Part shown: piece by piece, positions 1-64,000 of the stretch
How the letters are laid out: every line of letters begins with the position of its first letter
How positions within the stretch are numbered: the first letter of the stretch is position 1
From: Candidatus Woesearchaeota archaeon
Lineage (GTDB): Archaea; Nanobdellota; Nanobdellia; Woesearchaeales; JASKKU01
Direction of reading: 5' to 3'
DNA length: 64,000 nt
NCBI GenBank assembly: GCA_030154045.1
Contig: JASKKU010000002.1
Location: 7,663 to 71,662 of the forward strand
Notes under the pieces: generated by a model
The model's database searches: none
What the model was told of the DNA's origin: nothing
What the model saw: the letters and a program-made list of their open reading frames with translations, nothing else
Made by a program: the position numbers and the translations under genes

Positions 1-56
1 TTTGAATTTTGCATAAATAAATAGAAAAACTTGTAGGTTTAAAAGGTTTTGATATC

Positions 57-509
57 TTACTCTTTGTTTGAAACAATCATCTCTTGTAATCTTTTTAACT
101 CTTCAAAATTGGCTTGCGGTCCTAGTTTTGAGGTCAAATAACCAGCATATCTGTCAAACCACACCCTTTCAATGCTTATTATCTCCTCAAATTCTTTATT
201 TAAATCGTGCATTGGATACAACTTAATATGTGCGTGATTAACTCCTGTTCCTTCAAATATCAAACCAACTCTTTTAACATTCAAAGCCTTTTTTAGTAAG
301 TTGCTAACTTCCTTGGCTGCTAAAAACATCCTTGAAAAAACTTCATTGTCAAGTTTTAATAAATCAGAGTCATAATGCTGTTTAGATATCACTAAAGTTT
401 GGCCTTTACAATTGGGATTTATATCCAAAATTGCAATGAACTCATCATTTTCCCAAATCTTAAAGCTTGGGATCTCCTGATTTGCAATCTTACAAAATAT
501 GCAGTCCAT
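57..509 (-). CDS. HIT-family (histidine triad) nucleotide hydrolase
   Basis: The N-terminus reads MDCIFCKI..IPSFKIWENDEFIAILDINP. A GVNHAHIKLYP stretch resembles the HxHxH triad. The 150 aa length fits the HIT family. Confidence 0.7.
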   Translation of the reverse strand: MDCIFCKIANQEIPSFKIWENDEFIAILDINPNCKGQTLVISKQHYDSDLLKLDNEVFSRMFLAAKEVSNLLKKALNVKRVGLIFEGTGVNHAHIKLYPMHDLNKEFEEIISIERVWFDRYAGYLTSKLGPQANFEELKRLQEMIVSNKE

Positions 510-554
510 TTAGAACACCTCCTATAAGAATAAAAATTTTAAAAAATTAAAAAT

Positions 555-1073
555 TTATTCGTGCAGCCTTGCTGAAAGCACTGTTATTGATGAGATTGAT
601 AAACCAATACCAACAATCTTTGCGAAAAATCCTACAATCGGATAGAACGCAATCAGCGCCATCACCATGTTAATTGCACTATATGTAATTGTCCTATTAT
701 TCTCTACTAATGAGATTACAAAGTTGACAAAAGTTAATGGCAGCACACAGTAATAGCCTAAGACCTCATAGTTATATCCAAAAAGACCTAAGAAGAACCC
801 TGCAGCAACTATGAACTCTAGAATAAACTGCAACAAGTTCATATAGTTTATAACTAGTTTCTTTGGTTTATACACTTCTTTCTTAATCTCAACTTTTCTA
901 ACTGGTTTTTTTGTAGATTTAGTTTTTGCTTTCTTGCTTACTTTTGGTTTCGTTACTTTAGTCTCTACAGCCTTTTTTGTTTTCGGCTTAGCTTTCGCGG
1001 TTTTCTTGGTTGTGCTTTTTTTAGCAGCTTTTTTAGAACTATTAATCTTTTTACTTGTTTTTTTAGCAGACAT
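555..1073 (-). CDS. hypothetical protein with a histone-H1-like lysine-rich N-terminal tail fused to a C-terminal polytopic membrane domain
   Basis: The first ~75 aa are K/A/T/P-rich (KKTAKAKPKTKKAVETKVTKPKVSKK). About four hydrophobic helices follow. Confidence 0.3.
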   Translation of the reverse strand: MSAKKTSKKINSSKKAAKKSTTKKTAKAKPKTKKAVETKVTKPKVSKKAKTKSTKKPVRKVEIKKEVYKPKKLVINYMNLLQFILEFIVAAGFFLGLFGYNYEVLGYYCVLPLTFVNFVISLVENNRTITYSAINMVMALIAFYPIVGFFAKIVGIGLSISSITVLSARLHE

Positions 1074-1159
1074 TTTGTCTTTTTAATGCATTACATTTAT
1101 TTAAATATTTCTTTTAGTTATTTTCTTTTTTAATTAATTTCCAAACACCCTTTTTAAGA

Positions 1160-1639
1160 TTAATCTTTTTTGTCTTTTGAAAACGCCTGATTGATTATTA
1201 GCAAAAACAAACCTATGGAAATCATCGCATCAGCCAAATTGAAAAAAGGTACGCCCAACACACTGATAAAATCAATAACTCTGCTATAAATTATTCTGTC
1301 TATAAGATTTCCAATCGAACCGCTAAGAATCAAAACAAAACTCCAAAAAATGGCTTTATTAGAGTTAAAGATTCTTTTTAGATTAATTAAAATTGCTCCG
1401 ATAACCAATATAGGAACAACAAGAAGTATTCCTTTAAAGCCACTTAACAATCCAAAAGCCGCGCCAGGGTTTTGGACAACTTTTATTTTTAGTATGCTTA
1501 TCTTATCAAGACTAAATTCAAATAAAGGATTTAATCTAAAAAAAAGAAGTTTTAAAACTTGATCTGCAAGAACTAAAATTGCGCTTAGACTTAAAAACAA
1601 AACACCTTTTTTCTTACTTTTATTAAAATCTGCGGCCAT
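1160..1639 (-). CDS. lspA: lipoprotein signal peptidase II
   Basis: Three LspA signature blocks are present: NPGAAFGLLSG, GNLIDRIIYSRVIDFI and FNLADAMISIG. The 159 aa length and four TM helices fit. Confidence 0.75.
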   Translation of the reverse strand: MAADFNKSKKKGVLFLSLSAILVLADQVLKLLFFRLNPLFEFSLDKISILKIKVVQNPGAAFGLLSGFKGILLVVPILVIGAILINLKRIFNSNKAIFWSFVLILSGSIGNLIDRIIYSRVIDFISVLGVPFFNLADAMISIGLFLLIINQAFSKDKKD

Positions 1640-2048
1640 TTTGTTGGTTCTCTAGCGTATAAAGTCTCTGATTAATATTTTCAAGCAATACTTTAAGGGT
1701 TTCAATCTTTGAACTGATAACTTCAAGCTCTTTTTCTATTCGTAATAACTCTGGGTCGTTATATCTTTTTTGTTCTCTTGCAAAGTTGTTGCTTTGAATC
1801 TGACTTTGAACCTGATTAAAAGGATTCATGCTTTCATTATATCCTTGATTTTGTGTTGTAAATGTATTAGACTCAAAGTTACTGTTTTGATTTAGGATAT
1901 CTGAGTTTAATTCATTATCTATTCCAATTCTGTCTTTTGTTAATTGGTCTTCTTGCAAAGTTTTATTTTCATTGTTTAAATCATCAAACTTGTATTTTTC
2001 CAACCCTTTCTTTTTCTTTGAACCAAAGATATTTCCTAGAAAACTCAT
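1623..2048 (-). CDS. hypothetical Q/N-rich protein with a C-terminal coiled coil
   Basis: This is an ORF of low-complexity Q/N/S composition. Its stop overlaps the lspA start. Confidence 0.3.
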   Translation of the reverse strand: MSFLGNIFGSKKKKGLEKYKFDDLNNENKTLQEDQLTKDRIGIDNELNSDILNQNSNFESNTFTTQNQGYNESMNPFNQVQSQIQSNNFAREQKRYNDPELLRIEKELEVISSKIETLKVLLENINQRLYTLENQQNGRRF

Positions 2049-2644
2049 ATTTTCACCAAGTTTATGATCTTTGAAAACAAACTGCTTTTGTTTTTTAAAT
2101 TTTCACTTTTGTTATTTTTTAGTTTTATGACTTGTTTGTTTAAAAAATCAATCTTTGTTTTTGGATACACTTTCAAATCTCCTAAAACATACATCGTCGT
2201 TAATCTAAACAGACTAGTCTTATTGATATTCTCCCTGATAATAGAACAAACTTCTTGATTATTTAACTTAGTATCTTCATCTTGTTGCATCAAGCTGGAA
2301 TTAAACAAATTACTTTCTAAGTTAATCACAACTATCGGGATTTTTCCTTTTATACTTGAAATATTTTCAGGGTCAAAACTTTCATTACTCAAACTATAAT
2401 TCTCATTATAACATAGAATTGAAGATTTAGTTGAGTCTGCCTTTTCAAGGATAAACCCAATCTCATTTCCAATAATCCCTGTTAAATTGTTTTGAATAAA
2501 AAAAATGTTTAAAATGTAAAACACAATAAGTAATCCTATGCTAAATAATGCGAGTTTTACAACAAATCTTATGACTTTGCTGATCAAGTAAAGAAACAAT
2601 ACAATTATACAGATTACAATGATTAGTTGAGTTATAGGGGTCAT
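2045..2644 (-). CDS. hypothetical membrane-anchored protein
   Basis: It has an N-terminal TM helix (ITQLIIVICIIVLFLYLI) and a second one (LALFSIGLLIVFYIL). Its stop overlaps the next gene (ATGA). Confidence 0.3.
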   Translation of the reverse strand: MTPITQLIIVICIIVLFLYLISKVIRFVVKLALFSIGLLIVFYILNIFFIQNNLTGIIGNEIGFILEKADSTKSSILCYNENYSLSNESFDPENISSIKGKIPIVVINLESNLFNSSLMQQDEDTKLNNQEVCSIIRENINKTSLFRLTTMYVLGDLKVYPKTKIDFLNKQVIKLKNNKSENLKNKSSLFSKIINLVKI

Positions 2645-2645
2645 T

Positions 2646-3416
2646 TTAGATTAATGTTTTTATTCTTTGATGGAAGATTTGAAAGAACAGGTATATACCC
2701 ATAGGTAAAAACCACATCAAAAGTATTGCACTTGCGCTTTGCCATTTCTTTATTTTGAATGCTGAACTTAAAGCCCAGGTCTGAAAAATAAAAGCATACA
2801 TACCTATGACAAAGGTCGTTATTAAGAGTGGAGAACCTTTGAGATAAAGCAGAGGTATGAAAAATAATAGCGCGTAACTGTTAACTATAGCAATCTCTCT
2901 TGTTTTATTCTCTCCAGAGAACAAGAAGAAAAACAATTGTTGTACATATGCAATTAATTGTATTGCAATGTATAATAAAAACGGCGAAATTATTGCTACT
3001 ACACCCGCATAAGGTGCAATTTCTACCTTGGAGGTATCCCAAAACAAAATAGCTCCTGCTAAGGCTATAGCAAAAACAGAATACAAGACAAATAATCTTT
3101 TGGTGCTTGTAACAAAATAGGCTTTTCTTAGACTTTCTTTGTTAAAGAACAATAATCCAAAGAAAGTTTTTAAAGAATCAAAAGCAATCTTAAGGTAATT
3201 CTGTCCATAACTTTTGTCAAAGTCCTCTGATACATCCTTGTCCATCTTTTTCTGATACTCTTCTATGCCTCTAGCTAAATCATCGTGAACACCGTAAGTT
3301 ATCTCTTTTGTAGTCTCTTTCTCTTTTTCTATCTGTTTTATAAACTCCTCTTTTTGTTTTAGGAACTCTTCAAAATCCTTAAATTCGTTGGACATAACTT
3401 CTTTTTGTTTTTTCAC
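2646..3416 (-). CDS. hypothetical polytopic membrane protein
   Basis: A charged, coiled N-terminus is followed by about five predicted TM helices. No motif was recognised. Confidence 0.35.
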   Translation of the reverse strand: MKKQKEVMSNEFKDFEEFLKQKEEFIKQIEKEKETTKEITYGVHDDLARGIEEYQKKMDKDVSEDFDKSYGQNYLKIAFDSLKTFFGLLFFNKESLRKAYFVTSTKRLFVLYSVFAIALAGAILFWDTSKVEIAPYAGVVAIISPFLLYIAIQLIAYVQQLFFFLFSGENKTREIAIVNSYALLFFIPLLYLKGSPLLITTFVIGMYAFIFQTWALSSAFKIKKWQSASAILLMWFLPMGIYLFFQIFHQRIKTLI

Positions 3417-3462
3417 ATTTAAAACTTTTTTCGTTTATTAATCAGTAGATTCAAAGAAAAAT

Positions 3463-4695
3463 TTATTTCAAAAAAGACTTTAACTGTCTTTGAGAATTGA
3501 TTTCTTGGAGCAATTTACTTCGTTTTAATAAGCTGTTTAAGTTTGTACTGAAATATTTTAAAGCGTATTTCTTGGCAAACTCAAGGGCTAATTCGTTTGA
3601 AGAAAACCTTAATGGTTTTGTGTTTAGAACTTTTTTCACAGTTTCCCTAACCACCCACACACCTAAAGGAGCCCAATACTCCTTTGTAATGAACCGAATT
3701 AGCAGAACACTAGCTTGCTTTTTCTTGTCTTCTAAATGTTGTAAAAGAGATAGCCTTGCAGCATAATAACCGCCAGCCGTTTCTTTAGCATATTCTTTTC
3801 TTCCAAAAGAACTCTCATAATTTGTAGTATATCTTAACGGTTCTCTATTTGCAGAGAAATTTGATTCAAAAACAGGGATTTCAAACAATTCATACTTAAA
3901 AGTTCCTGGCAAAAAGATTGCGAGAAAGTAATTCCCATAATCTCCACTTACATAAACTTCAGGCTCTTCAATTTGGTTATACTTTAAAACATTTGATATA
4001 AGGTTTCTGCTAGTAATATCATCAACAGCAGTAATTGACCATCTCGTTGGTACAAACTTTGAGTTAATTCTATTTCCAAGTAATCCTGTTGAGAACACTT
4101 TTGTGATGTAGTAAACATCAAATCTTCTGCTTAATTTGCTAACAGCTTCATGAGCTTTTAATTCATCGTTAGCTATTTTTTCAACACTATGTGGAATCTT
4201 AGGATTGCTTACAATCCTTACATTTTCCATCTTTGCATTGGGACCAAAAGGTGTTATGGTTTGGTCAAAGTTCAAGTTAAATTTTGGTGCATGCCTAAAC
4301 TTAACTTCTGTTTCAACAGGTTTTTTTGAAAGAGAAATTTCCTTAAAAGAATCAAACAATTTATTCCGTTTTCTACTAGCCAAAGCATTCGTTTTAACAT
4401 AAGAATTAACTAACTGGACTCTTTTCTTAATCACTTCTTTTATAGGCAAGCTCTCTTTGCTCCATTGTTTTGGTTCGTCATGTTTGTCATATTTTTCTAC
4501 AGATAAAGAACCAACATTGATGTTTGGATAATTAAACCTGCTTACAAAGACATTTGGCGATTCTCCAAAGAACTCTTTTTTGTTTGTAGAAATTTTTTGC
4601 TGAAACCCCTTTTTGTAATAAATCTTAGCTTGTATTGGGCAATACTTTCGTCCACAATACAATCTTCCTTTACAGAATACACAATCAATATCCAT
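3463..4695 (-). CDS. NreA-family (archaeal Nre) DNA repair-associated protein
   Basis: The N-terminal zinc motif reads MDIDCVFCKGRLYCGRKYCPIQAKI, followed by FGESPNVFVSRFNYPNINVG. The 410 aa length fits the archaeal Nre family. Confidence 0.6.
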   Translation of the reverse strand: MDIDCVFCKGRLYCGRKYCPIQAKIYYKKGFQQKISTNKKEFFGESPNVFVSRFNYPNINVGSLSVEKYDKHDEPKQWSKESLPIKEVIKKRVQLVNSYVKTNALASRKRNKLFDSFKEISLSKKPVETEVKFRHAPKFNLNFDQTITPFGPNAKMENVRIVSNPKIPHSVEKIANDELKAHEAVSKLSRRFDVYYITKVFSTGLLGNRINSKFVPTRWSITAVDDITSRNLISNVLKYNQIEEPEVYVSGDYGNYFLAIFLPGTFKYELFEIPVFESNFSANREPLRYTTNYESSFGRKEYAKETAGGYYAARLSLLQHLEDKKKQASVLLIRFITKEYWAPLGVWVVRETVKKVLNTKPLRFSSNELALEFAKKYALKYFSTNLNSLLKRSKLLQEINSQRQLKSFLK

Positions 4696-4792
4696 TTTAA
4701 GGAAACGATGCTTTTTCTAAAAAGTATTATTTGCTAAATAGTATTATCCGGATTTACTTAAATTTGATGTTTTCTTAAGTTTATAATCTCTC

Positions 4793-5545
4793 TTAGAAAA
4801 ATTCGAATTCGGTTGATATGATGCTGTCTGCAATCTTCAAATAATCTTTAGCAGCTCTGGATTTTTTATCAATTTCCAAAATACTTTTACCTTGTTTAGC
4901 CATATCTTTAACAATTGCATTTACCCTTACAGGGTTCATAACAACTCCATTGAACCCTTTCTTAATTTCATCTAAACTTTCTTTTGAAATCTTGCTTCTT
5001 TGGTCAAACATTGTTGGAATTATTGCACTAATGTTTACAGGGTGTTTGAATAAAGAATTTATTTCGTCTATTAACTTAACAACTTTTCTTAGGCCCGTTA
5101 TTCCTAAATAATCTGTAGAAACAGGAATAAAAACTTCATTCGCATAAAGTAATGCGTTGTAATTTAGCAAAGTGTTTGATGGTGGACAATCAATTAATAC
5201 GAAGTCATAATTGAAAACAGGTTCAAACTTTCGTTTAAGAACGGTTTCCCTGCCTGGCAACCCTGCCAATATGAGTTCTGCCTTGTCCAAATTTTTTGAT
5301 GGAATCACATCTATGTTTTCTTTATAATTTACAATACATTCTGAAACGTGCGTTTCTTCATTCACTAACAAATCATACATTGTTTTTTGAGAACTTACGC
5401 AAAGCATTAAAGTTAAGTTAGCCTGAGGGTCTAAATCCACCAGAAGAACTCTTTTATCTTTTAACGCAAGGGCAAAAGCCAGGTTGACTGTTGTTGTAGT
5501 TTTTCCGACACCACCTTTTAAGTTAACAACAGCAATTTTCCTCAT
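4793..5545 (-). CDS. parA: ParA/Soj/MinD-family partition ATPase
   Basis: A deviant Walker A motif (KIAVVNLKGGVGKTTTTVNLA) is present, the length is 250 aa, and DLDPQANLT follows. Confidence 0.8.
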   Translation of the reverse strand: MRKIAVVNLKGGVGKTTTTVNLAFALALKDKRVLLVDLDPQANLTLMLCVSSQKTMYDLLVNEETHVSECIVNYKENIDVIPSKNLDKAELILAGLPGRETVLKRKFEPVFNYDFVLIDCPPSNTLLNYNALLYANEVFIPVSTDYLGITGLRKVVKLIDEINSLFKHPVNISAIIPTMFDQRSKISKESLDEIKKGFNGVVMNPVRVNAIVKDMAKQGKSILEIDKKSRAAKDYLKIADSIISTEFEFF

Positions 5546-5628
5546 TGTTCAGTGAGGAAGAAAGTAACAATATATAAATTTTTTTTTAAAAGAAATGAAA
5601 GAATAAACAAAAAAAAAATAGAATTTTC

Positions 5629-5859
5629 TTAAAGAAGTTTTATGTTCTCTGCATCTTTTGGAACAGCAACATACTTAATTCTCTTCTTAGCAGATTCCTT
5701 TCTGCTTGGTAAATATGAAATCTTCACGACCTTTTTTCCGTTTTGTGTCATAGGTTTGCTGCTCTCAAGAGTTACTTTTATAGCTCTGTCAGGTACCAAA
5801 ACTTGTTTAGCTCTTCTTTTTCCGTTTAAAGTATATTTTAACATTTTTTTCTTTGCCAT
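5629..5859 (-). CDS. small basic protein (76 aa), possibly a DNA- or RNA-binding partner of ParA or a ribosomal-type protein
   Basis: It is K/R-rich and sits directly upstream of parA on the same strand. No diagnostic motif was recognised. Confidence 0.3.
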   Translation of the reverse strand: MAKKKMLKYTLNGKRRAKQVLVPDRAIKVTLESSKPMTQNGKKVVKISYLPSRKESAKKRIKYVAVPKDAENIKLL

Positions 5860-5973
5860 TTTACCACCACAATATATGTTTTATAATCTTTATTTTTGGA
5901 AGACTATTATTTAAAATTTTCGTTTTTCAACTTGTTCTTGAATATTCTTTTTTAAAATCTCAGAGAAAAAGAT

Positions 5974-6255
5974 TCAATCTAACCCCATTGTTTCCTTGAA
6001 AGACTTTACTTTTAGCAGACGGTCCAGAAACTCTCTGCCTTTATCTGTGATTATTATGTATTGGTGGTTGTTACGATTAACAAAATCAATGTAATCTTGG
6101 TTGATCAAATCCTCTAAGTATTGATTCATTAGTTTGTATGATAAGTTTGCTTTAGTCATTAATTGAGTTCGTTTTATCCTACCACTCCGATTTAATACAA
6201 TTAGCATTATATCATTAAGAATTTCTTCTCTAGTTCGTTTATGCTTAACTTTCAT
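5974..6255 (-). CDS. winged-helix transcriptional regulator (archaeal type)
   Basis: This 93 aa protein has a helix-turn-helix-like core (RTQLMTKANLSYKLMNQYLEDLINQDYI) and a wing (IIITDKGREFL). Confidence 0.4.
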   Translation of the reverse strand: MKVKHKRTREEILNDIMLIVLNRSGRIKRTQLMTKANLSYKLMNQYLEDLINQDYIDFVNRNNHQYIIITDKGREFLDRLLKVKSFKETMGLD

Positions 6256-6968
6256 TTTTTTGTTTTTTCCAAATTTTTAATCCTTGAACCAAATAAAGAG
6301 TTTGCAAATGCAAACATAAAAAATATGAAAGCTATTAATTCAAGCACCATTGCACTTACATAGAATCCTGAAGATAATATTAATAGGAGCAAATTACTCA
6401 TTGCTAAACAAACTAACGCAAGGAACATTGATTTTTGTCCAAGGGTTTTGAGCTTTGTTTTCTTAAGATAAAAATAACTGATTTCTCCAATTAATATGGC
6501 GCTTGTAAGATGAAATATCATTGGTTTGAGTGAAGATACATATGTCACAATCGTTATTAGGTAAACCAAGAGGAATACATGCTTTTTTTCCTCACTTCTG
6601 GTTATTAAGAAATAAAGACTAATTAATCCTAGGAGAAATAATATTCTTGTTACGAATTCTATTAAAAATAAAGACTGAATTATTGCAACACTTGTATATC
6701 TGATATAAACGCTTCCAACAGATATACTCTTTTCAACAGGAAAATACAGATTCAAATTTTTAAATACCTTCAAAAAATAGGATAATGCTATAAGTAAAAA
6801 CGAAATAAACAACCATTTCGTTTTTTTATCTGAAGTGATCTTGGTCGCTTTGTACGCAAATAATGCGATTAACAAAAAAACAATAACTCCAAAGTATTCA
6901 AATATGCAGTCAAATCCTCTAAACCATGGTGGCGAGAGTATCAGGGAGAACATCATTTTATATTTCAA
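6252..6968 (-). CDS. hypothetical polytopic membrane protein
   Basis: About six or seven hydrophobic helices are predicted. Its stop overlaps the upstream regulator gene. Confidence 0.35.
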   Translation of the reverse strand: MKYKMMFSLILSPPWFRGFDCIFEYFGVIVFLLIALFAYKATKITSDKKTKWLFISFLLIALSYFLKVFKNLNLYFPVEKSISVGSVYIRYTSVAIIQSLFLIEFVTRILFLLGLISLYFLITRSEEKKHVFLLVYLITIVTYVSSLKPMIFHLTSAILIGEISYFYLKKTKLKTLGQKSMFLALVCLAMSNLLLLILSSGFYVSAMVLELIAFIFFMFAFANSLFGSRIKNLEKTKK

Positions 6969-7048
6969 AACGAATTTATGCTATAAAAAACTTATGAAAC
7001 ATTACCTAAGTTAGCGTATAATGGTTTGTAAAGGAGAACGATTTTGAG

Positions 7049-7684
7049 TTACAACAACTCTGCTCTTTTCTTTTTTATCAGCACTTCAGCAATTTTTTTA
7101 GGCAGTTTTACAATATCATCTTCTATAAACGGCCCATATATCTTAAGGTCTGGCCCAATGAATTTAGGAACAGGGTTTAGAATTCTCACCATAAGAAACT
7201 TTTCTTCTTCAACATTCTCTTGCGCTTCTGCGCTTGTTTGAACATCAGGATGATATTTTACCTTTGAGAAGGTCATTAAATTCTCAATAACTCCTGAATG
7301 ATATGCTTGAAGGCTTTTTAAAAAATTCTCAAAAAGTAGCTTTTCTTCATCAAGCATGTTTTCAACATCAGAACTGTGGCTTTTTGTTTTGACTGAAATA
7401 ATTGCTAAGTCACTTATCTTTTTTATTCTCCTCTCAATAATTTCTTTAACAATGGCTTTTAAGTTGTTTAACTCTCTTAGACCTTTTTCTTTATCTGTGG
7501 ACACAAAGATATCTTCAGTATTATTCTTGAACAAGAATTCATACTTCTGTTTCATATACTTTAAAACATCATCAAAGAAAGTTTTTGGGAGTTTTTGTAA
7601 AGTTAGGTTCTTCTTTTCGCTCCTCAAAATATCAAAAAGGCTTTCATAAGTAATTGTTATCTCTTCATCTTTGTTGTTAGGCAT
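7049..7684 (-). CDS. GINS-like DNA replication complex subunit (Gins51/Gins15-like A-domain)
   Basis: The N-terminal region (ESLFDILRSEKKNLTLQKLPKTFFDDVLKYMKQ..LRELNNLKAIVKEIIERRIKK) matches the pattern of the archaeal Gins51 A-domain helix bundle. Length is 211 aa. Confidence 0.4.
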   Translation of the reverse strand: MPNNKDEEITITYESLFDILRSEKKNLTLQKLPKTFFDDVLKYMKQKYEFLFKNNTEDIFVSTDKEKGLRELNNLKAIVKEIIERRIKKISDLAIISVKTKSHSSDVENMLDEEKLLFENFLKSLQAYHSGVIENLMTFSKVKYHPDVQTSAEAQENVEEEKFLMVRILNPVPKFIGPDLKIYGPFIEDDIVKLPKKIAEVLIKKKRAELL

Positions 7685-7784
7685 ACTTATTTAGTAGTAA
7701 CTGTTGTTTTTTAAGTTTTTTATTTTTGCATTGAAAACTTTTGATTAAAAGAACAAAAGAGATTATTTCAACCAGTTCTTTTGG

Positions 7785-8390
7785 TTACACATCAAGGATC
7801 TTGCCAAACTTGCCAACATTTATAACTCTAGTTTTGCCAATCTGCTCTTCTATACCAGCAGCCTCATGCACATGTGAGCATAAAACTAAATCTGGTTCGA
7901 ATTCCTTGATTATTTTTTCAAGAGCGGTACTTCCTTTAAAATACGTTGAAAAGTTCTCAATCTTTGAGCCAGCAGGATGTACATGACTCACAATAATCTT
8001 TTTAAGATTCTCTTTTGAGATTTTAGAAAGATTGTTTCTAAGCAATTCTAAAACACCATCCTCATGGAAGGGGAAAGGTCCTACATTTGCTCCACCAAGC
8101 CCAATGAACGCAATATTCTGATAAGTTACAACCTTGCCATGCAGGTCTTTAATATTGTATGTCTTACCTAAGAATTCAGCAGTGGCTTCAGATTCGTGGT
8201 TCCCTCTTACAAACATTACTTTTAAATTCCTTTTTAAGAATTCATAGAATGTTCCTGGAAAGAAAGTATCAAAGTGTGTTATGTCGCCGCAAACTAAAAC
8301 TAGCTCCACATTCTCTCTCTTGGCTTTTTCAGCAAGAGCTTTTGATAGAGAAACATCTCCATGGGTATCTCCAAAAGCTAAGATTTTCAT
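7785..8390 (-). CDS. calcineurin-like metallophosphoesterase
   Basis: The phosphoesterase motifs FGDTHGD, VCGDITHF, GNHE and GGANVG are present. Confidence 0.75.
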   Translation of the reverse strand: MKILAFGDTHGDVSLSKALAEKAKRENVELVLVCGDITHFDTFFPGTFYEFLKRNLKVMFVRGNHESEATAEFLGKTYNIKDLHGKVVTYQNIAFIGLGGANVGPFPFHEDGVLELLRNNLSKISKENLKKIIVSHVHPAGSKIENFSTYFKGSTALEKIIKEFEPDLVLCSHVHEAAGIEEQIGKTRVINVGKFGKILDV

Positions 8391-8401
8391 TTTAGAACAG
8401 T

Positions 8402-8977
8402 TTATCGCCTTAAAATTATTGGTTTGTTTTTTGATAAGTCTACAACAATAGACGGCTTCCTAAGCATAACGTCATGATGTATAAAATAGTGAATATTGTC
8501 AATATGCTCTTGTTCGAGGTCTTCTGGGCCTTCTATCAAAGTTCCTTCGCTTCTTGTAGCTGCCGTAGATACAAAGGGATAATTTAACTGTTTGATTATC
8601 CTTGAAAACCAATGATTTGGCAATCTTATACCAATCGTGTCCTTGCCATTATTCACGTGCTGAGACACTGCTTTTTTGTTTTTTAACTTAAGTACTAATG
8701 TATAAGGACCTGGCAATCTTTTTAGCCATTCTTCAGCTAATCTGTTTACTTCGCAATTTTCATAGACCCATTTTAAGTTAGGCACTATGATTGAGAAAGG
8801 GTTTGGACTCTTTTTTATCTCTCTTATTCGTTTTACTGGCTCATCTAAATTTGCAATTGCGCCAATTCCGAAGATTGTATCTGTAGGGTGTATAAACAGC
8901 TTCCCATTGAGCATTTCTTTTATAAATAAATGTGGTTTTAAATCGACTTCTTCTTTTGTAACAATTTGCATTTCCAA
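8402..8977 (-). CDS. tsaC: YrdC/Sua5-domain L-threonylcarbamoyladenylate synthase (t6A pathway)
   Basis: YrdC-like blocks are present: IHPTDTIFGIGAIA, KKSPNPFSIIV and PGPYTLVLKL. Length is 191 aa. Confidence 0.6.
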   Translation of the reverse strand: MEMQIVTKEEVDLKPHLFIKEMLNGKLFIHPTDTIFGIGAIANLDEPVKRIREIKKSPNPFSIIVPNLKWVYENCEVNRLAEEWLKRLPGPYTLVLKLKNKKAVSQHVNNGKDTIGIRLPNHWFSRIIKQLNYPFVSTAATRSEGTLIEGPEDLEQEHIDNIHYFIHHDVMLRKPSIVVDLSKNKPIILRR

Positions 8978-9095
8978 AAAGGAGTATTTTCGTTTCAGTT
9001 AAAAATTTTTCCAAATAATCTACATAAAAGTGAAAACTTTTCGTAAAAGTAGAACAAAACATTTAAATTTTTAAGATTTTTACAATTTCTTGAAA

Positions 9096-9374
9096 AGATG
9101 GCTAGCGCACTCTCGGGGTACTCCTGAGGAAAGTCCGCCCATCGCTTTAAAGGGGCCCTCGAAAGAGGGATGCTTAAAAGGCATAGCTCTTGGACAGAAA
9201 TAAAACCCCCTGGATTAAGGATGAGGTTTCCGAAGCTCTTAAAGAGCGAGATAACAAACCGACATTCTCCAGGGAAGGGTGAAACGCCAAGCTCCCCTGA
9301 TGCAAGGTTTAACCGCAAAGTTGAATGTGCGCACACTCTTTAAAGAGTGACAGAAGGCGGCTTATGGCCATCTT
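9096..9374 (+). ncRNA. rnpB: RNase P RNA (archaeal/bacterial type A-like)
   Basis: This is a GC-rich island in an AT-rich region. It carries CR-I-like GAGGAAAGTCCGCCC, CR-II-like AGGGTGAAACGCCAAGC and CR-IV-like ACAGAAGGCGGCTTATGGCC. The terminal P1 pairing is AGATGGC (9096-9102) with GCCATCT (9367-9373). Confidence 0.6.
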
Positions 9375-9464
9375 TTCGTTTATTTTTGTATTTTTAGAAA
9401 TTTTTTAGAACTTCTTTTGAGGAGTGACATACTTTTTTAAATTTCTTTTTCTTTTTTCACTTCG

Positions 9465-10424
9465 ATGCAGTCTGATGTTATCTTGAAAGTTGAAGATCTT
9501 GATGTTAACTTGAATAATGTTCAAATATTGAAAGATATCAACCTTAAAATATATAACTCAGAAATCTTAAGCTTGGTTGGTCCTTCTGGTTCAGGCAAAA
9601 CAACTTTAATTATGACTTTGCTAGGTCTAATAAAACCCTCTGGCGGCGATGTACTCTTTGCTCACAAAACCAAAAAAGGGATAGTTTTTAAATCGATCTT
9701 TGACCATTTAGACTATTTTCGTTCACACGTGGGTTTCTCTAGCCAGGAATCTTCTTTTTACAAAAAACTGAGTGTTCAGGAGAACCTTGAATTCTTTGGG
9801 GCGATGTATTCTTTACCGAGGGATGTTATTAGACAAAGGACAACTATTCTCTTAGATTTATTTGAATTAAAGGAACATAAGAACAAAATTGTTGATGAGC
9901 TTTCAGGAGGTATGAAAAAAAGGTTGGATTTAGCAATTGCGCTAATTCACAATCCTTTAATTCTTATGTTGGATGAACCGACATCAGAGCTTGACCCTGT
10001 TTTGCGTAAGGAGATGTGGTATTTCATAAAAAAAATCAATAGTCGCGGGAAAACTATAATATTGAGTTCACATTTTATAAACGATATGGAATCCGTGGCA
10101 GATAGAATTGCGTTATTATCAAATCAAAAGATAACTCTTTTAGGTACGCCTACTGAGATCAGAGAACGAATGGGTTTGCTCGATCAAATCATAATCGAAA
10201 CATTGCCTGGAAACTACGATGAGCTGCTTAAAACTTTCTATACCAGTCCTAAAATTGGTTTGAAAAATCACAAGCATAATTTCAACAATTTGGTTTTGCT
10301 TGTTGAAGATAGCCACAAGGCTTTAGTTGAGATTGTAAAAATTTTAGAAAATGCTTCAGAAAAGATAGTTAATCTAGAAGTAAGAAAGCCTCCTTTAGAG
10401 GAGTTGTTTGAGTTTATTTCCTAA
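9465..10424 (+). CDS. ABC transporter ATP-binding protein
   Basis: Walker A (GPSGSGKTTL), ABC signature (LSGGMKKRLDLAIAL) and Walker B (LMLDEPTSELD) are all present. Confidence 0.85.
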   Translation: MQSDVILKVEDLDVNLNNVQILKDINLKIYNSEILSLVGPSGSGKTTLIMTLLGLIKPSGGDVLFAHKTKKGIVFKSIFDHLDYFRSHVGFSSQESSFYKKLSVQENLEFFGAMYSLPRDVIRQRTTILLDLFELKEHKNKIVDELSGGMKKRLDLAIALIHNPLILMLDEPTSELDPVLRKEMWYFIKKINSRGKTIILSSHFINDMESVADRIALLSNQKITLLGTPTEIRERMGLLDQIIIETLPGNYDELLKTFYTSPKIGLKNHKHNFNNLVLLVEDSHKALVEIVKILENASEKIVNLEVRKPPLEELFEFIS

Positions 10425-12429
10425 ACCAGAAAAAATGTTACAGACAATTTTTGAGGTAATTCGAAAGGATTTAAGGTTGTTAATTAGAAGCAGGTCTTCT
10501 CTTTTAATCATACTGTTAACACCTCTTTTGATCTTGTTAATTACTGGCGTTTCTCTAGAAAAACAAACCAACTTTTACATCACTGCAGGTGTTTATTCTG
10601 ATAGTTATTCCCATTTAGCAAAATCTTATATTTCTAATTTGGAAATGCAGTCTGTAAATGTTAAGTATTTTGATTCTGAAAAGGAATGCGTTGATGCAGT
10701 TAAGTACGGCACTGTTCAGGCATGCATAGTTTTCTCACCAGATTTACGAATTGAGGACAAGTATAATGGTTTTATAAAATTCTATGTAGATTATTCCCAT
10801 TTAAACCTTGCTTGGGCTATTAAAGATATGTTGTTTACAACCGCTCAAGAAGAGACGAAAGAGTTATCTCAAAATCTAATCGATGACTTGCTTTCTGTGG
10901 TCGAAACTGCAAACAAAAATCTTGATTTACAAAAGAGTGATTTAACAAATCTCGCTACTTCAAATGATAAACTCTCAAGCATATTCTCAACTATAAGCTC
11001 ATACCTCTCAGTTATAAATCCTAAGTTTGATTTTTCATTATTGAAACTGGATGATATTGAAGATTCTGCGAGTTCTCTAAAATTGAAATCCTCTGGAGTA
11101 GTTTCATTGGCAAGCAATAAACTAAGCGAAGTATCTAATTCTCTAGATGAATTAAAATCTTCAGTTTCACAAATTAATGATTCACAGGTTAATTCTCTAA
11201 TCCTTCCAAAAATTGACAAAATTAAGACAGATATCATTTCTTATCAACAAACAATCTTAGCAAACAAGAATTCTATTGACTCAACCGCAGGAGAATTACA
11301 ATCTTATATTGAAAACCTAAAAAATCAAATCAACAATCTTTCGAAAATACTTGATGAAGTAAGAATCTCTCAAGACAAATCTTTAGAATATGTCAGCGAT
11401 GGCAAAAAACAGGTAGCAAACATTTTGAACTCTGTCTTCGATTTGCAGAAATCTATCAACGAATTAGAAAAGAAAATTGACCAAGTTAGTGTTTTCTCTT
11501 CAGGAAAAATCGCTGAACCATTTAAGACTGAAATTGAATCTGTGACCCCTGAGAAACATAGCATTACACTTCTTTTTCCTACAATTCTTTCATTAATGGT
11601 TCTGTTTGTAAGCCTTATCATTTCATCAACTCTTCTTCAAATGGAAAAACAATCCGAGGCTCATATTAGAAATTTGATTACTCCAACGAAAACTTTGATT
11701 ATTAGTTTAGGAATTTTCTTAACAACACTAATTGTTGTAATTTTGCAGTATTCAATATCATTAATTACTGTTGCTCCTATGCTTTCTATTAAAGGATTCT
11801 TCCTAAAATTCCTTGAGGCTTTGCTATTGACAATCCTATCATCTTCAGTGTTTATATTCATTGGAATCTTGATAGGCAGTTCTTCCAAGAGCGAGGAAAT
11901 CAGTCTTATACTGACGGCGCTTGTTGCATTGCTCCTCATAATTTTTTCAGGAATGATTTATCCTTTGGAGGCATTCCCAAGAGGACTTCAGATGGTTTTA
12001 AAGCTCAATCCTTTATATTTGACAGACTATTTTTACAACCAGATTTTTGTTAAAGATGTTGTTCTAACCAAGATTCCTTTGCAGATTTTAACCCAGCTTT
12101 GTTGGTTTGTTGGTTTGTTTATTGCTCTTGTACTTTTACAGGAGTTGTTTGATGAAAAATTCTTAATTTCTCACAGAAATAAAGCTTTACATAAAAAGAA
12201 GAAACGCAACTCACGAGTTGAAAATGAAGAAACTGAAAAGTTAACAAAACTGTTGGTTGAATTAAATCATATCCTATCGCCTAAGAACAAAATAACAACT
12301 GAGGAAATAGAAAATGCGAAAAGATTGTACCTCAAGGCGTTATCCATTTACCAAAAACTTGATAAAACCCAAAAGGAAGAATTCTTTGATGAGTTAAATT
12401 TAATACATAAGAAACTCTCCGCATTATAA
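10408..12429 (+). CDS. ABC-2-type permease with a large extracytoplasmic coiled-coil domain (YhgE/Pip-like architecture)
   Basis: An N-terminal TM helix is followed by a ~350 aa S/N/L-rich helical ectodomain, then five or six C-terminal TM helices and a charged tail. It overlaps the ATPase stop by 17 nt. Confidence 0.55.
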   Translation: MSLFPKPEKMLQTIFEVIRKDLRLLIRSRSSLLIILLTPLLILLITGVSLEKQTNFYITAGVYSDSYSHLAKSYISNLEMQSVNVKYFDSEKECVDAVKYGTVQACIVFSPDLRIEDKYNGFIKFYVDYSHLNLAWAIKDMLFTTAQEETKELSQNLIDDLLSVVETANKNLDLQKSDLTNLATSNDKLSSIFSTISSYLSVINPKFDFSLLKLDDIEDSASSLKLKSSGVVSLASNKLSEVSNSLDELKSSVSQINDSQVNSLILPKIDKIKTDIISYQQTILANKNSIDSTAGELQSYIENLKNQINNLSKILDEVRISQDKSLEYVSDGKKQVANILNSVFDLQKSINELEKKIDQVSVFSSGKIAEPFKTEIESVTPEKHSITLLFPTILSLMVLFVSLIISSTLLQMEKQSEAHIRNLITPTKTLIISLGIFLTTLIVVILQYSISLITVAPMLSIKGFFLKFLEALLLTILSSSVFIFIGILIGSSSKSEEISLILTALVALLLIIFSGMIYPLEAFPRGLQMVLKLNPLYLTDYFYNQIFVKDVVLTKIPLQILTQLCWFVGLFIALVLLQELFDEKFLISHRNKALHKKKKRNSRVENEETEKLTKLLVELNHILSPKNKITTEEIENAKRLYLKALSIYQKLDKTQKEEFFDELNLIHKKLSAL

Positions 12430-12430
12430 A

Positions 12431-13438
12431 ATGAACATTGTTGAACTTGAACATGTAAACTTTGCATATGGAAAATCTATCATCCTTAAAGATATCTCTC
12501 TTAAACTCCAAAAAGGCAAAGTTATTGGCATCTTGGGAGAAAGCGGAGTAGGTAAAACCACTTTGTTATCTTTAATTGTTGGTCTGCTTAAACCTTCCAA
12601 AGGAAGAGTTATCTTAAATGTGCCCGAAAAAAAGATAGGTTTCTCTTTTCAGACACCTTCTTTTTTCGATGAGTTGACTGTTGAAGAGAATATAACTTAT
12701 TTCGCCAGACTTTATGGTCTTGATAAAAACCAGATTGAAAAGACTAAAACTTTCCTCTTAGGTTTTCTCGAGTTAAACGACCATGCTAAAAAATTAGCTA
12801 AAGAACTCTCAGGTGGGATGAAAAAGAGATTAGATGTAATCTTATCTTTAGTTAATGATCCCCACCTAATAATATTGGATGAACCTGTAGGAGAACTTGA
12901 CCCTTTCCTAAGGGAAAAGGTTAACGAACTCATTTCTATTTATCGAAAAAGAGGAGCCACAATAATCTTAACATCACATTATCTCTCTGACTTGATGGAT
13001 ATCTGCGAGGAATTCATTATCTTAAAGGATAAAACTGTAATCTTTTCAGGCACTTTTGATAATCTTCTATCTCAGCTAAATGTTAATTACAAAACCCAAA
13101 TCGTTTTGGAGAACGAACGTGATGTAGAACTGTTTAAGACCATCTTTAGATACAATGAAGCACTATCAATAAGAAATAAAGTAATCTTTTTACACAAAGA
13201 TAAACCTTTATTTTATAAACTGCTCCTGCATTTCATAAAAAAGAACAAGATAAAAATTAAAGAGATAAAGGTGACCTCACCAGATCTTAGAGACCTATTC
13301 TTAGATTTGGTATCAAAGCGAGACACTAATCAAAAAGAGACCCGTTCAGAAAATGAAAATCAAATAAACCAAACAAATCAAACAAAAGCTAAAAAAACAA
13401 TCCTTGGTAAAAAAACAAACTCTGAGAAAGAACCATGA
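12431..13438 (+). CDS. ABC transporter ATP-binding protein (second copy)
   Basis: It has GESGVGKTTL, LSGGMKKRLDVILSL and LILDEPVGELD. The start codon is 1 nt after the preceding stop. Confidence 0.85.
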   Translation: MNIVELEHVNFAYGKSIILKDISLKLQKGKVIGILGESGVGKTTLLSLIVGLLKPSKGRVILNVPEKKIGFSFQTPSFFDELTVEENITYFARLYGLDKNQIEKTKTFLLGFLELNDHAKKLAKELSGGMKKRLDVILSLVNDPHLIILDEPVGELDPFLREKVNELISIYRKRGATIILTSHYLSDLMDICEEFIILKDKTVIFSGTFDNLLSQLNVNYKTQIVLENERDVELFKTIFRYNEALSIRNKVIFLHKDKPLFYKLLLHFIKKNKIKIKEIKVTSPDLRDLFLDLVSKRDTNQKETRSENENQINQTNQTKAKKTILGKKTNSEKEP

Positions 13439-15213
13439 TATCAAAAGACCTAAAGATTTTTTTAAGGAACCGTGCATCCTTAATTATATTATTTATGAGC
13501 CTATTCCTTCTACTTTTCTTGTTAATTTTCTTATTTAATCACTCTGAAAAGAACTTAGTTATTGCATACTATGAGCCTTCACGATCTAATCTATCAACTT
13601 CAATAAAAAACATTCTCAAGGACCAAAGCATTAATCTGGTTAAATTTAACGACAACAATAGTTGTATTGAATCCGTTAAAAAGTCTATGTCTAACTTATG
13701 CGTCATTTTTCCCGAGAATCTTACAATATCGGAAAATTACAACGGTTCAATCAAGTTTGTAATAGACCAATCTAAAATAAATCTCGCATATTATCTGCTT
13801 GATAAGATCAACTCCCAGTTTAGTTCATTTACAAAATCTAAACAAACAGAGTATATTGACAGCATACTCGAATCTTACAACCTTTCTGTTGACAATATTT
13901 CTAAAGCACTTTCTTTATTGGACCAAATTAAAGAAGAAGCATCAAAAACAAAAAACGATATAACTCACATTAGACTACTTCTTTCACAAATAGACACTTC
14001 GTCAAAAAAATTAGATGCATCTAAACTAAAATATTCTGCTTACGATTTGATCAATAGGTATAATTTTGTAATGGATTTAACTAAACAAACCCTGTCTCTC
14101 TTTGATGATATCTATGATGATGTTGATGAATTAAACAAGCAGTACAACTTCACAGAACAACAAGTAAACTTATCTAAGTATAAACAGAACTATCAGAGAC
14201 TTCATTCTGATTTATTAACAAGAGAGAACGATTCTAACCAACTAATTCAACCTCTTATAGATAACGTTAATGCATTTTCGCATTATTATACCTCATCTCA
14301 ATCTCAACTTGAAACCATTGAACAGAAGAAGAAAGCAATTCTTTCGGATTTAGAGCGAATTGAATCCAAGATTAATGCAACACTTAATTTAACTTATTCA
14401 CAAAGCTCTTTGTTGGTAAGTGCAAAAAGGTTGTATGACAACTTGCCCATAAAAGAAACTACAACTTTAGTAGAACCTATCAAAACTGAAATTCTACCGC
14501 TCTTTAATACCTCAAGCGAGTTTGTAATCCTGCCAAGTATTTTCTCATTATTAATTATCTTCTCAGCATTGCTGTTCTCATCCTCAATTGTGGTTTCAAA
14601 CAATCTTTCACGAGGCAGATTGAGAGAAATCTTATCCAAAAAGAAGAAGAGTTATTTTTACTTAAGTTCCTTTATTTCATCGTGGTTAATTGTTTTGTTA
14701 GAATTGGCAACTTTTGTAATCTTTATTTCATTTCCTTTGAGTTTAACGACATCGCAGTTTTTAATGCTCTTGCTTTTATTATTCATTTCGACGCCTTTGT
14801 TCTTAACAATAGGCATTTTAATAGGAAATCTAAGTTCGAGTAAGGAAACCGCCGCGTTCTTTTCATTAGTGCTTTCAATAATATTTATAATAGTTTCAGG
14901 AGACTTAGTGCCTGTGGAGTTCTTCCCAAAAATCTTGAAGAACACTCTTCCGTATATTCCTTATGAGATGTTTAAGCGCGCATCTTTTAATATTATAGTG
15001 AACAATTTTAGTGAGGCTTTTAATTTCAAAGTTCTTTTGATGTTATTTTTATACACTTTAATCTTTTTCATTCTATCATATTTAACATTTAAACAGGGGG
15101 TCTTTAGAAACAATCTGTTCAGGTTTATTTTGAATCAGAACCACAAAAAATCAGATAAGAAAACCAATACAAAATCCAAAAAGAAAATTAAAAGCAATGC
15201 CGTTAAACAGTAA
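13435..15213 (+). CDS. ABC-2-type permease with an extracytoplasmic coiled-coil domain (second copy)
   Basis: The architecture matches 10408-12429. It overlaps the ATPase gene with an ATGA overlap. Confidence 0.55.
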   Translation: MISKDLKIFLRNRASLIILFMSLFLLLFLLIFLFNHSEKNLVIAYYEPSRSNLSTSIKNILKDQSINLVKFNDNNSCIESVKKSMSNLCVIFPENLTISENYNGSIKFVIDQSKINLAYYLLDKINSQFSSFTKSKQTEYIDSILESYNLSVDNISKALSLLDQIKEEASKTKNDITHIRLLLSQIDTSSKKLDASKLKYSAYDLINRYNFVMDLTKQTLSLFDDIYDDVDELNKQYNFTEQQVNLSKYKQNYQRLHSDLLTRENDSNQLIQPLIDNVNAFSHYYTSSQSQLETIEQKKKAILSDLERIESKINATLNLTYSQSSLLVSAKRLYDNLPIKETTTLVEPIKTEILPLFNTSSEFVILPSIFSLLIIFSALLFSSSIVVSNNLSRGRLREILSKKKKSYFYLSSFISSWLIVLLELATFVIFISFPLSLTTSQFLMLLLLLFISTPLFLTIGILIGNLSSSKETAAFFSLVLSIIFIIVSGDLVPVEFFPKILKNTLPYIPYEMFKRASFNIIVNNFSEAFNFKVLLMLFLYTLIFFILSYLTFKQGVFRNNLFRFILNQNHKKSDKKTNTKSKKKIKSNAVKQ

Positions 15214-15286
15214 AAAAAGAATTTTTTGTTAATTCTTTTACATTTTCAGTCAGATTTTTATATTTACTAAGTATTCTTTATATTTC

Positions 15287-15805
15287 ATGGTTAATTTGAG
15301 GCTCATAATTACGGGCACTCCTGGAACAGGAAAATCCACCTTAGCAGAATATCTGTCAAAAAAGTTAAAACTGCCTTTATATAATCTTACAGAACTCATT
15401 AAACAAAATACTCAACTTGAGAAAGAGTACAATCCTGAGCTTGAAACTTTAGAAATAGATGAAGCTGAACTTAAGAAATTTCTAAACGAATTTTTTAGAG
15501 ACAAAACAAGCTTCATTCTTGAAGGCCACTTATCTCATTTGATATCTACGAATTTAGTTGATTTGTGCATTGTGCTTCGTACAGAAAACAAAGTTTTGTT
15601 TAAACGATTGAAATCAAGAGGTTATTCAAATAATAAGATAAAAGACAACTTGGAAGCAGAGATCTTTAACCAATGCTATGAAGAAGCAAAACTAAATAAA
15701 CACAAACTTCTCACAGTAGACACAACATTTTTTAACTTTGAGGAAAATACAAAGGATTTGGATTTGTTGACTGATTTTTTAAAACAAGTTGGTTTAATAA
15801 AATGA
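15287..15805 (+). CDS. Fap7/adenylate-kinase-like nucleotide kinase (AAA-family)
   Basis: The P-loop reads LIITGTPGTGKSTLAEYL. The 172 aa length fits the archaeal Fap7/hCINAP-type kinase. Confidence 0.6.
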   Translation: MVNLRLIITGTPGTGKSTLAEYLSKKLKLPLYNLTELIKQNTQLEKEYNPELETLEIDEAELKKFLNEFFRDKTSFILEGHLSHLISTNLVDLCIVLRTENKVLFKRLKSRGYSNNKIKDNLEAEIFNQCYEEAKLNKHKLLTVDTTFFNFEENTKDLDLLTDFLKQVGLIK

Positions 15806-16962
15806 GTTGTGCAGAACTTAACAAGGAATTTGAAGCAAGACCTTTTAATTGGTTAGATGTAAAAGCAATGCTTTCAGAAATCAAGCCTTTGCTAATAAAC
15901 TCTAAGGTTGATAAAGTCTATGAAATTTCACAAAACATTCTACAAATTCGGTTTCATAATCCTGTCCATAAAAAACTCAACCTCATTGTTGATCTGCCTA
16001 ATTATTTCTTCATTACAAAAAAAGAGTTTGAAAAACCAACAAAACCATCAGCTTTTGTTATGCTTTTAAGGAAAAAATTGCAAAACTCTAGATTAACAAA
16101 CATTGAACAAGTTGCATCCGAAAGATTGCTTAAGCTTTATTTCTCGAAGGATGAAAACTTTGTTTTGTATCTTGAATTAATAAAACCTGGAAATGTTGTT
16201 TTATGTAACGAACAAGATGTTATTATTAGACCCTACAGAATCCTAGAATTTTCATCAAGAAGAATCGCACCACATGAAAAATACGTTTTCCCTCTAAAAA
16301 AGAATCTTTTTGATTTAAACAAAGACAATATTATTGAAATTCTAAAAACTTCCAACAAGCAAAGCATTGTAAAAGCGTTGGCTTTGGACATAAATCTTGG
16401 CGGTTTCTATTCTGAGCTAATTCTTTCTAAGTTAAATCTTGAAAAAGATAAAGCGCCTTCGCAGTTAAAAGAACAAGAGATTGAAAGTATTGCTGACTTT
16501 GTATTAACTTTAATTAAGAATTCACAAAAAGAACAAGGTAAAGAATGCTGTTTAAACAATTTAAGTTATCTGCCAAAGTTACATGAATCCTTTGTTTTTG
16601 ATAATAAAGATTGCTTGAAAGTATTCAAGAGTTTCTCTTCAGTAATGGAGTTTATTTTTGAAAATTCTCATAGAGAACAAACAATAATTGAGCAGAAAAG
16701 CTCTTCAAAATCAGAGAAACTTAAGAGGATCATAACTTCACAAAGGAAAGAACTTGAAGAAGTTAATAAGCAGTATGAATACTTTAAAGAGCAGGGAGAG
16801 TTGATATACCAGAATTATGCCATACTTGATGAAATACTTAAAAAAATAAAGAGTTTGCGTGAGAAAAAAATAAGTTACGAAGAAATCGAGTCTATTTTAA
16901 AAGAACAAGGTTACAATGTAAAAATAGACGCAAAGAATAATAAGTTGGTCGTAGATTTGTAA
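15802..16962 (+). CDS. NFACT-N domain protein (truncated RqcH/NEMF-like ribosome quality control factor)
   Basis: The N-terminal ~150 aa follow the NFACT-N pattern (IKPLLINSKVDKVYEISQNILQIRFH..PSAFVMLLRKKLQNSRLTNIEQVASERLLKLYF..LYLELIKPGNVVLCN). A coiled-coil C-terminus follows. There is an ATGA overlap with the Fap7-like gene. Confidence 0.45.
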   Translation: MSCAELNKEFEARPFNWLDVKAMLSEIKPLLINSKVDKVYEISQNILQIRFHNPVHKKLNLIVDLPNYFFITKKEFEKPTKPSAFVMLLRKKLQNSRLTNIEQVASERLLKLYFSKDENFVLYLELIKPGNVVLCNEQDVIIRPYRILEFSSRRIAPHEKYVFPLKKNLFDLNKDNIIEILKTSNKQSIVKALALDINLGGFYSELILSKLNLEKDKAPSQLKEQEIESIADFVLTLIKNSQKEQGKECCLNNLSYLPKLHESFVFDNKDCLKVFKSFSSVMEFIFENSHREQTIIEQKSSSKSEKLKRIITSQRKELEEVNKQYEYFKEQGELIYQNYAILDEILKKIKSLREKKISYEEIESILKEQGYNVKIDAKNNKLVVDL

Positions 16963-17068
16963 ATTAGTCTTTTGTATAAGGTTCTCTTTGTGGTGTTTAT
17001 TTTTTTAAAAGATACAAACAAAATACAAATAGATTAGATTTATAAAATTTAATCCAATTCTCTTAGTT

Positions 17069-18826
17069 ATGATACGAAGTCCTATTTGCTCGGTTGTAGG
17101 TCATGTCGATCACGGAAAATCGACTTTACTGGATTTTGTAAGAGGAACCAGAATTGTATCAAAAGAGGCAGGGGGCATTACTCAGGCAATTGGCGCTTCA
17201 ATGGTTCCCCTTGATAAAATAAAAGAAATCGCAGGCCCACTCATAAAAACTTTGAAAATAGACATAAAGATCCCAGGTTTGTTGTTTATAGATACTCCAG
17301 GACATGCAGCGTTCACCAATTTGAGAAAACGAGGCGGCAATTTAGCGGACATTTCAATCTTGATTGTTGATATCAATGAAGGATTTATGCCTCAAACCAT
17401 AGAATCTTTACAGATCCTAAAAGAATACAAAACCCCGTTTATTGTCGCAGCAAACAAAGTTGATAAGCTTCCAGGGTTTCAGGTTAAGAAAGGCGTGCCT
17501 TTACTAAAACTAATAGAATCCCAGCAGCCTAATGTTCAAGCTTTGCTTGATACAAAAATTTACGAACTGGTTGGAAAACTTTATGAGTTTGGCTTCAACT
17601 CTGAGAGATTTGACCGAGTTTCAGATTACACTAAACAGGTTGCAATAGTCCCAATCTCAGCTATGTTAGGTGTAGGCGTTCCTGAATTGTTAGTTTTATT
17701 AATTGGTTTGGCTCAGAGGTATCTTGAACAATCTTTGAAATTAAATCTCGGAGAAGAGGCTAAAGGCACGATTCTTGAAGTTAAAGACATCTCTGGTTTA
17801 GGTAAAGTAATAGATGTAATATTATACGACGGTTCTCTAAGTGTTGGAGATCATATAGCCATAGCAACTCTTGATGAACCTATTATAACTAGAGTTAAAG
17901 CTTTATTTTTGCCAAAGCCGTTAACCGAGATTCGTGAGAACAAAAACAAGTTTCAAAGCGTTAAGAAAGTTACTGCTTCTTGTGGAGTAAGGATTGTCGC
18001 TTCAGACTTAGATAAATGCTTAGCAGGCATGCCATTAATCTCTATTAAAGATAGCTCAGATATTTCAGAAGTTAAGGAAAGATTAAAAGCGGACATAGGC
18101 GAAGTGTTGTTTGAAACAGATAAAGATGGTATTTTAGTAAAAGCAGATAGTTTAGGCAGTCTTGAGGCTCTGTTAACCCTTTTACGAGAAAATAACATTC
18201 CTGTTAGAAAATCAGGGTTAGGCAATATTACTAAAAAGGATATCATCGAGGCAAAAAGTCTTAAGGAAAGAGATGAGCTTTTAGGGGTTATTCTTGGTTT
18301 TAATGTTGGTTGCATAGATGACCCTCAAGATATCGAAATCATTTCAGATAACATCATTTATAGAATTATTGATAGGTATAACGAATGGTTAGAGATGAAA
18401 AAACTTGAGTTGAGAAAGCAGACTCTATCAGATTTGCCTTCTTTAGCAAAAATACAAGTATTGCCCAACTATATCTTTAGGCAATCCAACCCAGCAATTG
18501 TTGGCATAGAAGTTTTATCAGGTGTTTTAAAGAAAGATACACCTCTTATGAAAAATAATGGTGAGCCTGTTACAAGGGTAAAAGAAATCCAAAAAGATAA
18601 GGAGAGTGTTCAAGAACTTCCGAGAGGAGAACAAGCGGCAATTTCTTTAATAGGAATTACTATTGGTCATCAAGTTAAAAAAGATGAAGTCCTGTACACT
18701 TTTCTCACAGCTGAGCAGTTTAGGAGGTATAAAGAAGCAAAGGATCTTCTTGAGGATGAACAAATTGAACTCCTGAAAGAAATTGCATCAATCATGCGCA
18801 AAAAGGATCCGACTTGGGGCTTTTGA
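17069..18826 (+). CDS. infB: translation initiation factor aIF5B (IF-2 family GTPase)
   Basis: G-domain motifs are present: IRSPICSVVGHVDHGKSTLLD, DTPGHAAF and NKVDK. The 585 aa length fits archaeal aIF5B. Confidence 0.85.
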   Translation: MIRSPICSVVGHVDHGKSTLLDFVRGTRIVSKEAGGITQAIGASMVPLDKIKEIAGPLIKTLKIDIKIPGLLFIDTPGHAAFTNLRKRGGNLADISILIVDINEGFMPQTIESLQILKEYKTPFIVAANKVDKLPGFQVKKGVPLLKLIESQQPNVQALLDTKIYELVGKLYEFGFNSERFDRVSDYTKQVAIVPISAMLGVGVPELLVLLIGLAQRYLEQSLKLNLGEEAKGTILEVKDISGLGKVIDVILYDGSLSVGDHIAIATLDEPIITRVKALFLPKPLTEIRENKNKFQSVKKVTASCGVRIVASDLDKCLAGMPLISIKDSSDISEVKERLKADIGEVLFETDKDGILVKADSLGSLEALLTLLRENNIPVRKSGLGNITKKDIIEAKSLKERDELLGVILGFNVGCIDDPQDIEIISDNIIYRIIDRYNEWLEMKKLELRKQTLSDLPSLAKIQVLPNYIFRQSNPAIVGIEVLSGVLKKDTPLMKNNGEPVTRVKEIQKDKESVQELPRGEQAAISLIGITIGHQVKKDEVLYTFLTAEQFRRYKEAKDLLEDEQIELLKEIASIMRKKDPTWGF

Positions 18827-18828
18827 AA

Positions 18829-19518
18829 CTAAACTTTAATAGTTTCGTCACTTTGTTCATTCTTTCTATAAAACTCGGGTAAGCTATCTTGCTCTTCGTT
18901 CTTTTCTTTTTTAAATGTAGAATAAATCAAGGTTACTCCAAATAGGGAACTCAAAGACCAAACGATAGTACTTAATGTATTTAATCCCATAGTTTCAAAT
19001 CCTGTTGCGAAGTCTCCAGTAACATATCCTGTTATTCCAGGCATAAAGGATGTTATAAATCCTACAAAAGAAGTTACAAGAAGAATCGCTCCAATAATTG
19101 CAGGAAAGTTGTCTCTCTCACTTGTGTTTAAGTTTAACCTTTTGGCGATTCTGCGGTATTCTTTATTGATTTCATCCTTAGACTTTTTAAACAATTCTCG
19201 AATTATCTGTTTCTCATGTTCTTTAAGTTCATGCCAATAGTTTTCAACATTCTCTTTTTCAGCTCTAATTTGATTTAATTTCTCAATAGCTCCTTCATCA
19301 GTTAGTTTAACATTTAAATGTTTTAATGCAATATGTTTAATAAACTCTTTCTCAATATACCTCTTTAGAAGTGGGTCAATAATTTTAGGAAATTCTTTTA
19401 GGATATACTCAGCATGTATGTCATCAATAAAGATGCCTCTCTCAAAGTAGATCTCTTTTATTTTTTTCTTGTTTAACTTATTCTTGAATTTAGTTAACCA
19501 TTTTGTTGAGACATTCAT
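18829..19518 (-). CDS. hypothetical protein with C-terminal TM helices
   Basis: This ORF has a charged N-terminal half and two hydrophobic helices near the C-terminus. Confidence 0.3.
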   Translation of the reverse strand: MNVSTKWLTKFKNKLNKKKIKEIYFERGIFIDDIHAEYILKEFPKIIDPLLKRYIEKEFIKHIALKHLNVKLTDEGAIEKLNQIRAEKENVENYWHELKEHEKQIIRELFKKSKDEINKEYRRIAKRLNLNTSERDNFPAIIGAILLVTSFVGFITSFMPGITGYVTGDFATGFETMGLNTLSTIVWSLSSLFGVTLIYSTFKKEKNEEQDSLPEFYRKNEQSDETIKV

Positions 19519-19521
19519 TTT

Positions 19522-20040
19522 TTAACCTTCAAAAGAGGCATGCACTCTTCTTTCTTTGGGAACGAAGTTTAAAATTTTTTCCCTTGTTACTTTACCACAT
19601 CCTAAAAAATCACTACCACATTTGATTATTACAAACCTATTTTTATCAAGCTGAACTTTCTCTTTGATTTGTTCTGCTAAATCTTCATCAATCTCTATTG
19701 GTTCTCCCATCAGCCAAGATTCTTTATTCTCGGGCTTAATTTCAACTACATTTTTTTTAGCGCTAGGTCCTATTATTTGCGACCCTTCAATTGATAATCT
19801 TAGTAGGCCATCCTCTTTTTTGGCAAAGTAACAGCCTATGCGATTTATGCGCAAACTATCTGGCAAAGAATTTACATAATCGCTCTTTTTTAAGATGTAG
19901 TATCTTTTTCTAGTTTCTGATATAAAGAAAAAGTATTCTTTTTTCAAAAAGTCTGTTTTGCAGCCAAAACTCTCTTTAAGTTCCATTAGGAATTCCTTTA
20001 TTTCTTTGCTGTTTAGAATCTTTAAAGGGAGCCTCATCAC
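19522..20040 (-). CDS. Nip7-like PUA-domain protein (ribosome biogenesis)
   Basis: The region IGCYFAKKEDGLLRLSIEGSQIIGPSAKKNVVEIKPENKESWLMGEPI parallels the Nip7 core plus C-terminal PUA region. Length is 172 aa. Confidence 0.4.
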   Translation of the reverse strand: MMRLPLKILNSKEIKEFLMELKESFGCKTDFLKKEYFFFISETRKRYYILKKSDYVNSLPDSLRINRIGCYFAKKEDGLLRLSIEGSQIIGPSAKKNVVEIKPENKESWLMGEPIEIDEDLAEQIKEKVQLDKNRFVIIKCGSDFLGCGKVTREKILNFVPKERRVHASFEG

Positions 20041-20077
20041 ACTTTAAATAAAACAGTACTTTTTAATAGCTTTTTGG

Positions 20078-20986
20078 TTAATTGCTGTTCGTTTTGAAAA
20101 CAATTGAAGCATATCCTACAAAAGATTGTGATGGATATATATCATTGGACAGATAATATTTTAACAATTCTCCTTTCACTTTGCCCTCTTTTTCAACATT
20201 GTTAACATACTCCAACAAGGAGGTAATTGTATACCTGCCACAAATTGTTCTTTCATTAGCTCTTTCTAAGAATTTCATACTATCTTTTTTGAGAATGACT
20301 TTTATAGTTTCCAAGTCATCTTCCTTAACTTTTTCGGTAGCATTTTCTCCAAAGGGTATGTAATGATACTCAAAACCATAATGTGTAAAATCTGAACTCG
20401 CAATCACAATGAACTCTTTGCATTTGTTTTTAATTTGGAATAATGCTTTGCCTATTGCATTAAAATCTGCGTCAGCATCTACAACTATTGGAATTAATGT
20501 GAACTTGTTCTCAAAGGTATACTGTAAGAATGGCAACTGCACTTCAATTGAATGTTCATAAATGTGTGGCGCTTCATCCAAGGGAACTTTCGAAAGTTTG
20601 TTTAGTTCTTGCGATAACCATCTATTATTCTTTACAACTCCTAAAGGCGTTTCAAAATCTAACAAGCTTATACCTGAGCTACCTAATCCTGTATGGTTTA
20701 CTCCGAGGATTACTACGCATCTTTGGTTTTCTGTCAGTTCTTTGTTAGAAGAATGATACACTTCATAAAATCCGTGAGCTGCACAAGGTCCAGAGAACAC
20801 ATACCCCGCATGAGGCGAGATTAATGCTATAACTTTGCTCTTTTCAAATTCTTGCAGTTTTTCAGATCTATTAAGCTCCGCAATTCCAGGCCCTAAGTCT
20901 GAAGAGAAACACTGTTCAATCTCGTTAATTAATTCTTGTTTGGTCTGGGGATAAAACCTGCCTGCTACAACAGGTTTACGGATCAT
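20078..20986 (-). CDS. MEMO1-family protein (AmmeMemoRadiSam system protein B)
   Basis: It starts MIRKPVVAGRFYPQTKQELINEI and contains SPHAGYVFSGPCAAHGF and GVNHTGLG. Length is 302 aa. Confidence 0.7.
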   Translation of the reverse strand: MIRKPVVAGRFYPQTKQELINEIEQCFSSDLGPGIAELNRSEKLQEFEKSKVIALISPHAGYVFSGPCAAHGFYEVYHSSNKELTENQRCVVILGVNHTGLGSSGISLLDFETPLGVVKNNRWLSQELNKLSKVPLDEAPHIYEHSIEVQLPFLQYTFENKFTLIPIVVDADADFNAIGKALFQIKNKCKEFIVIASSDFTHYGFEYHYIPFGENATEKVKEDDLETIKVILKKDSMKFLERANERTICGRYTITSLLEYVNNVEKEGKVKGELLKYYLSNDIYPSQSFVGYASIVFKTNSN

Positions 20987-21100
20987 AGTGTATTTTTTAT
21001 ATAACTGGATTTTTTAAAACATTTGTTTATTTATAAAGAATTTAACTTATAAACTGCTAGCAAAACCTTTATAAACTAAATCTTTTTTCGTAAATCAATT

Positions 21101-22579
21101 ATGGCTCTAGAAACCATTATGAAGTTCCTGCCTGAAGTTAAAGCACCTGTTGAGAAGAAACTTAATCTGAAAACCAAGCTTAAATGGACTTCAATTGTTC
21201 TGGTGCTTTATTTCGTCCTAGGCTTTATTCCTTTGTTTGGTCTCGGAGATAATGCTTTACAAAGATTTGAATTCTTATCAGTGGTTTTAGGTGCAAAGTT
21301 TGGTTCCTTAATCAGTTTGGGTATTGGCCCAATCGTCACAGCGTCTATCATCTTACAGCTTTTGGTTGGTGCAGGCATCTTAAATTATGATTTATCAAAA
21401 CCAGAAGACAGAAAGAAGTTCGAAGCTCTTCAGAAAATTACAGCAATTTTGTTTGTGCTATTTGAGTCTTTCTTGTATGTATATATGGGAGGTCTATCTC
21501 CAGCACCTTTCTTTGATCCACAAACCAATTCTTTTGTTTCGACACAAAGCGAAGGAGTTATTGCATTAACCTCTGCACAAATAGGAGCTTTAAAATTGCT
21601 TTTAGTCTTACAATTAGCCATCGGAGGTTTTATTATTCTACTTTTAGATGAAGTGGTTTCTAAATGGGGTATTGGTTCTGGTATAAGTTTATTTATCGCG
21701 GCAGGAGTAAGCCAGCAAATCTTTGTCGGAGCTTTTAGTTGGGTTAAATCAACTTACGGTGGTGCAGAATATCCTGTAGGAGCCATTCCAGCATTGTTTG
21801 TAGCTCTGAGAAACTCTGACCCAACAACTGTTTTAACAAACTTGGCAAAGATATTCTTTACGATAGTTGTTTTCCTTTTGGCAGTATACGCTCAGGCGAT
21901 GAAGGTTGAAATCCCGCTTTCATACGGCAAAGTTAGAGGATATGGTATAAAATGGCCGTTAAGGTTCATTTATACAAGCAATATCCCTGTTATCCTTACC
22001 GCTGCACTGTTTGGTAATCTTCAGATTTTTGCAAGATTGTTGGAAAACGCCGCTGTGAACTCAACTAATAAGTTCTTGCAGTTCCTTTCAGTATATGTTC
22101 TAGGTCAAATAAACACCGCAAATGCAGGCCATGGAATCATACAATGGATTTCAGGAAACAATCTTCTTCAATATTTTATCACAGGCTCTTTTTCATGGCA
22201 ATTGTTGGCCCAGGCGTTAATTTATATCTTGATGATGGTGTTGTTTAGTATTTTGTTTGGAGTTATCTGGGTACAAACTTCTGGTATGGACCCCAAATCT
22301 GTTGCAAAACAAATCACAGCATCAGGCTTACAAATACCTGGTTTCCGTTCAGATATCAGAATACTTGAAAAGCTTTTGAAAAGATATATTTGGCCTTTAT
22401 CTGTTATGGGTGCCGGATTCGTAGGTTTGCTTGCAGCTATTGCTGACTTAACTGGTGCATTGTCTAGAGGTACAGGTATCTTGTTAACAGTTATGATCGT
22501 TTACAGGTTTTATGAAACCATTGCTAAAGAACACGCTTTAGACCTCTCTCCAAATTTGAGGAAGTTTATTAAAACTTAA
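21101..22579 (+). CDS. secY: preprotein translocase subunit SecY (Sec61-alpha-type)
   Basis: Ten TM segments are predicted. A plug/TM2 region (GIGPIVTASIILQLLVGAGI) is present. The archaeal-type length is 492 aa. Confidence 0.85.
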   Translation: MALETIMKFLPEVKAPVEKKLNLKTKLKWTSIVLVLYFVLGFIPLFGLGDNALQRFEFLSVVLGAKFGSLISLGIGPIVTASIILQLLVGAGILNYDLSKPEDRKKFEALQKITAILFVLFESFLYVYMGGLSPAPFFDPQTNSFVSTQSEGVIALTSAQIGALKLLLVLQLAIGGFIILLLDEVVSKWGIGSGISLFIAAGVSQQIFVGAFSWVKSTYGGAEYPVGAIPALFVALRNSDPTTVLTNLAKIFFTIVVFLLAVYAQAMKVEIPLSYGKVRGYGIKWPLRFIYTSNIPVILTAALFGNLQIFARLLENAAVNSTNKFLQFLSVYVLGQINTANAGHGIIQWISGNNLLQYFITGSFSWQLLAQALIYILMMVLFSILFGVIWVQTSGMDPKSVAKQITASGLQIPGFRSDIRILEKLLKRYIWPLSVMGAGFVGLLAAIADLTGALSRGTGILLTVMIVYRFYETIAKEHALDLSPNLRKFIKT

Positions 22580-22615
22580 ACAGTTTTGATGACTGTTTAA
22601 GTTTAAGATTTTAAG

Positions 22616-23335
22616 GTGAATCCCATGAACTTTTTAAACGATTTAATTTCAAAACAGCCACTCTTGTTCTTGTTTTTGATTTCTGTGTTGGTTAACCTTA
22701 TTATTGTTTTTTTCACGAAATTCTTCACAAACCAGCAAGAGATGAAACGTCTTAAGGATGAAATGAAATCCTTGCAAAAAGAGATGCGCAACACAAAAGA
22801 TCCACAAGAGATTTCAAAACTAAACAAAAAACTCTTAAAATTAAATTCAGAGTATATGCATCATTCCCTTAAGGTCAATCTCTACACCTTTTTACCAATA
22901 ATACTTATCTTTGGTTGGCTCGCAAACATCTTCTCAGGCTTTCCTTTTGAACCAAACACGACCATAAATTTAGAGTTAACTTTGAAATCTTTAGATGAGA
23001 ATATCTCCTTAGTTTTACCAAATCAACTTGAACTAGTTAATGAGACAAAAACAGGTTCTAAAGTATTTTACACAATTCTTTCAAAACAAGAAGGGAGTTA
23101 TGACATTAAAATTTTGCCTTGTAATTCTAGCATTAAATTAATCTCTTCAACAAAACTAACTAATAAAACCAAGGCTATGCAAACAATAAATGATGCTTGC
23201 ATTAAAAGCGCGTTTATAAGATATAGGCCATTAAAATTTAACATTCTTGGAATAAAGATGGGTTGGTTTTGGGCATATCTGTTATTCTCATTATTTTTAA
23301 GTTCTATTATAAGAAAGATGTTTAAGGTCTATTAA
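22616..23335 (+). CDS. membrane protein, possibly a DUF106/Oxa1-superfamily insertase relative with an inserted hydrophilic domain
   Basis: The order is TM1, a positively charged coiled coil (KRLKDEMKSLQKEMRN), TM2, a ~100 aa hydrophilic insert, then a C-terminal TM. The gene sits immediately downstream of secY. Confidence 0.3.
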   Translation: MNPMNFLNDLISKQPLLFLFLISVLVNLIIVFFTKFFTNQQEMKRLKDEMKSLQKEMRNTKDPQEISKLNKKLLKLNSEYMHHSLKVNLYTFLPIILIFGWLANIFSGFPFEPNTTINLELTLKSLDENISLVLPNQLELVNETKTGSKVFYTILSKQEGSYDIKILPCNSSIKLISSTKLTNKTKAMQTINDACIKSAFIRYRPLKFNILGIKMGWFWAYLLFSLFLSSIIRKMFKVY

Positions 23336-23341
23336 TCGCTT

Positions 23342-24058
23342 TTAATTTTTATTTTTTAGGAAATTTTCAATTCTGATTTTAAACCGAAACAATTCTTTAA
23401 GATTTTCTAATCCGTCAGAAAAAGTCCTTAGTTTTGAACTTCCAACTCTTTTTCGATATATTATGGGAATCTCTTTAATTCTTTTATTTAGCATTAATGC
23501 AATTGCTTTGATCTCTTCAGAAAAAGCCATCCCGTCGCTCAACAAATCAAGGTTTATTTCGTTTAAGAAACTTCTTTTGAAGATCCACATTCCTGATTGT
23601 GAGTCTTTGATGTTGTACAGATACACAATGCGAAAAACAAAAGTTAAAACTATATTGCCAAAGTAATTTAGCATAGGCATGGAACCTTCTTCTAGTTTAG
23701 CAAATCTGTTTGTTGTAATAAAATCACAATTCTCTAATTCTTTTAGGAATCTCTCACTATCGCAGAAAGGATAGGATGCATCAGCATCCCCTGTTATTAT
23801 CACATCACCTATAGCATTTTTTAATCCAGTCTTATAAGCTGCGCCATAACCTTTTTTATTTTCAAAGATTACTTTTGCCCCTTTACTTTTAGCGATTTCT
23901 TCAGTTTTATCGCTACAGTTGTTGTTAACAACAATAATCTCATAATCCTTGATTATTCTTTTTTTGAGAAGTTTTTTTGCAACATCGTTTATTTCATCAA
24001 GAGTTTCCCCAATGCTTTCTTCTTCATTGTGTGCAGGGATTACATAACTTACAATCAT
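23342..24058 (-). CDS. family 2 glycosyltransferase (dolichyl-phosphate sugar synthase-like)
   Basis: It starts MIVSYVIPAHNEEESIGETL and carries a DxD-like ITGDADAS motif. Length is 238 aa. Confidence 0.7.
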   Translation of the reverse strand: MIVSYVIPAHNEEESIGETLDEINDVAKKLLKKRIIKDYEIIVVNNNCSDKTEEIAKSKGAKVIFENKKGYGAAYKTGLKNAIGDVIITGDADASYPFCDSERFLKELENCDFITTNRFAKLEEGSMPMLNYFGNIVLTFVFRIVYLYNIKDSQSGMWIFKRSFLNEINLDLLSDGMAFSEEIKAIALMLNKRIKEIPIIYRKRVGSSKLRTFSDGLENLKELFRFKIRIENFLKNKN

Positions 24059-24171
24059 TATTGCTCTTTTAAATCAAAGTTGTTTATTAAAACTTTTCCA
24101 TTTTATTTTTTAGTATTTTAGAAGAATAAAATATCTAAAAAACATAAAACAGAAAGCAAAAATAAAAAAAC

Positions 24172-25137
24172 TTAGATGTCTTGAATTCCGTCTTTGGTTA
24201 TTATGAACGCGCATTCTTCTTCTGGCAGGTTTGGACTGTCAACTAATCTAGCAACCCTTGTTCCTTTTTTGCCTTTTCTGAGATATACTCTAAATGTGCT
24301 TGAATGCGCTACAACATGGCCGCCAATAGCTTGTGTTGGGTCACCAAAGAAAATGTCTGGCTTAGCCATAACCTGGTTTGTTACTACAACCGCTAGATTA
24401 TGATAGTCTGCAAGTTTTAAAAGTTCGTGCATATGCCTGTTTAATTTCTGTTGTCTCTCTGCTAAAGTTCCTCTTCCAACAAACTCTGCTCTGAAATGAG
24501 CAGTCAATGAATCTACAACAACCAACTTAGCTTTTAACTTCTCTTTCTTTATTAATTCATCTATTTTCTCAACTAACAACATTTGGTGGTCTGAGTTATA
24601 AGCTCTTGCAACCCTTATTCTAGATAAAGCGTTTTTGTAATCTATCTTTTTTGCATTGCACATATCAATTATTCTTTCAGGTCTAAATGTGTTCTCTGTA
24701 TCAATGTATATTACTTGCGCTTCAGGATCAGATGCAACAACATTGACTGCAAGAGAATGCGCCACTTGAGTTTTACCTGAGCCGTATTCACCAAACAGTT
24801 CAGTTATACAGCCAGTTTCAACACCGCCCCCTAATAATCTATCAAATGCTTTGCTTCCTGTAGAGATTTTAAGAACTTTCTTCCTTTTCTCGAGCAAATC
24901 AACTCCTGTTTCAAACCCCATCTCTAAAGCATCCCTTGCTGCAGAAATAATCTTCCTTGCAACACCTTCACCAACTCCAATTGATTCCATTAAGTCTCCT
25001 GGACTTGCAACAGCAATGGACATTAGGTTATCATAGCCAGCTTCAATTAGTTTTTCAGCAGTAGCGCTACCTACGCCAGGTAAATCTGTTATCGACTTTA
25101 CTTTTGTATTATTTTTATCCTCTGCCATAAATATCAC
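24172..25137 (-). CDS. radA: DNA repair and recombination protein RadA
   Basis: An N-terminal HhH domain (ITDLPGVGSATAEKLIEAGY) and Walker A (GEYGSGKTQ) are present, and QQKLNRHMHELLKLAD matches the Rad51/RadA family. Confidence 0.9.
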   Translation of the reverse strand: MIFMAEDKNNTKVKSITDLPGVGSATAEKLIEAGYDNLMSIAVASPGDLMESIGVGEGVARKIISAARDALEMGFETGVDLLEKRKKVLKISTGSKAFDRLLGGGVETGCITELFGEYGSGKTQVAHSLAVNVVASDPEAQVIYIDTENTFRPERIIDMCNAKKIDYKNALSRIRVARAYNSDHQMLLVEKIDELIKKEKLKAKLVVVDSLTAHFRAEFVGRGTLAERQQKLNRHMHELLKLADYHNLAVVVTNQVMAKPDIFFGDPTQAIGGHVVAHSSTFRVYLRKGKKGTRVARLVDSPNLPEEECAFIITKDGIQDI

Positions 25138-25235
25138 ACTTAGGTAACCAGATTCTGCGTTTATAAATATTTTGTAAGCAAATGTCCAATGTTTTTAATA
25201 AATTCAAAATCCTTTTGAAACCCAAGACAAACCTT

Positions 25236-25246
25236 TTTATATAAAA
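25236..25246 (+). promoter_or_regulatory. TATA-box-like element in the divergent radA/trmH intergenic region
   Basis: TTTATATAAAA is centred about 23 nt upstream of the ATG at 25264, consistent with an archaeal leaderless promoter. Confidence 0.3.
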
Positions 25247-25263
25247 ATAACTGCCTTATAATA

Positions 25264-25968
25264 ATGATATATGTTGTTTTAATAGAACCAGAAACTGCTG
25301 GAAATGTGGGCGCAGTAGCAAGAGTAATGTCTAATTTTGGTTTTGAGAACCTTGTTCTAATAAACCCGAAGTGCGATTACCTGTCTTCAGAGGCAATTGC
25401 AAGGTCAAAGCACGGCATTGATATCTTAAAAAAAGCGTTAATCAAAGATATGCAGTTCTTGAACGAATTGGATGTAAAAATTGCTACTTCTAGCAAAGTT
25501 GGCGGTCCAAGAAACGTTTTCCGAACTCCTGTAGATGTAAGAAATGTTGGCACCTTAATCCCTAAAGATGCTAATTTGAAAATCGGACTAATTTTTGGCA
25601 GGGAAAGTATAGGCTTAACTAATGAAGAACTTATGCTTTGCGACTTCTTAGTTTCAATTCCAGCAAATAAGGAGAACAAAGCTCTTAATTTGAGCCATGC
25701 AGTTGCTATTGTTTTATATGAGCTGTTTAGATCTTTAAATAAAGAAAGCCACATTGACCATTTTGAGCTGGCAAACAAAGATGAGAAACGCGTTCTCCTT
25801 GAATTAAGTAGCCAGATTTTAGAGCATTTGGAATTTAATCGAGAACAAAATAAAGACACAATACTCTTAGTATTAAATAGAGTGATTACAAAATCCTTTT
25901 TATCAAAGAAAGAAATAACAACGTTATTAGCTTTCTTTAGAAAAATATTATCCAAATTTAAACAATAA
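25264..25968 (+). CDS. SpoU/TrmH-family RNA 2'-O-methyltransferase
   Basis: It begins VVLIEPETAGNVGAVARVMSNFGF and contains IFGRESIGLTNEEL and SLNLSHAVAIVLYE, which are SPOUT motifs. Confidence 0.6.
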   Translation: MIYVVLIEPETAGNVGAVARVMSNFGFENLVLINPKCDYLSSEAIARSKHGIDILKKALIKDMQFLNELDVKIATSSKVGGPRNVFRTPVDVRNVGTLIPKDANLKIGLIFGRESIGLTNEELMLCDFLVSIPANKENKALNLSHAVAIVLYELFRSLNKESHIDHFELANKDEKRVLLELSSQILEHLEFNREQNKDTILLVLNRVITKSFLSKKEITTLLAFFRKILSKFKQ

Positions 25969-26056
25969 AAGCTATTGAACCTTTTATTCTTTGAAATCAA
26001 CTTAAGTTTCACAGTTTATATTTTATCAAATCAAAAAAATTATAAAGCTGTATCAA

Positions 26057-26611
26057 ATGTATTTTCATATCATGACTGATGAAGACTTTAGCGTTCAAAC
26101 TTTTGAGGGAGAAACTTGCCCCATTTGTAATCAAAAAACTTTAACCTTGATGGAGAGCGAAAGAGAAATCCCTTACTTTGGGAAAGTCATTCTTTTTTCC
26201 ATGAATTGTTCTAATTGTCACTATCACAAATCAGATGTTGAGATTCCTGAACGGAGAGATCCTGTTAAGTACACATTTACAGTTGAGAATGAAGACGATT
26301 TAAAGGTCAGAGTTATTAAATCTGCTGAAGCCACGGTAAAAATTGGCAAAATCGCAACAATTGAACCAGGTATAGCATCTAACGGTTATATCAGCAATAT
26401 AGAAGGCGTTTTACAAAGACTCAAACACCAATTAGAAGGCATTCTAAATACAGAGGATGATCCAGAAGTTATCAAAAAAACAAAAGCTCATTTAAAGAAA
26501 CTAAGAAGAGTTTTATGGGGGAGTGATCCGATAACAATAACAATCATAGACCCATCAGGAAATTCAGCAATCATTTCTGATAAAGCCATGATGACTAAAA
26601 TTAAAAAATAA
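26057..26611 (+). CDS. ZPR1-type zinc finger protein
   Basis: A C4 zinc finger (CPICNQ...CSNCHY) is followed by the ZPR1 beta-rich region. Length is 184 aa. Confidence 0.6.
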   Translation: MYFHIMTDEDFSVQTFEGETCPICNQKTLTLMESEREIPYFGKVILFSMNCSNCHYHKSDVEIPERRDPVKYTFTVENEDDLKVRVIKSAEATVKIGKIATIEPGIASNGYISNIEGVLQRLKHQLEGILNTEDDPEVIKKTKAHLKKLRRVLWGSDPITITIIDPSGNSAIISDKAMMTKIKK

Positions 26612-26639
26612 TAAAAACTAAACCCTTTTTTATACTTTT

Positions 26640-28205
26640 ATGAATCCTCTTAAACTTTTAAGCCTGGCTATAAAATACTATTCCAAACCTGAGATTAAAC
26701 AGGCAATTTTCTCTTCAGCTTTAGAGCGTGAATTTGTTCCCAAGATTATTTCTAACAAAGAAATCAGATTTGGTTCAAGACCAAATCAGGTTAATTACCC
26801 TGATGATATAGATTATTTCTTGAAGTCTAGGGCTGTTTCTTTTCACATTTCAGAGGAAAGATGGATGGATGTATCAAGGTTGGTCTCAGGCATTGGTGAT
26901 AAGGAGCTTAATCAACTGAGAAAAGGTTGGGATTTAGTTATTGATATAGATTTTCCATTATTTGAAGTTAGCAAAATCATAGCTAACGAGATTGTTAAAG
27001 CTCTTCAAGATCATGGCATAAAGACCTTTTTTGTAAAATTCTCGGGAAACAAGGGTTTTCATATCGCAGTTCCGTTTGAAGTTTTTCCTAACAAAGTTAA
27101 CAATTTAGAGATAAAGGATACTTTTCCAGAGTTACCTTCAAGAGTTTTATCCTATCTTTCATACTATATAGACAATCCTGACAATAATTTTAGGACTTCC
27201 CAAAAAATACTCTCTTTAGATTTTGATTTGCCAAATGAATTGATTAAAGATTTTTGTTTAGATTGTTTATCAGAAGTGAACCTTGATACAAAAGAAGATA
27301 CTTATATTCTAGTCTGCAAAAGTTGCGGTCATAAAGAAGAGTTAAGCTATAAAGAGTATTCTGAAAGGAAATATTTTATCTGTAAAGAATGTAATGGGTT
27401 TATGGAATTAACTCATATACATAAAAGAAAATGTCCTAAATGTGGTTCCGAAAGATTAACAAAAAAAATTAACCTTGGTTTGGACAGCATACTCATTTCA
27501 AAAAGACACCTTTTTAGGGCGCCTTATTCATTACACGAAAAAAGTCTTTTGGTATCTTTGCCCATTTCTTATAAAGATATTTTAACTTTTGATAGAGAGT
27601 ATGCTAGACCCGAACTGGTTAAAGTCAAGCATCAGTTCTTGCCAAACAACCTTAAAGAACTTGATTTAAAAGTTGAAGCAACAAAGCTTTTCATTCAAGC
27701 CTTGGACTTCACAACAAAACAGAAGATTGATTTAGAACGAAAAACTCCAGCAAAATCCTTTGAAAACAATGCTAAAACACAGGTTTATATCTCTATTGAA
27801 CCAAAAAATAAGATTAGCACTGAATATTTTCCACCTTGTATCCTTAAAGGCCTAGAGGGTTTAGAAGATGGCAGAAAGAGGTTTTTGTTTATACTTATAA
27901 ATTTCCTAAACCAGCTGAAATGGCAGCCTGAAGAGATAAAAAATTTAGTGAATGAATGGAATAAAAAGAATGCAAAAGAATTGCCTGAAAGCATAGTTAA
28001 AGCTCAATTGAATTATCATCTTAAACGAAACAACATGCCACCAAACTGCAATTCGGAAGGTTTTTATTTAGATATTGGCATTTGTAAGAAAGACCCGTTA
28101 TGCAATAGAATCAAGAATCCTGTTACTTACGCTCTTAAAAAATATATGGCTTCTTCAAAAAATAATAAAAATACTGGTAAAAAACAAAATAAAGAAGGTG
28201 TTTAA
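26640..28205 (+). CDS. priS: DNA primase, PriS catalytic domain fused to a PriL-CTD-like Fe-S module
   Basis: Archaeo-eukaryotic primase motifs are present: LVIDIDFPLF, FSGNKGFHIAVPF and FRAPYSLHEKS. A zinc knuckle (CKSCGH..CKECNG..CPKCG) follows. The C-terminal ~140 aa carry a PPCILKG motif plus three further cysteines (CNSEG..GICKKDPLC). Confidence 0.65.
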   Translation: MNPLKLLSLAIKYYSKPEIKQAIFSSALEREFVPKIISNKEIRFGSRPNQVNYPDDIDYFLKSRAVSFHISEERWMDVSRLVSGIGDKELNQLRKGWDLVIDIDFPLFEVSKIIANEIVKALQDHGIKTFFVKFSGNKGFHIAVPFEVFPNKVNNLEIKDTFPELPSRVLSYLSYYIDNPDNNFRTSQKILSLDFDLPNELIKDFCLDCLSEVNLDTKEDTYILVCKSCGHKEELSYKEYSERKYFICKECNGFMELTHIHKRKCPKCGSERLTKKINLGLDSILISKRHLFRAPYSLHEKSLLVSLPISYKDILTFDREYARPELVKVKHQFLPNNLKELDLKVEATKLFIQALDFTTKQKIDLERKTPAKSFENNAKTQVYISIEPKNKISTEYFPPCILKGLEGLEDGRKRFLFILINFLNQLKWQPEEIKNLVNEWNKKNAKELPESIVKAQLNYHLKRNNMPPNCNSEGFYLDIGICKKDPLCNRIKNPVTYALKKYMASSKNNKNTGKKQNKEGV

Positions 28206-28208
28206 AAA

Positions 28209-28679
28209 ATGCACTGCGATCTATGTGGCAAGGAAACCAATGAAATCTATAAAGCGGAAATTGAAGGTTCAGTTTTTAATGTATGCAGAGATTGCGCATC
28301 TCTGGGAAGAGTTCTTTCAAAAGTTAGTACCAATACAAAGAAGAATATAATTCGGAAGACAAAGAAACCTGTTGTAGAAAAAGAAATTGTCGAAGTCATT
28401 GTTCCAAATTATGCAAAATTGATTAAGACTGCCAGGGAAAAGCTTGGTCTAAAACAGGAGGAGCTTGCAAAAAAACTTGCTGTTAAGGATTCACTAATTC
28501 ATGCGATTGAATCTGGCAGGCACGAGCCTTCAATAGAGCTCGCCAAGAAACTAGAACATTTCTTAGGCATTCATTTGGTTGAAGAGCAAGTTTTTGAGAC
28601 TGTTCCAAAGAAAATGGGTTCGAAAAAAGAGAATGATGAAGTAACACTCGGTGACATTATCAAGATTCGAAAAAGATAA
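28209..28679 (+). CDS. archaeal multiprotein bridging factor 1 (zinc-ribbon + HTH XRE)
   Basis: An N-terminal zinc ribbon (MHCDLCGK..CRDCAS) and a C-terminal HTH (LKQEELAKKLAVKDSLIHAIESGR) are present. Confidence 0.6.
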   Translation: MHCDLCGKETNEIYKAEIEGSVFNVCRDCASLGRVLSKVSTNTKKNIIRKTKKPVVEKEIVEVIVPNYAKLIKTAREKLGLKQEELAKKLAVKDSLIHAIESGRHEPSIELAKKLEHFLGIHLVEEQVFETVPKKMGSKKENDEVTLGDIIKIRKR

Positions 28680-30078
28680 TCTTATTACTTTCATTTTGAT
28701 AGCTTTTTATTATTTTTAGAAGTATAGGATTTTTTTGATTAATGTATGTCTCAAAAGTTGAAGAAAGAACTATCCCTTTAATGTTGTTTTTCCTAATAAA
28801 ACTCCTAAAGGTATGAACTTCAGTTATCGATAAAAAATCCTTGAATTTTTTAATTTCTTCTTCTTTAGTTCTTTTATTTTCAACAAGAATTGTGTTAAGC
28901 AAACTTGTTTTGTTCTTAATAGCTAGAGTTCTGAAAATTTTTTCATTATTAGACTCATAAAAATCCGAACACAGATTATCTGAAAAAAAGGCGTTTTTTC
29001 CTCCAACAATGGAATATATACAAACTTCATTTGGAGAAACAATTAAATTATGTAATCTGTTTTGATTTTCGTTAATTATCTCTAAGATCTCATTAAATCT
29101 GTGGGCCTTCTCTAGATTTTTTACAACCAATATTGGTTGTGGGAATGCAATCAAAACAAACAGTAACCCTAAAATTAGAACCTTAAATAAACTGTTAGAG
29201 TATTTGTTGTAAATTAAATGATAAATCCCTACTCCCGCGAACATATTTAGAAGAATTGCTCCAATAATTATGGAATATTTGGAAAGATACGAAAAAAGTA
29301 AGGAAACTGAAATGAGAATCAGGAGCAAACTATCTAAAAATCTGAATTCTTTTTTATAACTTAACCAGACTACTGCAATAATTGAAAGAATAAAAACAAT
29401 TAATCTAACTGAGAGAAAATAAGAGAGCTCAAACAATAGTTCGGTTATTGATGCGATAGGATAATACGCCATTTTCAAATCAAAGAAGGACCTAAAAAAC
29501 ACATAATAGGAATAGATTCCTAAAGCAGCAAAATCGAAAATGAGAACTGATTTGTTTTTTCTTCCAACATCAAAATATAGAATCAATATTAAAGTTAAAA
29601 TTAAAAAGAGATAATTAAATGACGAAAATATTAAAAAAATTGATCCGAGAATGTTTTGATTTTTTAACTTTAACAAGAATCCTAATAAAAAAAGAATTGT
29701 GAATACGAAAAAATGGTTTATTGATGAAAAAAGGAAGACATATATCGGCGAGATTAAGACCATTAATGATGAGTAAAATGCAATCTTATTATTCTTAAAG
29801 ATTTCTTTAGTTATGTAGTAAAAGAGTAAAATAAAAATCAATGATGCCAAATTGTTAACTATGAAAAAGATAGGGCTTAAATGATATAACACTTTAGTAA
29901 AGAAAAATTCAATCAATTTGCTTTTAAAAATTTCATTAATGAATGCATAATTTATTGTTCTAACGCCTTTTAAAAAAAACAGGTTGTAAAGAACTGTTGC
30001 AAAAATTAGGATTATGAACTCAATATCTTTTACAATTCCTCTTTTAGGACCTTTTGTGCTGTTTTTTTGAGGTTTCAT
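28660..30078 (-). CDS. polytopic membrane protein with a C-terminal soluble domain (paralog of 30075-31523; GT-C glycosyltransferase-like?)
   Basis: About ten or eleven TM helices are followed by a ~150 aa hydrophilic domain. An ATGA overlap with the upstream paralog is present. Confidence 0.3.
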   Translation of the reverse strand: MKPQKNSTKGPKRGIVKDIEFIILIFATVLYNLFFLKGVRTINYAFINEIFKSKLIEFFFTKVLYHLSPIFFIVNNLASLIFILLFYYITKEIFKNNKIAFYSSLMVLISPIYVFLFSSINHFFVFTILFLLGFLLKLKNQNILGSIFLIFSSFNYLFLILTLILILYFDVGRKNKSVLIFDFAALGIYSYYVFFRSFFDLKMAYYPIASITELLFELSYFLSVRLIVFILSIIAVVWLSYKKEFRFLDSLLLILISVSLLFSYLSKYSIIIGAILLNMFAGVGIYHLIYNKYSNSLFKVLILGLLFVLIAFPQPILVVKNLEKAHRFNEILEIINENQNRLHNLIVSPNEVCIYSIVGGKNAFFSDNLCSDFYESNNEKIFRTLAIKNKTSLLNTILVENKRTKEEEIKKFKDFLSITEVHTFRSFIRKNNIKGIVLSSTFETYINQKNPILLKIIKSYQNESNKIIFFES

Positions 30079-31523
30079 TTTTCATAGCAGTATAACAAGT
30101 TGTTAGAGATATTTAATTTTTGTTTGAGCATTTCTAAATCAACCGCTTTTAGTGTATCTATGTTAAAGTCTTTTCTCTCAAAGTCAGTTAGCATGAGACA
30201 TTGAGCATTATGTTCTTTAAGAAAATCAATGATACTGATTTCTAGAGGACTATTATATGTTGATTTTAGTTTCAAAACTTCATCTTTATCTAATTCTGTG
30301 AAAACAGCACTGTGTTTTGTATAAAATTCAATTAAGCTTGAGGTTTCGCCACTCGAAAGAATATTTAATGGTTCTTCGCTCAGGTTATCTGTTTTTTCAA
30401 GAAAAACAATCATTTGATTCGGAATTGAATTTGCACGGTTAGTTATTATGGTTTGTGGCAAGTAGAAGACTGCAAACCCCAAATTTAAGAGTAACGCAAA
30501 AATAAGAAACAGGTTTTTGCTCCTATTATTGAATCGAGATTTCATAAAAAAAGAGTTTATCAAAGTTAACGCTTTGCTGGCGCTTGCGCTTAATGAAATT
30601 GTTAACAGGAGTAAGAGAAAATAAACATTCGTTAATCTGGTAATTAGAAAGATAAAACTTACAATTAACAGCGATGCAAGGATATAAAATTTTTTTGATG
30701 ATTTTTCGTCATTAGATATCTCAGAGTAGAGTGCATAGATTCCAAACAAGATGGTTGTTGGGCCAATTAAAGGAACTATGTATGAGATATTAATGTGCGT
30801 AAATGCTGTGGTTATGGGACTTAAGAATTCCTGAACAATTATTGCTAGGTTTTTATCAAGGAGATAATCTTTGAAGAAGAAGATATAATAAGCAGCATAT
30901 AAAAAAGTGGAATATATTGCAAGCTCTTTCTCAAAATTAAGAATTTTTTTTGATTCGAGCAAATGTAAAACTAAATACACATAAATTGCAATTATGAAGA
31001 ATGCGGATAGTGGACTTGAGATTACTAAAAGGGAAACTAATGCAATTAAACTTAAGCTAGCTTTTTTATTGTAGATTGAATCGATCCAAAAACTTACAGT
31101 GGCTAGCATCAAGATTATAACAAAAGTTTCATTGAACAAAGTGTTCAAAGTCATCAAATAGAATACAGGTGAAGTAACAAACAGTACTAATGCAAAAAAG
31201 GATTTTTTGTAATCGTCGCTAAAATGAGTGATCAATACATAAGTTAAAAACAACAGAATACTCGCAAGTACAATTGACAAAATTTTTAAGATCATCACTT
31301 GAGAACTAAAATTTACATTATAAGCCCTCAAAGGAAATAAAATTGCGTTTATAAAAAGATAAAATCCTTCATGTATGCCTTTTTCTTTACCTAGAGCCTT
31401 AACAAGATTTGAATAAGTTTCAGGATAACTTAAGTTTGGAGTTGAAAAAACTACAAACGCCTCTAAAAGAATGACTAAGAAAAAAGCGATATACAGGAAC
31501 CAGTACCTTTTTACAGCATTCAT
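30075..31523 (-). CDS. polytopic membrane protein with a C-terminal soluble domain (possible PMT/ArnT-like GT-C glycosyltransferase)
   Basis: About eleven TM helices are followed by a ~130 aa hydrophilic C-terminus. No WWDYG (AglB) motif was seen. Confidence 0.3.
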   Translation of the reverse strand: MNAVKRYWFLYIAFFLVILLEAFVVFSTPNLSYPETYSNLVKALGKEKGIHEGFYLFINAILFPLRAYNVNFSSQVMILKILSIVLASILLFLTYVLITHFSDDYKKSFFALVLFVTSPVFYLMTLNTLFNETFVIILMLATVSFWIDSIYNKKASLSLIALVSLLVISSPLSAFFIIAIYVYLVLHLLESKKILNFEKELAIYSTFLYAAYYIFFFKDYLLDKNLAIIVQEFLSPITTAFTHINISYIVPLIGPTTILFGIYALYSEISNDEKSSKKFYILASLLIVSFIFLITRLTNVYFLLLLLTISLSASASKALTLINSFFMKSRFNNRSKNLFLIFALLLNLGFAVFYLPQTIITNRANSIPNQMIVFLEKTDNLSEEPLNILSSGETSSLIEFYTKHSAVFTELDKDEVLKLKSTYNSPLEISIIDFLKEHNAQCLMLTDFERKDFNIDTLKAVDLEMLKQKLNISNNLLYCYEK

Positions 31524-31533
31524 TTTAAAAGAC

Positions 31534-32643
31534 TTATTCTGGCAAGATTTTCAAAAGGTTTAACTTTAACCCTTTTTGATTTAGTTCAACCTTTTTAATG
31601 ATATTGAAACCTCTTTTTTCAAATTCTTCAGTTAGGTTTGTTATTATGTTTAAATCTAATTTAATTACAGGCAATACATACTTTTTAATTTTGTCTAAAA
31701 TGTCGTTATTTTTGTATTTACTTAAACTAATATAAGTTATCGCTTTGTCAAAAGGTTCATCGAAAGAAACATCAAAAAATCTCAAATCAATCTTAGAAAA
31801 TCTAATCTTTTTAGCTATGCCTGCAATCTTAGCATTTTTTCTCGCAGCATCGATGTTTGGAAAAGCCATATCTGTAGCAAACAGGTTTATACCTTCAAAT
31901 TCTTTTCCGTCAACCTTGTTAAAAATTTTGTCAAACTCAAAATCTATGCTTGCAGAATTGGATAATTCAGTTTTGTCATAGAACCTAACAGAACGATTGC
32001 TTAAGTAATGGTATGCTTCAAGTATTAAAGTGTTATCTTTGCACAAGAAATCTACTACTTTCTGTTTCCTGTTTAGCTCTGAAAACAATACTAATGCAAA
32101 CGCTGTTAAGGGTTTTAGTCCAGTTTTATTAACGAAAACTCGATATGTTCTTCTTGACAAGTCTATGTTAAATAAACTTAAACCCAAAACGCAATGGAAT
32201 GAATTATTTATTTTTTGTATACTTAAAGTAAATTTCCTTTTAGCAGACTTAAAATTCTTATTAGCTGAAAATCTCTCGCTTAAACTATCCGCAAGTTGAT
32301 TTGCCAACTCAAAACTCTTTGATTTTATTATCTCGTCATTTGTTTCAATAGAAACAGAAAAATCAGAAAGTTCTCTTAAATTAGGGATACTCTTTAAATC
32401 AAGTTTCTCAAATATTTGTTTGATTAATTCTTGTTCATTGATTTCATTTAACTCTTTTTCAAAAAGCACAAACCCTAAATCAGAGATTGATTGACTTAAG
32501 TAAGAAAGTTCTATTGCTTTTTCTAAGTTGGCTTCAAACAAAAAGATGTTGTTTACTAAGCTACCCTTTATCTCAAATCGTTCCTCAAATTCCTTCTTAA
32601 GAAAATTTTCTAAACCAAAGTCTGTTTTAGAAAAAAGTTTCAT
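31534..32643 (-). CDS. hypothetical protein, coupled to gyrA
   Basis: This 369 aa protein has no recognisable catalytic motif. Its start overlaps the gyrA stop (ATGA). Confidence 0.3.
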
Positions 32644-35048
32644 TTTGCAATCTTTGAGAAAGATATAACTTTGTCTCCTTCAGATAACCTAATAATTCTG
32701 ACGCCTGAAGAATTTCTACCATAAACTGGGATCTCCGAACAGTTCACTCTTATAACATTGCCTTGAAGAGTAACAACCAGCAATTCATCTTCATCGTTAA
32801 CGATTTCACAACCAATAACATAGCCGTTTTTATCACTGAGTTTTATATTTCTGATACCTTTTCCGCCACGATTCGTTATTCTATACTCATTAATTTCAGT
32901 TCGCTTTCCGAAACCTTCTGATGTAATTGTTAGTATGCTATCACTTTCGTTGTTTGAAACTTGCAATGAAACTACCTCATCATTGCTTTGCAAAGTTATG
33001 CCTTTAACGCCCATAGAATTCCTTCCTGTTTCTCTTACAGCTGCTTCATTGAACCTTATTGCTTGTCCTTGTTTCGTAAACATAAACAACCAGGAGCCTA
33101 CTTTAGATAATTTAACATCAATTAATTCATCGTGTTCTCTCAACTTTATAGCAATTATGCCTGTGCTCCTTGGAGTTGAGAACCTTTTGAGGGCAGTTTT
33201 CTTAATTAAGCCTTTCTTTGTTGCAAATACCAAGAATCCTTCTTCTAATTCTTTTAAAGGAATCACTGCTTTTGCAGTTTCATCTTCGTCCAATTTTAAT
33301 AAATTGGTTAAAGGTTTCCCGCGAGACTGTCTGCTACCTTCAGGAACTTGATATACTTTCAGCCATTTAACTCGGCCTTTGTTTGTGAATACTAAAAGAT
33401 AATCTTTTGAATTCGCGATGAATATATCTTTCAAATTGTCCTCATCCCTTAATTTAGCACCGATAACTCCCTTCCCACCGCGTCTCTGAACCTTATATTC
33501 TTCAAGGTCAGATCTCTTTATATAATCCTTGTTGCTTATCATGATTACCCAAGGTTTGTCCTCAATCAAATCTTCGAAGTCTATCTCAACATCTTCTTCA
33601 AAGTTAAAATCAGTCCTTCTCTCATCACCATATCTTTGTTTAATCTCTAAAGTTTCCTTTTTGATTATGTCAAGAACTTTCTGTTCAGATTCAAGTATGC
33701 TTCTCAATTCTTCAATTGTTTGTTTTAATTTAGTTTCTTCATCCTTTAGTTTTGTTCTCTCTAATTTTGTAAGTTTCTGTAATCTCATCTCTAATATTGC
33801 TTTGGCTTGGATTTCAGTGAGAGAATATCTTGAAATTAATGAGCTCTTAGCCTCTTCAACACTCTCACTAGCCCTTATTAATTTGACAACATCATCCAAA
33901 TTTTCTTGAGCAATGATTAATCCTTCAACAATATGCAACCTGTCTTCAGCTTTCTTTAAATCAAACGCAGTCCTTCTCTTTATAACTTCTTTCCTAAAAT
34001 CAATGAACTTTTCAATCAATTGTTTGATATTAAATACCTTAGGTCTTTTTCCGTCTAAAGCCCTCAATTGAACGCCGAAAGTAACCTGTAACTGAGAGTG
34101 TTTGTATAATTGATTCAGTATAATGTCTTCATTTACGCCTTGTTTTAATTCAAATACAATACGAATTCCTTCTTTATTTGACTCGTCCCTTATGTTGCTT
34201 ATGCCGTCAATAGTGCCTCTTTTAACTAATTCAGCAATTTGTTCGATTAAAGAAGACTTGTTTACTTGATAAGGAATTTCAGTAATAACTATGAGCTTTT
34301 TATTCTTCTTCTCTTCAAAGTGTGCTTTCGACCTAAGGATTAGTTTACCATAACCTGTGTGAAAATAATCGTAAATTCCTTTTTGATTTATTATTGTTGC
34401 ACCAGTTGGGAAATCCGGACCTCTGATTATTTTGCTTAATTCTAAAATCGTTATGTTTGGATTGTTTATTGTTTCAACAATGGCATCACAAACTTCGTTT
34501 ATATTATGTGGAGGTATGTTTGTAGCCATGCCCACAGCAATTCCCGATGAACCGTTAATTAATAATTGAGGTATTGTTGTCGGTAAAACTACCGGTTCTT
34601 TTAAACTACCGTCAAAGTTTGGCACGAAATCTACTGTATCTTTTTCAAGGTCTTTAAGGAGTTCTTCGCCTATTTTAGAAATCCTTGCTTCAGTATACCT
34701 CATGGCTGCAGCACTGTCTCCGTCAATGCTTCCAAAGTTACCTTGTCCTTCAACCAAAGGATACCTTAACGAGAATGGCTGAGCCATTCTTACAAGAGCA
34801 TCATAAACAGCAGAATCTCCATGAGGATGATATTTACCCAAACAATCTCCAACGATTCTTGCACTTTTTTTGAAAGCACTAGAACTAGTTACACCTAACT
34901 CATGCATAGAATAAAGGACTCTTCGATGTACTGGTTTTAAACCATCCCTTACATCAGGCAAAGCTCTGCCGATAATGACAGACATTGCGTAATCCAGATA
35001 TGAATTCCTTAACTCTTCCTCGATTGGTTGCTCAACGATTCTGCCCAT
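32640..35048 (-). CDS. gyrA: DNA gyrase subunit A
   Basis: [22 protein letters not shown], the active-site region [10 protein letters not shown], and C-terminal beta-pinwheel repeats are present. Length is 802 aa. Confidence 0.9.
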
Positions 35049-35119
35049 TTTCCTTAGATTTTTGTGATTGTTAAAAGCAGCTCAAATAAAAAAAAAATAA
35101 AAACAAATAAGAAGTGGTT

Positions 35120-35335
35120 TTACTCTTCTTGTTCTTCTTCGTCTTCGAGGTCTTCCTCTACAAGTTCATCTAACTTGTTGTTGAACTCTTCCTCAGTAAT
35201 CACTCCTTTATCAATTAACAGCTCGATTAAAGCATCAATTTTTAGATGCGCATCGTACAACAAATCTTCAGCAGTATACTCTTCGTTTGATTCGAAATTT
35301 TCGTTAGCCATTTTAATGATAGCAATTTCTTTCAC
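35120..35335 (-). CDS. small acidic protein (71 aa)
   Basis: It is D/E-rich, with a pI that must be very low. No motif was recognised. Confidence 0.3.
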   Translation of the reverse strand: MKEIAIIKMANENFESNEEYTAEDLLYDAHLKIDALIELLIDKGVITEEEFNNKLDELVEEDLEDEEEQEE

Positions 35336-35370
35336 TTTTTAAATCTTTTTATACTTGATTGCTAAAAATT

Positions 35371-35871
35371 TCAACCTTTTTTGTTCTGCAATTCAATAAC
35401 AGAATAAATGAAAAACAGGTCCGAAAGCCGATTAAACACTTTTGTCAACAAGAAGTCAGTTTTTTTAATTTTGGTTAATGAAACAACTTTCCTCTCGCAT
35501 CTTCTGCATACTGCTCTGCAGAGGTCTAATCTTGAAGACTCCTCATAATCTCCAAAAATTATAAAATTCTTTAATTCAATTGTTTTCTCATACTTCTCTA
35601 CTTGAGAATCAAGCCAGTTTAAGAACTCTTCAACATCTTTCAGATAGTTCTTCCCTCCGCAAGCAACAAACGCATTTACTTTAATTAGGTACTCTTGGAT
35701 TGTTTTTAATTCTTTACAAAACATATTGCATTTTACTCTTGCAAACCCGACAAATGCATTTAATTCATCTATTGTCCCAACAACTTCAAAAATTATAGAA
35801 TCCTTATGAACATCTTTTTCAGTAAGCGTACTACTTTTTCCAGAATCCCCTTTTTTTGTGCTAATTTTCAT
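35371..35871 (-). CDS. PduO-type ATP:cob(I)alamin adenosyltransferase-family protein
   Basis: The N-terminus (ISTKKGDSGKSSTL..DSIIFEVVGTIDELNAFVGFA) matches the PduO/MMAB pattern (TRTGDKGxTSL..YGxVDELNsxIG). Confidence 0.45.
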   Translation of the reverse strand: MKISTKKGDSGKSSTLTEKDVHKDSIIFEVVGTIDELNAFVGFARVKCNMFCKELKTIQEYLIKVNAFVACGGKNYLKDVEEFLNWLDSQVEKYEKTIELKNFIIFGDYEESSRLDLCRAVCRRCERKVVSLTKIKKTDFLLTKVFNRLSDLFFIYSVIELQNKKG

Positions 35872-35956
35872 GCATTTTTAAAAGACAATCCTATTTAAAA
35901 AACTTAGGAAAACGGCAATAATAAAACTTATAAAACCAAATAATCTTTTTTAGGAA

Positions 35957-36280
35957 ATGCCTAGAAAACCCGGAAGCATTATCAGAGAAAATATCAAGAA
36001 AATCCTCTTAGTCGTTAAAGAGATTGATGGCTATTCTTTATACAAGTTGTATGTTTCTTTGTTTCCTCAAGTCACGCAAAGATCTATATACTATCATCTT
36101 AAAAAAGGCACAGAACTTGAAGAATTTAAGGTTTCAAGGGTTGAAAAAATCTCAGGGAATTTTTCATGGGGGGACAGTTCAATTAAGATATACTACTCTT
36201 TGAATAAACCTCCTCAAGTTTCAATCTCAAACCAAGAAAGAAACAAAATAAAAGCTGCTTTTGATAAACTAAATTCATAA
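35957..36280 (+). CDS. small putative winged-helix protein
   Basis: This 107 aa protein has a YSLYKLYVSLFPQVTQRSIYYHLKKG helix-turn-helix-like segment. Confidence 0.3.
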   Translation: MPRKPGSIIRENIKKILLVVKEIDGYSLYKLYVSLFPQVTQRSIYYHLKKGTELEEFKVSRVEKISGNFSWGDSSIKIYYSLNKPPQVSISNQERNKIKAAFDKLNS

Positions 36281-36293
36281 ATGGAGAGTTCAA

Positions 36294-38741
36294 TCAAAAG
36301 TTTGACTCAGAGTTTTTTAGATAAACTTCAATACCAATTTTATAAATATCACTTTTGTTTTTAATCTCTGAATCTGAAAATTCTAACTTTGATATGCCAA
36401 AGAACTCTTTCAAGTATTCTCTAATCTTGTCAAACAGGATTGAGTATCTCTTCTCTTTTATATGGACTTTGATGATAAGATTTTCTTTGTTTTCTTTTAA
36501 TTTTATACTCTTCTTTTGGATGTCTCTTCTTGCTGCCTTGATTAAGTCCTTTAACATCTCGCCGCAGTCATAATCTGTAGTTGTTCCTAATTTGAATTCA
36601 GATGGCCATTTGTTCAAATGTATGCTTTTGTTAATTTCATTAACATAGATAGTGTGATAGATTTCTTCAGTTATAAAAGGCATTATTGGGGAAAACATTT
36701 TTATTAAAGCCAGAAGGACATGGTAAGAAGCAAATCTAACCGCTGCTAGTTCTTTGTCTGAAAGTTTATTCATTTGTTTGCTAACTATTTTGAGATATGT
36801 GTTTGAAAAATCCTTTATCAAAAAAACCTCGAGCTCTTTTCTACCATCCGCGAATTTATAGGATTCAAAACTTTTAGTGACTTTAGTTATAACTTCATCC
36901 AACCTGTAAAACAACCATTTCTCAAGAGTTCTTAGCTCATATTTAGAATCCTCAATTTTATGGTCTTTTAAGAGTTCTCTTACTAGTCGTGAAACATTCC
37001 AAAGCTTATTTATAACCCTTTTTGCTCTTTTGAGCTCAGATTCGTTTAATGCAAGGTCTTCCCCAAGATTTTTTGAAGCCGCCCAGAACCTAATTGCATC
37101 AGCACCATAAGAATTAATCAATTCTAAAACACCTTTAAAATTTCCTCGGGATAACGAAATTTTCTTGCCTTCTTCATCATTGACAAAGCCATGAATCATA
37201 ACTTCTTTCCAAGGTGTTTGATTTTCATGCAGATGTGATTTTAACAAAGTATATGTAAGCCAAGTATATATAATATCGTGACTCTGAACCCTAAGAGTTA
37301 AAGGAAACATCTTTTCAAAAAAACCTCTATCACTTAACCATCTTGTTATTATAAATGGATTTAAAGAACTCGTAGCCCAAGTATCCATTACATCAGTCTC
37401 AGGAATAATGTTTGTTGAACCGCATCTAGGACATTTATTTACTGTAGATTCATCAACCTCGGGGTCTACAGGCAAATCCTCCTCTTTAGCTAGAATTATA
37501 TTGCCGCAATCTTTGCAATACCACACAGGGAATGGCACTCCAAACTTTCTCTGTCTAGAGATATTCCAATCCCATTCTATGTTTTTTATCCAGCTCTCAA
37601 ACCTTTTTTTCATAAACTCCGGATTCCACTGAATCTTGTTTCCTAATTCGATCAACTTTTCTTTCAAATCAAGAATCTTAACAAACCACTGCTTTTTACT
37701 TTGATAAATGATTTTAGTATTACACTCTTTGTGTATTCTTTCTAAAATAATTCCTTCAGTTTCACTTTCGATTAAATTTAATTTTTTCAACCTATCAACA
37801 ATTGCTTTTCTCGCGTCTTCAAGAAAAAACCCTTCGAATTCTTTAGCGAGGCTAGTTAACTTTCCTTGGTTATCAATCACTTTTTTTAAAGGAAGGCTGT
37901 GCGCTAAAAATAACACTGTATCTAAATTATCTGCAAAAGTTGCGCACATCTTTACGCCTGTACCTCTGTTTGGACTAATTCTTCTATCAGTTAGAATTGG
38001 AACCTCTGATTCAAAAATAGGAACTTTGGCCTTTAGTCCAACATATTTCTTATACCTTTCATCATCTGGATTAACAAACAAAGCAACACAGCCAGGCAGA
38101 AACTCGACTCTGCTAACCGAAACAATTAAATCATCCATCCCTTTTACTTTAAATCTAATGTTATAGAAGGTAACCTTCTCATCAACATGTTTTGTCTCCC
38201 TTTGAGAAACTGCTTTTTTACAATGAGGGCACCAAAAAAACGGCGCGTCTTTTTGATAAACTCTTCCTTTGTTGAACAAATCCAAAAAAGAATACTGGGA
38301 AATTCTTCTGCTTTCTTTATCAATTGTAGAATAATAAAAGTTCCACTCTGCTGAGATTCCTAATGCGACCCATTGCTGTTTGAGTTTGTTTTCAATTTCC
38401 TTAGTTTCTTTCAAACAAAGTTCTATAAATTCTAGCCTATTCATATCTTCAGCTTTTTTTCCTGTAATCTTTTCAATTAATGCTTGAGTAGGTAATCCGT
38501 TATCATCAAAACCAAAAGGGAAAAACACTTGAAATCCGTTCATCCGTTTGAACCTGGCAACGAAATCTAAGAGTGTATATCCAAAAGAATGCCCCAAATG
38601 CATCTTTCCTATAACTGTTGGTGGCGGTGTATCTATTGAAAAAATAGGCTTGTCTGTTTGTTCAAACTTGTATGTATTGTTATTGTTCCAAACCTTTTTC
38701 CATTTTTCCTCAATTTCAAAAAAAGCGTAATGTTTGTTCAT
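36294..38741 (-). CDS. valS: class I aminoacyl-tRNA synthetase, most likely valyl-tRNA synthetase
   Basis: The N-terminus (IDTPPPTVIGKMHLGHSFGYTLLDFVARFKRMNGFQV) matches the ValRS HIGH region. A degenerate KMSKS (GKKISLSRGN) is present. Length is 815 aa. Confidence 0.55.
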   Translation of the reverse strand: MNKHYAFFEIEEKWKKVWNNNNTYKFEQTDKPIFSIDTPPPTVIGKMHLGHSFGYTLLDFVARFKRMNGFQVFFPFGFDDNGLPTQALIEKITGKKAEDMNRLEFIELCLKETKEIENKLKQQWVALGISAEWNFYYSTIDKESRRISQYSFLDLFNKGRVYQKDAPFFWCPHCKKAVSQRETKHVDEKVTFYNIRFKVKGMDDLIVSVSRVEFLPGCVALFVNPDDERYKKYVGLKAKVPIFESEVPILTDRRISPNRGTGVKMCATFADNLDTVLFLAHSLPLKKVIDNQGKLTSLAKEFEGFFLEDARKAIVDRLKKLNLIESETEGIILERIHKECNTKIIYQSKKQWFVKILDLKEKLIELGNKIQWNPEFMKKRFESWIKNIEWDWNISRQRKFGVPFPVWYCKDCGNIILAKEEDLPVDPEVDESTVNKCPRCGSTNIIPETDVMDTWATSSLNPFIITRWLSDRGFFEKMFPLTLRVQSHDIIYTWLTYTLLKSHLHENQTPWKEVMIHGFVNDEEGKKISLSRGNFKGVLELINSYGADAIRFWAASKNLGEDLALNESELKRAKRVINKLWNVSRLVRELLKDHKIEDSKYELRTLEKWLFYRLDEVITKVTKSFESYKFADGRKELEVFLIKDFSNTYLKIVSKQMNKLSDKELAAVRFASYHVLLALIKMFSPIMPFITEEIYHTIYVNEINKSIHLNKWPSEFKLGTTTDYDCGEMLKDLIKAARRDIQKKSIKLKENKENLIIKVHIKEKRYSILFDKIREYLKEFFGISKLEFSDSEIKNKSDIYKIGIEVYLKNSESNF

Positions 38742-38878
38742 TTTTCCAATACTTCAAAAATATTTTAACAGTCTATGAGTTTTTAAATTTATTCTTATAT
38801 TCACTTCAGTTTTGGCTTAGAACAACTCACGAATAGATACAAAAACTTATTAAATATAAAATTAAGTTTTTTCATGCG

Positions 38879-41800
38879 ATGGGGGGTTTTGGATTTTTTG
38901 GTAGAAAATCTTTGCCGGATTTGGATGAGGAAATTGACTTAGATAAACTGTCTTCTCCAAACGATTCAGAGTTGTTAAATGAACTTAAAAAAGAGTTGGA
39001 AGAATTAAAGAAACAGCAACCGGAAAAACAATCTGCAAAGAAAATAAAAACCTCCAACAAAATAAAAGATTTTAAATCAATCGTTGAGATTGAATATTTC
39101 CTTAAAGAGATTGATGATGCTTTCTTTAAACAAAACATGGATATAATTAAACAAAAGATTATAGAGTTTATAGATAAAGTCCTTCCAGAAACTGCATTAT
39201 CATTTGAAATTTCTTTATTGGGTGATAAAGGGAAGTTGCTCAATAAAATTCATGTTATCAGGGAAGTTTATGGCGACTTAACCTTGGGAAAAAGTAGAAC
39301 TTCAAAATCAGAAGCAAAACAAAAGAAAGAGGCTGTTGAAACAAATCCTAAAGATAATGAAGATAAAAAGCCATCTATTAAGTTTAAAACCGACGAAGAT
39401 GAGAACGCTGTTAATGGTGTAGAAGCTAAAGGTAACATCGATTTTGATAAGCAGGCTGAAGCAATTCACATCTTGCGATTAGTGGACCCAAAAGAAGCAA
39501 TTAAGCTTGATTCAAAGAATATTCGTTCATTAGAAGAATTGAAAAGTTTTATTGAAACATTGCCAGAAAAAAAGTTTAACCTGTTAGTCTTGCCTTTGAA
39601 TCGTAGAAAGAACATTGCCAATTGGATTGAACATGTCATAGGTTACCCTGAGCTTGCTGAGAAATTGATGCTGTGCGAAACTAGAGACGAAATCCATTCA
39701 GTTCTTGATGAAATGTATGAGAGAGTTAAAGACCTTGTTGTTTATGGAAAAATAAATTCCGAGGAAGAAAACGTGAATCTTTTGCCTGATTCTGATTCAA
39801 ACGAGTTAGAAAGTGATAAGCCATCTACAGAGAATACAAACAAGGATTCTGATTTAGACAAAGAATCTCAAAAGAATAACATGAATATTAAAACCCCAAT
39901 TTTAAAATCTGAAAGTAATGCTGAACTTGAAGATGAAAACTTCCAGGAAGTTTCAGAACTTGACCAACAAAACGAGAACAATTTGAGCAGGATCCTTGAG
40001 CAATTGCCTTTGCTTTCAGAGGAACAATTCAAACAGAAACGGCCAGAAATTTTTAATATTTTTTTAAAAAATAAAATATCAAAGAAAGAACTCTTATTAT
40101 TTGTGAAGTGCAAAACCAAAGATGAGTTTGCCCAAACTTTAGAAGAATTTTTGTATTCTAGACCTGAGTTTGAAAATTCTCTTAAAAAACTCACGAAAGA
40201 TGAGACTACTTCCCTAGAAAAAGAATTAAGTTCCATCCTTGCTCTTACACAAATCAAAGAAAGCATTTCAGATGAAGCGCCTATTGAAGAAACAAATCAG
40301 CCTGAAACACAACAAAAAACCAAAAAACGTTCCATCTTCAAATTTGGAACCGAAAAGAAAACTGATGCTGTTGCTTCTAATCAAAAATCTCCTAAATTAA
40401 ATCCTGAACCTCAACTTGATTCCCAACTTGTTCTGCAAGATGACCTAAGCAACATCAAAAGACAAACAACTTTAAATCAAAAAGTAGGCAATAAACAAAA
40501 TCCAAAATTAGAGAACGCTTTTAGTGGTTCAATTAAGAGTTATGATTCAAATACAGCTTCAAGATTGAAAGATGATGAAAACTTCTTTGATTATGTTTCT
40601 CAACTTAAACAAGAGCTTGAAGTAATGAAAGAAAAGAATCTCGATTTGAATGTTTTGCCTCCACCAACCCTTGATGATAAAGCACAGCCTTCACAATTTG
40701 AAAAGGGGTTGTTTGACCTGGTTAAACCAGAGGTCAATGAATCTTTGTTTGATGCAAAAGAACGTTCAGTTGAAAAAATTTCTCAACAAGATACCTTTAC
40801 AAAAACAAAAGACGAGCTTATTAATACTTTAATGAGTGACAAACCTGATACAAAACAGGCTTTTAAAGAACAGAACACACAACAGATAAAAGGTCTTGGT
40901 TTGGATAATATAGGATTTAATCATCAAGCTGAAGAAATTAAAGAGACAGTCAAAATTAATTCTTTGGAGGAATTCGAGAAACAACTTCTTGAGAAAGAAC
41001 GCGAGCTTCTAGAAAAGAAAATTGAACTTCTAAAACGGAAGAGAGAACTTGAGCGCGAGAACTTAAACAAACTTATGCAAAACATCGAGCTCCAAGACGC
41101 TCTTCTAAGCAAACTTTCAGAAGAGAGGCCTTCGATTGAAGATAACTTTGAAACAAAATCTCAAAATCAAGGTTTAAGCAATGAACAAAAGACTAAAACT
41201 TTAGCAGATAATAAGCTTAAAACTCAGTCTTTGTCTATACAAGAAGCACACCAAGGAGCTAAAGTTGTGAAACCAGAAAACTCAAACGAACTTTTCGAAG
41301 TGAAAAAAGCGATTGATGAAATACAAAAAACTGTTAGTGAAATAAACCGAAAATTAACTTCAACAGAAAAAGAGGATTTATTCAATCAAAGCAATGTTAC
41401 CATAAAAACATTTAAAGAAAGTGCTAGAGATACTACAAAAAATAATGAGCAAATCTTAAATAATGCTGATGAGTTTTCTCTTGATGATCTTATATCTCTT
41501 GTTGACAATTTTTTAGGCAGAGATTCTTTTGATGATGCTGAAAAAATTATCATGAAAGCAAGAAACTTAATTAAAAACAATCGAACTTTGAATTCAAAAA
41601 GAGAATCCAATAATAAAACTCTTGCAACAAAAACAACAACTCACCAATTTAAAACAGTAGAAGCATCTTCACAATCTTCCAAAAGTCAAAAGAGTTTAGA
41701 TGCTTTTAAGGTTGGTCAAGAATCTAAAACTCAAGAATCAAAAACAAAAGACAATTCGGAACTAAATTCCAAGACTGAAAATCTAGTACAAGAATCAAGC

Positions 41801-42037
41801 TCACCGAACTTTGATAATATAGAGTCTGTTTCAAAAATCCAAGAAGATGAAGGCCTGAAAGCGGTGTCTAAAATTAATAACCAAGATTTGGCTCAAAATG
41901 TAGATTCTCAAACTTTAAATAAAATCTTGCAAGAAATTGATTTGCACCTGTCTCAAAACAATTTAGATGAAGCAGATAAAATAATTAGAGAAGCAAGCAA
42001 GTTGATTAATGCGAAGGAATCTTTTGAAAGCCATTAA
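38879..42037 (+). CDS. large low-complexity coiled-coil protein (1052 aa), hypothetical
   Basis: It is K/E/Q/N-rich with long heptad-like stretches (KQLLEKERELLEKKIELLKRKRELEREN). No TM helix is seen. The terminal segments are similar (DDAEKIIMKARNLIKNN / DEADKIIREASKLINAK). Confidence 0.45.
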   Translation: MGGFGFFGRKSLPDLDEEIDLDKLSSPNDSELLNELKKELEELKKQQPEKQSAKKIKTSNKIKDFKSIVEIEYFLKEIDDAFFKQNMDIIKQKIIEFIDKVLPETALSFEISLLGDKGKLLNKIHVIREVYGDLTLGKSRTSKSEAKQKKEAVETNPKDNEDKKPSIKFKTDEDENAVNGVEAKGNIDFDKQAEAIHILRLVDPKEAIKLDSKNIRSLEELKSFIETLPEKKFNLLVLPLNRRKNIANWIEHVIGYPELAEKLMLCETRDEIHSVLDEMYERVKDLVVYGKINSEEENVNLLPDSDSNELESDKPSTENTNKDSDLDKESQKNNMNIKTPILKSESNAELEDENFQEVSELDQQNENNLSRILEQLPLLSEEQFKQKRPEIFNIFLKNKISKKELLLFVKCKTKDEFAQTLEEFLYSRPEFENSLKKLTKDETTSLEKELSSILALTQIKESISDEAPIEETNQPETQQKTKKRSIFKFGTEKKTDAVASNQKSPKLNPEPQLDSQLVLQDDLSNIKRQTTLNQKVGNKQNPKLENAFSGSIKSYDSNTASRLKDDENFFDYVSQLKQELEVMKEKNLDLNVLPPPTLDDKAQPSQFEKGLFDLVKPEVNESLFDAKERSVEKISQQDTFTKTKDELINTLMSDKPDTKQAFKEQNTQQIKGLGLDNIGFNHQAEEIKETVKINSLEEFEKQLLEKERELLEKKIELLKRKRELERENLNKLMQNIELQDALLSKLSEERPSIEDNFETKSQNQGLSNEQKTKTLADNKLKTQSLSIQEAHQGAKVVKPENSNELFEVKKAIDEIQKTVSEINRKLTSTEKEDLFNQSNVTIKTFKESARDTTKNNEQILNNADEFSLDDLISLVDNFLGRDSFDDAEKIIMKARNLIKNNRTLNSKRESNNKTLATKTTTHQFKTVEASSQSSKSQKSLDAFKVGQESKTQESKTKDNSELNSKTENLVQESSSPNFDNIESVSKIQEDEGLKAVSKINNQDLAQNVDSQTLNKILQEIDLHLSQNNLDEADKIIREASKLINAKESFESH

Positions 42038-42154
42038 AGATAAATAAATTAGGTGCTTTAAGTCTTAAATATCCTGTTTGACTTTTTTTGACAAGCTATT
42101 TAAGAAGAAATATTTAAAAAGAAGGCTTTACCTTTAAACCACTAGCTTTGGAGT

Positions 42155-45100
42155 TTGGGTCTGATTCAAATGAAACTTTTTGGAAATAAAAAAGTATTCT
42201 TATTCTTTTTGTTAATTTTTATAACACTGCTGTTTTTATTTACCATAATTTCTCAATCTAATTTTGCCGTGGCAGGCTGCTGTTTAAACCCTGATAGCGA
42301 TTACCTCTGCCAAGATGTAAGTGTATCAGATTGTTGTAGTAATGATTATTCCTGTCAACAGACCTATTCTGAGAGCAATTGTGATTCTCTTCCTGAATGT
42401 GAACCTGTTTGTTGTTGTCATTATGATGAAAATGGCGTTGAAAGCTCGGCGGTTGTTCTTAACATCAGTTGTGATGGAAACAAGTTTGCGCTTTCAGGAA
42501 AGTCTTGTTCAGACATTTGTAATGATAACAAACCTGTGCCTGTTAGTGACGATTGTAATTTAAGTACGAACCCGCTTTCAAAAATAAACGTTGATTTTGA
42601 CCTATCAGGATATCCTAGAAAAATACTTTTAAATTGGGAAGATCCCTGTTTTGGCGAAGTCCTTTATTATAATGTTTCTCGTATTGACCTTGAATCCCGG
42701 ACACAAGAGCATTTGGATAACGTTATGCAAACTTCATATACAGATACTACCTTTAATTTTTTAACCAAATATCAATATAACATTACCGCAGTATATTCTA
42801 CCAATAAAGTCTACACAATACTCTCTGATACAATAAATACAGGCAATATTGAATGCTGGATGGCTCCTCCAGGAGCGTTTTGTATAGATTTTCCGTATTA
42901 TCTAAAGTACACGGGTTATTTTGGATATGATAATCAAGAAGCTTTCTCAAATTTTTTACAACAGGAGGGTTATGCTGAGAATTATAATGCTGCGTATAGA
43001 TGCGAAGGTCGGGATCTGAAATTAATACAAGATTGTGGTCGCAGTGGAAAGTTTTGTGTAATAGGAAGTAGTGGCGAACCAATATGCTCTGAAGCTAAGG
43101 ATTGTTCTACATATAATTATGATTTAGGATTAAATCCTGATAAAGAAGACTGTGAAAACAATGCAGGCTGTTATTTTGACTCTGGTGAGGGCTTGGGCGG
43201 CTTATGCTTATCTTGTGATGCTAGTTATTTAGACAGAACTTGCTATTCGTATAGGTCTAAGGAAGCGTGTGAAAAAGATCTATGTAGTTTTGCAGTTTCT
43301 ACAGGTGGGTGCGAATGGGTCTCTTTAAATGATGAATTAGGTTTGGGTGTTTGTATAGATAAATCAAACATCAATTGCAAGGATTGTAATTTATATCTTA
43401 AGGACTTGCCTTATCAGACTTGTGAAGACCTCTATAAAGAGGATAGCAGATTTTCAGGGTGCGCAATTTGTGGAATAATTGATAGTTGCACGCAGTATAA
43501 TAATAGCAACTTATGTATAGGTGGCCAAGAAGCTCAAATTGATTTAACAACACACAAGATTATACCTAGTGCCGACTTCTGTGGTTTAGGTGTCTGCGAT
43601 TATTTTGAGACTGATTCGACATGTGCTAAAAATATTGATTTAGACCCTGATGAAAGGGATTGTAACAAAGGAGGTTCAAATGAGCGGGAGCAATGTGAAA
43701 AAGATATTTTTGTTCCACAAGTTAAGTTAAAACTAGATTTTGACAAAGATGATTTTGAATTAGGCAAGAATATAACATTTATTGTCTCTGATAGACGAGA
43801 ATCAGAGACAGTTAACTTCTTTAGTTCTGGAGAAGTTCTCAGTGATGGCTATGCTCTATATCTTTGTGTAGGCTCTGATTGTTTCACCAAAGACCATTTG
43901 AGTTGGAAATCTTTTGATAAAACTTCTGTTTCATCCTGTGATTTAATCTCAGCAGGGCTAAATGTTCATACTTCTAATCCTCAGACACTATACTATTTTG
44001 TTAAAGACCCTTCAGGCAATGTTGCTGAAGTTCAATCTTTGAATATTGTAATAAATGCAACAAGAGTTTGTAAACCAGGAGATACTAGACCTTGCCCAAA
44101 ACAGCAAGGTGTATGTAATGGTGCTATCCAGCATTGTAATCTTGTTTGTCCCGCAGAGAATATTGGTTTTTATTCAAGGGATTGTTCTTTTGAGGAATAC
44201 TCAGATAATACCAATGGTCCGTACGAAGCTTTTGAAACAACTGTAGACGGTTTAGATAACGACTGTGACGGCTTGATTGATGAAGGTGCTAAGAAAGAAG
44301 TATTGTGTAATGGTATTGATGATAATGGTGATGGTCGAGTTGATGAAGGCTATCCTGATTTTGACGGGGACAACAACCCTGAAATTTGTGATTACAATAA
44401 TTTTGATGTTAGTAAAGATAGTGAGGGTCACATAATACACCATCCAAAAATAAAACAAGGAATTAACTTGACAAAATATGGTTATAGATACAATGCAAAA
44501 TATTGTGGCGCTGATTGTGTTGATTTAGATGCTGATAATGATGCAATTGTTGATTCTACTTCCACAGGCGAACCTATTGATAAAGAGAACACTACAAAAG
44601 TTGGCTGTATAGTTATCACTTCAGGTCCTTTTAAAGGGGTTGCAAAGGATTCAGACCAAGATGGTATTTGTGATGGTCTTGATAACTGCGTTAATGTAAA
44701 CCCTGATTGTGCAGTTGAAGGTTACAATTCTCCAAACAAGGACCTTATAGGATGCCCTGTAGATTGTAAAAGCGAGAGCTGTCTTGGAGAACCATACTGC
44801 CAAGAACAATGCAATTGTGATTCCTGTGCTGATTTTTATGGTATGTCCTCTTGTGATTATGCACACTGCACTTTGGGTTGTGGATGTTATTTTCAAACAG
44901 CAACCACTACATGTATGGATTGCTCTTTTGTGACTTCATGTGAAAAATACAATGATGCGCAAAGTTGCAGGAGCAATTCGTGTCATTTGTTGTCCAAATG
45001 TGAATGGAGTGATAGTATAGGTTGTTATACTGATAATGATAATGATGGGATTCCAGATGATAAAGACCCTTGTCCTTTTGATTCGCAAAATGACGCTGAT

Positions 45101-48100
45101 GGCGATGGTTTTTGCTGGAAGGAATCGAATTCTAATCTAGTTGGGAAGACTGTAGATGTTAATGGTAGAACTTTTGTCTTAAAAGGAGGGTTTGATTGCG
45201 ATGACAATAATGATGAAATTTATCCTAGAACAGACTTTGTTGAAGGTAACGAGTCTTTGTGCGATTTTAAGGATAATGATTGTGATGGCTTAATTGATGA
45301 AGGTTGTCCTTGTGTTAAAGGAGACTTTAGGTCTTGTGGTAATCCGTTTTTAGACTATTCGGAGTTCTCGAAATGTAATCGAGGTATACAATATTGTATT
45401 GATGGGGTTTGGTCTGATAATTGTTCGGGGTTTAAAGGTCCAGAAATTGATAACGAGGCTGAACAAAATTTTAAGAGTACTAAGTATTGTGATGGTTTTG
45501 ATAATGACTGCAATGGTCTTATAGATGATAAATGCCCTTGCTTGCCTGATGAGACGATTCCTTGCGGTACTGATTTGGGCGTATGCAGTTTTGGTTATAG
45601 AAAATGCGGCGATGACTTGAGGTTTGAAGACAAATGTGTTTATACAAACGATTCCCAAAAACCTCAAAAGGAAATCTGTGGTAATTATCTAGATGATGAT
45701 TGTGATGGTTCCATAGATGAAGGTTGTCCATGTGTCGAAGGTCAAACAATGTCTTGTCCTGATTCAACTTCTTTAGTTTTTTCAAACTCTCAGAATGCTT
45801 ATACATCTGTTTTTAACTCGGCATGCAGACAAGGCGTACAAAAATGTATCTCAGGAGTTTGGACTACCTGTGACGGTTTTGTAGGCCCTCAAGTGATGGT
45901 AGAAGACCCTTCAACAAATCCTCAACTGTGCGATTCTAAGGATAATAATTGTGATGGCTTAATTGATGAAGGTTGTAGCTGTTATTCTAATCAGAGCTGT
46001 GCAACCAATTGCGGTTGGGGAACTCAGGAGTGTGAAGCCGGGATTTATTCAGATGAATGTATTGGCGCAAGAGTTCCTTCTGCTGAAAAGTTAGATAATG
46101 TAGATAATGATTGTGATGGTTTGATTGATGAAGGTTTCCCTGAAAAATACTGCGATGGCAGAGATGATGATGGTGACGGTTGGGTTGATGACGGCTGCCC
46201 TGATTTTGATGGGGATAATGACCCAAGGATTTGTGACTTTTCAAATCCTCTACAAGATAAAGAAGGGAAGATTCACTTTAAGACAAAAGACAAGAAGTAT
46301 TACTGTGGCGCAGATGCAATCGATTTAGATAAAGATAATGATGGAGTGTTAGATGATTCAGACAGAGACCCTTCAACTCCTTTAGGATGTGAAGTTAATC
46401 GGGATAATGGGATTGCCATAGACACTGATGGAGACGGTATCTGTGATGGCCTTGATAAATGCCAGGAAAGTTTGCCAGGTTGCCCTGTTTATGGCTATGA
46501 CTCTTCAGATAAGGATGTTATAGGTTGTCCTAAGGACTGCGCAAATTCTAAGTGTATAACTTCAAGTTATTGTAAGTGTCCATCGTGTGATGTTTGTGAG
46601 GAATCTTTCTTAATGCCACAGGGTTGCCAGCCGTTGCAATGCTCTTACTGTGCTATGGGACAGTGCGCAATTTCTGAGGTTGGTGAGTCTGAACAATGTA
46701 CTTCTTGTACAAACATAAAAAGTTGCGAAGGTTATATTACTGAAGAAGATTGTAATCGCAATCCTTGTTTAACAAATGTTTCTTGCGTGTGGAATGGTAC
46801 AAACTGCTTGCTAGATACTGATGGGGATGGTTTAGCAGATAATATTGATCCTTGTCCGCAGGATAAATTGAACGATAACGATGGTGATGGTTATTGTGCA
46901 CACCAAGCAAACGATGACTTTGTAAAAAGAGGGGAATTGTTTGGAGGAAACGATTGCAATGATAATGATGCTAGTATTCACATAGGCTGTGGTTGTATTG
47001 TTGATAAAGACAATGATGGGTATGGTCAAGGTTGCTTATGGGGCCAAGATTGTGATGATACTGATCCAGAAAAAAATACACATTGTGACAACGGTTGTAT
47101 TGAAGATATGGACGGTGATGGCTTTGGTAGAGGTTGCTCAGCAGGCCCTGATTGTGATGACTCTAATGCTACGATAACTAATCAATGTGATCCCAGTGTG
47201 TTTTGTTCAAATGGTTACTTAGATAATGATGAGAGTGATATAGATTGTGGTGGAATTTGCGAGCCTTGTGATGCGGGTAAAAAATGTAAAACTGATTCAG
47301 ATTGTAAATCAAATATTTGTAACCGCGGTTTATGTTATGATGAAGAATTATGCACCAATGGAATAAAAGACGATTTTGAATCGGATGTGGATTGTGGTGG
47401 ACCTTGTAATCTTTGCCAGAATGGACAGAGCTGTATTAGTGATTTAGATTGTAAATCAAACAATTGCGTTAATGGAGTATGTTCAATACCTACTTGCGAT
47501 GATAACAAGAGAAACCAGGATGAAACTGACGTAGATTGTGGAGGGCATATCTGTAAACCTTGCGATATTGGAAAGCATTGCAAAGCAAACAGCGATTGCA
47601 TCTCATCAAAATGCGATCAAGATACTCAAAAATGTATCCCTTCAAAAGAAACTTCGGTAACAAAAAAAGATTCAGATGGAGATGGAATGCCTGATTATTG
47701 GGAATTAAAATATGGTTTGAATCCAAATGATGGCTCTGATGCTGATTTAGATTTAGACAAAGATGGTTTGTTTAATTATAAGGAATACATTCTAAACCTA
47801 GATCCAACAAATCCAGATACTGATGGCGACGGAATTAAAGACGGAAAAGAAGTTGATAAAGGTCTAGACCCAAGAGTTCCAGATAAAAGAGGACCTCTCG
47901 GATTGATTATTTCACTAATAATCTTATTGACTGGTGGCGGCTTAGGTTATGTATATCGGGATAAATTATGGTTCTGGCTTAATAAGTACGGTATTACAGA
48001 TTTTGTCTATAAAGCTCTTAAAAAATCAGGAATTTTAGACTTTGTTTATCTAAAATTGCTCAAAAAGACACCGCCAACGCTTGAAGCAATAAAGAAAGTA

Positions 48101-48328
48101 AAGACTCCAAAAACAACACAAAATATAAACATTAACGAAAAACAAAAAGTGATTAAATCTAAACCTGCTCAAGTAAAACCTGCTCCGATTCAGCCGAAAA
48201 AGCCAAAAGTCTCTGAAAAACTTGAAAAGAAAATTAAAGAAAAGTCCAAGATATTTGACGCTTTTGAAACAGAAGATACTGAAAAAAATAAAAAAGATGA
48301 GGATCTGTTTAAGGAGTTTGAAAAATGA
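42155..48328 (+). CDS. giant cysteine-rich cell-surface protein (2057 aa): signal peptide, MopE-like DNDCDGLIDEG repeats, thrombospondin-type-3-like Ca-binding repeats, C-terminal TM anchor
   Basis: An N-terminal signal/TM sequence (VFLFFLLIFITLLFLF) is followed by a Cys-dense ectodomain. The ectodomain has six DNDCDGLIDEG motifs, D-x-D-x-DG-x-C-D-G-L-D-x-C repeats (DQDGICDGLDNCVNVNPDC), and DSDGDGMPDYWELKYGLNPND..DTDGDGIKDG. A TM helix (LGLIISLIILLTGGGLGYVY) and a K/P-rich tail follow. Confidence 0.7.
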   Translation: MGLIQMKLFGNKKVFLFFLLIFITLLFLFTIISQSNFAVAGCCLNPDSDYLCQDVSVSDCCSNDYSCQQTYSESNCDSLPECEPVCCCHYDENGVESSAVVLNISCDGNKFALSGKSCSDICNDNKPVPVSDDCNLSTNPLSKINVDFDLSGYPRKILLNWEDPCFGEVLYYNVSRIDLESRTQEHLDNVMQTSYTDTTFNFLTKYQYNITAVYSTNKVYTILSDTINTGNIECWMAPPGAFCIDFPYYLKYTGYFGYDNQEAFSNFLQQEGYAENYNAAYRCEGRDLKLIQDCGRSGKFCVIGSSGEPICSEAKDCSTYNYDLGLNPDKEDCENNAGCYFDSGEGLGGLCLSCDASYLDRTCYSYRSKEACEKDLCSFAVSTGGCEWVSLNDELGLGVCIDKSNINCKDCNLYLKDLPYQTCEDLYKEDSRFSGCAICGIIDSCTQYNNSNLCIGGQEAQIDLTTHKIIPSADFCGLGVCDYFETDSTCAKNIDLDPDERDCNKGGSNEREQCEKDIFVPQVKLKLDFDKDDFELGKNITFIVSDRRESETVNFFSSGEVLSDGYALYLCVGSDCFTKDHLSWKSFDKTSVSSCDLISAGLNVHTSNPQTLYYFVKDPSGNVAEVQSLNIVINATRVCKPGDTRPCPKQQGVCNGAIQHCNLVCPAENIGFYSRDCSFEEYSDNTNGPYEAFETTVDGLDNDCDGLIDEGAKKEVLCNGIDDNGDGRVDEGYPDFDGDNNPEICDYNNFDVSKDSEGHIIHHPKIKQGINLTKYGYRYNAKYCGADCVDLDADNDAIVDSTSTGEPIDKENTTKVGCIVITSGPFKGVAKDSDQDGICDGLDNCVNVNPDCAVEGYNSPNKDLIGCPVDCKSESCLGEPYCQEQCNCDSCADFYGMSSCDYAHCTLGCGCYFQTATTTCMDCSFVTSCEKYNDAQSCRSNSCHLLSKCEWSDSIGCYTDNDNDGIPDDKDPCPFDSQNDADGDGFCWKESNSNLVGKTVDVNGRTFVLKGGFDCDDNNDEIYPRTDFVEGNESLCDFKDNDCDGLIDEGCPCVKGDFRSCGNPFLDYSEFSKCNRGIQYCIDGVWSDNCSGFKGPEIDNEAEQNFKSTKYCDGFDNDCNGLIDDKCPCLPDETIPCGTDLGVCSFGYRKCGDDLRFEDKCVYTNDSQKPQKEICGNYLDDDCDGSIDEGCPCVEGQTMSCPDSTSLVFSNSQNAYTSVFNSACRQGVQKCISGVWTTCDGFVGPQVMVEDPSTNPQLCDSKDNNCDGLIDEGCSCYSNQSCATNCGWGTQECEAGIYSDECIGARVPSAEKLDNVDNDCDGLIDEGFPEKYCDGRDDDGDGWVDDGCPDFDGDNDPRICDFSNPLQDKEGKIHFKTKDKKYYCGADAIDLDKDNDGVLDDSDRDPSTPLGCEVNRDNGIAIDTDGDGICDGLDKCQESLPGCPVYGYDSSDKDVIGCPKDCANSKCITSSYCKCPSCDVCEESFLMPQGCQPLQCSYCAMGQCAISEVGESEQCTSCTNIKSCEGYITEEDCNRNPCLTNVSCVWNGTNCLLDTDGDGLADNIDPCPQDKLNDNDGDGYCAHQANDDFVKRGELFGGNDCNDNDASIHIGCGCIVDKDNDGYGQGCLWGQDCDDTDPEKNTHCDNGCIEDMDGDGFGRGCSAGPDCDDSNATITNQCDPSVFCSNGYLDNDESDIDCGGICEPCDAGKKCKTDSDCKSNICNRGLCYDEELCTNGIKDDFESDVDCGGPCNLCQNGQSCISDLDCKSNNCVNGVCSIPTCDDNKRNQDETDVDCGGHICKPCDIGKHCKANSDCISSKCDQDTQKCIPSKETSVTKKDSDGDGMPDYWELKYGLNPNDGSDADLDLDKDGLFNYKEYILNLDPTNPDTDGDGIKDGKEVDKGLDPRVPDKRGPLGLIISLIILLTGGGLGYVYRDKLWFWLNKYGITDFVYKALKKSGILDFVYLKLLKKTPPTLEAIKKVKTPKTTQNININEKQKVIKSKPAQVKPAPIQPKKPKVSEKLEKKIKEKSKIFDAFETEDTEKNKKDEDLFKEFEK
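44305..45115 (+). repeat. internal duplication copy A within the giant surface-protein gene
   Basis: Protein segment CNGIDDNGDGRVDEGYPDFDGDNNPEICDY...DADGDGFC is collinear with segment CDGRDDDGDGWVDDGCPDFDGDNDPRICDF...DNDGDGYC of copy B. Confidence 0.6.
46151..46898 (+). repeat. internal duplication copy B within the giant surface-protein gene
   Basis: See copy A. Shared blocks are YCGADxxDLDxDND, DxDGICDGLDxC, GYxSxxKDxIGCPxDC and DxDPCPxD. Confidence 0.6.
47204..47640 (+). repeat. three tandem ~45-aa Cys-rich repeats (D-x-D-C-G-G-x-C-x-x-C ... S-D-C-x-S-x-x-C)
   Basis: The three units are CSNGYLDNDESDIDCGGICEPCDAGKKCKTDSDCKSNICNRGLC, CTNGIKDDFESDVDCGGPCNLCQNGQSCISDLDCKSNNCVNGVC and CDDNKRNQDETDVDCGGHICKPCDIGKHCKANSDCISSKCDQDTQKC. 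Confidence 0.65.
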
Positions 48329-48780
48329 AAAAGGCAGCAATACAACTAAGTTTTGGATTAGTTCTTACAATACTTATTATCGTTGCAATCTTTTTTGTTG
48401 CACTGAAAGGTATTTCAGTATTGATGTCTAATGTATCTCAAATGCAAAAAGACCAATTTGTTTCTGATCTCACAAGTTTTTACAAGCAAACCCTGAGACT
48501 GCCTTCAGGTTCATCCATTCCAGTTAAAATCAGTTCAAAATTTGATACACTTTGCTTTTATAATAAAAATGGTGATGGTTCTTTAAATAATCTGGCGCCT
48601 TATGAAGATGTTCTCACTATAGAAACAAAAAACGTCTTTGGAATATATCGTGGCAAACTTATTCCATTAACCTCTTTTTCTTTAGCAACTCCAAAAAAAG
48701 AGGTTTGTTTTAATAGAACTACCTCAGGCCTGTTTAATTTCACAATGATTTCAAAAGGCGATAGTATAGACATAAAATGA
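48325..48780 (+). CDS. small secreted/membrane protein with a class III (type IV pilin-like) signal-peptide-like N-terminus
   Basis: The N-terminus is MKKAAIQLSFGLVLTILIIVAIFFVA: a short basic tip, a QLSF motif, then a hydrophobic helix. The start overlaps the stop of the giant gene (ATGA). Confidence 0.4.
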   Translation: MKKAAIQLSFGLVLTILIIVAIFFVALKGISVLMSNVSQMQKDQFVSDLTSFYKQTLRLPSGSSIPVKISSKFDTLCFYNKNGDGSLNNLAPYEDVLTIETKNVFGIYRGKLIPLTSFSLATPKKEVCFNRTTSGLFNFTMISKGDSIDIK

Positions 48781-49811
48781 AATTGTTTAAGAAATCTGCA
48801 TTACAAATCTCATTTAATCTTATTGTATCCATACTTATTGCAATTGTAGTGTTTATTGTAATCTTTAAGACAAGCCAAGTCTTTTTAGATTATGCTCATA
48901 AAAAAGGTTCTTTTGATGCGTTTACTTATCTTGAATTGAATTTAAAGAATCTTTATAGCGAATCCGATTATGTAAAAGCAATAGAATTAGATAAACCAAC
49001 ACAGATCTCAGTTATTTATCCAAACATAGTTATCCCAAGGATTGAAAAAACAATTGATATCAATAATAAACTCATAATTGCACCTGCAAATATGTTCACA
49101 TCATCATTAACTTTGTTCAGCAAGAAATCTGAGTTTCCAATAGATTCCATAAATTATTTGTTTATCTTTCCTAAGGACAAATACTTGTTGCTTTACAATT
49201 CTTCAGATAAGCTAACAGAGATTGTAAACTCAGAGTTGCCTGATAAAATAACCAATTTAGAAAAAAAAGATGAATATTTAATTCATAAATTCATAGTTGA
49301 TAAACCTCTTGAGATTTCCCAGATTTGTGGTAAAAAGGATTACTGCCTCGTGATTGTATTTAACTCCCCTTCAACTTATGATGATTTATTAAATATATTT
49401 AAAGACTATAGGACCCTTGAAATTCTACACGTTTCAGGCAATGAAACTTTTGGTAAAGTAACTTTGGCTTCAGGCCAGAATGTAAGTTACTTCGATAGAT
49501 ATACTTTACTTTCTGCAATAATCAGTAATAATTTTGAGAACTATAATGAATTTATTAAGACTTTAGATAAATATGTTAACTTGACTTTTTTAGTAGAATC
49601 TAAAAGGTTGTCTTATCTGTTTGATTTACAGCCTACTGAATTATGTAAAAATTTAACTCAAGATTTAAACAATACTTTATTTAATATAACAAGACTTATG
49701 AATTCTTTAAGTAATGATATTAACGATAATATTTTTTCAGAACTTCACGGAAATCATTCAAAAGTTTTAGAAATAAATTATAAGCTAAAAGAAAATGATT
49801 GCTACGAATAA
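48777..49811 (+). CDS. pilin-like/N-terminally anchored protein (344 aa)
   Basis: The N-terminus is MKLFKKSALQISFNLIVSILIAIVVFIVIF, the same KK-[AS]A-[IL]Q-[LI]SF pattern as the preceding gene. An ATGA overlap is present. Confidence 0.4.
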   Translation: MKLFKKSALQISFNLIVSILIAIVVFIVIFKTSQVFLDYAHKKGSFDAFTYLELNLKNLYSESDYVKAIELDKPTQISVIYPNIVIPRIEKTIDINNKLIIAPANMFTSSLTLFSKKSEFPIDSINYLFIFPKDKYLLLYNSSDKLTEIVNSELPDKITNLEKKDEYLIHKFIVDKPLEISQICGKKDYCLVIVFNSPSTYDDLLNIFKDYRTLEILHVSGNETFGKVTLASGQNVSYFDRYTLLSAIISNNFENYNEFIKTLDKYVNLTFLVESKRLSYLFDLQPTELCKNLTQDLNNTLFNITRLMNSLSNDINDNIFSELHGNHSKVLEINYKLKENDCYE

Positions 49812-50283
49812 AAGCCAAATAAAAAGCATACAAACATTTTTTTTGGTATTCTTTTTTATAATTATACTTGTAATTATTTTGTTAATTGTTTTTCAGAATA
49901 TTTACTCTTCTAATTTAAAATCGTCCAATGACCTTTTGTCAAAGATGGCTTTACAGAAAGCAATCGCAATTACAAAATTCCCTTTGTTTGTAAATCAAGA
50001 AAATGAGTTTTTTGATATCTATCGAGTTAAAGCTTATCTTGATTTAAAAGAATCTCATCCAGAGCTTGAGTCTTGGTTGGAAGCAAATTTTGGAGACAGC
50101 ATTGTTGAGCTTGTATTGTTAGATGACAGCTTAGACCCTAGAGAAGAATTTTTGATATACAATCACACACCTGTTAATTTTAAAAAGGATGTTGCGTTGA
50201 AATTTCAATTGCCTATTTTAGTATATAATTCGACTCTAAGAAAATCAACTTTAGGTTTGCTTAATATCACGCTTTTTGAGTGA
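49795..50283 (+). CDS. small N-terminally anchored protein (162 aa), possible minor pilin-like
   Basis: The N-terminus is MIATNKSQIKSIQTFFLVFFFIIILVIILLIVF. It overlaps the previous gene by 17 nt. Confidence 0.3.
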   Translation: MIATNKSQIKSIQTFFLVFFFIIILVIILLIVFQNIYSSNLKSSNDLLSKMALQKAIAITKFPLFVNQENEFFDIYRVKAYLDLKESHPELESWLEANFGDSIVELVLLDDSLDPREEFLIYNHTPVNFKKDVALKFQLPILVYNSTLRKSTLGLLNITLFE

Positions 50284-50770
50284 GCATATGCAAAAGAAAG
50301 CGCAATCAGAAATTTTAGGTATTGTGTTTATGATAGTTATAGCTTTAGTTTTAATATTGATCCTTTTATTTTATGGTAATAGACCAACCTTTGATGAGCA
50401 AGGGAATTTAATAATTATAGCCAATCGTTATTATAATACGATATTTTCAGATAATCTTTATACAAACTGTAGCCAAGATATGTCCTTTTTAACACTTTTG
50501 AGATATTATTTTATGGGATTAGTAACAGAATGTGATGATGGCTCTAATGTAGAATCGTTCTTAAACAATTATATAAACAAAACCCTAAGATATTTTTTGG
50601 CGAACAACGGCTTGGCATACAAACTAATCATTTCTGATTCTCACAACAGTTTAAGTTTTGAGAATGGAGTTTGCAACGGTTTTGTTTATTACCTCCCAAC
50701 CCAAACAATACTTAAACCTGACTCAGGCCGCATTAACATTTCTCTTAGCGTTTGTAAGAGAAAAAGATAA
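50276..50770 (+). CDS. small N-terminally anchored protein (164 aa), possible pilin-like
   Basis: The N-terminus is MSEHMQKKAQSEILGIVFMIVIALVLILILLFY. KKAQ|SEIL resembles a prepilin peptidase site. An 8-nt overlap is present. Confidence 0.35.
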   Translation: MSEHMQKKAQSEILGIVFMIVIALVLILILLFYGNRPTFDEQGNLIIIANRYYNTIFSDNLYTNCSQDMSFLTLLRYYFMGLVTECDDGSNVESFLNNYINKTLRYFLANNGLAYKLIISDSHNSLSFENGVCNGFVYYLPTQTILKPDSGRINISLSVCKRKR

Positions 50771-50780
50771 TTAAAAAATT

Positions 50781-51155
50781 TTAGATGTTTTTCAATAATG
50801 ATTCAATTTTTCTGATTTGTGCATCTATGGTTGATAACTCATCATTCCTGATTTCTGTGCTCTCCATCTTTTTATCTGTTTGTCGTTTTTCTGCTTTTGT
50901 TGTTCTAGATAGTGTTATCTTTGATTTAGGCAATAATTCTATAATTGATTTGCCGAGCGAATCAATCGATTTTAGATCATTCTCCAACTTTTTTAAAGCT
51001 TCAATCCTTGATTTGTTTTTGATTTTCTGAACCTGAAGGTCCTTCATTAAAATTAATAGCTCTTTTGCACTTGTCAATAAACTCTTCCTTAGTTCTTTTG
51101 ATTCATAAAGGCCTACATACGTTATTTCTTTGGTTTCAGGCTTATTCTTTGCCAT
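50781..51155 (-). CDS. hypothetical coiled-coil protein (124 aa)
   Basis: The sequence is predominantly heptad-like. It is the third gene of a tightly coupled minus-strand triplet. Confidence 0.3.
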   Translation of the reverse strand: MAKNKPETKEITYVGLYESKELRKSLLTSAKELLILMKDLQVQKIKNKSRIEALKKLENDLKSIDSLGKSIIELLPKSKITLSRTTKAEKRQTDKKMESTEIRNDELSTIDAQIRKIESLLKNI

Positions 51156-51157
51156 CT

Positions 51158-51391
51158 TTACTCCTCATTAGATTGAACTTTAGAGTCTATTGTCTGGACT
51201 AGGTTCTTTAGCTTAGTTAATTGTGATTCGAATGACTCTATCCTTTTCTTTTCCTCTTCGTTTGCTTGTTTGAGTTCTTTGATCAGCCTCTCAGCCAATT
51301 CAACTTTCTCTTTTAGTTCATCAACATTAGCTCTTAATTTCTTGAATTCATCAATCTTCAAAAAAACAGGAAGATTATCCATTATTTTCAC
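51158..51391 (-). CDS. hypothetical small coiled-coil protein (77 aa)
   Basis: It contains KLRANVDELKEKVELAERLIKELKQANEEEKKRIESFESQL. There is a 2-nt gap to the next gene. Confidence 0.3.
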   Translation of the reverse strand: MKIMDNLPVFLKIDEFKKLRANVDELKEKVELAERLIKELKQANEEEKKRIESFESQLTKLKNLVQTIDSKVQSNEE

Positions 51392-52013
51392 CTCGAATTA
51401 TGGCATCACAAGTTATGCTTTTATTAAACATGAAATTTGCATTCTTAGCCAGTTCTTCAACATTGGCTTTGTTTTGTGAAACTAATGACTTGATCTCTTC
51501 ACTATATGTCTTTAAGTATTGATTTATCTCTAGTATTTTGTTAATTTGTTCAGAAAGCCATTGTAAATCCGTTTCTTTTATGAAATGACTGTTCTCTTTT
51601 TGGGAATAAAGTATTATTGAATCACTTGAAATTGTCTTATCTATCTGACTAAGTGGCTTGTTTTCTACTGTTTCATTTTTTGTTTCTTTTAATAAACCAG
51701 AAAAAGGTTCGCTTTCTTGCTCTTTTGTATCTTGTGCTTCAAAACCACTCATAAGCTTGGATTCTAACTCTTTCAGTTCGTTCTCAATGTCTAAATTATT
51801 TGATACTTTAACATTTTCTTGCAAATTGGTATCAGATTTTTCTTGTGAATCTGTTTGTAAATCTTTTTTATCCTCAGAACTCAGCAATTTTTGAGATGAG
51901 CTCTCTTCTTTCTTTTGTTGAGTGCTCTCTAAGCCTTCAGGTTGTGGTGGAGTAGGTGGCTTATCTTCTTTTGATTCTTCTTTCTTTTTCTTCGGTTTGA
52001 ATAAAAAAGCCAT
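51375..52013 (-). CDS. hypothetical acidic protein (212 aa) with a low-complexity N-terminus
   Basis: The N-terminal half is E/K/S/Q-rich. It overlaps the downstream gene by 17 nt. Confidence 0.3.
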   Translation of the reverse strand: MAFLFKPKKKKEESKEDKPPTPPQPEGLESTQQKKEESSSQKLLSSEDKKDLQTDSQEKSDTNLQENVKVSNNLDIENELKELESKLMSGFEAQDTKEQESEPFSGLLKETKNETVENKPLSQIDKTISSDSIILYSQKENSHFIKETDLQWLSEQINKILEINQYLKTYSEEIKSLVSQNKANVEELAKNANFMFNKSITCDAIIRGENNG

Positions 52014-52195
52014 AACCTTAAAACAATTTAAAAAATATTAAAAGGTTTTTAACCATTCTGAAAGAGTTCCAATAAGTATTAATTATTCAGTGAGTTATTT
52101 ATTAATTCGTGTTTCAAAAAGTGTTCTCATTTCATGAAAATTTTCCATTTTCAGCTAAGAATCCGTTATTAAAACAAACAATCTTGTTTTAATTT

Positions 52196-54055
52196 ATGAA
52201 TTTAAATCTATTTAAGAAGAGCCTTGTTTTTATTACTTTGTTATTCTGTTTTGCTTTTCTTGTTTTTGCAAATCCTGATTTAAAGATAATTGAAGTAATG
52301 TATAATCCTCCAGGAGATGATTTTTCTAGCGAATTCTTTGAATTGTGCAACTTGGCCAATTTCTCAATTGATTTAACAAATTATAAAATTATAGGTGTCT
52401 CTTTAAATTTAACCAACATTTCAATAAAACCTAAAAAGTGTTTAATCTTCGCGCATTCAAAAAACGATTTTTTCAATATCTATAACCTCTCTTTAAATTA
52501 TTCTAATCAAACATTTGAGTTTAAAGGTTATTTGAAGAACAGTAATTTTTCTTTAATGCTCCTTAATGAAAACAAAACTGTTGTTGACACTTTTACTTAC
52601 GATGGTTCTTTGGCAAACGGAAACGGCTTAAGTTTAAACTTTTGTAATAATTCTATTTTTGAAGAAGAACCTTCGCCTTTTTATTTTGATTTTGAAAGTT
52701 GCATTCTAAATGAAACCACAAATAAAACTTTTTTCGACGAAACCTTGAATGAAACACTGGTAAACCAAACTTTAGAACAAAACAATACGAACTTAAGTAA
52801 TACAACCCAAACTTATCCATATGAAAATTGTTCTAATACAACAAATCAACCAATAAGCATAACAAACTCAAGTACTATCAACATTCATATTGATTCAATT
52901 GATGGCAATTTTGTTTCTTATCAGATTTATTCAAAATGTTCCTACATCTATTGGATTGAAGACTTGTTTCAAAACATAATCAAACCAAAACTTGTTAGCA
53001 ACACAACCACGAAAAAGCAATTTACCTCAAAATATGATAAAGCCTTTTTCATTAAAGCCAAAGAACTCTGCCAAAATCAAACCTCATCTAAATTAGTTCT
53101 ACTAAATACTTCTTTTGACGAAGATTTTGATGTTGAATTTCATAAGTATAAAAGTAATAAAGTTAAAATAACACTATTAGCGGACTACCTCAAGTTTAAT
53201 TCTTCAATATTGTGTTATCTTAATTCAAATAAAGAAATCTTTTCATTTTATTCAGATTCAATAAAACCTCTAACTGATTCAAGTTTGGAATTCCAATTCT
53301 ATATCCCAGAACAATTCCTTAACTCAGGCAATAACAAAATTGAATGCATAATACAAACTTCAAAAGATTCTAGAACTTTTGTAAAGACTTTTGATTATCA
53401 GAAACCTGAATTAAAACAATCATGCACAGCAAAAACATTAAACAAACTCGCGCAGAGTGAAACTTTTAAAATTAATTCGTTTTATACTCTAGACACTTAT
53501 TTGAAATCAAAGAACCATTTCTTTATGTCTGTTGAAAGACCTTCATCAAGCCCAAAACAAGTGTATTTGGAGATCTTTGAATTAAAAAATTCCTCACTTT
53601 TGAATTTAAGTGAGACTAAAATAAAAACTGATTTTTACATTCCTTTGAATAAAACAAATACAACTTTGCTTGCCGTTATTAAACACAACAAGAATATTTT
53701 AACTTACAAAACTTTGAATATCTCGTTACAATTAAAGAAAATCCCTTCAAAAGAATCAAAATCTGAAACTAAAACTCTTAAATTAGAGAATGTTTCGAGA
53801 AACGAACCGTTGAATACTTTACAATTAAATAATACAGTATTCAATCTTAAATTAAATGAAACCAATGAAAGCACTAACTTTAGTGAAAACAACTTTTCAC
53901 AAGATGAAATTACTTCTTTTTTCAGTTATGATACAAATTCGAGTAATGAGTTTAAAACGAAACTTAAAGAAACATTCTTTTATCTTTTTACAACCATCAT
54001 TATATTATTAATTTTACTAACATTCTATTTTGTTAGTAAAAAAAAGAAATCCTAA
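52196..54055 (+). CDS. secreted surface protein with an N-terminal lamin-tail domain (LTD), an N-glycosylation-sequon-rich body and a C-terminal TM anchor
   Basis: A signal peptide (LVFITLLFCFAFLVFA) is followed by the LTD signature LKIIEVMYNPPGDDFSSEFFELCNLANFSIDLTNYKI. More than 20 N-x-S/T sequons are present. The C-terminal TM is FFYLFTTIIILLILLTFYFV followed by KKKKS. Confidence 0.5.
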   Translation: MNLNLFKKSLVFITLLFCFAFLVFANPDLKIIEVMYNPPGDDFSSEFFELCNLANFSIDLTNYKIIGVSLNLTNISIKPKKCLIFAHSKNDFFNIYNLSLNYSNQTFEFKGYLKNSNFSLMLLNENKTVVDTFTYDGSLANGNGLSLNFCNNSIFEEEPSPFYFDFESCILNETTNKTFFDETLNETLVNQTLEQNNTNLSNTTQTYPYENCSNTTNQPISITNSSTINIHIDSIDGNFVSYQIYSKCSYIYWIEDLFQNIIKPKLVSNTTTKKQFTSKYDKAFFIKAKELCQNQTSSKLVLLNTSFDEDFDVEFHKYKSNKVKITLLADYLKFNSSILCYLNSNKEIFSFYSDSIKPLTDSSLEFQFYIPEQFLNSGNNKIECIIQTSKDSRTFVKTFDYQKPELKQSCTAKTLNKLAQSETFKINSFYTLDTYLKSKNHFFMSVERPSSSPKQVYLEIFELKNSSLLNLSETKIKTDFYIPLNKTNTTLLAVIKHNKNILTYKTLNISLQLKKIPSKESKSETKTLKLENVSRNEPLNTLQLNNTVFNLKLNETNESTNFSENNFSQDEITSFFSYDTNSSNEFKTKLKETFFYLFTTIIILLILLTFYFVSKKKKS

Positions 54056-54411
54056 ACCTCAATAATCTGGTTTTCGTTATTTAACCTGACAAACCTAACT
54101 GCTACACCGCATTTTAACAAAGCTGAAATCAAAGCCATATGTGTATTACCATCCCCAGAACTTATGTTTAAAGCAACTTCAGGATAATTTATCTCTGTTT
54201 TTATCTTGTTAATAATCTCGTCCCTTAGTTTTTCAGAATCTTGTTTAAAATTAACAACGACCATCTTAAAAGATTTATCTAAAGAAAAGTTCTTCTTTGA
54301 GAACTCGTCGCCAATTAAAATAATATCTTCCCAGTCATAACTCTTGCAGAGATTTGATACTTGGGCCCAAGAACCTTTTCCATAAGATAACAAAGCAACT
54401 AGTACAGTCAT
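54052..54411 (-). CDS. hypothetical protein (119 aa)
   Basis: This ORF lies downstream of groEL on the same strand. No motif was recognised. Confidence 0.3.
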   Translation of the reverse strand: MTVLVALLSYGKGSWAQVSNLCKSYDWEDIILIGDEFSKKNFSLDKSFKMVVVNFKQDSEKLRDEIINKIKTEINYPEVALNISSGDGNTHMALISALLKCGVAVRFVRLNNENQIIEV

Positions 54412-54494
54412 AAAACTTAAGCAGAATCTAAAATTTAAAAACTTATCTTAAAAATCTCAGAAAAATTAAAACAAAAAACAACAAAACTAAAAAT

Positions 54495-56433
<1,939 letters not shown>

Positions 56434-56548
56434 TTTCTCACCTCTTTGTCAACTTTAAATCAACAAAGTCAACTTTAATTAAACAGAAAGCTAAAATGAT
56501 ATTTAAATCTTTCTGTGTTGTTTAGAAACCAAATTAAAAAATTCAAAA

Positions 56549-58486
56549 TTATAGAATCTCAACAATGTCTCGTTTTATCCTAGCAATACAGTTCTCTGCT
56601 ATTTTATCAATCTCCCAGTTATCAGAGGCTTTTCTAACCTGATTTAAGAAATCGGCTATCTGCCTAAACAACCTGATTAAATCTCCTTCTTTCATGCTTG
56701 TTAGTTTTACTATTTCACTGAACTCCTTGCCTTCGCTCCATTCTATAACGATTCTCATAAGTCTCAAAAGATTTTGCCTATTTAATTTCCTGAATAGAAC
56801 AGGACTTTCCTTCCTGACAACCTTTAAAATCCTATTGTATCTCTTTTTGTCCTTGTAAATCTTAAAGTGTTCTCGATCTATCTTTCTATCATAAATTATT
56901 GCAGCAATTAATGCATTTATTTCAGACTCTTCTAAACTCTTAAAGATGTTTGTTTTGAACATTTCAGTTATTTCAATTTCGTGGTCATAAATTTTTGAGG
57001 CGAACATGCCTTTCTCTGTTAAACTCTTTCCGTCTTTTTCTATATAACCTAAAGCCATAAGTTTCTTTACTCTGTTCTTAAATCTGGACCAAATCCTGAT
57101 TGCAGTATCCTCTTGTTTTTTTAAGAAATAGTAGAAGCTCTTCTTTAGAATTTCTTTAATCTGCTCTTCATCATAATGCATCATCATGTTTAATACTAGA
57201 TTGTATGTTATGTAAAATCTTGACACTAAAGGTTCTTTATCGCCAGAAGTAATGTACCTTATCCTTTCAAAATCTGCAAAACGTATATCAACCAAGGCTA
57301 TTGCCCAACCTTCTTTATCAATGCCTCTTCTACCAGCTCTACCAGCCATCTGCCAGTATTCTTTTGAAGTCAGATATCTAAAGTTTCTGCCATCGTACTT
57401 CTCTAAGCTGTCAAAGGCAACGCTTTTTGCTGGCATGTTTATTCCAACAGCAAAGGTTTCAGTAGCATACAGAACTTTAATCAATCCTTGAGAAAACAAA
57501 TCCTCAACTATTTCTTTTAAAACAGGTAAAAGCCCCGCATGATGATAGGCTATGCCCTTTTTTATAATTCTTCTAAGTTTATTAACTGAGAACAAATCCT
57601 TTACCGAAGGGAACTCGTTAATATGTTTGTTAAAAGTGTAAATGATCTGTTCTTTTTCTTTGTTGTTTGTAAAATCAAATCTTTGATACAACTGCTCGGA
57701 TTTCTTTTCACAATCTTTTCTGGAAAAATTGAAATATATTATTGGAAGAAAACCTTCTTCTTTTACATCAGTAATCAAATCAATGTGATCTGCTGCTTTT
57801 ATGTTCATCAATTTTCTTTTTTCTTTCTTGTTTCTTGCTCTTCTTGAAAGCAATGGATTGCTTTTAACAAATTGTTCTAATTCATCTAAGGTTACAATAC
57901 CTAATGTTTTTTCATAAACAAAATGTTTCAAAGGAACAGCTCTCTTTGTGTTTATAACAACTTCAACCTTATGATTCTTTGTTTCTTCAATCCATTTAGC
58001 AAATTCTTTGGCGTTAGGGATTGTAGCGCTTAAGCATAAGAATCTGACAGTTTCTGGAGAAAAAATTATTGATTCTTCCCAGACAGTTCCTCTTTCTAAA
58101 TCATTAATGTAATGAATCTCATCAAAGATTACATACGAAATGCTTTTAACGAACTCGTCTTTAGTTACGAGCATGTTTCTATAAACTTCAGTCGTCATGA
58201 TAAGAACAGGAGCTTCAGGATTAAAAACGAAGTCGCCAGTTAATAATCCGATTTTTTCTTCTCCGTAAGCCTCGCAGAATTGTTTATACTTCTGATTTGA
58301 TAAAGCTTTAATTGGGCTTGTATAAATTATAACTTTACCTGTATCAATATACTTGTCTATTAAATAGTCCGCAATTAAGGTTTTTCCAGTGCCTGTTGGT
58401 GCAGATACAACGACTGAATGATTGTTATCAATAGCTTTGACAGCATCCTCTTGAAACTTGTCTAAAACATAATTCCTGAATTTCAT
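56549..58486 (-). CDS. Ski2-like DExH-box SF2 helicase
   Basis: Motif I is SAPTGTGKT, motif II is DEIHYI, and ATETFAVGINMPAKSVAF is a Ski2/Mtr4-type motif. QMAGRAGRRG is also present. Confidence 0.7.
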   Translation of the reverse strand: MKFRNYVLDKFQEDAVKAIDNNHSVVVSAPTGTGKTLIADYLIDKYIDTGKVIIYTSPIKALSNQKYKQFCEAYGEEKIGLLTGDFVFNPEAPVLIMTTEVYRNMLVTKDEFVKSISYVIFDEIHYINDLERGTVWEESIIFSPETVRFLCLSATIPNAKEFAKWIEETKNHKVEVVINTKRAVPLKHFVYEKTLGIVTLDELEQFVKSNPLLSRRARNKKEKRKLMNIKAADHIDLITDVKEEGFLPIIYFNFSRKDCEKKSEQLYQRFDFTNNKEKEQIIYTFNKHINEFPSVKDLFSVNKLRRIIKKGIAYHHAGLLPVLKEIVEDLFSQGLIKVLYATETFAVGINMPAKSVAFDSLEKYDGRNFRYLTSKEYWQMAGRAGRRGIDKEGWAIALVDIRFADFERIRYITSGDKEPLVSRFYITYNLVLNMMMHYDEEQIKEILKKSFYYFLKKQEDTAIRIWSRFKNRVKKLMALGYIEKDGKSLTEKGMFASKIYDHEIEITEMFKTNIFKSLEESEINALIAAIIYDRKIDREHFKIYKDKKRYNRILKVVRKESPVLFRKLNRQNLLRLMRIVIEWSEGKEFSEIVKLTSMKEGDLIRLFRQIADFLNQVRKASDNWEIDKIAENCIARIKRDIVEIL

Positions 58487-58627
58487 AATAACAAATCACC
58501 TTTTTTGGTTTTATATAATTTTAGTTTTTAATAATGGTTAATTTAAGATATTTTACCCTTTGTAAATCTTAAAAATTCTATAAAAGATGTGTTTTAAGTT
58601 ATTTCTATTTTTATATTTTAGAGCTTA

Positions 58628-59002
58628 TTATCTATCTTTAAGGAATACAAAAAGTACTGCATAAAATAGGTCTAACAAGATTTTAGCAAAATCTGAAAAT
58701 CCTGGAGAAACCCATCTTAGAATATTTATTACTTGTTTAAAAGTACCTTCTGAAGATATTGTGCTAAAAATCGTATCGAGAATGAAGCCTGTAATTAAAA
58801 AAGCAAAAAACGCCTTTATAATCTCGAATAATTTTTTTGAGAAATTAGCTTTTTTATTTATCATTTTAATTTTAGTTATATTCTCTAGAGCTCGTTTTTT
58901 ATATAATTTTAGTTTTGTTACATTTGTTTTAAAGTTGTTGTTGTTTTTATTTATCAAAACATTTTTATATGAATGCTTTATTTTAATAGATATGCCTTTC
59001 AT
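58628..59002 (-). CDS. hypothetical small membrane protein
   Basis: This ORF has two hydrophobic helices. Confidence 0.25.
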   Translation of the reverse strand: MKGISIKIKHSYKNVLINKNNNNFKTNVTKLKLYKKRALENITKIKMINKKANFSKKLFEIIKAFFAFLITGFILDTIFSTISSEGTFKQVINILRWVSPGFSDFAKILLDLFYAVLFVFLKDR

Positions 59003-59069
59003 TAGTAAATCCTTTGAAACCTGTTTTTGTTGCTAATTCTTTTTCATTGTTAAAGGAGGCTCTGTTAAG

Positions 59070-60533
59070 ATGAACTCTAAAACTAAAAAACTAAAGATGT
59101 ATAACAGCTTAACGAAAAGGATTGAGGAACTTGAACCTATCAAAGATTCCTTGTTTAGAATTTATAGCTGCGGCCCTACTATTTACAACTTTGCACATAT
59201 CGGCAATTTAAGATACTTTATTTTTGTTGATGTCTTGAGGAAAACCTTGAAGCACTTTGGTTACAAGGTTAAGCATGTAATGAATTTAACAGATGTTGAT
59301 GACAAGACAATAAAATCTTCGCAGGAGAAAGGCATCCCCTTGAGGAAATTTACAGATATTTATGCGAAGTATTTCTTTGAAGATTTAAAGAGCTTGAATA
59401 TTGAACCAGTGGAATTTTATCCGAGAGCAACCGAGACAATTAACGAAATGATTCCTTTTATTGAAAAAATTATTGAGAACGGACACGCTTATGTAAAAAA
59501 TGGCAATGTTTACTTTGATATTTCCACTTTTAAGGATTATGGGATGCTAGCCAACCTTGATTTATCTAATCTTAAAGAAAATGCTCAAGGCCGTTTAGAT
59601 GATGAATATGACAAGGATGACCCAAGAGATTTCGCGTTATGGAAAGCTCATGTTCCTGAAGACGGTGATGTTTTCTGGGAATCTCCTTGGGGAAAAGGCA
59701 GACCTGGCTGGCATATTGAATGTTCTGTTATGAGTTCAAAATATCTCACAGATGTTTTTAAGGATGGAAAGTTAAATCCAGAACTGTTTGAAACAATTGA
59801 TATTCACACAGGCGCCGTTGACTTAATTTTTCCCCACCACACTAACGAGATTGCTCAGACAGAAAGTGTTGTGAATAAACCTTTTGTAAAGTACTGGATA
59901 CACTGCGAGCACTTGTTTGTTGACGGCAAAAAGATGTCCAAGAGTTTAGGCAACTTTTACACATTAAGAGACCTTATTAAAAAAGGTTATTCGCCTAGGG
60001 CTTTTAGGTATGTCTGCGTTTCTTCGCATTACAAACAGCAGTTGAACTTTACTCTCAAAACCTTAGATGCAGCAGAGAACACAATAAAAAGATTAGACAA
60101 CTTTGTATTCATCTTAAATGTGATTAAAAACAGGTCAAAAGAAAAGAGTGTAAGAGAAGAACTTGTTGAAAAAATTGAAGAGTTTAAGCAAGCATTTGAT
60201 GAATTCTTGAGCGAAGATCTTGACACGCCTAAAGCCGTTGCTAAAATGTTTGAGTTTATCAACTATGTTAACAAGATTAAAGACTTAACCTCTGGCGAAG
60301 CTGATTTGATTTTAGATACATTGAAGTACTTTGATTCAGTATTGTCAATCTTTGAATTTAACATTAAAGAAGAGCCTTTGCCGCAAGATATAATGCAGTT
60401 GATTCTAGAAAGAGAAGAAGCAAGAAAGAACAAAAACTGGGAACTCGCTGACAAGATAAGAGAACAACTTAAGGAGCAAGGCATAGAGCTAGCAGATACG
60501 CCTCTAGGAACTGTTTGGAGGAAAATTAGATAA
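59070..60533 (+). CDS. cysS: cysteinyl-tRNA synthetase
   Basis: It starts [33 protein letters not shown] (HIGH region). KMSKSLGNF and the Cys-binding WHIECS motif are present. Confidence 0.9.
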
Positions 60534-60535
60534 TG

Positions 60536-60928
60536 TTATCTGTGGTATTTTTTGTTTTTGATTATTGACTCTGCTCTATAAACCTGTTCTAAGAGAATTA
60601 TTTTAGCCAAGTCATGGGGGAGAGTCATCTTTGATAGTGCTATCTTCAGCTTGGCGTTTTCTTTTATTTTTTCGTCGAACCCGTTTTCATCTCCGATTAC
60701 AAATATCGCTTTTTCATTAAGGTTAGCAATGAAATCTGCAAAACTTAGAGAATCAAACTCCTGACCTTTTTCATCTAATAAAACGTATTGTTTGTTTTCC
60801 AAGAACTTGTTTAACTTATCTCTGCTGTCAAAACACAACTCTTCAATAGAAAGCCTCTTTTTGTATTCATCAAATAAAACTCTAAAAGGCTGTTTTATCT
60901 TCCCAACATATGCTAGAACATATTTCAT
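60536..60928 (-). CDS. rlmH: 23S rRNA (pseudouridine-N3)-methyltransferase RlmH-like SPOUT protein
   Basis: The C-terminus (LSKMTLPHDLAKIILLEQVYRAESIIKNKKYHR) matches RlmH ([22 protein letters not shown]..HPYHR). The ORF-track start at 60964 runs into the tRNA, so the start was trimmed to the internal Met (MKYVLAYVG). Confidence 0.6.
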   Translation of the reverse strand: MKYVLAYVGKIKQPFRVLFDEYKKRLSIEELCFDSRDKLNKFLENKQYVLLDEKGQEFDSLSFADFIANLNEKAIFVIGDENGFDEKIKENAKLKIALSKMTLPHDLAKIILLEQVYRAESIIKNKKYHR

Positions 60929-60939
60929 TTTAAGAATGA

Positions 60940-61067
60940 TGTGGGGGTTGGGATTTGAACCCAAGCAGGCGCTATGCCAACGGGTGTCTTCCAGTCATAG
61001 CAGAAGCTCATAACACCCTGTGACTGACCTAAGCCCGTCCCGTTTGACCAGGCTCCGGCACCCCCAC
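60940..61067 (-). tRNA. tRNA-Leu (anticodon UAG) with a ~42-nt intron after position 37
   Basis: The acceptor pairing is GTGGGGG/CCCCCAC. The T-arm is TTGGG-TTCAAAT-CCCAA. The anticodon stem is ACGGG/CCCGT, interrupted by the intron. The loop CTTAGG gives anticodon TAG with G37. A long variable arm (TGGCATAGCGCCTGC) makes this a class II tRNA. Confidence 0.5.
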
Positions 61068-61093
61068 CTACATAAAAATCGAATAAATGTTTC

Positions 61094-61103
61094 CTTATAA
61101 AGT
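61094..61103 (-). promoter_or_regulatory. TATA-box-like element upstream of tRNA-Leu
   Basis: On the minus strand, CTTTATAAGG is centred about 31 nt upstream of the tRNA 5' end. Confidence 0.3.
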
Positions 61104-61148
61104 TTTCGACATCCTGCATTTTATTAAGAAGCCCTAAAAATAAAACTT

Positions 61149-61158
61149 TTTAAATGAA
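61149..61158 (+). promoter_or_regulatory. TATA-box-like element upstream of tRNA-Val
   Basis: CTTTTTAAAT is centred about 28 nt upstream of the tRNA-Val 5' end. Confidence 0.3.
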
Positions 61159-61180
61159 AGCATTTCTTAAAAAACAAAAA

Positions 61181-61253
61181 GGGTCCCTAGTCTAGTGGCT
61201 ATGACGTTGCCTTCACACGGCAGAGGTCCGGGGTTCGAGTCCCCGGGGACCCA
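61181..61253 (+). tRNA. tRNA-Val (anticodon CAC)
   Basis: The sequence is GGGTCCC..TAGTCTAGTGGCTATGACG (D-arm), TTGCC-TTCACAC-GGCAG (anticodon arm), CGGGG-TTCGAGT-CCCCG (T-arm), then GGGACCC-A. Confidence 0.8.
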
Positions 61254-61267
61254 TTATTGATGATAAA

Positions 61268-62290
61268 ATGAGCAAAGTATATTTCTCAAAAGACCTAGGT
61301 AAAGTTTTAGAGAAGCTTGATTTAAGCAAGTTAGGAAAAAGAGTCGGCATAAAACTTCATTTTGGTGAGAAAGGTAATGTTACCTATTTAAAACCAGAAA
61401 TTGCTAAAAAGGTCTATGAATATATAAAAGATAAAAAGAAAGACTTAGAAAAGATTGCTTTAGTTGAGTGTAATGTGCTTTACAGAGGAGAACGGATGAC
61501 AAGGACAAGCCATATTGCTTTAGCAAAAGAACACGGCTTTGGTTTTGCTGACATAGATATCCTTGATGGAGAATACGGTGAAGAAACCTTAACTTTGAAA
61601 GTAGAAGGTGGAATTATTAATGAGGCAAAAGTTGGCAAAGGTTTAGAAAGGTATGATTCTCTTGTTGTTTTAACCCATTTCAAAGGTCATGTTATGGCTG
61701 GTTATGGGGGAGCTTTCAAAAATTTAGGTATGGGCTTAGGCAGTAGAGCAGGAAAACTGCATATGCACGCAAACGTTAGTCCAAAAATCTCTAAATCAAA
61801 ATGTATTGGTTGCGGGACTTGCATAAGAAACTGCGGTTCGGATGCCATTGTTATGAAGAATAACAAGGCAGAAATCATTAATGACAAATGCACAGGTTGC
61901 GCTATGTGCATTGCTGTCTGCCCAGTAGGCGCTGTAAAAATTCCTTGGCTGAGTTCTACTAGTAGCTTATTGCAGAAAAAAATAGTAGATTATTCTAAAG
62001 CAATTATTGAATACTTGAATAATCGTTTGGTTTACATTAATGCGCTAGTTAATATAACCAAGGACTGTGATTGTATGGGTAAAAAACAAAAACCTATTGT
62101 TGAAGACATAGGCTTCTTAGTAAGCAACGACCCTGTAGCTATAGATAAGGCCAGTTTGGATTTGGTTAATAAGGCAACACATCACTTGTTTTCTATGATA
62201 AATGTCGCTAATAAAAACCTTCCAACAAAGTATGCAGAGAGTTTATCTCTTGGTTCTTCCGAATACGAATTGATTAATCTTGATTCCTGA
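61268..62290 (+). CDS. DUF362-like protein with a 2x[4Fe-4S] ferredoxin domain
   Basis: Two CxxCxxCxxxCP motifs are present (CIGCGTCIRNCGSDAI and CTGCAMCIAVCPVGAV). The N-terminus resembles the DUF362 fold. Confidence 0.5.
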   Translation: MSKVYFSKDLGKVLEKLDLSKLGKRVGIKLHFGEKGNVTYLKPEIAKKVYEYIKDKKKDLEKIALVECNVLYRGERMTRTSHIALAKEHGFGFADIDILDGEYGEETLTLKVEGGIINEAKVGKGLERYDSLVVLTHFKGHVMAGYGGAFKNLGMGLGSRAGKLHMHANVSPKISKSKCIGCGTCIRNCGSDAIVMKNNKAEIINDKCTGCAMCIAVCPVGAVKIPWLSSTSSLLQKKIVDYSKAIIEYLNNRLVYINALVNITKDCDCMGKKQKPIVEDIGFLVSNDPVAIDKASLDLVNKATHHLFSMINVANKNLPTKYAESLSLGSSEYELINLDS

Positions 62291-62348
62291 TTTTTATCAA
62301 AATCTTTAAATAAAACGCACGCATCTTTACAACAAAACTGGTGATTTT

Positions 62349-62972
62349 ATGATATCAAAAAAACTGTTAAAAGATAAAGAAGTCAAACAAAAGTTGTCAG
62401 AAGACTGGGTAAAAGCAAGGATTCTTCTAGAAATGATTGGAAAGCCTAAAGATTTCCTAGTTCAAAAACTTGAGGAGCATATACTAAATGCGGAAAAGGT
62501 TGATGGTGTTAAGATAATCTCTTATGAAATTGAAGAACCTGAAGAAAAAGAGCAGTTCTTTTCTACTTTTGCTGAGGTTGAGTTGTTGTTCAAAGACCAG
62601 ACGCGGTTGATTTACTTCTGTTTTGAATTCTTGCCGGCGCATATTGAAATCACTGATCCGGAAGAGTTCTTGTTTACTGCAAAGGACTTAACAGACATAT
62701 TAAATGATTTAATCATAAAACTACATTCCTGGGATAAGACTGTTAGAGTTATCAATGAGCAGAATAAGATACTTTACAACAACCAGTCTGTTTTAATCGA
62801 GAATATGCTGTATTTATCATTGAGAACCGGACCTAAGACAATACAACAGCTAGAAAGAGATATTGGTTTGCCTTCAAAATCTTTTTGGGATGTGGTTGAT
62901 AAAATGAAGAAGAAAGGTTTGATTGTTGAAGAAGGTTCAAAACTTGCATTAGCAAGAAGACCTAGCAATTAG
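62349..62972 (+). CDS. hypothetical protein with a C-terminal winged helix (possible ScpA-like partner of ScpB)
   Basis: The C-terminal helix-turn-helix is TIQQLERDIGLPSKSFWDVVDKMKKKGLIVEEG. It sits directly upstream of scpB. No canonical ScpA N-terminal motif is present. Confidence 0.25.
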   Translation: MISKKLLKDKEVKQKLSEDWVKARILLEMIGKPKDFLVQKLEEHILNAEKVDGVKIISYEIEEPEEKEQFFSTFAEVELLFKDQTRLIYFCFEFLPAHIEITDPEEFLFTAKDLTDILNDLIIKLHSWDKTVRVINEQNKILYNNQSVLIENMLYLSLRTGPKTIQQLERDIGLPSKSFWDVVDKMKKKGLIVEEGSKLALARRPSN

Positions 62973-62982
62973 AAAGAGAAAA

Positions 62983-63582
62983 ATGGAGCATAATGAGATT
63001 ATTAACAAAATTGGGACAATTCTTTTTATGTTTGGAAAGCCTGTAAAGTTTTCCAAGATTTCAAGACTCCTAAATCTAAAAAACAAAGAAGTTGAAAAGT
63101 ATCTACTAGAGTTAAAACAAAAACTTGAATCTGATAAAGGTTTTTTAAAATTAACTATTTTGGATGAACAGGCTTTTCTAACAGTTAGGGAACCTTACTC
63201 AGAACTTGCGCGAAAGATTGTTGACGAAATTGACCTACCTAAATCCTTGATAGAAACACTTTCAGTCATCGCAATACTTGCTCCAGTTGAACAGTCTGAG
63301 ATTATTAAGTTAAGGAACAACAAGGCTTATGATCACATCTCACAACTAGATAAAATGGGTTTTGTCAAGAAGACTAAATCAGGTAGAACTTTCACTATAA
63401 ATCTAACCAAGAAATTCTTTGACTATTTTGACATAGACGAACAAGAGTTTAGAAATAAGTTCAAGGACAGAAAAGATTTGAAACAGAAACTTTCAGAAGT
63501 CCAGGAATACATCTCAAGGTATGAGAGTGAGCAACAGAAAGATAACCCTAACCAAGAAAACCTTATTCAAAAATCGGACTAA
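62983..63582 (+). CDS. scpB: segregation and condensation protein B
   Basis: It has tandem winged helices. LIETLSVIAILAPVEQSEIIKLRNNKAYDHISQLDKMGFVKKTKSGRTFTINLTKKFFDYFDI matches the ScpB consensus ([24 protein letters not shown]...GRPILYGTT..FL..FGL). Confidence 0.6.
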   Translation: MEHNEIINKIGTILFMFGKPVKFSKISRLLNLKNKEVEKYLLELKQKLESDKGFLKLTILDEQAFLTVREPYSELARKIVDEIDLPKSLIETLSVIAILAPVEQSEIIKLRNNKAYDHISQLDKMGFVKKTKSGRTFTINLTKKFFDYFDIDEQEFRNKFKDRKDLKQKLSEVQEYISRYESEQQKDNPNQENLIQKSD

Positions 63583-63976
63583 TCATCTGAATAGTTCTTT
63601 TAAACGAGGTAAAGAGGAACTTTAAGGTTTTATTTTCACATTTGTCTTTTAATCTGCTTACTTTTTCATAGATTTTTAATAGATTCTGTTTCTTCTCGCG
63701 ATTAAAGTAGATGTTTGTTAACTCTATAAAAACAGATTCAAATTCTTTAAGAGTATCATTTACAATTCCTTCTTCAACCACCAATTCAAAGGAGTCCATT
63801 ATGTTTTCAAAACCCTGTACTAACAGAATCTCATCATCTTTGTTTTCAAGCTGAGTTCTTAATGCCCTTATAGAATAGAAAAACAACCTATTAAGCTCGT
63901 GGTCCTTCTCTTTAAAATTTGGATATTTCCTTTCTTTTAAAAGGGTTTCAACAGCATCTTTGACTAATTCTCGCAT
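63563..63976 (-). CDS. hypothetical protein (137 aa)
   Basis: This ORF is convergent with scpB, overlapping it by 20 nt. No motif was recognised. Confidence 0.25.
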   Translation of the reverse strand: MRELVKDAVETLLKERKYPNFKEKDHELNRLFFYSIRALRTQLENKDDEILLVQGFENIMDSFELVVEEGIVNDTLKEFESVFIELTNIYFNREKKQNLLKIYEKVSRLKDKCENKTLKFLFTSFKRTIQMISPIFE

Positions 63977-64000
63977 TTTGAATACAAGTTTATCCAGAAC

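Follow-up and report, generated by a model that had tools for sequence, protein, structure and literature searches.

Lipoproteins are abundant in archaea. In bacteria, lipid-modified prolipoproteins are cleaved before the +1 Cys by the signal peptidase LspA, an enzyme adapted to diacylglyceryl-cysteine and inhibited by globomycin or myxovirescin; even there, the N-acylation enzymes Lnt, Lit and LnsAB are optional. To our knowledge, AliA and AliB of Haloferax volcanii are the only characterised enzymes of archaeal lipoprotein biogenesis. AliA and AliB (arCOG02177 and arCOG02178) belong to the same pathway as LspA, the maturation of lipobox proteins, and have been reported in DPANN and Euryarchaeota (PMC12462473). 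They act in lipidation and are unrelated to LspA; the peptidase step of that system is unassigned (PMC12462473). The view that LspA is absent from archaea, from which the first-pass annotation of this DNA had started, is indeed the published one. According to a FEMS review of 2018 (PMC6098224) and a Nature Microbiology review of 2022 (PMC7613921), homologues of SPase II, Lgt and Lnt had not been identified in any archaeon. The same was stated in the AliA/AliB paper of 2025, in which finding the lipoprotein signal peptidase was named as the next task (PMC12462473), and again in its 2026 follow-up (PMC13631571). A full-text literature search returned nothing linking lspA with DPANN or Lgt with Woesearchaeota.

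The DNA analysed here (the window) is a 64,000-nucleotide stretch from a Candidatus Woesearchaeota archaeon. An uninterrupted lspA reading frame, from ATG to stop, lies near one end (Table 1). The three LspA motif blocks noted in the first pass were found in its product (VVQNPGAAFGLL, GSIGNLIDRIIYSRVIDF and PFFNLADAM; in short form QNPGAAFG, GNLIDRIIYSRVIDF and FNLAD). The Pfam model PF01252 (Peptidase_A8), with a gathering score of 25, was matched at 96.3 bits (E=2.4e-27), and profile positions 2-140 of 142 were covered. The NCBIfam equivalog TIGR00077 (lspA) was matched at 83.2 bits, above its cut-off of 73.95. With the window protein as phmmer query, the solved LspA structures 9emz, 5dir and 6ryo were recovered at E ~1e-12. 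In a 67-sequence alignment (A1), residues D26, K30, N57, F62, G107, G110, N111, I113, D114, R115, V121, D123, F133, N134 and D137 were invariant, and G59 and A136 were kept in at least 90% of the sequences. All 15 invariant residues occur in the window protein as well as in 12 further sequences of archaeal type. They include the predicted catalytic Asp pair, D123 (in VIDF) and D137 (in FNLAD), which aligned residue by residue to D124 and D143 of P. aeruginosa LspA, the catalytic dyad of that enzyme (PMC9360617).

An AlphaFold2 model was computed from alignment A1 (mean pLDDT 92.3, pTM 0.86). It comprised four long helices (2-36, 69-91, 95-118 and 135-154), corresponding to the four predicted TM helices, and beta-cradle strands at 40-57 and 121-127. 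A Foldseek search of the PDB gave significant matches to LspA only (6ryp, 5dir and 6ryo; E 3e-10 to 1e-8), with TM-scores of 0.70-0.78 (6ryp 0.78, 5dir 0.74). The next match had E >1. The motif blocks, both family models and the structural matches thus agree with the first-pass reading of a canonical, intact LspA. It is likely that the product of the frame is a functional intramembrane aspartyl protease of the LspA family (signal peptidase II), belonging to a Woesearchaeota (DPANN) archaeon.

Compared with the bacterial enzymes of P. aeruginosa (5DIR/9EMZ) and S. aureus (6RYO/6RYP), the window protein is alike in length (~150-170 aa) and shares the four TM helices and beta-cradle, the strictly conserved residues and the Asp dyad, with TM-scores of 0.74-0.78. 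Its identity to the solved enzymes is, however, only 25-28%, and the loop that joins its catalytic motifs has 5 residues fewer than that of the P. aeruginosa enzyme. The genomic setting also differs: the host is archaeal, no ileS, lgt or rluD lies nearby, and a small archaea-specific gene overlaps the start of lspA. Homologous lspA genes in the bacterial cluster ileS-(dksA-like)-lspA-lgt-rluD are among the closest non-archaeal relatives (33-40% identity), yet none of ileS, lgt and rluD flanks lspA in the archaeal loci examined. The gene is a new member of the LspA family in an unexpected domain.

Table 1. Positions of features in the window and in related loci (L numbers).
Feature	Location	Coordinates	Strand	Details
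g002, 172 aa	window	555..1073	-	Lys-rich N-terminus, C-terminal TM segments; downstream of lspA
lspA (lipoprotein signal peptidase, signal peptidase II, peptidase family A8)	window	1160..1639	-	159 aa; Pfam and TIGR00077
g004, 141-aa small protein	window	1623..2048	-	alignment A2; no Pfam match
g005, 199-aa membrane protein	window	2045..2644	-	two N-terminal TM helices; third gene of packed cluster
g006, 256-aa polytopic membrane protein	window	2646..3416	-	first gene of cluster
113-aa ORF	window	8995-9336	-	almost certainly spurious
Archaeal RNase P RNA	window	9093-9376	+	158.7 bits
DNA gyrase subunit A	window	32640-35048	-	DNA_topoisoIV and six gyraseA_C blades
g043, 2057-aa Cys-rich surface protein	window	42155..48328	+	Cu-binding_MopE and TSP3_bac repeats
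Four small ORFs	window	48325-50770	+	after g043
GroEL/GroES pair	window	54495-56433	-	Cpn60_TCP1 and Cpn10
g004-family member	L005	9685-10005
g004-family member	L006	8050-8469
g004-family member	L165	10001-10387
g004-family member	L166	10001-10381
Peptidase_S49	L005	13339-14277
Peptidase_S49	L166	12982-13914
Peptidase_S49	L168	12235-13158
Peptidase_S49	L126	12336-13274		by sequence similarity only
Peptidase_S49	L155	12234-13172		by sequence similarity only
GpsA, bacterial-type	L165	18625-19575	-	PF01210 NAD_Gly3P_dh, PF07479, PF20618 GPD_NAD_C_bact
Lipobox signal peptide	L042			MKKTNIIILVAFLVIISGC
Lipobox signal peptide	L077			...LVSLLSLASAC
Lipobox signal peptide	L126			MKKIMTLLSFLVIFIIGC
Lipobox signal peptide	L167			...AAFLGASSC = MSKGLKSIILAAFLGASSC
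Lipobox signal peptides, two	L168			...LLASILAAC; ...LLVFLTSC = MKNKILFTILLVFLTSC
Lipobox signal peptide, possible one more	L165

The archaeal type of the genome, proposed from the sequence in the first pass, was confirmed by the archaeal RNase P RNA and by the protein markers of the window, namely Nre, RadA/Rad51, Gins51, an aIF5B-type IF-2, the archaeal primase small subunit and SecY. The 113-aa ORF lies opposite the RNase P RNA, with which it overlaps, and is almost certainly spurious. Other bacterial-type genes are also present in the window, a GroEL/GroES pair and DNA gyrase subunit A. Topoisomerase VI A/B is encoded just past the window end (L170).

The small gene g004 lies directly upstream of lspA, and the end of its reading frame shares 17 nt with the start of lspA. 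Its product begins with a basic, amphipathic segment (MSFLGNIFGSKKKK), for which the family consensus is MGxLxKxxFWKKK. The linker that follows is of low complexity, P/Q/N-rich in the window and P/Q/G-rich across alignment A2. The conserved C-terminus is a coiled-coil-like helix (KELEVISSKIETLKVLLENINQRLYTLE; family pattern …LEVISSKLDAI.A.IE..NQRLA.LE). A Pfam search of g004 gave no significant family; SF-assemblin and DUF5320 were rejected as coiled-coil noise (E ~2e-3). Of the 8 GTDB archaeal loci, 7 had a family member adjoining lspA by a g004 HMM, as had 12 of the 80 metagenome loci. Among 5.8 billion proteins, 106 homologues were recovered, and every named one came from Woesearchaeota, Nanoarchaeota or an 'archaeon'. 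Three distant members, from contigs 617, 203 and 39 kb long, were also followed by PF01252: it lay immediately downstream in L165 and in L166, whereas in L167 it was two genes further on. A toxin-antitoxin pair stands between the g004 homologue and lspA in one of these three long-contig loci. The g004 family is specific to Woesearchaeota and is almost always found directly upstream of an archaeal-type lspA, often overlapping it. Its product is probably a membrane-peripheral partner or regulator.

The remaining neighbours of lspA in the window are of narrower distribution. No Pfam match was obtained for g005, g006 or g002. By jackhmmer, g005 was found only in L001-L004 and L085/L086, and g006 was confined to the window's own LspA subclade (L085, L086), in which g002 is likewise kept with lspA (L086). 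This subclade (P0002-P0004, L085 and L086; 52-53% identity) has the gene order g006-g005-g004-lspA-g002, unlike the other archaeal loci. Most of those carry the block S8e … HhH-GPD, TM protein, g004-like gene, lspA, TM199, aIF-1A, RDD and Peptidase_S49, where TM199 is a 199-aa TM protein on the strand opposite to lspA. Peptidase_S49, an SppA-type signal-peptide peptidase, was found 2-3 kb from lspA in L005, L166 and L168, and was absent from the 64-kb window. The membrane proteins g005 and g006 were considered as a conserved lipid transferase (Lgt analogue). This was rejected because neither has a Pfam match, both are restricted to their own subclade, and g005 has two TM helices.

Loci were retrieved by scanning one genome per GTDB species with exact peptide patterns taken from the query. 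Because of this seeding, the counts of archaeal and bacterial relatives are biased lower bounds. Among the best 80 species-representative loci, 8 were from archaeal MAGs, five of them labelled Woesearchaeota, Nanoarchaeota or Nanoarchaeia (L064 and L077 also fall in these groups), with one 'archaeon' and one Methanosarcinales. The lspA gene was intact, with the invariant residues, in all 8 of these GTDB archaeal loci. The Methanosarcinales locus (L007, CAYXZV010000030.1, labelled 'uncultured Methanosarcinales archaeon', G+C 0.35) shares synteny with L006 of Nanoarchaeota, and the LspAs of the two loci are ~80% identical; the label is probably mistaken or the binning doubtful. Its partner-gene and TM199 HMM scores were identical to those of L102. 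A search with an archaeal LspA profile recovered at least 120 separate clusters at the 90%-identity level; the matches listed scored 209-223 bits. An organism was named in 5 of the 120 cluster names listed, each time as 'signal peptidase II' from Nanoarchaeota or Candidatus Woesearchaeota archaeon. Archaeal genes flanking lspA elsewhere included those for ribosomal S8e, eIF-1A, Spt5-NGN, NucS, Rpb1 domains, S-layer proteins, L37e and LSM. LspA is therefore widespread in Woesearchaeota and Nanoarchaeota and is not peculiar to one genome. The NCBI record of the protein identical to that of the window reads 'MAG: signal peptidase [Candidatus Woesearchaeota archaeon]'; annotation pipelines have already given the correct signal peptidase label to these archaeal proteins.

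Selection was estimated as dN/dS by the Nei-Gojobori method. Values of 0.04-0.14 were obtained for five archaeal-type lspA pairs (one labelled Methanosarcinales and four of unlabelled metagenome contigs assigned by synteny) and for the window against L085, with dS saturated in several pairs. For L126/L155 and L092/L145, dS was unsaturated at ~1.1 and dN/dS was ~0.10-0.11. Archaeal-type lspA is under purifying selection, with dN/dS ~0.1.

An LspA phylogeny, proposed as a check in the first-pass annotation, was built as a neighbour-joining tree (93 LspAs, 155 columns, 200 bootstraps). It gave no resolution: neither a supported archaeal clade nor a supported bacterial sister group was obtained, and the archaeal sequences were left ungrouped. 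For the window LspA, the archaeal HMM gave 107.9 bits and size-matched bacterial HMMs gave 105.7 ± 5.2 bits, the latter value biased upward because the bacterial set had been picked by similarity to the query. These profile scores do not place the window LspA closer to the main archaeal clade than to the bacterial sets. As neither tree nor profile scores are informative here, conserved synteny is the sole positive evidence for one shared origin of the archaeal LspAs and for a single ancient acquisition. The gene was probably acquired from Bacteria long ago by an ancestor of the Woesearchaeota, in a horizontal acquisition probably limited to one DPANN lineage, and would then have been inherited mainly vertically.

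Candidate substrates were sought with the G+LPPv2 lipobox pattern on ORFs called by a longest-ORF heuristic, which is crude. No match to this pattern was found in the 64-kb window. The only lipobox-like N-terminus there is that of the surface protein g043 (…FAVAG↓CC, Cys42). It is borderline, since its hydrophobic stretch is too long for G+LPPv2 and cleavage at AVA↓G by signal peptidase I is just as conceivable. The N-termini of the four small ORFs after g043 (MKKAAIQLSF…, MKLFKKSALQISF…, …KSQIKSIQTFF… and MQKKAQSEILG…) resemble archaeal class III (type IV pilin-like) signal peptides. The related archaeal contigs with LspA, ~400 kb in total, yielded ~7 plausible signal peptides of lipoproteins (Table 1). 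In the first locus set, lipobox density was 1.4 per 100 kb on archaeal contigs and 4.5 in bacterial control loci (the archaeal value being about a third), and the reversed DNA of this set gave no lipobox signal peptide. The lipobox scan proposed in the first pass thus returned one borderline case in the window and textbook lipobox signal peptides on the related contigs. From these sequences, the presence of LspA substrates in the lineage is plausible.

Lgt was sought with E. coli Lgt as query, the sequence of which was verified against 5azb. Searches were run by tblastn and by jackhmmer over the ORFs of 165 loci, and further loci were searched with an HMM built from the matches. There were 10 loci with Lgt. 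Six of these were examined closely and were plainly bacterial, typically with the order ileS, lspA, lgt and rluD, and the g004 partner gene occurred in none of the 10. In the bacterial loci L011, L030, L046, L051, L057, L093, L140 and L164, lgt lies directly downstream of lspA. No Lgt was found at E up to 10 in the window, in 10-kb extensions on each side or in ~400 kb of archaeal LspA-flanking DNA, and L001-L004 were likewise without a match. Pfam scans of the unassigned membrane proteins of the window gave no PF01790.

These DPANN archaea are host-dependent and scavenge lipids. In the mechanism proposed, LspA would cleave Sec-exported prolipoproteins N-terminal to the lipid-modified lipobox Cys, as in bacteria, and the signal peptide would enter the enzyme between TM2 and TM4. 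Lipidation of the Cys beforehand could be carried out by an AliA/AliB-type enzyme or by an Lgt encoded elsewhere in the genome of ~1 Mb. An AliA-type step upstream of LspA is quite possible, if short of probable; an Lgt-type step is improbable.

One reading is a hybrid pathway in which AliA/AliB-type enzymes attach an archaeol thioether and the acquired LspA supplies the signal peptidase II step. It is put forward tentatively, at somewhat below an even chance. Among DPANN, for which a wealth of lipoproteins is predicted, AliA (arCOG02177) has been reported 'with some gaps', and an archaeal lipoprotein signal peptidase was still missing (PMC12462473). The lack of Lgt near any archaeal lspA examined, and the lipobox signal peptides on related contigs, also agree with it. 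Against it, most lipoprotein-rich archaea, for example haloarchaea, do without LspA, so another enzyme that removes signal peptides must exist. In its most specific form, this proposal has a captured LspA acting on archaeol-thioether lipoproteins, with g004 as a translationally coupled, membrane-peripheral coiled-coil accessory subunit; that combination is speculative and rather doubtful.

A complete bacterial pathway would instead comprise an acquired Lgt elsewhere in the genome, perhaps with G3P-type lipids, and an LspA that processes diacylglyceryl lipoproteins. The first-pass annotation had pointed to a bacterial-like lipoprotein pathway, possibly with Lgt elsewhere. Since lgt adjoins lspA in bacterial relatives, joint transfer of the two genes is conceivable, and the window also holds the bacterial-type GyrA and GroEL/GroES noted above. 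On the Woesearchaeal contig of 617 kb (L165), a gene for bacterial-type GpsA, 8 kb away from lspA, is possibly a hint of bacterial-type G3P lipid metabolism. However, neither jackhmmer nor the HMM recovered Lgt in the window or in the ~400 kb of archaeal flanks, which represent a fraction of each genome. The order ileS-lspA-lgt-rluD was seen in none of the archaeal loci examined, and a survey of 524 archaeal genomes, DPANN included, reported no Lgt homologue (PMC12462473). This pathway is accordingly considered unlikely.

The LspA fold might also have been kept, as a decaying or repurposed relic, for a task outside proteolysis or outside lipoprotein processing, such as that of a membrane scaffold for g004. 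The tight coupling of lspA to this lineage-specific gene and the scarcity of lipobox proteins in the window would fit such a role, but retention of the 15 invariant residues in 13 sequences, dN/dS ~0.1 and the canonical fold make it very unlikely.

An identical lspA with identical archaeal neighbours was found on at least 22 contigs, and the four of these examined came from four different sequencing runs. On one side of lspA these contigs carry Nre, GINS51 and a ParA-like ATPase, and on the other HIT, ELP3, eIF-1A and a histone. Contamination, misbinning or chimeric assembly, by which a truly bacterial gene would only appear to lie on an archaeal contig, has a negligible probability and was rejected: the nearest named relatives outside the small clade are bacterial (~40% identity), but the gene order recurs in these independent assemblies, the archaea-specific g004 overlaps lspA, Nre, GINS51, ELP3, eIF-1A and the histone lie within 2-9 kb, G+C is uniform around lspA at ~0.30, and the lspA pairing recurs next to Rpb1, S8e and S-layer genes on archaeal contigs of 203 kb and 617 kb. 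Recurrence of the intact frame on these contigs likewise excludes the truncation or frameshift artefact that the first pass had allowed for.

Neither signal-peptide removal in haloarchaea or methanogens nor the general archaeal SPase II problem is explained by the Woesearchaeota LspA. Within Woesearchaeota, a canonical, selected and lineage-wide LspA corrects the repeated statement that SPase II is absent from archaea, and it provides a concrete, easily testable enzyme for archaeal lipoprotein maturation.

Follow-up and report, generated by a model that had tools for sequence, protein, structure and literature searches.

The gene considered here occupies positions 26640..28205 on the plus strand of a 64 kb stretch of Candidatus Woesearchaeota DNA, which was analyzed as a whole and is referred to below as the window. 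The ORF list and identical NCBI proteins define it as a complete gene for a fused PriS-PriL(CTD) primase, starting with ATG and encoding 521 amino acids plus a stop codon in an uninterrupted reading frame. The product is 100% identical to MDK2849473.1 and MDN5327787.1 of a Candidatus Woesearchaeota MAG, the former annotated at NCBI as 'hypothetical protein'. A ZPR1-type zinc-finger gene (26057..26611) lies upstream at a distance of 28 bases, and the gene for aMBF1 (28209..28679) follows downstream after a gap of 3 bases. The primase gene has the same GC content as the remaining window (0.32), and it stands among housekeeping genes, i.e., RadA, SpoU, ZPR1, aMBF1, SecY, GyrA, and aIF5B; a class I aminoacyl-tRNA synthetase, a Ski2-like helicase, and RNase P RNA are also encoded in the window. 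The gene order SecY-RadA-SpoU-ZPR1-primase(-aMBF1) was conserved only at the two closest of 80 related genome loci (L001 and L002), and synteny across these loci yielded no functional linkage of the primase.

Several other features of the window were recorded. The archaeal RNase P RNA was located at 9093-9376 (+) with 158.7 bits. The gene for DNA gyrase subunit A, at 32640-35048 (-), was identified by PF00521 (E=3e-167) and the GyrA C-terminal beta-propeller and represents a bacterial-type enzyme in this Woesearchaeote; Dombrowski et al. 2020 (PMC7414124) report DNA gyrase as absent from Undinarchaeota. The sole Pfam match of a 2,057-aa ORF with a TTG start (42155-48328, +) is a MopE-like metal-binding motif. 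The ORF lies in a stretch along which GC climbs from 0.35 to 0.39 and GC skew is strongly positive (0.16-0.29), in contrast to the remaining window (about 0.32). A 1,052-aa ORF (38879-42037, +) had no Pfam match at 1e-5, and ORFs of 344 aa (48777-49811, +) and 256 aa (2646-3416, -) had none at 1e-3.

Catalytic domain and Cys-pair ribbons

Residues 1-330 (26640..27629, +) constitute an N-terminal AEP catalytic domain of the PriS type, as indicated by Pfam, AF2, and Foldseek. The single sequence exceeds the gathering score of PF01896 (DNA_primase_S; 30.0 vs. 26.8 bits, E=8e-7), and AF2 pLDDT is mostly >90 across the domain. Conservation was scored in 200 homologues, of which 120 were proteins from databases and 80 were ORFs at genome loci. 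The three AEP catalytic motifs, which an earlier note on this DNA had placed in the same polypeptide as the PriL-like segment, are present and near-invariant in this set, and were assigned from conservation and from spacings in the Nanoarchaeum equitans primase NEQ395. Motif I, with its metal-binding acidic residues, reads W97-D98-L-V-I-D102-I-D104 (26928..26951, +), and D98, D102, and D104 are conserved in 200/200 homologues. In motif II, S135-G-N-K138-G-F-H141 (27042..27062, +), S135 and H141 are likewise conserved throughout and K138 in 199/200. Motif III, L281-D282, is followed by R289-H290 and R293 (27483..27518, +), and the nucleotide-binding residues D282, R289, H290, and R293 are each found in all 200.

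When the full-length model was compared with the PDB by Foldseek, Prim-PolC, LigD-Pol, human Pri1, and Pyrococcus and Sulfolobus PriS were retrieved at E values from 3.5e-7 to about 1e-3; for the catalytic domain, Prim-PolC and LigD-Pol ranked marginally higher than PriS. Since these matches are AEP catalytic domains only, the search is uninformative on the C-terminal domain (CTD). The ranking of Prim-PolC and NHEJ polymerases as top matches (E=3.5e-7), together with a Pfam LigD_Prim-Pol match to residues 84-147 (E=6.5e-6), would fit an AEP for repair or damage tolerance of the LigD-Pol, Prim-PolC, or PrimPol type, with the true replicative primase encoded elsewhere. However, the LigD_Prim-Pol match (PF21686) remains below its gathering score (26.3 vs. 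27.4 bits) and spans the motif I-II core only, and the structural likeness to LigD-Pol and Prim-PolC is confined to the common AEP core. Neither a Ku nor a ligase gene occurs among the window ORFs scanned, the initiation residues of the NEQ395 type are conserved, and an Fe-S domain of the PriL type, as present in this protein, is not known from NHEJ polymerases. We therefore consider a repair function very unlikely and favor a replicative primase.

The zinc knuckle that the earlier note had also described could not be upheld. In canonical PriS and Pri1 the zinc knuckle is located between motifs I and II, but residues 105-140 between these motifs contain no Cys in the window protein, and D-I-D-F is only three residues away from helix 108-124. 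Where this family helix starts, the eukaryotic PriS chain 7uy8_C reads 'kCW' in the profile alignment. Instead, eight Cys form two ribbons between motifs II and III, C206/C209/C226/C229 (CxxC-x16-CxxC, residues 206-229) and C248/C251/C265/C268 (CxxC-x13-CxxC, residues 248-268). This double Cys-pair insert (residues 206-268; 27255..27443, +) was delimited from the Cys pattern, Pfam, a PDB profile search, and AF2, and it aligns to a Cys-poor insert of 7uy8_C. Several zinc-ribbon Pfam families match it, all under gathering score, the family profile weakly matches small archaeal zinc-ribbon proteins in the PDB (best E=0.006), and AF2 models it as beta hairpins with block pLDDT of 80-94. Each ribbon probably binds one zinc ion, so that two are predicted for the insert.

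At least seven Cys are present in the motif II-III segment of 185 out of 201 sequences (median II-III gap 147 aa), whereas 12 sequences have no Cys in this segment and a gap of 79-90 aa, nearer to the 69 aa of NEQ395. The relatives lacking both ribbons are L040, L044, L053, L059, L062, L068, L073, L074, L075, L079, L080, and P0108. The insert is thus common but dispensable, and its retention in about 92% of the relatives examined, along with its loss in some, suggests that the ribbons are useful but not essential. Speculatively, they might help to hold template ssDNA. The more specific proposal that the double zinc-ribbon module serves as a built-in template-recognition domain, comparable to the zinc-binding domain found in primases of the DnaG and T7 type, and sets a priming-site specificity unlike that of NEQ395, appears rather unlikely to us. 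Excerpted published descriptions of the fused DPANN primase gene contain no mention of the ribbon insert.

Linker and PriL-type C-terminal domain

The two domains are joined by a partly disordered linker of ~60 residues (331-389; 27630..27806, +), which was delimited from AF2, strain variants, and family spacing and comprises a conserved helix (E346, L350, A354) and, after it, a stretch modeled as disordered (residues 362-385, AF2 pLDDT <50). In the full-length AF2 model (pLDDT 88.4, pTM 0.70), a folded N-terminal domain is succeeded by a helical segment, the disordered stretch, and a folded CTD; a PriL N-terminal domain is absent from the window protein in both the model and the Pfam scan. 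The distance from R293 to C400 is 107 aa, with a family median of 95. Two near-identical strain variants, P0001 and P0122, lack one residue relative to the window protein, at position 371 (window 27750-27752). The deletion falls within the disordered part of the linker, in keeping with a relaxed constraint on this segment.

Residues 390-511 (27807..28172, +) correspond to the C-terminal domain of PriL and include R412, R414, F417, and a K492-N-P..Y497 motif; a Lys/Asn-rich tail of variable length among relatives follows (residues 512-521; 28173..28202, +). The C-terminal part contains exactly four Cys, all predicted ligands of a [4Fe-4S] cluster: C400 within F-P-P-C400-I (27837..27839, +), C470 in P-P-N-C (28047..28049, +), C482 (28083..28085, +), and C488 (28101..28103, +), equivalent as ligands 1 to 4 to C289, C364, C376, and C384 of NEQ395. 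The similarity of this PPCI-containing segment to PriL-CTD, which the earlier note had claimed, is borne out by sequence searches. With the sequence taken singly, residues 384-518 are hit by NCBIfam models of PriL (E=1.4e-7 and 2.4e-7), and Pfam PF04104 matches residues 354-470 (E=5e-4) at 19.8 bits against a gathering score of 22.4. The PF04104 hit is already precomputed for many homologues, and many carry both PF01896 and PF04104. A single-sequence phmmer search of the PDB gave only a marginal PriL match (E=0.014), so a family profile was needed. This profile, derived from 24 family members (residues 386-512), had P. abyssi PriL (9f26_B) as its sole significant match in the whole PDB (E=3.5e-9), and the alignment spans FPPC-x-K..L.G and PPNC-x11-C-x5-C-x4-NP-x2-Y. 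A Foldseek search of the PDB with the CTD-only model had no significant match (best E=5). Foldseek is weak on small helical domains, and we read the miss as reflecting this weakness, although it remains a negative result.

Counted per alignment column, the four Cys are conserved in 187-193 of the 200 relatives. Five apparent losses of C482 are one-residue alignment shifts, and with these allowed for, at least 192/200 keep all four. Of the residues implicated in initiation, position 412 is Arg or Lys in 200/200, R414 is conserved in 199/200, and F417 in 198/200. As judged by sequence, the C-terminal module is a PriL-CTD homologue, and its four Cys are predicted to bind a [4Fe-4S] cluster. A different reading would make it a cluster-free helix bundle resembling PriX, with the four Cys binding zinc or nothing. 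Yet the Cys contexts (FPPC; PPNC-x11-C-x5-C-x4-NP) are the same as in P. abyssi PriL, and the Cys match the NEQ395 ligands and are retained in nearly all relatives, which leaves this reading highly improbable. We also weighed whether assembly or gene calling could have artificially joined two neighboring genes, priS and priL, but nothing was found in favor of this. The ORF runs through without interruption, the PriL N-terminal domain that simple read-through would bring along is missing, and the same architecture was found in 200/200 homologues examined. Because these derive from independent assemblies, an assembly artefact is excluded, and the chance of a joining artefact of any kind is practically negligible. 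The fused PriS-PriL(CTD) chain is hence taken as genuine.

The window contains no second primase. Separate HMMs for the whole protein, its PriS part, and its CTD picked up no other PriS-like or PriL-CTD-like ORF among all 200 stop-to-stop segments of the window, and Pfam scans of 24 other window ORFs found no primase domain. The sequence flanking the 80 related loci (up to 6 kb per side) likewise had no CTD-like ORF. The absence of a separate priL nearby, as stated in the earlier note, thus holds throughout the 64 kb by HMM search. The one candidate of PriL-like size, a 410-aa ORF at 3463..4695 (-) with a CTD-profile E of 0.08, is an archaeal Nre protein (Nre_N plus Nre_C) and not PriL. Two contigs of a single MAG (Woesearchaeota Zod_Metabat.908, JAFGSP01; L026 and L037) each carry a full-length fused primase, which could reflect a paralogue, strain mixing, or bin contamination.

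Comparison with known primases

The closest point of reference is NEQ395, a 393-aa monomeric primase of N. equitans with a [4Fe-4S] cluster (Schneider, Bergsch & Lipps 2023, PMC10250227). Priming takes place at a triplet whose central base is T and yields RNA primers ~9 nt in length; mutation of D87/D89 abolishes activity, and D194, H202, and R205 are all essential (PMC10250227). Mutation of C289/C364/C376/C384 abolishes the brown color and the absorbance at 410 nm, and R301, R303, and F306 of its CTD are required for initiation but not for primer extension (PMC10250227). The enzyme cannot be complemented in trans, shortening of the linker alters the primer-length distribution, and no other AEP domain is reported in the N. 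equitans genome (PMC10250227).

We mapped these residues onto the window protein from published residue numbers and spacings and not from a direct sequence alignment. By spacing, H58 corresponds to H69, D87 and D89 to D102 and D104, S119, K122, and H125 to S135, K138, and H141, D194, H202, and R205 to D282, H290, and R293, and C289, R301, R303, and F306 to C400, R412, R414, and F417; by residue numbers, C364, C376, and C384 correspond to C470, C482, and C488. With this mapping, every NEQ395 residue essential by mutagenesis has a conserved counterpart at the same spacing. In either protein a single chain holds the PriS domain, the linker, and the PriL-CTD including its four [4Fe-4S] Cys, whereas a PriL N-terminal domain is missing; both models have a flexible segment at the CTD junction, our AF2 model matching that in PMC10250227. 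The window protein derives from a low-GC Woesearchaeote and NEQ395 from a hyperthermophile, and the former is considerably longer (521 vs. 393 aa). Its motif II-III gap is 141 aa compared with 69 aa because of the double ribbon insert, its linker is longer by ~23 aa (R293-C400, 107 aa, vs. R205-C289, 84 aa), and the spacing of the third and fourth Cys is 6 instead of 8. On sequence grounds, the Woesearchaeal fused primase would thus differ from NEQ395, the sole characterised enzyme, in its double ribbon and in having no Cys at the canonical knuckle position.

Loss of all four predicted Fe-S ligands was observed in 7/200 relatives (P0052, P0061, P0091; L015:295-1953; L018:5986-7632; L041:5983-7578; L070:5962-7557). 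In these sequences the first Cys is replaced by Ser or Pro and the second by Tyr or Phe, and none is present at positions 3 and 4; R414, F417, and the KNP..Y motif are nearly invariant over the 200 relatives. As the nearest neighbors of the Cys-less relatives mostly differ, several independent losses are suggested. The existence of such natural variants fits the finding that single cluster-Cys mutants of NEQ395 remain active (PMC10250227), and excerpted published descriptions of the fused DPANN primase gene make no mention of relatives without the cluster Cys. These proteins bear on the debate over the role of the primase [4Fe-4S] cluster.

Canonical PriS and PriL (P. abyssi 9f26, human 4rr2/5exr) share with the window protein the AEP motifs, the PriL-CTD fold, and the pattern of cluster ligands, and a role of the CTD in initiation is expected for both. 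In contrast, the canonical enzyme consists of two polypeptides, its PriL includes an N-terminal domain of ~200 aa that docks on PriS, for which the covalent linker substitutes here, and it has a zinc knuckle after motif I, whereas the Woesearchaeal protein has none there and a double ribbon between motifs II and III.

PolpTN2 of the Thermococcus nautilus plasmid pTN2 likewise unites a PriS-like domain, at the N-terminus, with one resembling PriL-CTD, at the C-terminus, in a single chain; it differs in being plasmid-borne and acting as a primase-polymerase (Gill 2014, PMC3973330). This raises the alternative that the gene belongs to a plasmid, virus, or integrated element and encodes its primase-polymerase, comparable to pRN1 ORF904, PolpTN2, RepB', or NrS-1, instead of the host replicative primase. 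The housekeeping context argues against such an origin. The search returned one plasmid match only, covering 11% of the protein, and a PHROG primase match restricted to residues 86-158, so that plasmid and PHROG matches amount to 60-70 aa of the catalytic core; no phage relatives of the primase were found. We see only a very slight chance that the gene belongs to a mobile element.

The gene therefore very likely encodes the cellular replicative primase of Candidatus Woesearchaeota (DPANN), a single chain in which a PriS-type AEP domain, a flexible linker, and a PriL-CTD [4Fe-4S] homologue are combined without a PriL N-terminal domain. This reading draws on features established here, i.e., the domain architecture, the conservation of NEQ395 residues, the four ligand Cys, the taxonomic spread, and the chromosomal housekeeping context. 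The protein shows the marks of the NEQ395 family, with AEP motifs and PriL-CTD in the same chain, four Cys, initiation residues, a missing PriL N-terminal domain, and a host of the same clade; of those of canonical PriS/PriL, a separate priL was absent from the 64 kb window, as was a zinc knuckle between motifs I and II. By analogy with the biochemistry of NEQ395 and with AEPs in general, two divalent metals would be bound by the PriS domain through D102/D104/D282, and the elongating NTP would be bound through H69, S135, K138, H290, and R293. Through R412/R414/F417, the tethered CTD may hold the nucleotide used for initiation or the primer's 5' end, and tethering would allow dinucleotide formation in cis. 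By the same analogy, the enzyme would act as a monomer making short RNA primers, and linker length might help to set where primer synthesis stops.

The host lineage, Woesearchaeota, presumably belongs to Cluster 2 DPANN. Raymann et al. 2014 (PMC3914693), citing Iyer et al., describe the fused primase architecture and extend the fusion to other Nanoarchaeota, a nanohaloarchaeon, and ARMAN-5. According to Dombrowski et al. 2020 (PMC7414124), the fused gene is present in all Undinarchaeota and Cluster 2 DPANN, whereas Cluster 1 DPANN have separate priS and priL, and the fusion is treated as a shared derived trait. The earlier note had mentioned fusions reported in Nanoarchaeota, which is correct but understated, since in Cluster 2 DPANN the fusion is described as the rule without exception (PMC7414124). 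In architecture and lineage the gene has no substantive difference from the published DPANN fused primase gene. The fusion of PriS and PriL has been on record since 2005. It is used in phylogeny to mark Undinarchaeota together with DPANN Cluster 2, and biochemical work on it has been published. The gene represents the standard published primase type of its lineage and the finding is therefore already known: the fused primase is the normal replication primase of Woesearchaeota and related DPANN.

Distribution and annotation of relatives

The protein has more than 2,516 full-length homologues. The best 120 measure about 420-660 aa, with alignments that in nearly all cases span the greater part of the query, and relatives are present in at least 577 GTDB species genomes. 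Among the best 80 of these at least 577, all are labeled Woesearchaeota, Nanoarchaeota, Nanoarchaeia, or Nanobdellota except for two groups, a few titled only 'archaeon' and TPA assemblies titled 'uncultured Methanosarcinales archaeon'. Many loci of the latter title (L001, L005-L007, L010, L012, and others) encode the DPANN-type fused primase, and L001 has the gene order of the window. The Methanosarcinales titles look like placeholders or a wrong taxonomy.

The practical value of the present analysis lies in annotation, as MDK2849473.1 and many of its relatives are still listed as 'hypothetical protein' or mis-named. Some relatives carry the names 'RNA polymerase subunit RPC12/RpoP' or 'DUF1610 Zn-ribbon protein', probably because of the ribbon insert. 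A 631-aa JGI protein (P0008), in which the fused primase is combined with a NUDIX domain (PF00293), bears the source name '8-oxo-dGTP diphosphatase'. Finally, a 'hypothetical protein' of a small extrachromosomal element of M. jannaschii (NC_001733.1:8235-8414) matches residues 97-155 of the AEP core at 48% identity (E=1e-6), and this similarity suggests that it is likely a plasmid AEP primase.

Follow-up and report, generated by a model that had tools for sequence, protein, structure and literature searches.

In bacteria, four co-transcribed minor pilins or pseudopilins form a priming or tip complex, as in the fimU-pilVWXY1E operon of Pseudomonas and in GspH-I-J-K of type II secretion. In Methanococcus, four minor pilins are essential, the major pilin has 74 aa and the pilin loci are unlinked from the assembly machinery; pilins of the EppA type carry leaders of 5-13 aa, Gln at +1 and a conserved Glu at +5 (PMC3875500). 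This archaeal TFF 'system 1' (Methanococcus maripaludis Epd type) has been reported in DPANN archaea (preprint 10.64898/2026.04.22.720090). In archaea, loci for type IV pili frequently combine minor pilins with a large Cys-containing protein that is anchored by a C-terminal transmembrane (TM) helix (PMC4858521), and large adhesin-like or S-layer-like proteins beside several pilins have been described for such loci (PMC4858521; PMC6393860; preprint 10.64898/2026.04.22.720090). Finally, in Figure 2A of Makarova, Wolf and Koonin 2019 (PMC6393860), 'dark matter' islands of DPANN genomes are runs of unannotated genes with signal peptides that are read as diverse pilins.

The locus analyzed here belongs among these archaeal loci of type IV pilins and a large surface protein. 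The original prediction had presented it as a candidate novel surface module, a claim that was overstated because neighborhoods combining a large protein with pilins had already been described. We interpret the locus, with a probability of about 0.65, as the five core genes of a larger cluster, conserved across Woesearchaeota, that encodes a surface structure of the pilin type (type IV filament). Such a structure would probably serve attachment.

The five genes were found where the original prediction had placed them, tightly packed on the forward (+) strand of the window, i.e. the whole 64-kb stretch of DNA that was analyzed; all coordinates below refer to that strand. The gene for the giant protein appears as 42155-48328 in the list of open reading frames. 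Gene callers in independent assemblies start it at ATG 42170, which corrects its product from 2057 aa (from TTG 42155) to 2052 aa. Four genes for pilin-like proteins follow: p2 (48325..48780, 151 aa), p3 (48777..49811, 344 aa), p4 (49795..50283, 162 aa) and p5 (50288..50770). The same gene callers start p5 at ATG 50288, giving 160 aa; an alternative TTG start at 50276 gives 164 aa. The giant/p2 and p2/p3 junctions are ATGA overlaps, and p3 and p4 overlap by 17 nt. Between p4 and p5 there is an 8-nt overlap with the TTG start of p5 and a 4-nt gap with its ATG start. The overlap claimed for every junction thus holds for the first three, and for the fourth with the TTG start only. In the sequence, the intergenic region ahead of the giant gene (42038..42169) has TTTAAA boxes at 42113 and 42133, and a GGAG stands 13 nt upstream of ATG 42170; this region likely serves as promoter and 5' leader of the operon. 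The source is an AT-rich archaeon, as had been proposed, and is labeled Woesearchaeota in the source records, and an archaeal RNase P was found with this DNA.

The giant gene and its four followers do form a conserved module, as had been proposed, which recurs in distant genomes with different flanks. Among the loci compared, the p3 family was found in 83, the giant in 72, p5 in 69, p4 in 68 and p2 in 60. Family HMMs built without the window matched p3 (E 1.4e-36), p4 (6.5e-23), p5 (7.6e-22) and p2 (3.5e-18). The identical five-gene order occurs in three loci (L003, L005 and L006), the last with flanks unlike those of the window, and a relative at ~52% protein identity also keeps it. Across most of 80 loci the recurring order is ~400 aa, giant, ~160, ~340, ~160, ~160 and ~92 aa. 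An exhaustive profile search returned 19 representatives of the p3 family, and a search of species-representative genomes with a narrower p3 alignment gave at least 146 matching stretches. In most relatives the core lies within a cluster on one strand that comprises up to 18 genes, most of which have N-termini of the pilin type. This cluster includes a ~92-aa protein (fam5; 88 copies in 53 loci, often in tandem), which is a candidate major pilin. Family HMMs detected neither fam5 nor any other additional family of the cluster in the window, which is a reduced core of the larger cluster.

The N-termini of p2 to p5 consist of a Lys-rich leader of 5-8 aa, a Gly, Ala or Ser, usually a Gln, and then one hydrophobic helix. 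These N-termini were compared with a relaxed class III-like criterion (a short positive leader ending in Gly, Ala or Ser, directly before a single hydrophobic N-terminal stretch of ~20-25 residues). Applied to the 62 ORFs of 70 aa or more in the window, it selected four, all adjacent, and these are exactly p2 to p5, so the pattern is far beyond chance. In the related loci, the same criterion selected 59% of the ORFs on the cluster strand vs 1.8% on the opposite strand. With an arrow for the predicted cleavage site, p2 begins MKKA↓AIQLSF and contains one N-terminal TM helix and 2 Cys. The start of p3, MKLFKKS↓ALQISFN, marks it as a divergent member of a family with the consensus K(K/R)G↓x(I/V)E(I/V)QFNWIF, in which Cys290 and Cys342 are invariant. 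The protein p5 begins MQKKA↓QSEILGIV and has 4 conserved Cys. The original prediction had noted pilin-like N-termini in three of the small proteins, which are as quoted there; that of p4, MIATNKSQIKSIQTFF... (MIATNKS↓QIKSIQTFF), also fits the pattern, making four.

Family members share these features. The class III-like pattern was present in 79 of 83 members for p3, 61 of 69 for p5, 62 of 68 for p4 and 45 of 60 for p2, with median leader lengths of 5-8 aa. Residue +1 is Gln in 60 of 61 scored p5 members, 61 of 62 for p4 and 38 of 45 for p2; in the window itself it is Gln in p4 and p5, and Ala in p2 and p3. The p5 family has Glu at +3 (98%) and Gly at +6 (95%), the p4 family Glu at +6 (95%). 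At -1, Ala or Ser frequently takes the place of Gly. Moreover, at least 15 unrelated families have a K-K-[G/A/S]-Q site whose distance to the helix is fixed. Under the relaxed criterion, the N-termini of the four small proteins thus look like the expected class III signals. They are largely missed by a strict FlaFind-type pattern (an approximate version), which matched 0-7 members per family and only p2 in the window, mainly because of the frequent Ser at -1 and the polar residues downstream of the site.

Beyond the N-terminus, the families resemble neither each other nor described pilins. Alignment by hhalign between small-protein families gave E values of 1e-5 to 1e-6 over ~30 residues, with the N-terminus alone shared; this includes p2 against fam5 (E 1.5e-6). 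Pfam and NCBIfam scans of p2 to p5 and of eight co-located families returned nothing significant. Pilin_N (PF07790), Class_IIIsignal (PF04021) and Flp1_like (PF16982) had no significant match to p2-p5. When every fam5 and p5 member was scanned, only weak matches driven by the TM helix were obtained: Pilin_N matched 1 of 63 p5 members (E 0.027) and Class_IIIsignal never appeared. The p5 family comprises 149 clusters; no Pfam domain occurs in any of them, and those with a source name are all called 'hypothetical protein'. When profiles of fam5, p5 and p4 were run against PDB sequences, no match was significant, the best being 8rey, "Flagellin-like protein", at E 0.85.

After the helix, the small-protein families bear a globular head with conserved cysteines, and AlphaFold models were obtained for two of them. 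The p3 model (20 aligned sequences, pLDDT 88.8) predicts a helix at residues 3-60 (58 residues) followed by a beta-rich domain and a helical bundle. In the p5 model (109 aligned sequences, pLDDT 84.9), helix 10-29, a kink and helix 36-54 precede an alpha/beta head whose 4-stranded sheet packs against the helix. Compared with solved structures, the modeled p5 head resembles a Cache/PAS sensor domain. Neither the p3 nor the p5 head resembled any solved pilin or archaellin. The models show the long N-terminal helices and globular heads of the proposed fold, with heads that match no solved pilin. As a working analogy, the set also recalls FimU-PilVWX and GspHIJK, with four small proteins, one of them much larger (p3 at 344 aa, cf. 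GspK), and a large Ca-binding surface protein, but no similarity of sequence or fold to p2-p5 was found.

Assembly genes were sought around the cluster. In 80 loci, the 10 kb around the cluster were screened for polytopic membrane proteins and for Walker A proteins with 250 aa or more, and this revealed no prepilin peptidase, secretion ATPase or FlaJ/TadC platform. The screen returned a single protein whose N-terminus is ABC-like and, in two loci, a presenilin-type protease. The same three types were absent from the 64-kb window and from the 10 kb beyond its right end, where only housekeeping genes are found. Walker A and polytopic proteins of the window with a Pfam family are an ABC transporter, RadA, ParA/MinD, IF2, LspA and an EMC3/YidC-like insertase. 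Four further polytopic proteins have no significant family match, and the two of these that are sized like archaeal prepilin peptidases show no GxGD-type motif in a membrane context. The check for a prepilin peptidase suggested in the original prediction thus came out negative for the window and for the 10 kb around the 80 loci. The cluster resembles the 'dark matter' pilin islands in its runs of unannotated genes with signal peptides. These islands, as presented with Figure 2A of PMC6393860, are recognized by adjacent genes for a type IV pilus ATPase ('FliI' in the paper's text), TadC and surface proteins, whereas the cluster has no such marker within 10 kb.

The lack of an ATPase, platform or peptidase near the cluster in the 80 loci and in the window would also be expected if p2-p5 were uncleaved single-pass (type II, signal-anchor) proteins, forming a membrane complex that folds, anchors or regulates the giant with no pilus involved. 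The absence of any match to a Pfam pilin model, the heads unlike those of solved pilins, the frequent Ser at -1 and the Cache/PAS-like head of p5, a domain normally carried on a membrane-anchored helix, all suit this explanation. However, a plain anchor needs no K-K-[G/A/S]-Q site conserved across at least 15 unrelated families, and the near-invariant Glu within the helix (98% in p5, 95% in p4) would be superfluous. The ~92-aa tandem-duplicated proteins with the same N-terminus look like major pilins, and pilin loci apart from their machinery are well documented (PMC3875500, PMC4858521). We therefore consider that uncleaved anchors are unlikely.

A close parallel for pilins encoded in this way is the Epd/EppA system of Methanococcus maripaludis. 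The two have in common the short leader, Gln at +1 (here in the p2, p4 and p5 families), a Glu early in the helix, four minor pilins (putative here), a small major pilin (74 aa vs ~92 aa for the candidate fam5) and pilin loci unlinked from the machinery. They differ in that no sequence or Pfam relationship between them is detectable, in that residue -1 of the cluster is often Ala or Ser and not Gly, and in the position of the Glu, at +3 (p5) or +6 (p4) and not +5. Moreover, the Woesearchaeota cluster has no dedicated peptidase, ATPase or platform gene, and its operon is headed by a giant membrane-anchored protein.

The giant (42170..48328) is a type I membrane protein of 2052 aa. The hydrophobic signal peptide, Cys-rich ectodomain, TM anchor and Lys/Pro-rich tail of the original description were all seen, with only the length corrected. 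The signal peptide is of the Sec type and no class III signal is present; Cys and Asp account for 8.7% and 12.8% of residues. An N-terminal ectodomain module (aa ~150-640, 42617..44089) is conserved, aligning with ~33 distant loci, and has no match in Pfam. It is followed by a lineage-specific insert of ~1000 aa (aa ~650-1650, 44117..47119), with which 0-1 distant locus aligns over nearly all of its length. A conserved membrane-proximal module (aa ~1670-1906, 47177..47887) aligns with 29-62 distant loci over most of its length. It holds three Cys-rich [E/D][S/T]D[I/V]DCGG repeats, found in 52 of 64 giants, and two bacterial TSP3-like Ca-binding repeats. Finally, hydropathy analysis placed a single C-terminal TM helix at aa 1907-1930 (2052-aa numbering; 47888..47959), before a conserved cytoplasmic tail (aa 1931-2052, 47960..48325) of 122 aa with 25% Lys/Arg that aligns with 26-41 distant loci. 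A C-terminal TM helix with a basic cytoplasmic tail of 95-258 aa was found in the giants of 62 of 64 loci, and the tail sequence itself is conserved. The middle region turns over between lineages, and orthologue lengths range from ~630 to ~3150 aa, the shortest values being truncated by contig ends.

The combination of MopE and TSP3-like motifs in the ectodomain had been stressed as its hallmark. The Pfam scan confirmed MopE (PF11617; E 1e-13, 51.7 bits against a gathering cutoff of 27, 7 stretches), whose repeats are putative metal-binding motifs. TSP3_bac (PF18884) stayed below its cutoff (22.4 bits against 25, 2 stretches, the best at aa 1839-1859 in 2057-aa numbering), yet the giant has 12 DxDxDGxxD motifs and precomputed PF18884 matches exist on two orthologues (P0012 and P0014). 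The insert accounts for every MopE-type CDGxIDE repeat and for most DxDxDGxxD motifs of the giant. It contains two paralogous modules of ~400 aa (aa 651-1046 and 1268-1622; 39% identical, internal duplication E 6e-87), with shorter MopE repeats between them. Among 64 giants compared, the MopE pattern was restricted to the window and L003. The giant thus shares motifs with PF11617 proteins and, below the cutoff, repeats with PF18884, but these do not define its family. MopE plus TSP3 was rejected as the defining feature of the system, since the motifs are confined to, or concentrated in, an insert that distant relatives lack.

With its signal peptide, large ectodomain, single C-terminal TM helix and conserved cysteines, the giant has, at the level of architecture only, the make-up of the 'S-layer-like' large proteins associated with archaeal type IV pili (Makarova et al., PMC4858521). 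The arCOG05471-type loci of Thermoproteales (Makarova et al. 2016, PMC4858521) likewise place a C-terminally anchored large protein with conserved cysteines beside several small class III-signal proteins, in which cysteines are conserved too. However, they normally include ATPase and TadC genes, which the Woesearchaeota cluster does not; the families are unrelated in sequence, and the giant has a long conserved cytoplasmic tail and a lineage-specific MopE/Ca-binding insert. The giant might accordingly be mainly an S-layer or envelope protein, adjacent to pilin genes only through joint expression of surface components. We find this improbable: its range of lengths and the turnover of its middle fit an interaction protein better than a lattice-forming one, and the ATGA overlap with p2 and the fixed gene order in most of 80 loci suggest a closer functional tie to the pilins.

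A role as pilus-tip adhesin, favored in the original prediction, is unlikely because the giant ends in a TM helix followed by a conserved cytoplasmic tail (62 of 64 loci) and lacks any PilY-like domain. In its most explicit form, with four minor pilins bearing the giant as FimU-PilVWX bear PilY1 in Pseudomonas, we judge it very improbable. A large protein of the Ca-binding type is indeed co-transcribed with exactly four pilin-like genes, and PilY-like adhesins have been proposed at some archaeal pilus loci (PMC4858521; preprint 10.64898/2026.04.22.720090). But PilY1 is soluble, without a membrane anchor, whereas here the helix and basic tail tie a type I protein to its own membrane. The giant carries a Sec-type signal peptide rather than a class III signal, Pfam gave no match to PilY, PilY-like or DUF2341 domains, and no PDB sequence of a solved structure matched.

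Misassembly into a chimera, contamination or recent transfer of foreign DNA, a concern raised in the original prediction and echoed by the GC content (35-39% across the giant gene vs roughly 27-38% elsewhere in the window), is effectively refuted, since the locus has the same neighbors in several independent sequencing runs and two NCBI MAGs, the ~52%-identity relative has the same gene order, and the third-codon GC of the giant (0.25) is in line with that of the adjacent upstream gene (0.26) and p2-p5 (0.29), so that codons for Cys, Gly and Asp explain the higher GC.

For a type IV filament cluster, the following scheme can be proposed, in which cleavage, assembly and the physical link between the giant and p2-p5 are what we infer. 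The four small proteins would insert in the membrane with the N-terminus in the cytoplasm and be cleaved after K-K-[G/A/S] by a class III (prepilin) signal peptidase. A secretion ATPase and a platform protein, presumably encoded elsewhere in the genome, would extract them from the membrane. As p2-p5 appear to be translationally coupled, they would be made in similar amounts and could form a four-part minor-pilin complex that primes or caps a filament or a short pseudopilus; its nearest analogues are the four minor pilins that Methanococcus needs and the bacterial FimU-PilVWX and GspHIJK sets. Sec would export the giant, whose C-terminal helix would keep it in the membrane of the producing cell, with the basic tail facing the cytoplasm. 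Its conserved N-terminal and membrane-proximal modules may serve a shared function, as partner of the pilin complex or as part of the envelope, while the fast-changing middle of the ectodomain (here the duplicated MopE and Ca-binding insert) may tune binding to a host or surface.

A bolder extension of this scheme is doubtful, and is put forward tentatively. The cluster would encode an undescribed Woesearchaeota-wide organelle that is the main device for host recognition and attachment. This would be a composite filament or pseudopilus of up to ~15 pilin-like subunits, in which the p2-p5 core is coupled physically to the giant, and the tail of the giant links the structure to the cell interior. 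In it, p5 might use its Cache/PAS-like head, carried on a pilin scaffold, to sense a ligand.

Two features of the locus do not fit current models, namely the conserved cytoplasmic tail of the giant and the position of the cluster apart from assembly machinery. To our knowledge, no member of the Woesearchaeota is in culture. Here, a stretch of "hypothetical proteins", whose families are matched by no Pfam or NCBIfam model, becomes a defined cluster recurring in many genomes, with an anchored giant, a four-member pilin-like core, extended families and a candidate major pilin. Thus, the cluster is a source of targets for structural and surface work, and of annotation markers for the surface structures of DPANN archaea.

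ORF calling in the window returned the five reading frames of the original prediction at the coordinates it had given, with two starts revised after gene callers in independent assemblies. The giant protein, a large membrane-anchored surface protein, starts at ATG 42170 rather than 42155 (42170..48328, +; 2052 aa instead of 2057), and a GGAG motif lies 13 nt before this codon. The last of the four downstream genes, p5, starts at ATG 50288 (50288..50770, +; 160 aa). The junctions of the giant with p2 (48325..48780, +) and of p2 with p3 (48777..49811, +) are ATGA overlaps, and p3 overlaps p4 (49795..50283, +) by 17 nt. Overlaps had been announced at every junction; this holds for these three, but at p4/p5 an 8-nt overlap exists only with a TTG start, the ATG start leaving a 4-nt gap.

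The N-termini of p2-p5 were aligned with their orthologues from three other genomes. A shared pattern was conserved: after a very short leader rich in Lys come a small residue, usually a Gln, and about 25 hydrophobic residues; truncated gene calls masked it in two orthologues. An exhaustive profile search with p3 recovered 19 representatives; their lengths range over 161-384 aa, and almost all fall within 334-384 aa. Their consensus, K(K/R)G before and x(I/V)E(I/V)QFNWIF after the predicted cleavage site, reads as a textbook prepilin-type signal. The p3 of the window is a divergent member, with Ser where the family has Gly.

N-termini were then scored as class III-like, i.e. a short Lys-rich leader and a small residue followed by one hydrophobic helix. 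In the fetched loci, 79 of 83 p3 family members were class III-like, with Gly (43), Ala (31) or Ser (5) at -1; Gln occupied +1 in a minority and Phe was commonest. The p5 family scored 61/69 (Gln +1 in 60/61, Glu +3 in 98%, Gly +6 in 95%) and the p4 family 62/68 (Gln +1 in 61/62, Glu +6 in 95%). The p2 family scored 45/60, with Gln +1 in 38 of the 45 and no other conserved position noted. Median leader lengths of the four families were 5-8 aa. As a control, the same criterion was applied to all window ORFs with a length of 70 aa or more (n = 62) and selected four, which were the adjacent genes p2-p5; across loci it selected 59% of cluster-strand ORFs vs 1.8% of opposite-strand ORFs. All four N-termini thus bear out the proposal that the small downstream genes are pilin-like, an assignment that we regard as very likely.

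Few members of these families match a strict FlaFind-type pattern; Ser is frequent at -1, and Glu is found at +3 or +6, not +5. The signal closely resembles that of the EppA-type pilins of Methanococcus maripaludis, which have 5-13-aa leaders, Gln +1 and a conserved Glu +5 (PMC3875500). The position of the conserved Glu differs, being +3 in p5 and +6 in p4 as opposed to +5 in the Methanococcus proteins.

Family HMMs built without the window recovered p3, p5, p4 and p2 at E-values of 1e-36 to 4e-18. Between families, similarity is limited to the N-terminal ~30 residues (hhalign E-values of 1e-5 to 1e-6), as is usual among pilin paralogues. AlphaFold models of p3 and p5 were confident. In that of p3 (pLDDT 88.8), the N-terminal helix spans 58 residues, and the rest consists of a beta-rich domain and a helical bundle at the C-terminus. 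In that of p5 (pLDDT 84.9), a kinked N-terminal helix packs on an alpha/beta head with a four-stranded sheet. The window p4 is free of cysteine, though its family has two Cys positions that hardly vary. No protein of these families gave a significant match to Pfam or NCBIfam pilin models. Judged from sequence, p2-p5 are predicted to work like type IV pilins by N-terminal design, while falling outside every described pilin family.

Scanning species-representative genomes gave at least 146 matching stretches, of which 80 loci were fetched for comparison. Gene order around p3 was consistent on one strand: ~400 aa, the giant (1000-3100 aa), ~160, ~340, ~160, ~160, ~92, ~92 aa and onward. Clustering of neighbourhood proteins across loci placed the p3 family in 83 loci, the giant in 72, p5 in 69, p4 in 68 and p2 in 60. 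A family of ~92 aa (fam5) was found in 53 loci as 88 copies, often in tandem; it has conserved cysteines and an N-terminus with K(R/K)(G/A/S) before and QSISINTIIVAAIALIVL after the predicted cleavage site. Fam5 is the obvious major-pilin candidate. The cluster includes about 15 further families, and in most of them the majority of members are class III-like. A complete example (L012) comprises 18 co-directional genes over ~18 kb. The five-gene core stands alone in the window and in two other loci, L003 and L005, and a family HMM search found none of the other cluster families in the 64-kb window. The window therefore carries just the core of a larger cluster.

Record titles of the matching stretches were mostly Woesearchaeota or GTDB-style Nanoarchaeota, with many generic automated MAG labels. 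Many cluster-bearing automated MAG records (L014, L015, L017, L018, L064, L085 and many others) bear titles such as 'uncultured Methanosarcinales archaeon', 'Dehalococcoidales bacterium', 'Aminicenantes bacterium' or 'Binatia bacterium', which probably reflects wrong labels or wrong binning of the contigs.

The gene immediately upstream of the giant gene (38879-42037, +) encodes a low-complexity, Lys/Glu/Ser-rich protein of 1052 aa, which lacks a TM helix and matched nothing in Pfam; the protein at the equivalent position in L005 looks different. Convergent with the operon are three small, coiled-coil-looking proteins (50781-52013, -), of which at least the first two also adjoin the module in L003 and L005. 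Further on, a second conserved surface protein of 619 aa (52196-54055, +) combines a lamin-tail domain (PF00932, E 4.8e-10) with a signal peptide and a TM helix at the C-terminus. By eye, N-x-S/T sequons are very abundant in it, and it is syntenic in L003.

Assembly machinery was sought around the cluster. Within 10 kb of p3, none of the 80 loci showed a secretion-ATPase-like Walker A protein or a platform-like polytopic family. A presenilin/signal-peptide-peptidase-type aspartyl protease stood beside the cluster in two loci only, L079 and L080 (13791-14753, -, in both; PF06550, E 9e-12, scanned for L080, with a near-identical 320-aa protein in L079). Pfam-matched Walker A or polytopic proteins of the window were limited to an ABC transporter, RadA, ParA/MinD, IF2, LspA and an EMC3/YidC-like insertase, and four polytopic window proteins had no significant family match. 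Two of these four have the size of archaeal prepilin peptidases but lack a GxGD-type motif in membrane context. A protein with six TM helices (2646-3395, -) matched nothing significantly in Pfam or NCBIfam, and for one with five (6252-6968, -) the sole hit was DUF7521, below threshold (24.1 bits, cutoff 27); neither has a prepilin-peptidase-like GxGD motif in membrane context. To the right of the window, the next 10 kb hold housekeeping genes. This absence of nearby machinery fits stand-alone archaeal pilin loci (PMC4858521, PMC3875500). In M. maripaludis, pilin loci are unlinked from the machinery, four minor pilins are essential and the major pilin has 74 aa (PMC3875500).

The giant carries a signal peptide of hydrophobic type and consists of Cys to 8.7% and of Asp to 12.8%; its single TM helix (aa 1907-1930) is followed by a 122-aa Lys-rich tail. 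The predicted MopE domain was recovered (PF11617, E 1e-13, seven stretches), and TSP3_bac scored just below its cutoff (22.4 vs 25 bits). Large upstream proteins were compared across 64 loci. A C-terminal TM helix with a tail of 95-258 aa was present in 62/64, and Lys/Arg made up 19-37% of the tail in all but one (13%). The Cys repeat [E/D][S/T]D[I/V]DCGG occurred in 52 of the 64 and DxDxDGxxD motifs in 56, while the MopE pattern was restricted to the window and its closest relative. Mapped on the window giant, conservation appears as a mosaic: an N-terminal module (aa ~150-640) aligns in ~33 distant loci and a C-terminal module including the cytoplasmic tail (aa ~1670-2050) in 26-62 loci, with an insert between them (aa ~650-1650) that aligns in almost no distant locus. 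This insert is internally duplicated (aa 651-1046 vs 1268-1622, 39% identical, E 6e-87). Because the MopE-type insert is confined to one lineage, the MopE/TSP3 combination, stressed in the original prediction, is better seen as a recent decoration.

The giant had also been proposed as a pilus-tip adhesin. This PilY1-like reading is opposed by the TM anchor and tail conserved in 62/64 proteins; since both are conserved, the giant most likely remains in the cell's own membrane, and we consider an anchored rather than tip-borne protein likely. It fits the 'S-layer-like' large C-terminally anchored proteins of archaeal type IV pilus loci described by Makarova et al. (PMC4858521). The tail (47960-48325, +) carries the motif YRDKLWFWLNKYG adjoining the membrane. 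The basic tail, with this motif, is conserved in dozens of distant loci, which implies that it has a partner in the cytoplasm.

A chimera or contaminant was rejected: proteins identical to p3 are on record from several Logan assemblies and from two NCBI MAGs that carry the label Candidatus Woesearchaeota, and third-codon GC of the giant (0.25) is in line with that of its upstream neighbour (0.26) and of p2-p5 (0.29). Therefore, the elevated GC across the giant gene is explained by its Cys, Gly and Asp codons and not by a foreign origin. The window also contains an archaeal RNase P RNA. Two bacterial-type features were seen: a lipoprotein signal peptidase II, LspA (1160-1639, -; PF01252, E 2.3e-27), which hints at bacterial-style lipoprotein processing in this archaeon, and a GroEL/GroES pair (54495-56433, -; PF00118, PF00166) whose position is kept in L003.

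Altogether, the operon is tightly packed and its order conserved; p2-p5 have prepilin-type N-termini, long N-terminal helices and heads with conserved cysteines, and the type I topology of the giant is conserved. We propose, with a probability of about 0.65 for the mechanism overall, that a class III signal peptidase would cleave p2-p5 after K-K-[G/A/S], and that their assembly would then fall to an ATPase and a platform whose genes lie elsewhere in the genome. The resulting four-part minor-pilin complex may prime or cap a filament or short pseudopilus, the filament being built by fam5 where present. The giant would act as a membrane-anchored adhesin or envelope partner, its variable middle tuning binding.

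Combinations of several pilins with large S-layer-like or adhesin-like proteins are established for archaeal TFF loci (PMC4858521; preprint 10.64898/2026.04.22.720090), and DPANN "dark matter" pilin islands were already noted (PMC6393860). The preprint does not mention Woesearchaeota, and full-text searches turned up no earlier account of the Woesearchaeal cluster or of its families. Four things are new: protein families that match nothing in Pfam or NCBIfam, a conserved five-gene core in which a giant is joined to four pilin-like genes, a pilin-like cluster apart from assembly machinery, and the conserved cytoplasmic tail of the giant. In kind, the cluster is no surprise, but it is of use to DPANN cell biology and can be put to the test.

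Follow-up and report, generated by a model that had tools for sequence, protein, structure and literature searches.

Duplicated calcium-loop-type modules in a giant, predicted surface protein of a Woesearchaeota archaeon

Introduction

Does a repeat-rich giant gene in an archaeon record recent and rapid change or an older, ordinary growth by modules, and what kind of protein would such growth have built? The question is raised by a locus of Candidatus Woesearchaeota, where the window (the whole stretch of DNA analysed, 64 kb long) carries a giant gene with recurring MopE-type motifs. An earlier note on this DNA had read the repeats as domain amplification within a fast-evolving, host-interacting surface protein, and had called for a check against collapse or expansion in the assembly. 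Giant membrane-anchored surface proteins of other DPANN archaea are proposed host-interaction devices (PMC10266531). Loops of the Dx[DN]xDG pattern serve as calcium sites in numerous unrelated folds, thrombospondin among them, and occur with a strong bias in extracellular proteins (PMC3123361). In the literature on Cys-rich, MopE or pilin cassettes of Woesearchaeota and DPANN archaea, no description of this giant-protein family was found.

Results

The open frame of the giant gene begins upstream at a TTG codon (42155), and the database proteins begin at the ATG at 42170; the product has the same sequence as MDK2849484.1, which is annotated as hypothetical in a Candidatus Woesearchaeota MAG. 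The first Cys-rich region comes directly after the signal segment, and the ectodomain comprises 1,865 residues with 178 Cys and 13.7% Asp; 16 N-glycosylation sequons are present in the protein. The topology signals (Table 1) mark the giant protein as a predicted membrane-anchored surface protein, and domain amplification within a surface protein was borne out by the signal segment, ectodomain, C-terminal helix and Lys-rich tail. A scan of the protein with NCBIfam models gave no match, and no enzymatic domain was found in it.

Table 1. Coordinates of the giant gene, its repeated modules and its neighbours in the window
Feature	Position	Strand	Basis or remark
Upstream neighbour, 1,052-aa Lys/Glu-rich low-complexity protein	38879..42037	+	No Pfam match
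Giant gene, product 2,052 aa	42170..48328	+	ATG start of database proteins
N-terminal basic stretch and hydrophobic segment (predicted signal sequence)	42170..42274	+	Kyte-Doolittle scan
Block A (aa 697-998), paralogous composite module of the 280-300-aa class	44243..45148	+	BLASTP
MopE copy 1, DNDCDGLIDEG, opens block A	44255..44287	+	
Tandem array of Cys-rich units, 44-83 aa each (aa 1010-1312)	45182..46090	+	
MopE copy 2, DNDCDGLIDEG	45272..45304	+	
MopE copy 3, DNDCNGLIDDK	45500..45532	+	
MopE copy 4, DDDCDGSIDEG	45692..45724	+	
MopE copy 5, DNNCDGLIDEG	45941..45973	+	
Block B (aa 1313-1592), paralog of block A	46091..46930	+	BLASTP
MopE copy 6, DNDCDGLIDEG, opens block B	46103..46135	+	
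Two 34-aa repeats (DxDGDG loop and DCDD half-motif)	46991..47190	+	70% nucleotide identity
Three ~48-aa repeats, CxNGxxDxxE[ST]D[IV]DCGGxCxxC...DCxSxxC	47204..47644	+	Kept in all family members
Bacterial-type TSP3 calcium-loop repeats	47669..47854	+	PF18884, 35 bits (cut-off 25), segment scanned alone
Single C-terminal transmembrane helix	47888..47959	+	Topology scan
Lys-rich cytoplasmic tail	47960..48325	+	C-terminal end KSKIFDAFE...DEDLFKEFEK kept in ortholog
Four overlapping small genes (48325-48780, 48777-49811, 49795-50283, 50288-50770)	48325..50770	+	

The MopE-type motifs were searched for across the window with degenerate codons spelling D-[ND]-[ND]-C-[DN]-G-x-[IV]-D. Exactly six matches were obtained, all within the giant ORF and in frame (starting at aa 701, 1040, 1116, 1180, 1263 and 1317), and none of 100 dinucleotide-preserving shuffles contained any match (expected by chance, 0), which confirmed the six DNDCDGLIDEG-type copies claimed previously. 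Of the positions then given, 44255, 45500, 45692 and 45941 were correct, and 45273 and 46104 were one base off (45272 and 46103). Each unit of the tandem array terminates in a MopE motif (copies 2-5). Around copies 2 and 5, 50 nt are 96% identical, and a few 34-nt motif matches between copies reach 91-94%; otherwise the copies are of unequal length with 60-88% nucleotide identity. Some strains carry G706D in copy 1.

Blocks A and B were compared using BLASTP (aa 691-1000 against 1306-1600), which returned a single collinear alignment of 307 columns with 42% identity and 10% gaps (composition-adjusted E = 3e-55). The Smith-Waterman score of A against B was 623, as compared with 66.6 +/- 10.8 (maximum 103) for 500 shuffles (z ~52) and at most 141 for equally Cys- and Asp-rich other parts of the giant protein; 26 of 32 Cys columns are kept in both copies. 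At the nucleotide level the two blocks are detectably similar only over the first ~140 nt (76% identity) and in short motif stretches, so that their collinearity is a protein-level signal. In block A, the order of elements is the MopE motif, a DDxGDG loop, DFDGDN, a TSP3-like part (YCGAD...DLDxDND and DxDGICDGLDxC), a Cys-rich core of ~100 aa and a DxDGDG...DPCP...DxDGDG pair. The collinear paralogous blocks of the earlier note are thereby upheld, with similarity extending beyond the short motifs in the self-comparison of proteins, and all five sub-motifs listed for them occur in both, the last as N-I-D-PCPQD in block B. Only their limits (44305-45115 and 46151-46898) had been drawn a little too small.

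The entire protein matched PF11617 (Cu-binding_MopE, putative metal-binding motif) with 51.7 bits (gathering cut-off 27), and aa 999-1312 matched it with 49.5 bits in four stretches; the PF18884 match was obtained in aa 1829-2057. PF02412 (TSP_3, cut-off 25 bits) reached 14.2 bits in block A and had no match in block B. When the block profile was compared with the PF02412 regions of bacterial OmpA-family proteins, E-values down to ~1e-20 were obtained; a word-indexed homolog search with the same profile was dominated by OmpA-TSP3 proteins and showed the TSP3 relationship only. The ectodomain contains 20 Dx[DN]x[DN]G loops; its composition predicts 0.98, and no more than 5 arose in any of 1000 shuffles. 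The MopE motifs (D-N-D-C-D-G-x-x-D-E) are of the Dx[DN]xDG calcium-loop type, and by this likeness they would bind calcium. The DCDGL[IT]DE pattern, which is very common, matched at least 600 stretches in a genome scan; among the matches listed, four loci were confirmed, all weak and bacterial, three of them in Deltaproteobacteria or Myxococcales MAGs.

MopE structures are present in the PDB. Apart from unrelated weak matches, no solved chain matched the array at E <= 10 or the entire giant protein at E <= 1, and no similarity to the MopE/CorA body beyond the short motif was found by PDB sequence search. PF11617 itself spans only a small region of MopE (PMC6189053). The label 'MopE-like' is therefore apt for the short motif and misplaced if it is taken to mean the MopE copper protein. 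NCBI names the relatives 'putative metal-binding motif-containing protein'.

For the core of block B (46295-46930, aa 1381-1592), AlphaFold2 gave a pLDDT of 86.7 from a 15-copy alignment; a model of the entire block from a four-sequence alignment (pLDDT 49) was discarded. The core module has ~200 residues with 17 invariant Cys, had no match in Pfam, PDB sequences or PDB folds, and is apparently confined to Woesearchaeota/Nanoarchaeota. A Cys-rich core that is confidently modelled and matches neither a Pfam family nor a PDB fold may be of interest for DPANN biology.

Between blocks A and B, synonymous change has reached saturation (pS 0.78, dN 0.50), and dN/dS for the pair is consequently not computable. 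Both blocks and all six motifs recur in an ortholog from another species (57% identity), and between-species identities of A with A (64%) and B with B (59.5%) exceed those of A with B (44-47%). From these three observations the duplication is old and predates the species split. The repeat region (59.5-65% identity to the ortholog) is better conserved than any other part of the protein, the N-terminal part reaching 47-56%, and 177 of the 178 Cys across the entire protein are kept. Between species the giant protein (57.5% identity) exceeds most neighbours (40-49%), about equals the first small protein downstream (~57%) and lies below gyrA (81%) and Cpn60 (92%). Giant proteins of 2052, 2051, 2026, 1755, 1625 and 1545 aa, when compared, contained 6, 6, 7, 1, 1 and 1 MopE motifs and 2, 2, 1, 1, 1 and 0.5 blocks, respectively.

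Nine strain variants from independent assemblies all measure 2052-2053 aa with the same architecture and repeats without length variation, and by this agreement the repeat region is not an artefact of assembly; the suspected collapse or expansion was not borne out. Comparison of the window with GCA_030445965.1 gave 13 non-synonymous as against 5 synonymous differences (dN/dS ~0.64, above 0.1 with P = 2e-4 and indistinguishable from 1), and 10 of the 22 variable residues fell in aa 646-998 (block A and the preceding unit). The description 'fast-evolving' thus stands for the differences in module number between distant lineages and for a mildly raised strain polymorphism around block A, and for nothing further; it does not stand for the repeats, given their conservation, the retention of Cys and the age of the duplication. 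With an old, well-conserved duplication and six motifs, the repeat growth here is ordinary modular growth, neither fast-evolving nor mis-assembled. Constraint within the protein is strongest in the repeats, an example that 'repeat-rich' does not equate with 'fast-evolving'.

Downstream, the N-termini of the four small proteins show a short basic leader, then K-[AS]-[AQ] and a hydrophobic stretch of ~20 residues (for example MQKKA/QSEILGIVFMIVIAL and MKKS/QAEILAVLF). These N-termini resemble a class III (pilin-type) signal peptide, a likeness of signature only, and the leader pattern is kept in most of the small proteins when four loci are compared; one ortholog, as called, has no leader. The small proteins matched no Pfam family, NCBIfam pilin/flagellin model or solved pilin in the PDB; a PDB search with two small-protein profiles gave nothing significant, and the ORFs scanned within the window included neither a pilus ATPase nor a prepilin peptidase. 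The giant gene and the four pilin-type genes are kept together in five lineages (the window, L005, L007, L008 and L013). The upstream gene has counterparts (1052, 1060, 1017 and 1024 aa) at the equivalent place in four related loci: L004, which belongs to a strain of the window's species, and L005, L007 and L013. The six-gene cassette (Lys/Glu-rich, giant and four pilin-like) occurs in at least four lineages, with a shorter form in a fifth, and is a concrete candidate for a cell-contact apparatus of uncultured episymbiont-like archaea. A 4Fe-4S protein was found, as was a radical-SAM gene in L005; the organism looks anaerobic, and extracellular disulfides are accordingly not a given.

Discussion

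The ectodomain would have been built by repeated duplication of small, Cys-braced, acidic calcium-loop modules. Its two composite blocks (280-300 residues), each opened by a MopE motif, stem from one old segmental duplication, and each of them joins that MopE loop to thrombospondin-type-3-like loops and to a Cys-rich core that is lineage-specific. Some 20 calcium loops and ~178 Cys, as disulfides or metal ligands, could make a long, rigid, protease-resistant stalk that would carry the conserved N-terminal 700 residues outward from the cell, and the giant protein may form a surface attachment or appendage complex with the four downstream pilin-like proteins. A calcium-stiffened surface stalk or adhesin is the most likely role, and host interaction is plausible for this DPANN protein. 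On balance we favour, as reasonably probable, a giant type I membrane-anchored protein of calcium-loop and Cys modules, a stalk acting with the pilin-like proteins. The finding itself is an ordinary case of a large surface protein grown by calcium-loop module duplication.

A bolder proposal, which we regard as distinctly unlikely, is that the giant and the four pilin-like proteins constitute an undescribed attachment organelle of Woesearchaeota/Nanoarchaeota, in which a short type-IV-pilus-like fibre or pseudopilus is combined with a calcium-stiffened stalk containing a new core fold. If true, this would mean a Cys-knotted stalk with a new ~200-residue fold serving attachment to host or partner cells, a structure analogous in archaea to the minor-pilin/PilY1 tip complex of bacteria, and lineage differences in block and repeat number that tune reach or specificity.

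Other readings must be set against the stalk. It is rather unlikely that the protein is a structural, S-layer-like envelope component whose modules build a static cell-wall lattice and that is neither an adhesin nor an appendage partner. The C-terminal membrane anchor, the large acidic ectodomain with its sequons, the strongly conserved framework of the protein and the conserved chromosomal position of the gene amid housekeeping genes would all suit such a component, and S-layers commonly assemble in a calcium-dependent manner; however, the wide lineage variation in middle-module content would be unusual for a lattice former, the gene is tightly coupled to four pilin-like genes, and no S-layer domain was detected by family-model scans. 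A copper-handling protein like methanotroph MopE/CorA, with the six motifs as copper sites for metal capture, is highly unlikely. It draws on the above-cut-off match to a family named Cu-binding_MopE and on the NCBI name of the relatives, but neither the array nor the entire protein matches a solved chain, of MopE or otherwise, by sequence; the motif, of Asp, Asn and Gly with one Cys, follows the calcium-loop pattern and is not a His-rich copper site, and a DPANN fermenter would presumably have no known copper enzyme to supply. The copper site of MopE, as Helland et al. are said to have described it in 2008, consists of His ligands and an oxidised Trp.

That the repeats expanded recently, form a hypervariable contingency locus or are an artefact of assembly is effectively refuted. 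Short-read assemblers can be misled by repeated motifs, and both the near-identity around copies 2 and 5 and the locally raised strain polymorphism could be taken in this sense. Against it stand the divergence and differing lengths of most copies, the saturated A/B sites, the shared architecture of nine variants from independent samples and the ortholog with the same six motifs and two blocks; a contingency locus or recent tandem amplification was rejected because most copies are far from identical over their length and the nine variants show no repeat length variation.

Several known systems resemble parts of the stalk protein. PF11617 repeat proteins, abundant in Myxococcota/Deltaproteobacteria and with a motif named after Methylococcus MopE, likewise carry C-x-D-G-x-D-N-D-C-D-G-x-x-D-E after a small Cys-rich unit, in tandem, in large secreted proteins; the present host is archaeal, there are only six copies, two of them embedded in a composite block, and the copper-binding body of MopE has no counterpart by sequence. 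With the 'calcium wire' of thrombospondin/COMP and with bacterial OmpA-TSP3 the giant protein shares strings of DxDxDG...D loops with flanking Cys (e.g. DxDGICDGLDxC and DxDPCPxDxxNDxDGDGxC), but COMP/thrombospondin was recovered neither by sequence nor by fold (3fby, E ~1), and TSP3 strings are without the ~100-aa Cys-rich insert of the blocks. Nanohaloarchaeal SPEARE proteins are likewise encoded by the largest or nearly largest gene of a small genome, combine a Sec signal and a membrane anchor with a huge ectodomain and are proposed to act in host contact, but have 5,000-9,400 aa, Ig/fibronectin-like domains and a VirB4-like ATPase (PMC10266531); the 2,052-aa, Cys- and Asp-rich protein described here, which lacks an enzymatic domain, has no sequence relationship to them. 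The gene arrangement recalls, by analogy only, the bacterial type IV pilus tip (minor pilins and calcium-binding PilY1), a large non-pilin Dx[DN]xDG-loop protein adjoining four small proteins with pilin-type N-termini; unlike PilY1, to which it has no homology, the giant protein carries a membrane anchor of its own, and the small proteins match no pilin model. A minus-strand ORF within the giant gene (45350-45667) was taken as a chance ORF.

Genomic setting and topology

The archaeal chromosomal segment studied has a low GC content (about 32%), and its domain of life is fixed by an archaeal RNase P RNA; archaeal housekeeping genes for RadA, Nre, SecY, aIF5B, the thermosome, gyrase A and several aminoacyl-tRNA synthetases were also found in the window. 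The motifs and blocks described here lie in a single open frame, for which database copies of the protein begin at the ATG at 42170 and have a length of 2,052 aa. The protein of the window is identical to MDK2849484.1, a 'hypothetical protein' from a Candidatus Woesearchaeota MAG. A Kyte-Doolittle scan gave an N-terminal hydrophobic segment, one helix at aa 1912-1935 and a Lys-rich tail of 122 aa, so that the predicted layout is that of a type I membrane protein with an ectodomain of 1,865 aa. The conserved N-terminal part gave a weak match, below the cut-off, to fibronectin type III (PF00041, E 0.014). Elsewhere in the window, two neighbouring ORFs (472 and 482 aa) had no Pfam match at E <= 0.001.

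Table. Positions of the features discussed (window coordinates)
Feature	Residues	Position	Strand	Remark
Archaeal RNase P RNA		9093-9376	+	RF00373, 158.7 bits
Adjacent ORF pair		28660-31523	-	472 and 482 aa
Lys/Glu/Ser-rich low-complexity protein	1,052 aa	38879-42037	+	directly upstream of giant gene
Open frame with motifs and blocks		42155-48328	+	giant gene
Fibronectin type III signal	aa 136-249	42560-42901		below cut-off
Tract of strain differences		43885-51900		
Cluster of strain-variable residues	aa 632-821	44049-44617		
Block A	aa 697-998	44243-45148	+	
Tandem array	aa 1010-1312			Cys-rich units
Stretch around motif copy 2		45258-45307		
Stretch around motif copy 5		45927-45976		
Block B	aa 1313-1592	46091-46930	+	
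Tail of giant protein		47960-48325		Lys-rich
Four small genes		48325-50770		mutually overlapping, directly downstream of giant gene
Second predicted surface protein	619 aa	52196-54055	+	PF00932
DEAD/DSHCT helicase gene		56549-58486	-	

Motif copies and internal duplication

A degenerate codon pattern for the DNDCDGLIDEG-type (MopE) motif had six matches in the 64-kb window, at 44255, 45272, 45500, 45692, 45941 and 46103; all six matches were in frame and none occurred in 100 shuffles. Three copies read DNDCDGLIDEG and the other three DNDCNGLIDDK, DDDCDGSIDEG and DNNCDGLIDEG, and the protein scores 51.7 bits against PF11617 (Pfam cut-off 27), which bears out the six copies proposed in the earlier note. 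The two collinear paralogous segments proposed there were likewise recovered, with revised limits, as an alignment of 307 columns at 42% identity (E 3e-55). The Smith-Waterman score of block A against block B was 623; shuffles gave 67 +/- 11, and other parts of the protein rich in Cys and Asp did not exceed 141. Nucleotide similarity is left only in the first ~140 nt (76% identity) and in short motif stretches.

From the true block limits it follows that motif copies 1 and 6 are the opening elements of the two blocks, and copies 2-5 each close one unit of the intervening array, whose Cys-rich units are 44-83 aa long. Around copies 2 and 5, stretches of 50 nt are 96% identical and the repeat units that flank them have diverged much further, which may mark a short tract of gene conversion.

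Age and conservation of the repeats

Between the blocks, dN was 0.50 and pS was 0.78, a saturated value for which dN/dS is not computable. A fully syntenic ortholog of 2,051 aa, 57.5% identical and with all six motifs and both blocks, is present in a second species (GCA_964416905.1, locus L005). Identity between the species was 64% for block A and 59.5% for block B, compared with 44-47% for A-B comparisons, and the duplication is therefore older than the split from that species. Cysteine is invariant in 26 of 32 Cys columns across the four block copies. Together with 65% for the array and 47-56% for the N-terminal 650 aa, these values make the repeat region the best-conserved part of the protein, over which 177 of 178 cysteines are kept between the two species. 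Overall, the protein's 57.5% falls short of the values for the class I tRNA synthetase (63.5%), gyrA (81%) and Cpn60 (92%); most neighbouring genes are lower (40-49%), and the first small protein downstream has nearly the same value (57%). In distant relatives some 700 aa at the N-terminus and some 400 aa at the C-terminus are retained, and it is the middle that differs, with 1 to 7 MopE motifs, between 0.5 and 2 blocks, or instead four to six ~60-aa sub-repeats, indicating that module turnover is real but slow. The earlier note was right in proposing domain amplification within a surface protein; the fast evolution that it also claimed is wrong or unproven, given the saturated pS, a duplication that predates the species split, and the conservation of the repeats and their cysteines.

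Nature of the modules

The ectodomain contains 9.5% Cys (178 residues) and 13.7% Asp, and has 20 Dx[DN]x[DN]G loops where about 1 is expected. The MopE motif is itself a loop of this type with the downstream D-E present. Loops of the Dx[DN]xDG type bind calcium in many folds, including thrombospondin, and occur characteristically in extracellular proteins (PMC3123361). When the blocks were used in an exhaustive profile search, 1,420 proteins were returned at E <= 1e-3 and just nine at E <= 1e-30; most matches were confined to profile positions ~75-135, where the thrombospondin type 3 repeats (PF02412) of bacterial OmpA-family proteins align. The repeats thus belong to known classes, PF11617 and TSP3-type calcium loops. 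About eleven representative proteins contain near-complete blocks, and several of them contain two to four; those with names are annotated as 'putative metal-binding motif-containing protein' of Woesearchaeota or 'Nanoarchaeota' MAGs. When 15 block cores from 9 proteins were aligned, 17 of the 21 invariant columns were Cys. An AlphaFold2 model of the core from this alignment (mean pLDDT 86.7, pTM 0.68) resembled nothing in PDB and BFVD, and a Pfam scan of the blocks gave no family at cut-off. The undescribed Cys-rich core is, with the conserved pilin-like cassette described below, a modestly novel side result.

Neighbouring genes and interpretation

At the start of each of the four small proteins encoded downstream, a short basic leader, K-[AS]-[AQ], precedes a hydrophobic run of about 20 residues (e.g. 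MQKKAQSEILGIVF), the signature, as judged from the N-termini, of an archaeal class III (pilin-type) signal peptide; searches of Pfam, NCBIfam and PDB gave no match supporting a pilin. The giant gene and the four small genes are kept together in five lineages (the window, L005 and the related loci L007, L013 and L008). The tail of the giant protein ends KSKIFDAFE...DEDLFKEFEK, an ending kept in the ortholog P0002 and represented by DSEIFDIFEE in P0003, and may carry a short linear docking motif. The upstream Lys/Glu-rich protein, without a match in Pfam or NCBIfam, could be a cytoplasmic partner of this tail; the position of such a protein of about 1,000 aa is kept in four related loci (the same-species strain locus L004, L005, L007 and L013). 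In the second predicted surface protein a Lamin Tail Domain was recognised (PF00932, 40 bits); the N-terminus has a signal-like segment, the C-terminus a hydrophobic anchor, and N-x-S/T sequons are numerous. The position of this protein is kept in L004, L005 and L013.

The best-supported reading is that the giant protein is a calcium-stiffened, cysteine-braced stalk or adhesin, grown by old module duplication, whose probable partners at the cell surface are the adjacent pilin-like proteins; we infer its calcium binding, rigidity and adhesion, as well as any link to a pilus. The reading agrees with the part in host contact that has been proposed for giant surface proteins in other DPANN archaea; those proteins are unrelated to the present one (PMC10266531). 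An S-layer-type structural protein is a less probable rival reading of the same predicted surface protein. A copper-handling protein is another, an unlikely one, suggested by the name of the motif; in the copper protein MopE itself, PF11617 accounts for no more than a short segment (PMC6189053), and comparison with solved chains found no similarity to MopE, so that 'MopE-like' fits the motif and not a copper function. A recent or artefactual expansion of the repeats is effectively refuted. Nine variants at >= 90% identity from independent assemblies all have 2052-2053 aa, with 22 differing positions only and a constant repeat number, by which assembly collapse or expansion is ruled out for practical purposes.

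Strain polymorphism

Relative to GCA_030445965.1, the gyrA, synthetase and adenosyltransferase genes of the window are unchanged; the giant gene has 18 differences, of which 13 are non-synonymous and 5 synonymous (dN/dS about 0.64, above 0.1 with P = 2e-4 and not distinguishable from 1). There are 0-1 differences over 32-43.8 kb and 38 over 43.9-51.9 kb, a tract that takes in the 3'-terminal two-thirds of the giant gene together with the four pilin-like genes and two small ORFs on the minus strand; differences resume at 56-58 kb, with 61 in the DEAD/DSHCT helicase gene. This clustering suggests recombination tracts. Among the 22 strain-variable residues, 10 lie in aa 646-998 around block A, one in the array and one in block B. 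Nine fall within the 190 aa that cover the unit preceding block A and the beginning of the block, including G706D inside motif copy 1, and the variable sites there co-vary across strains in haplotype-like groups.
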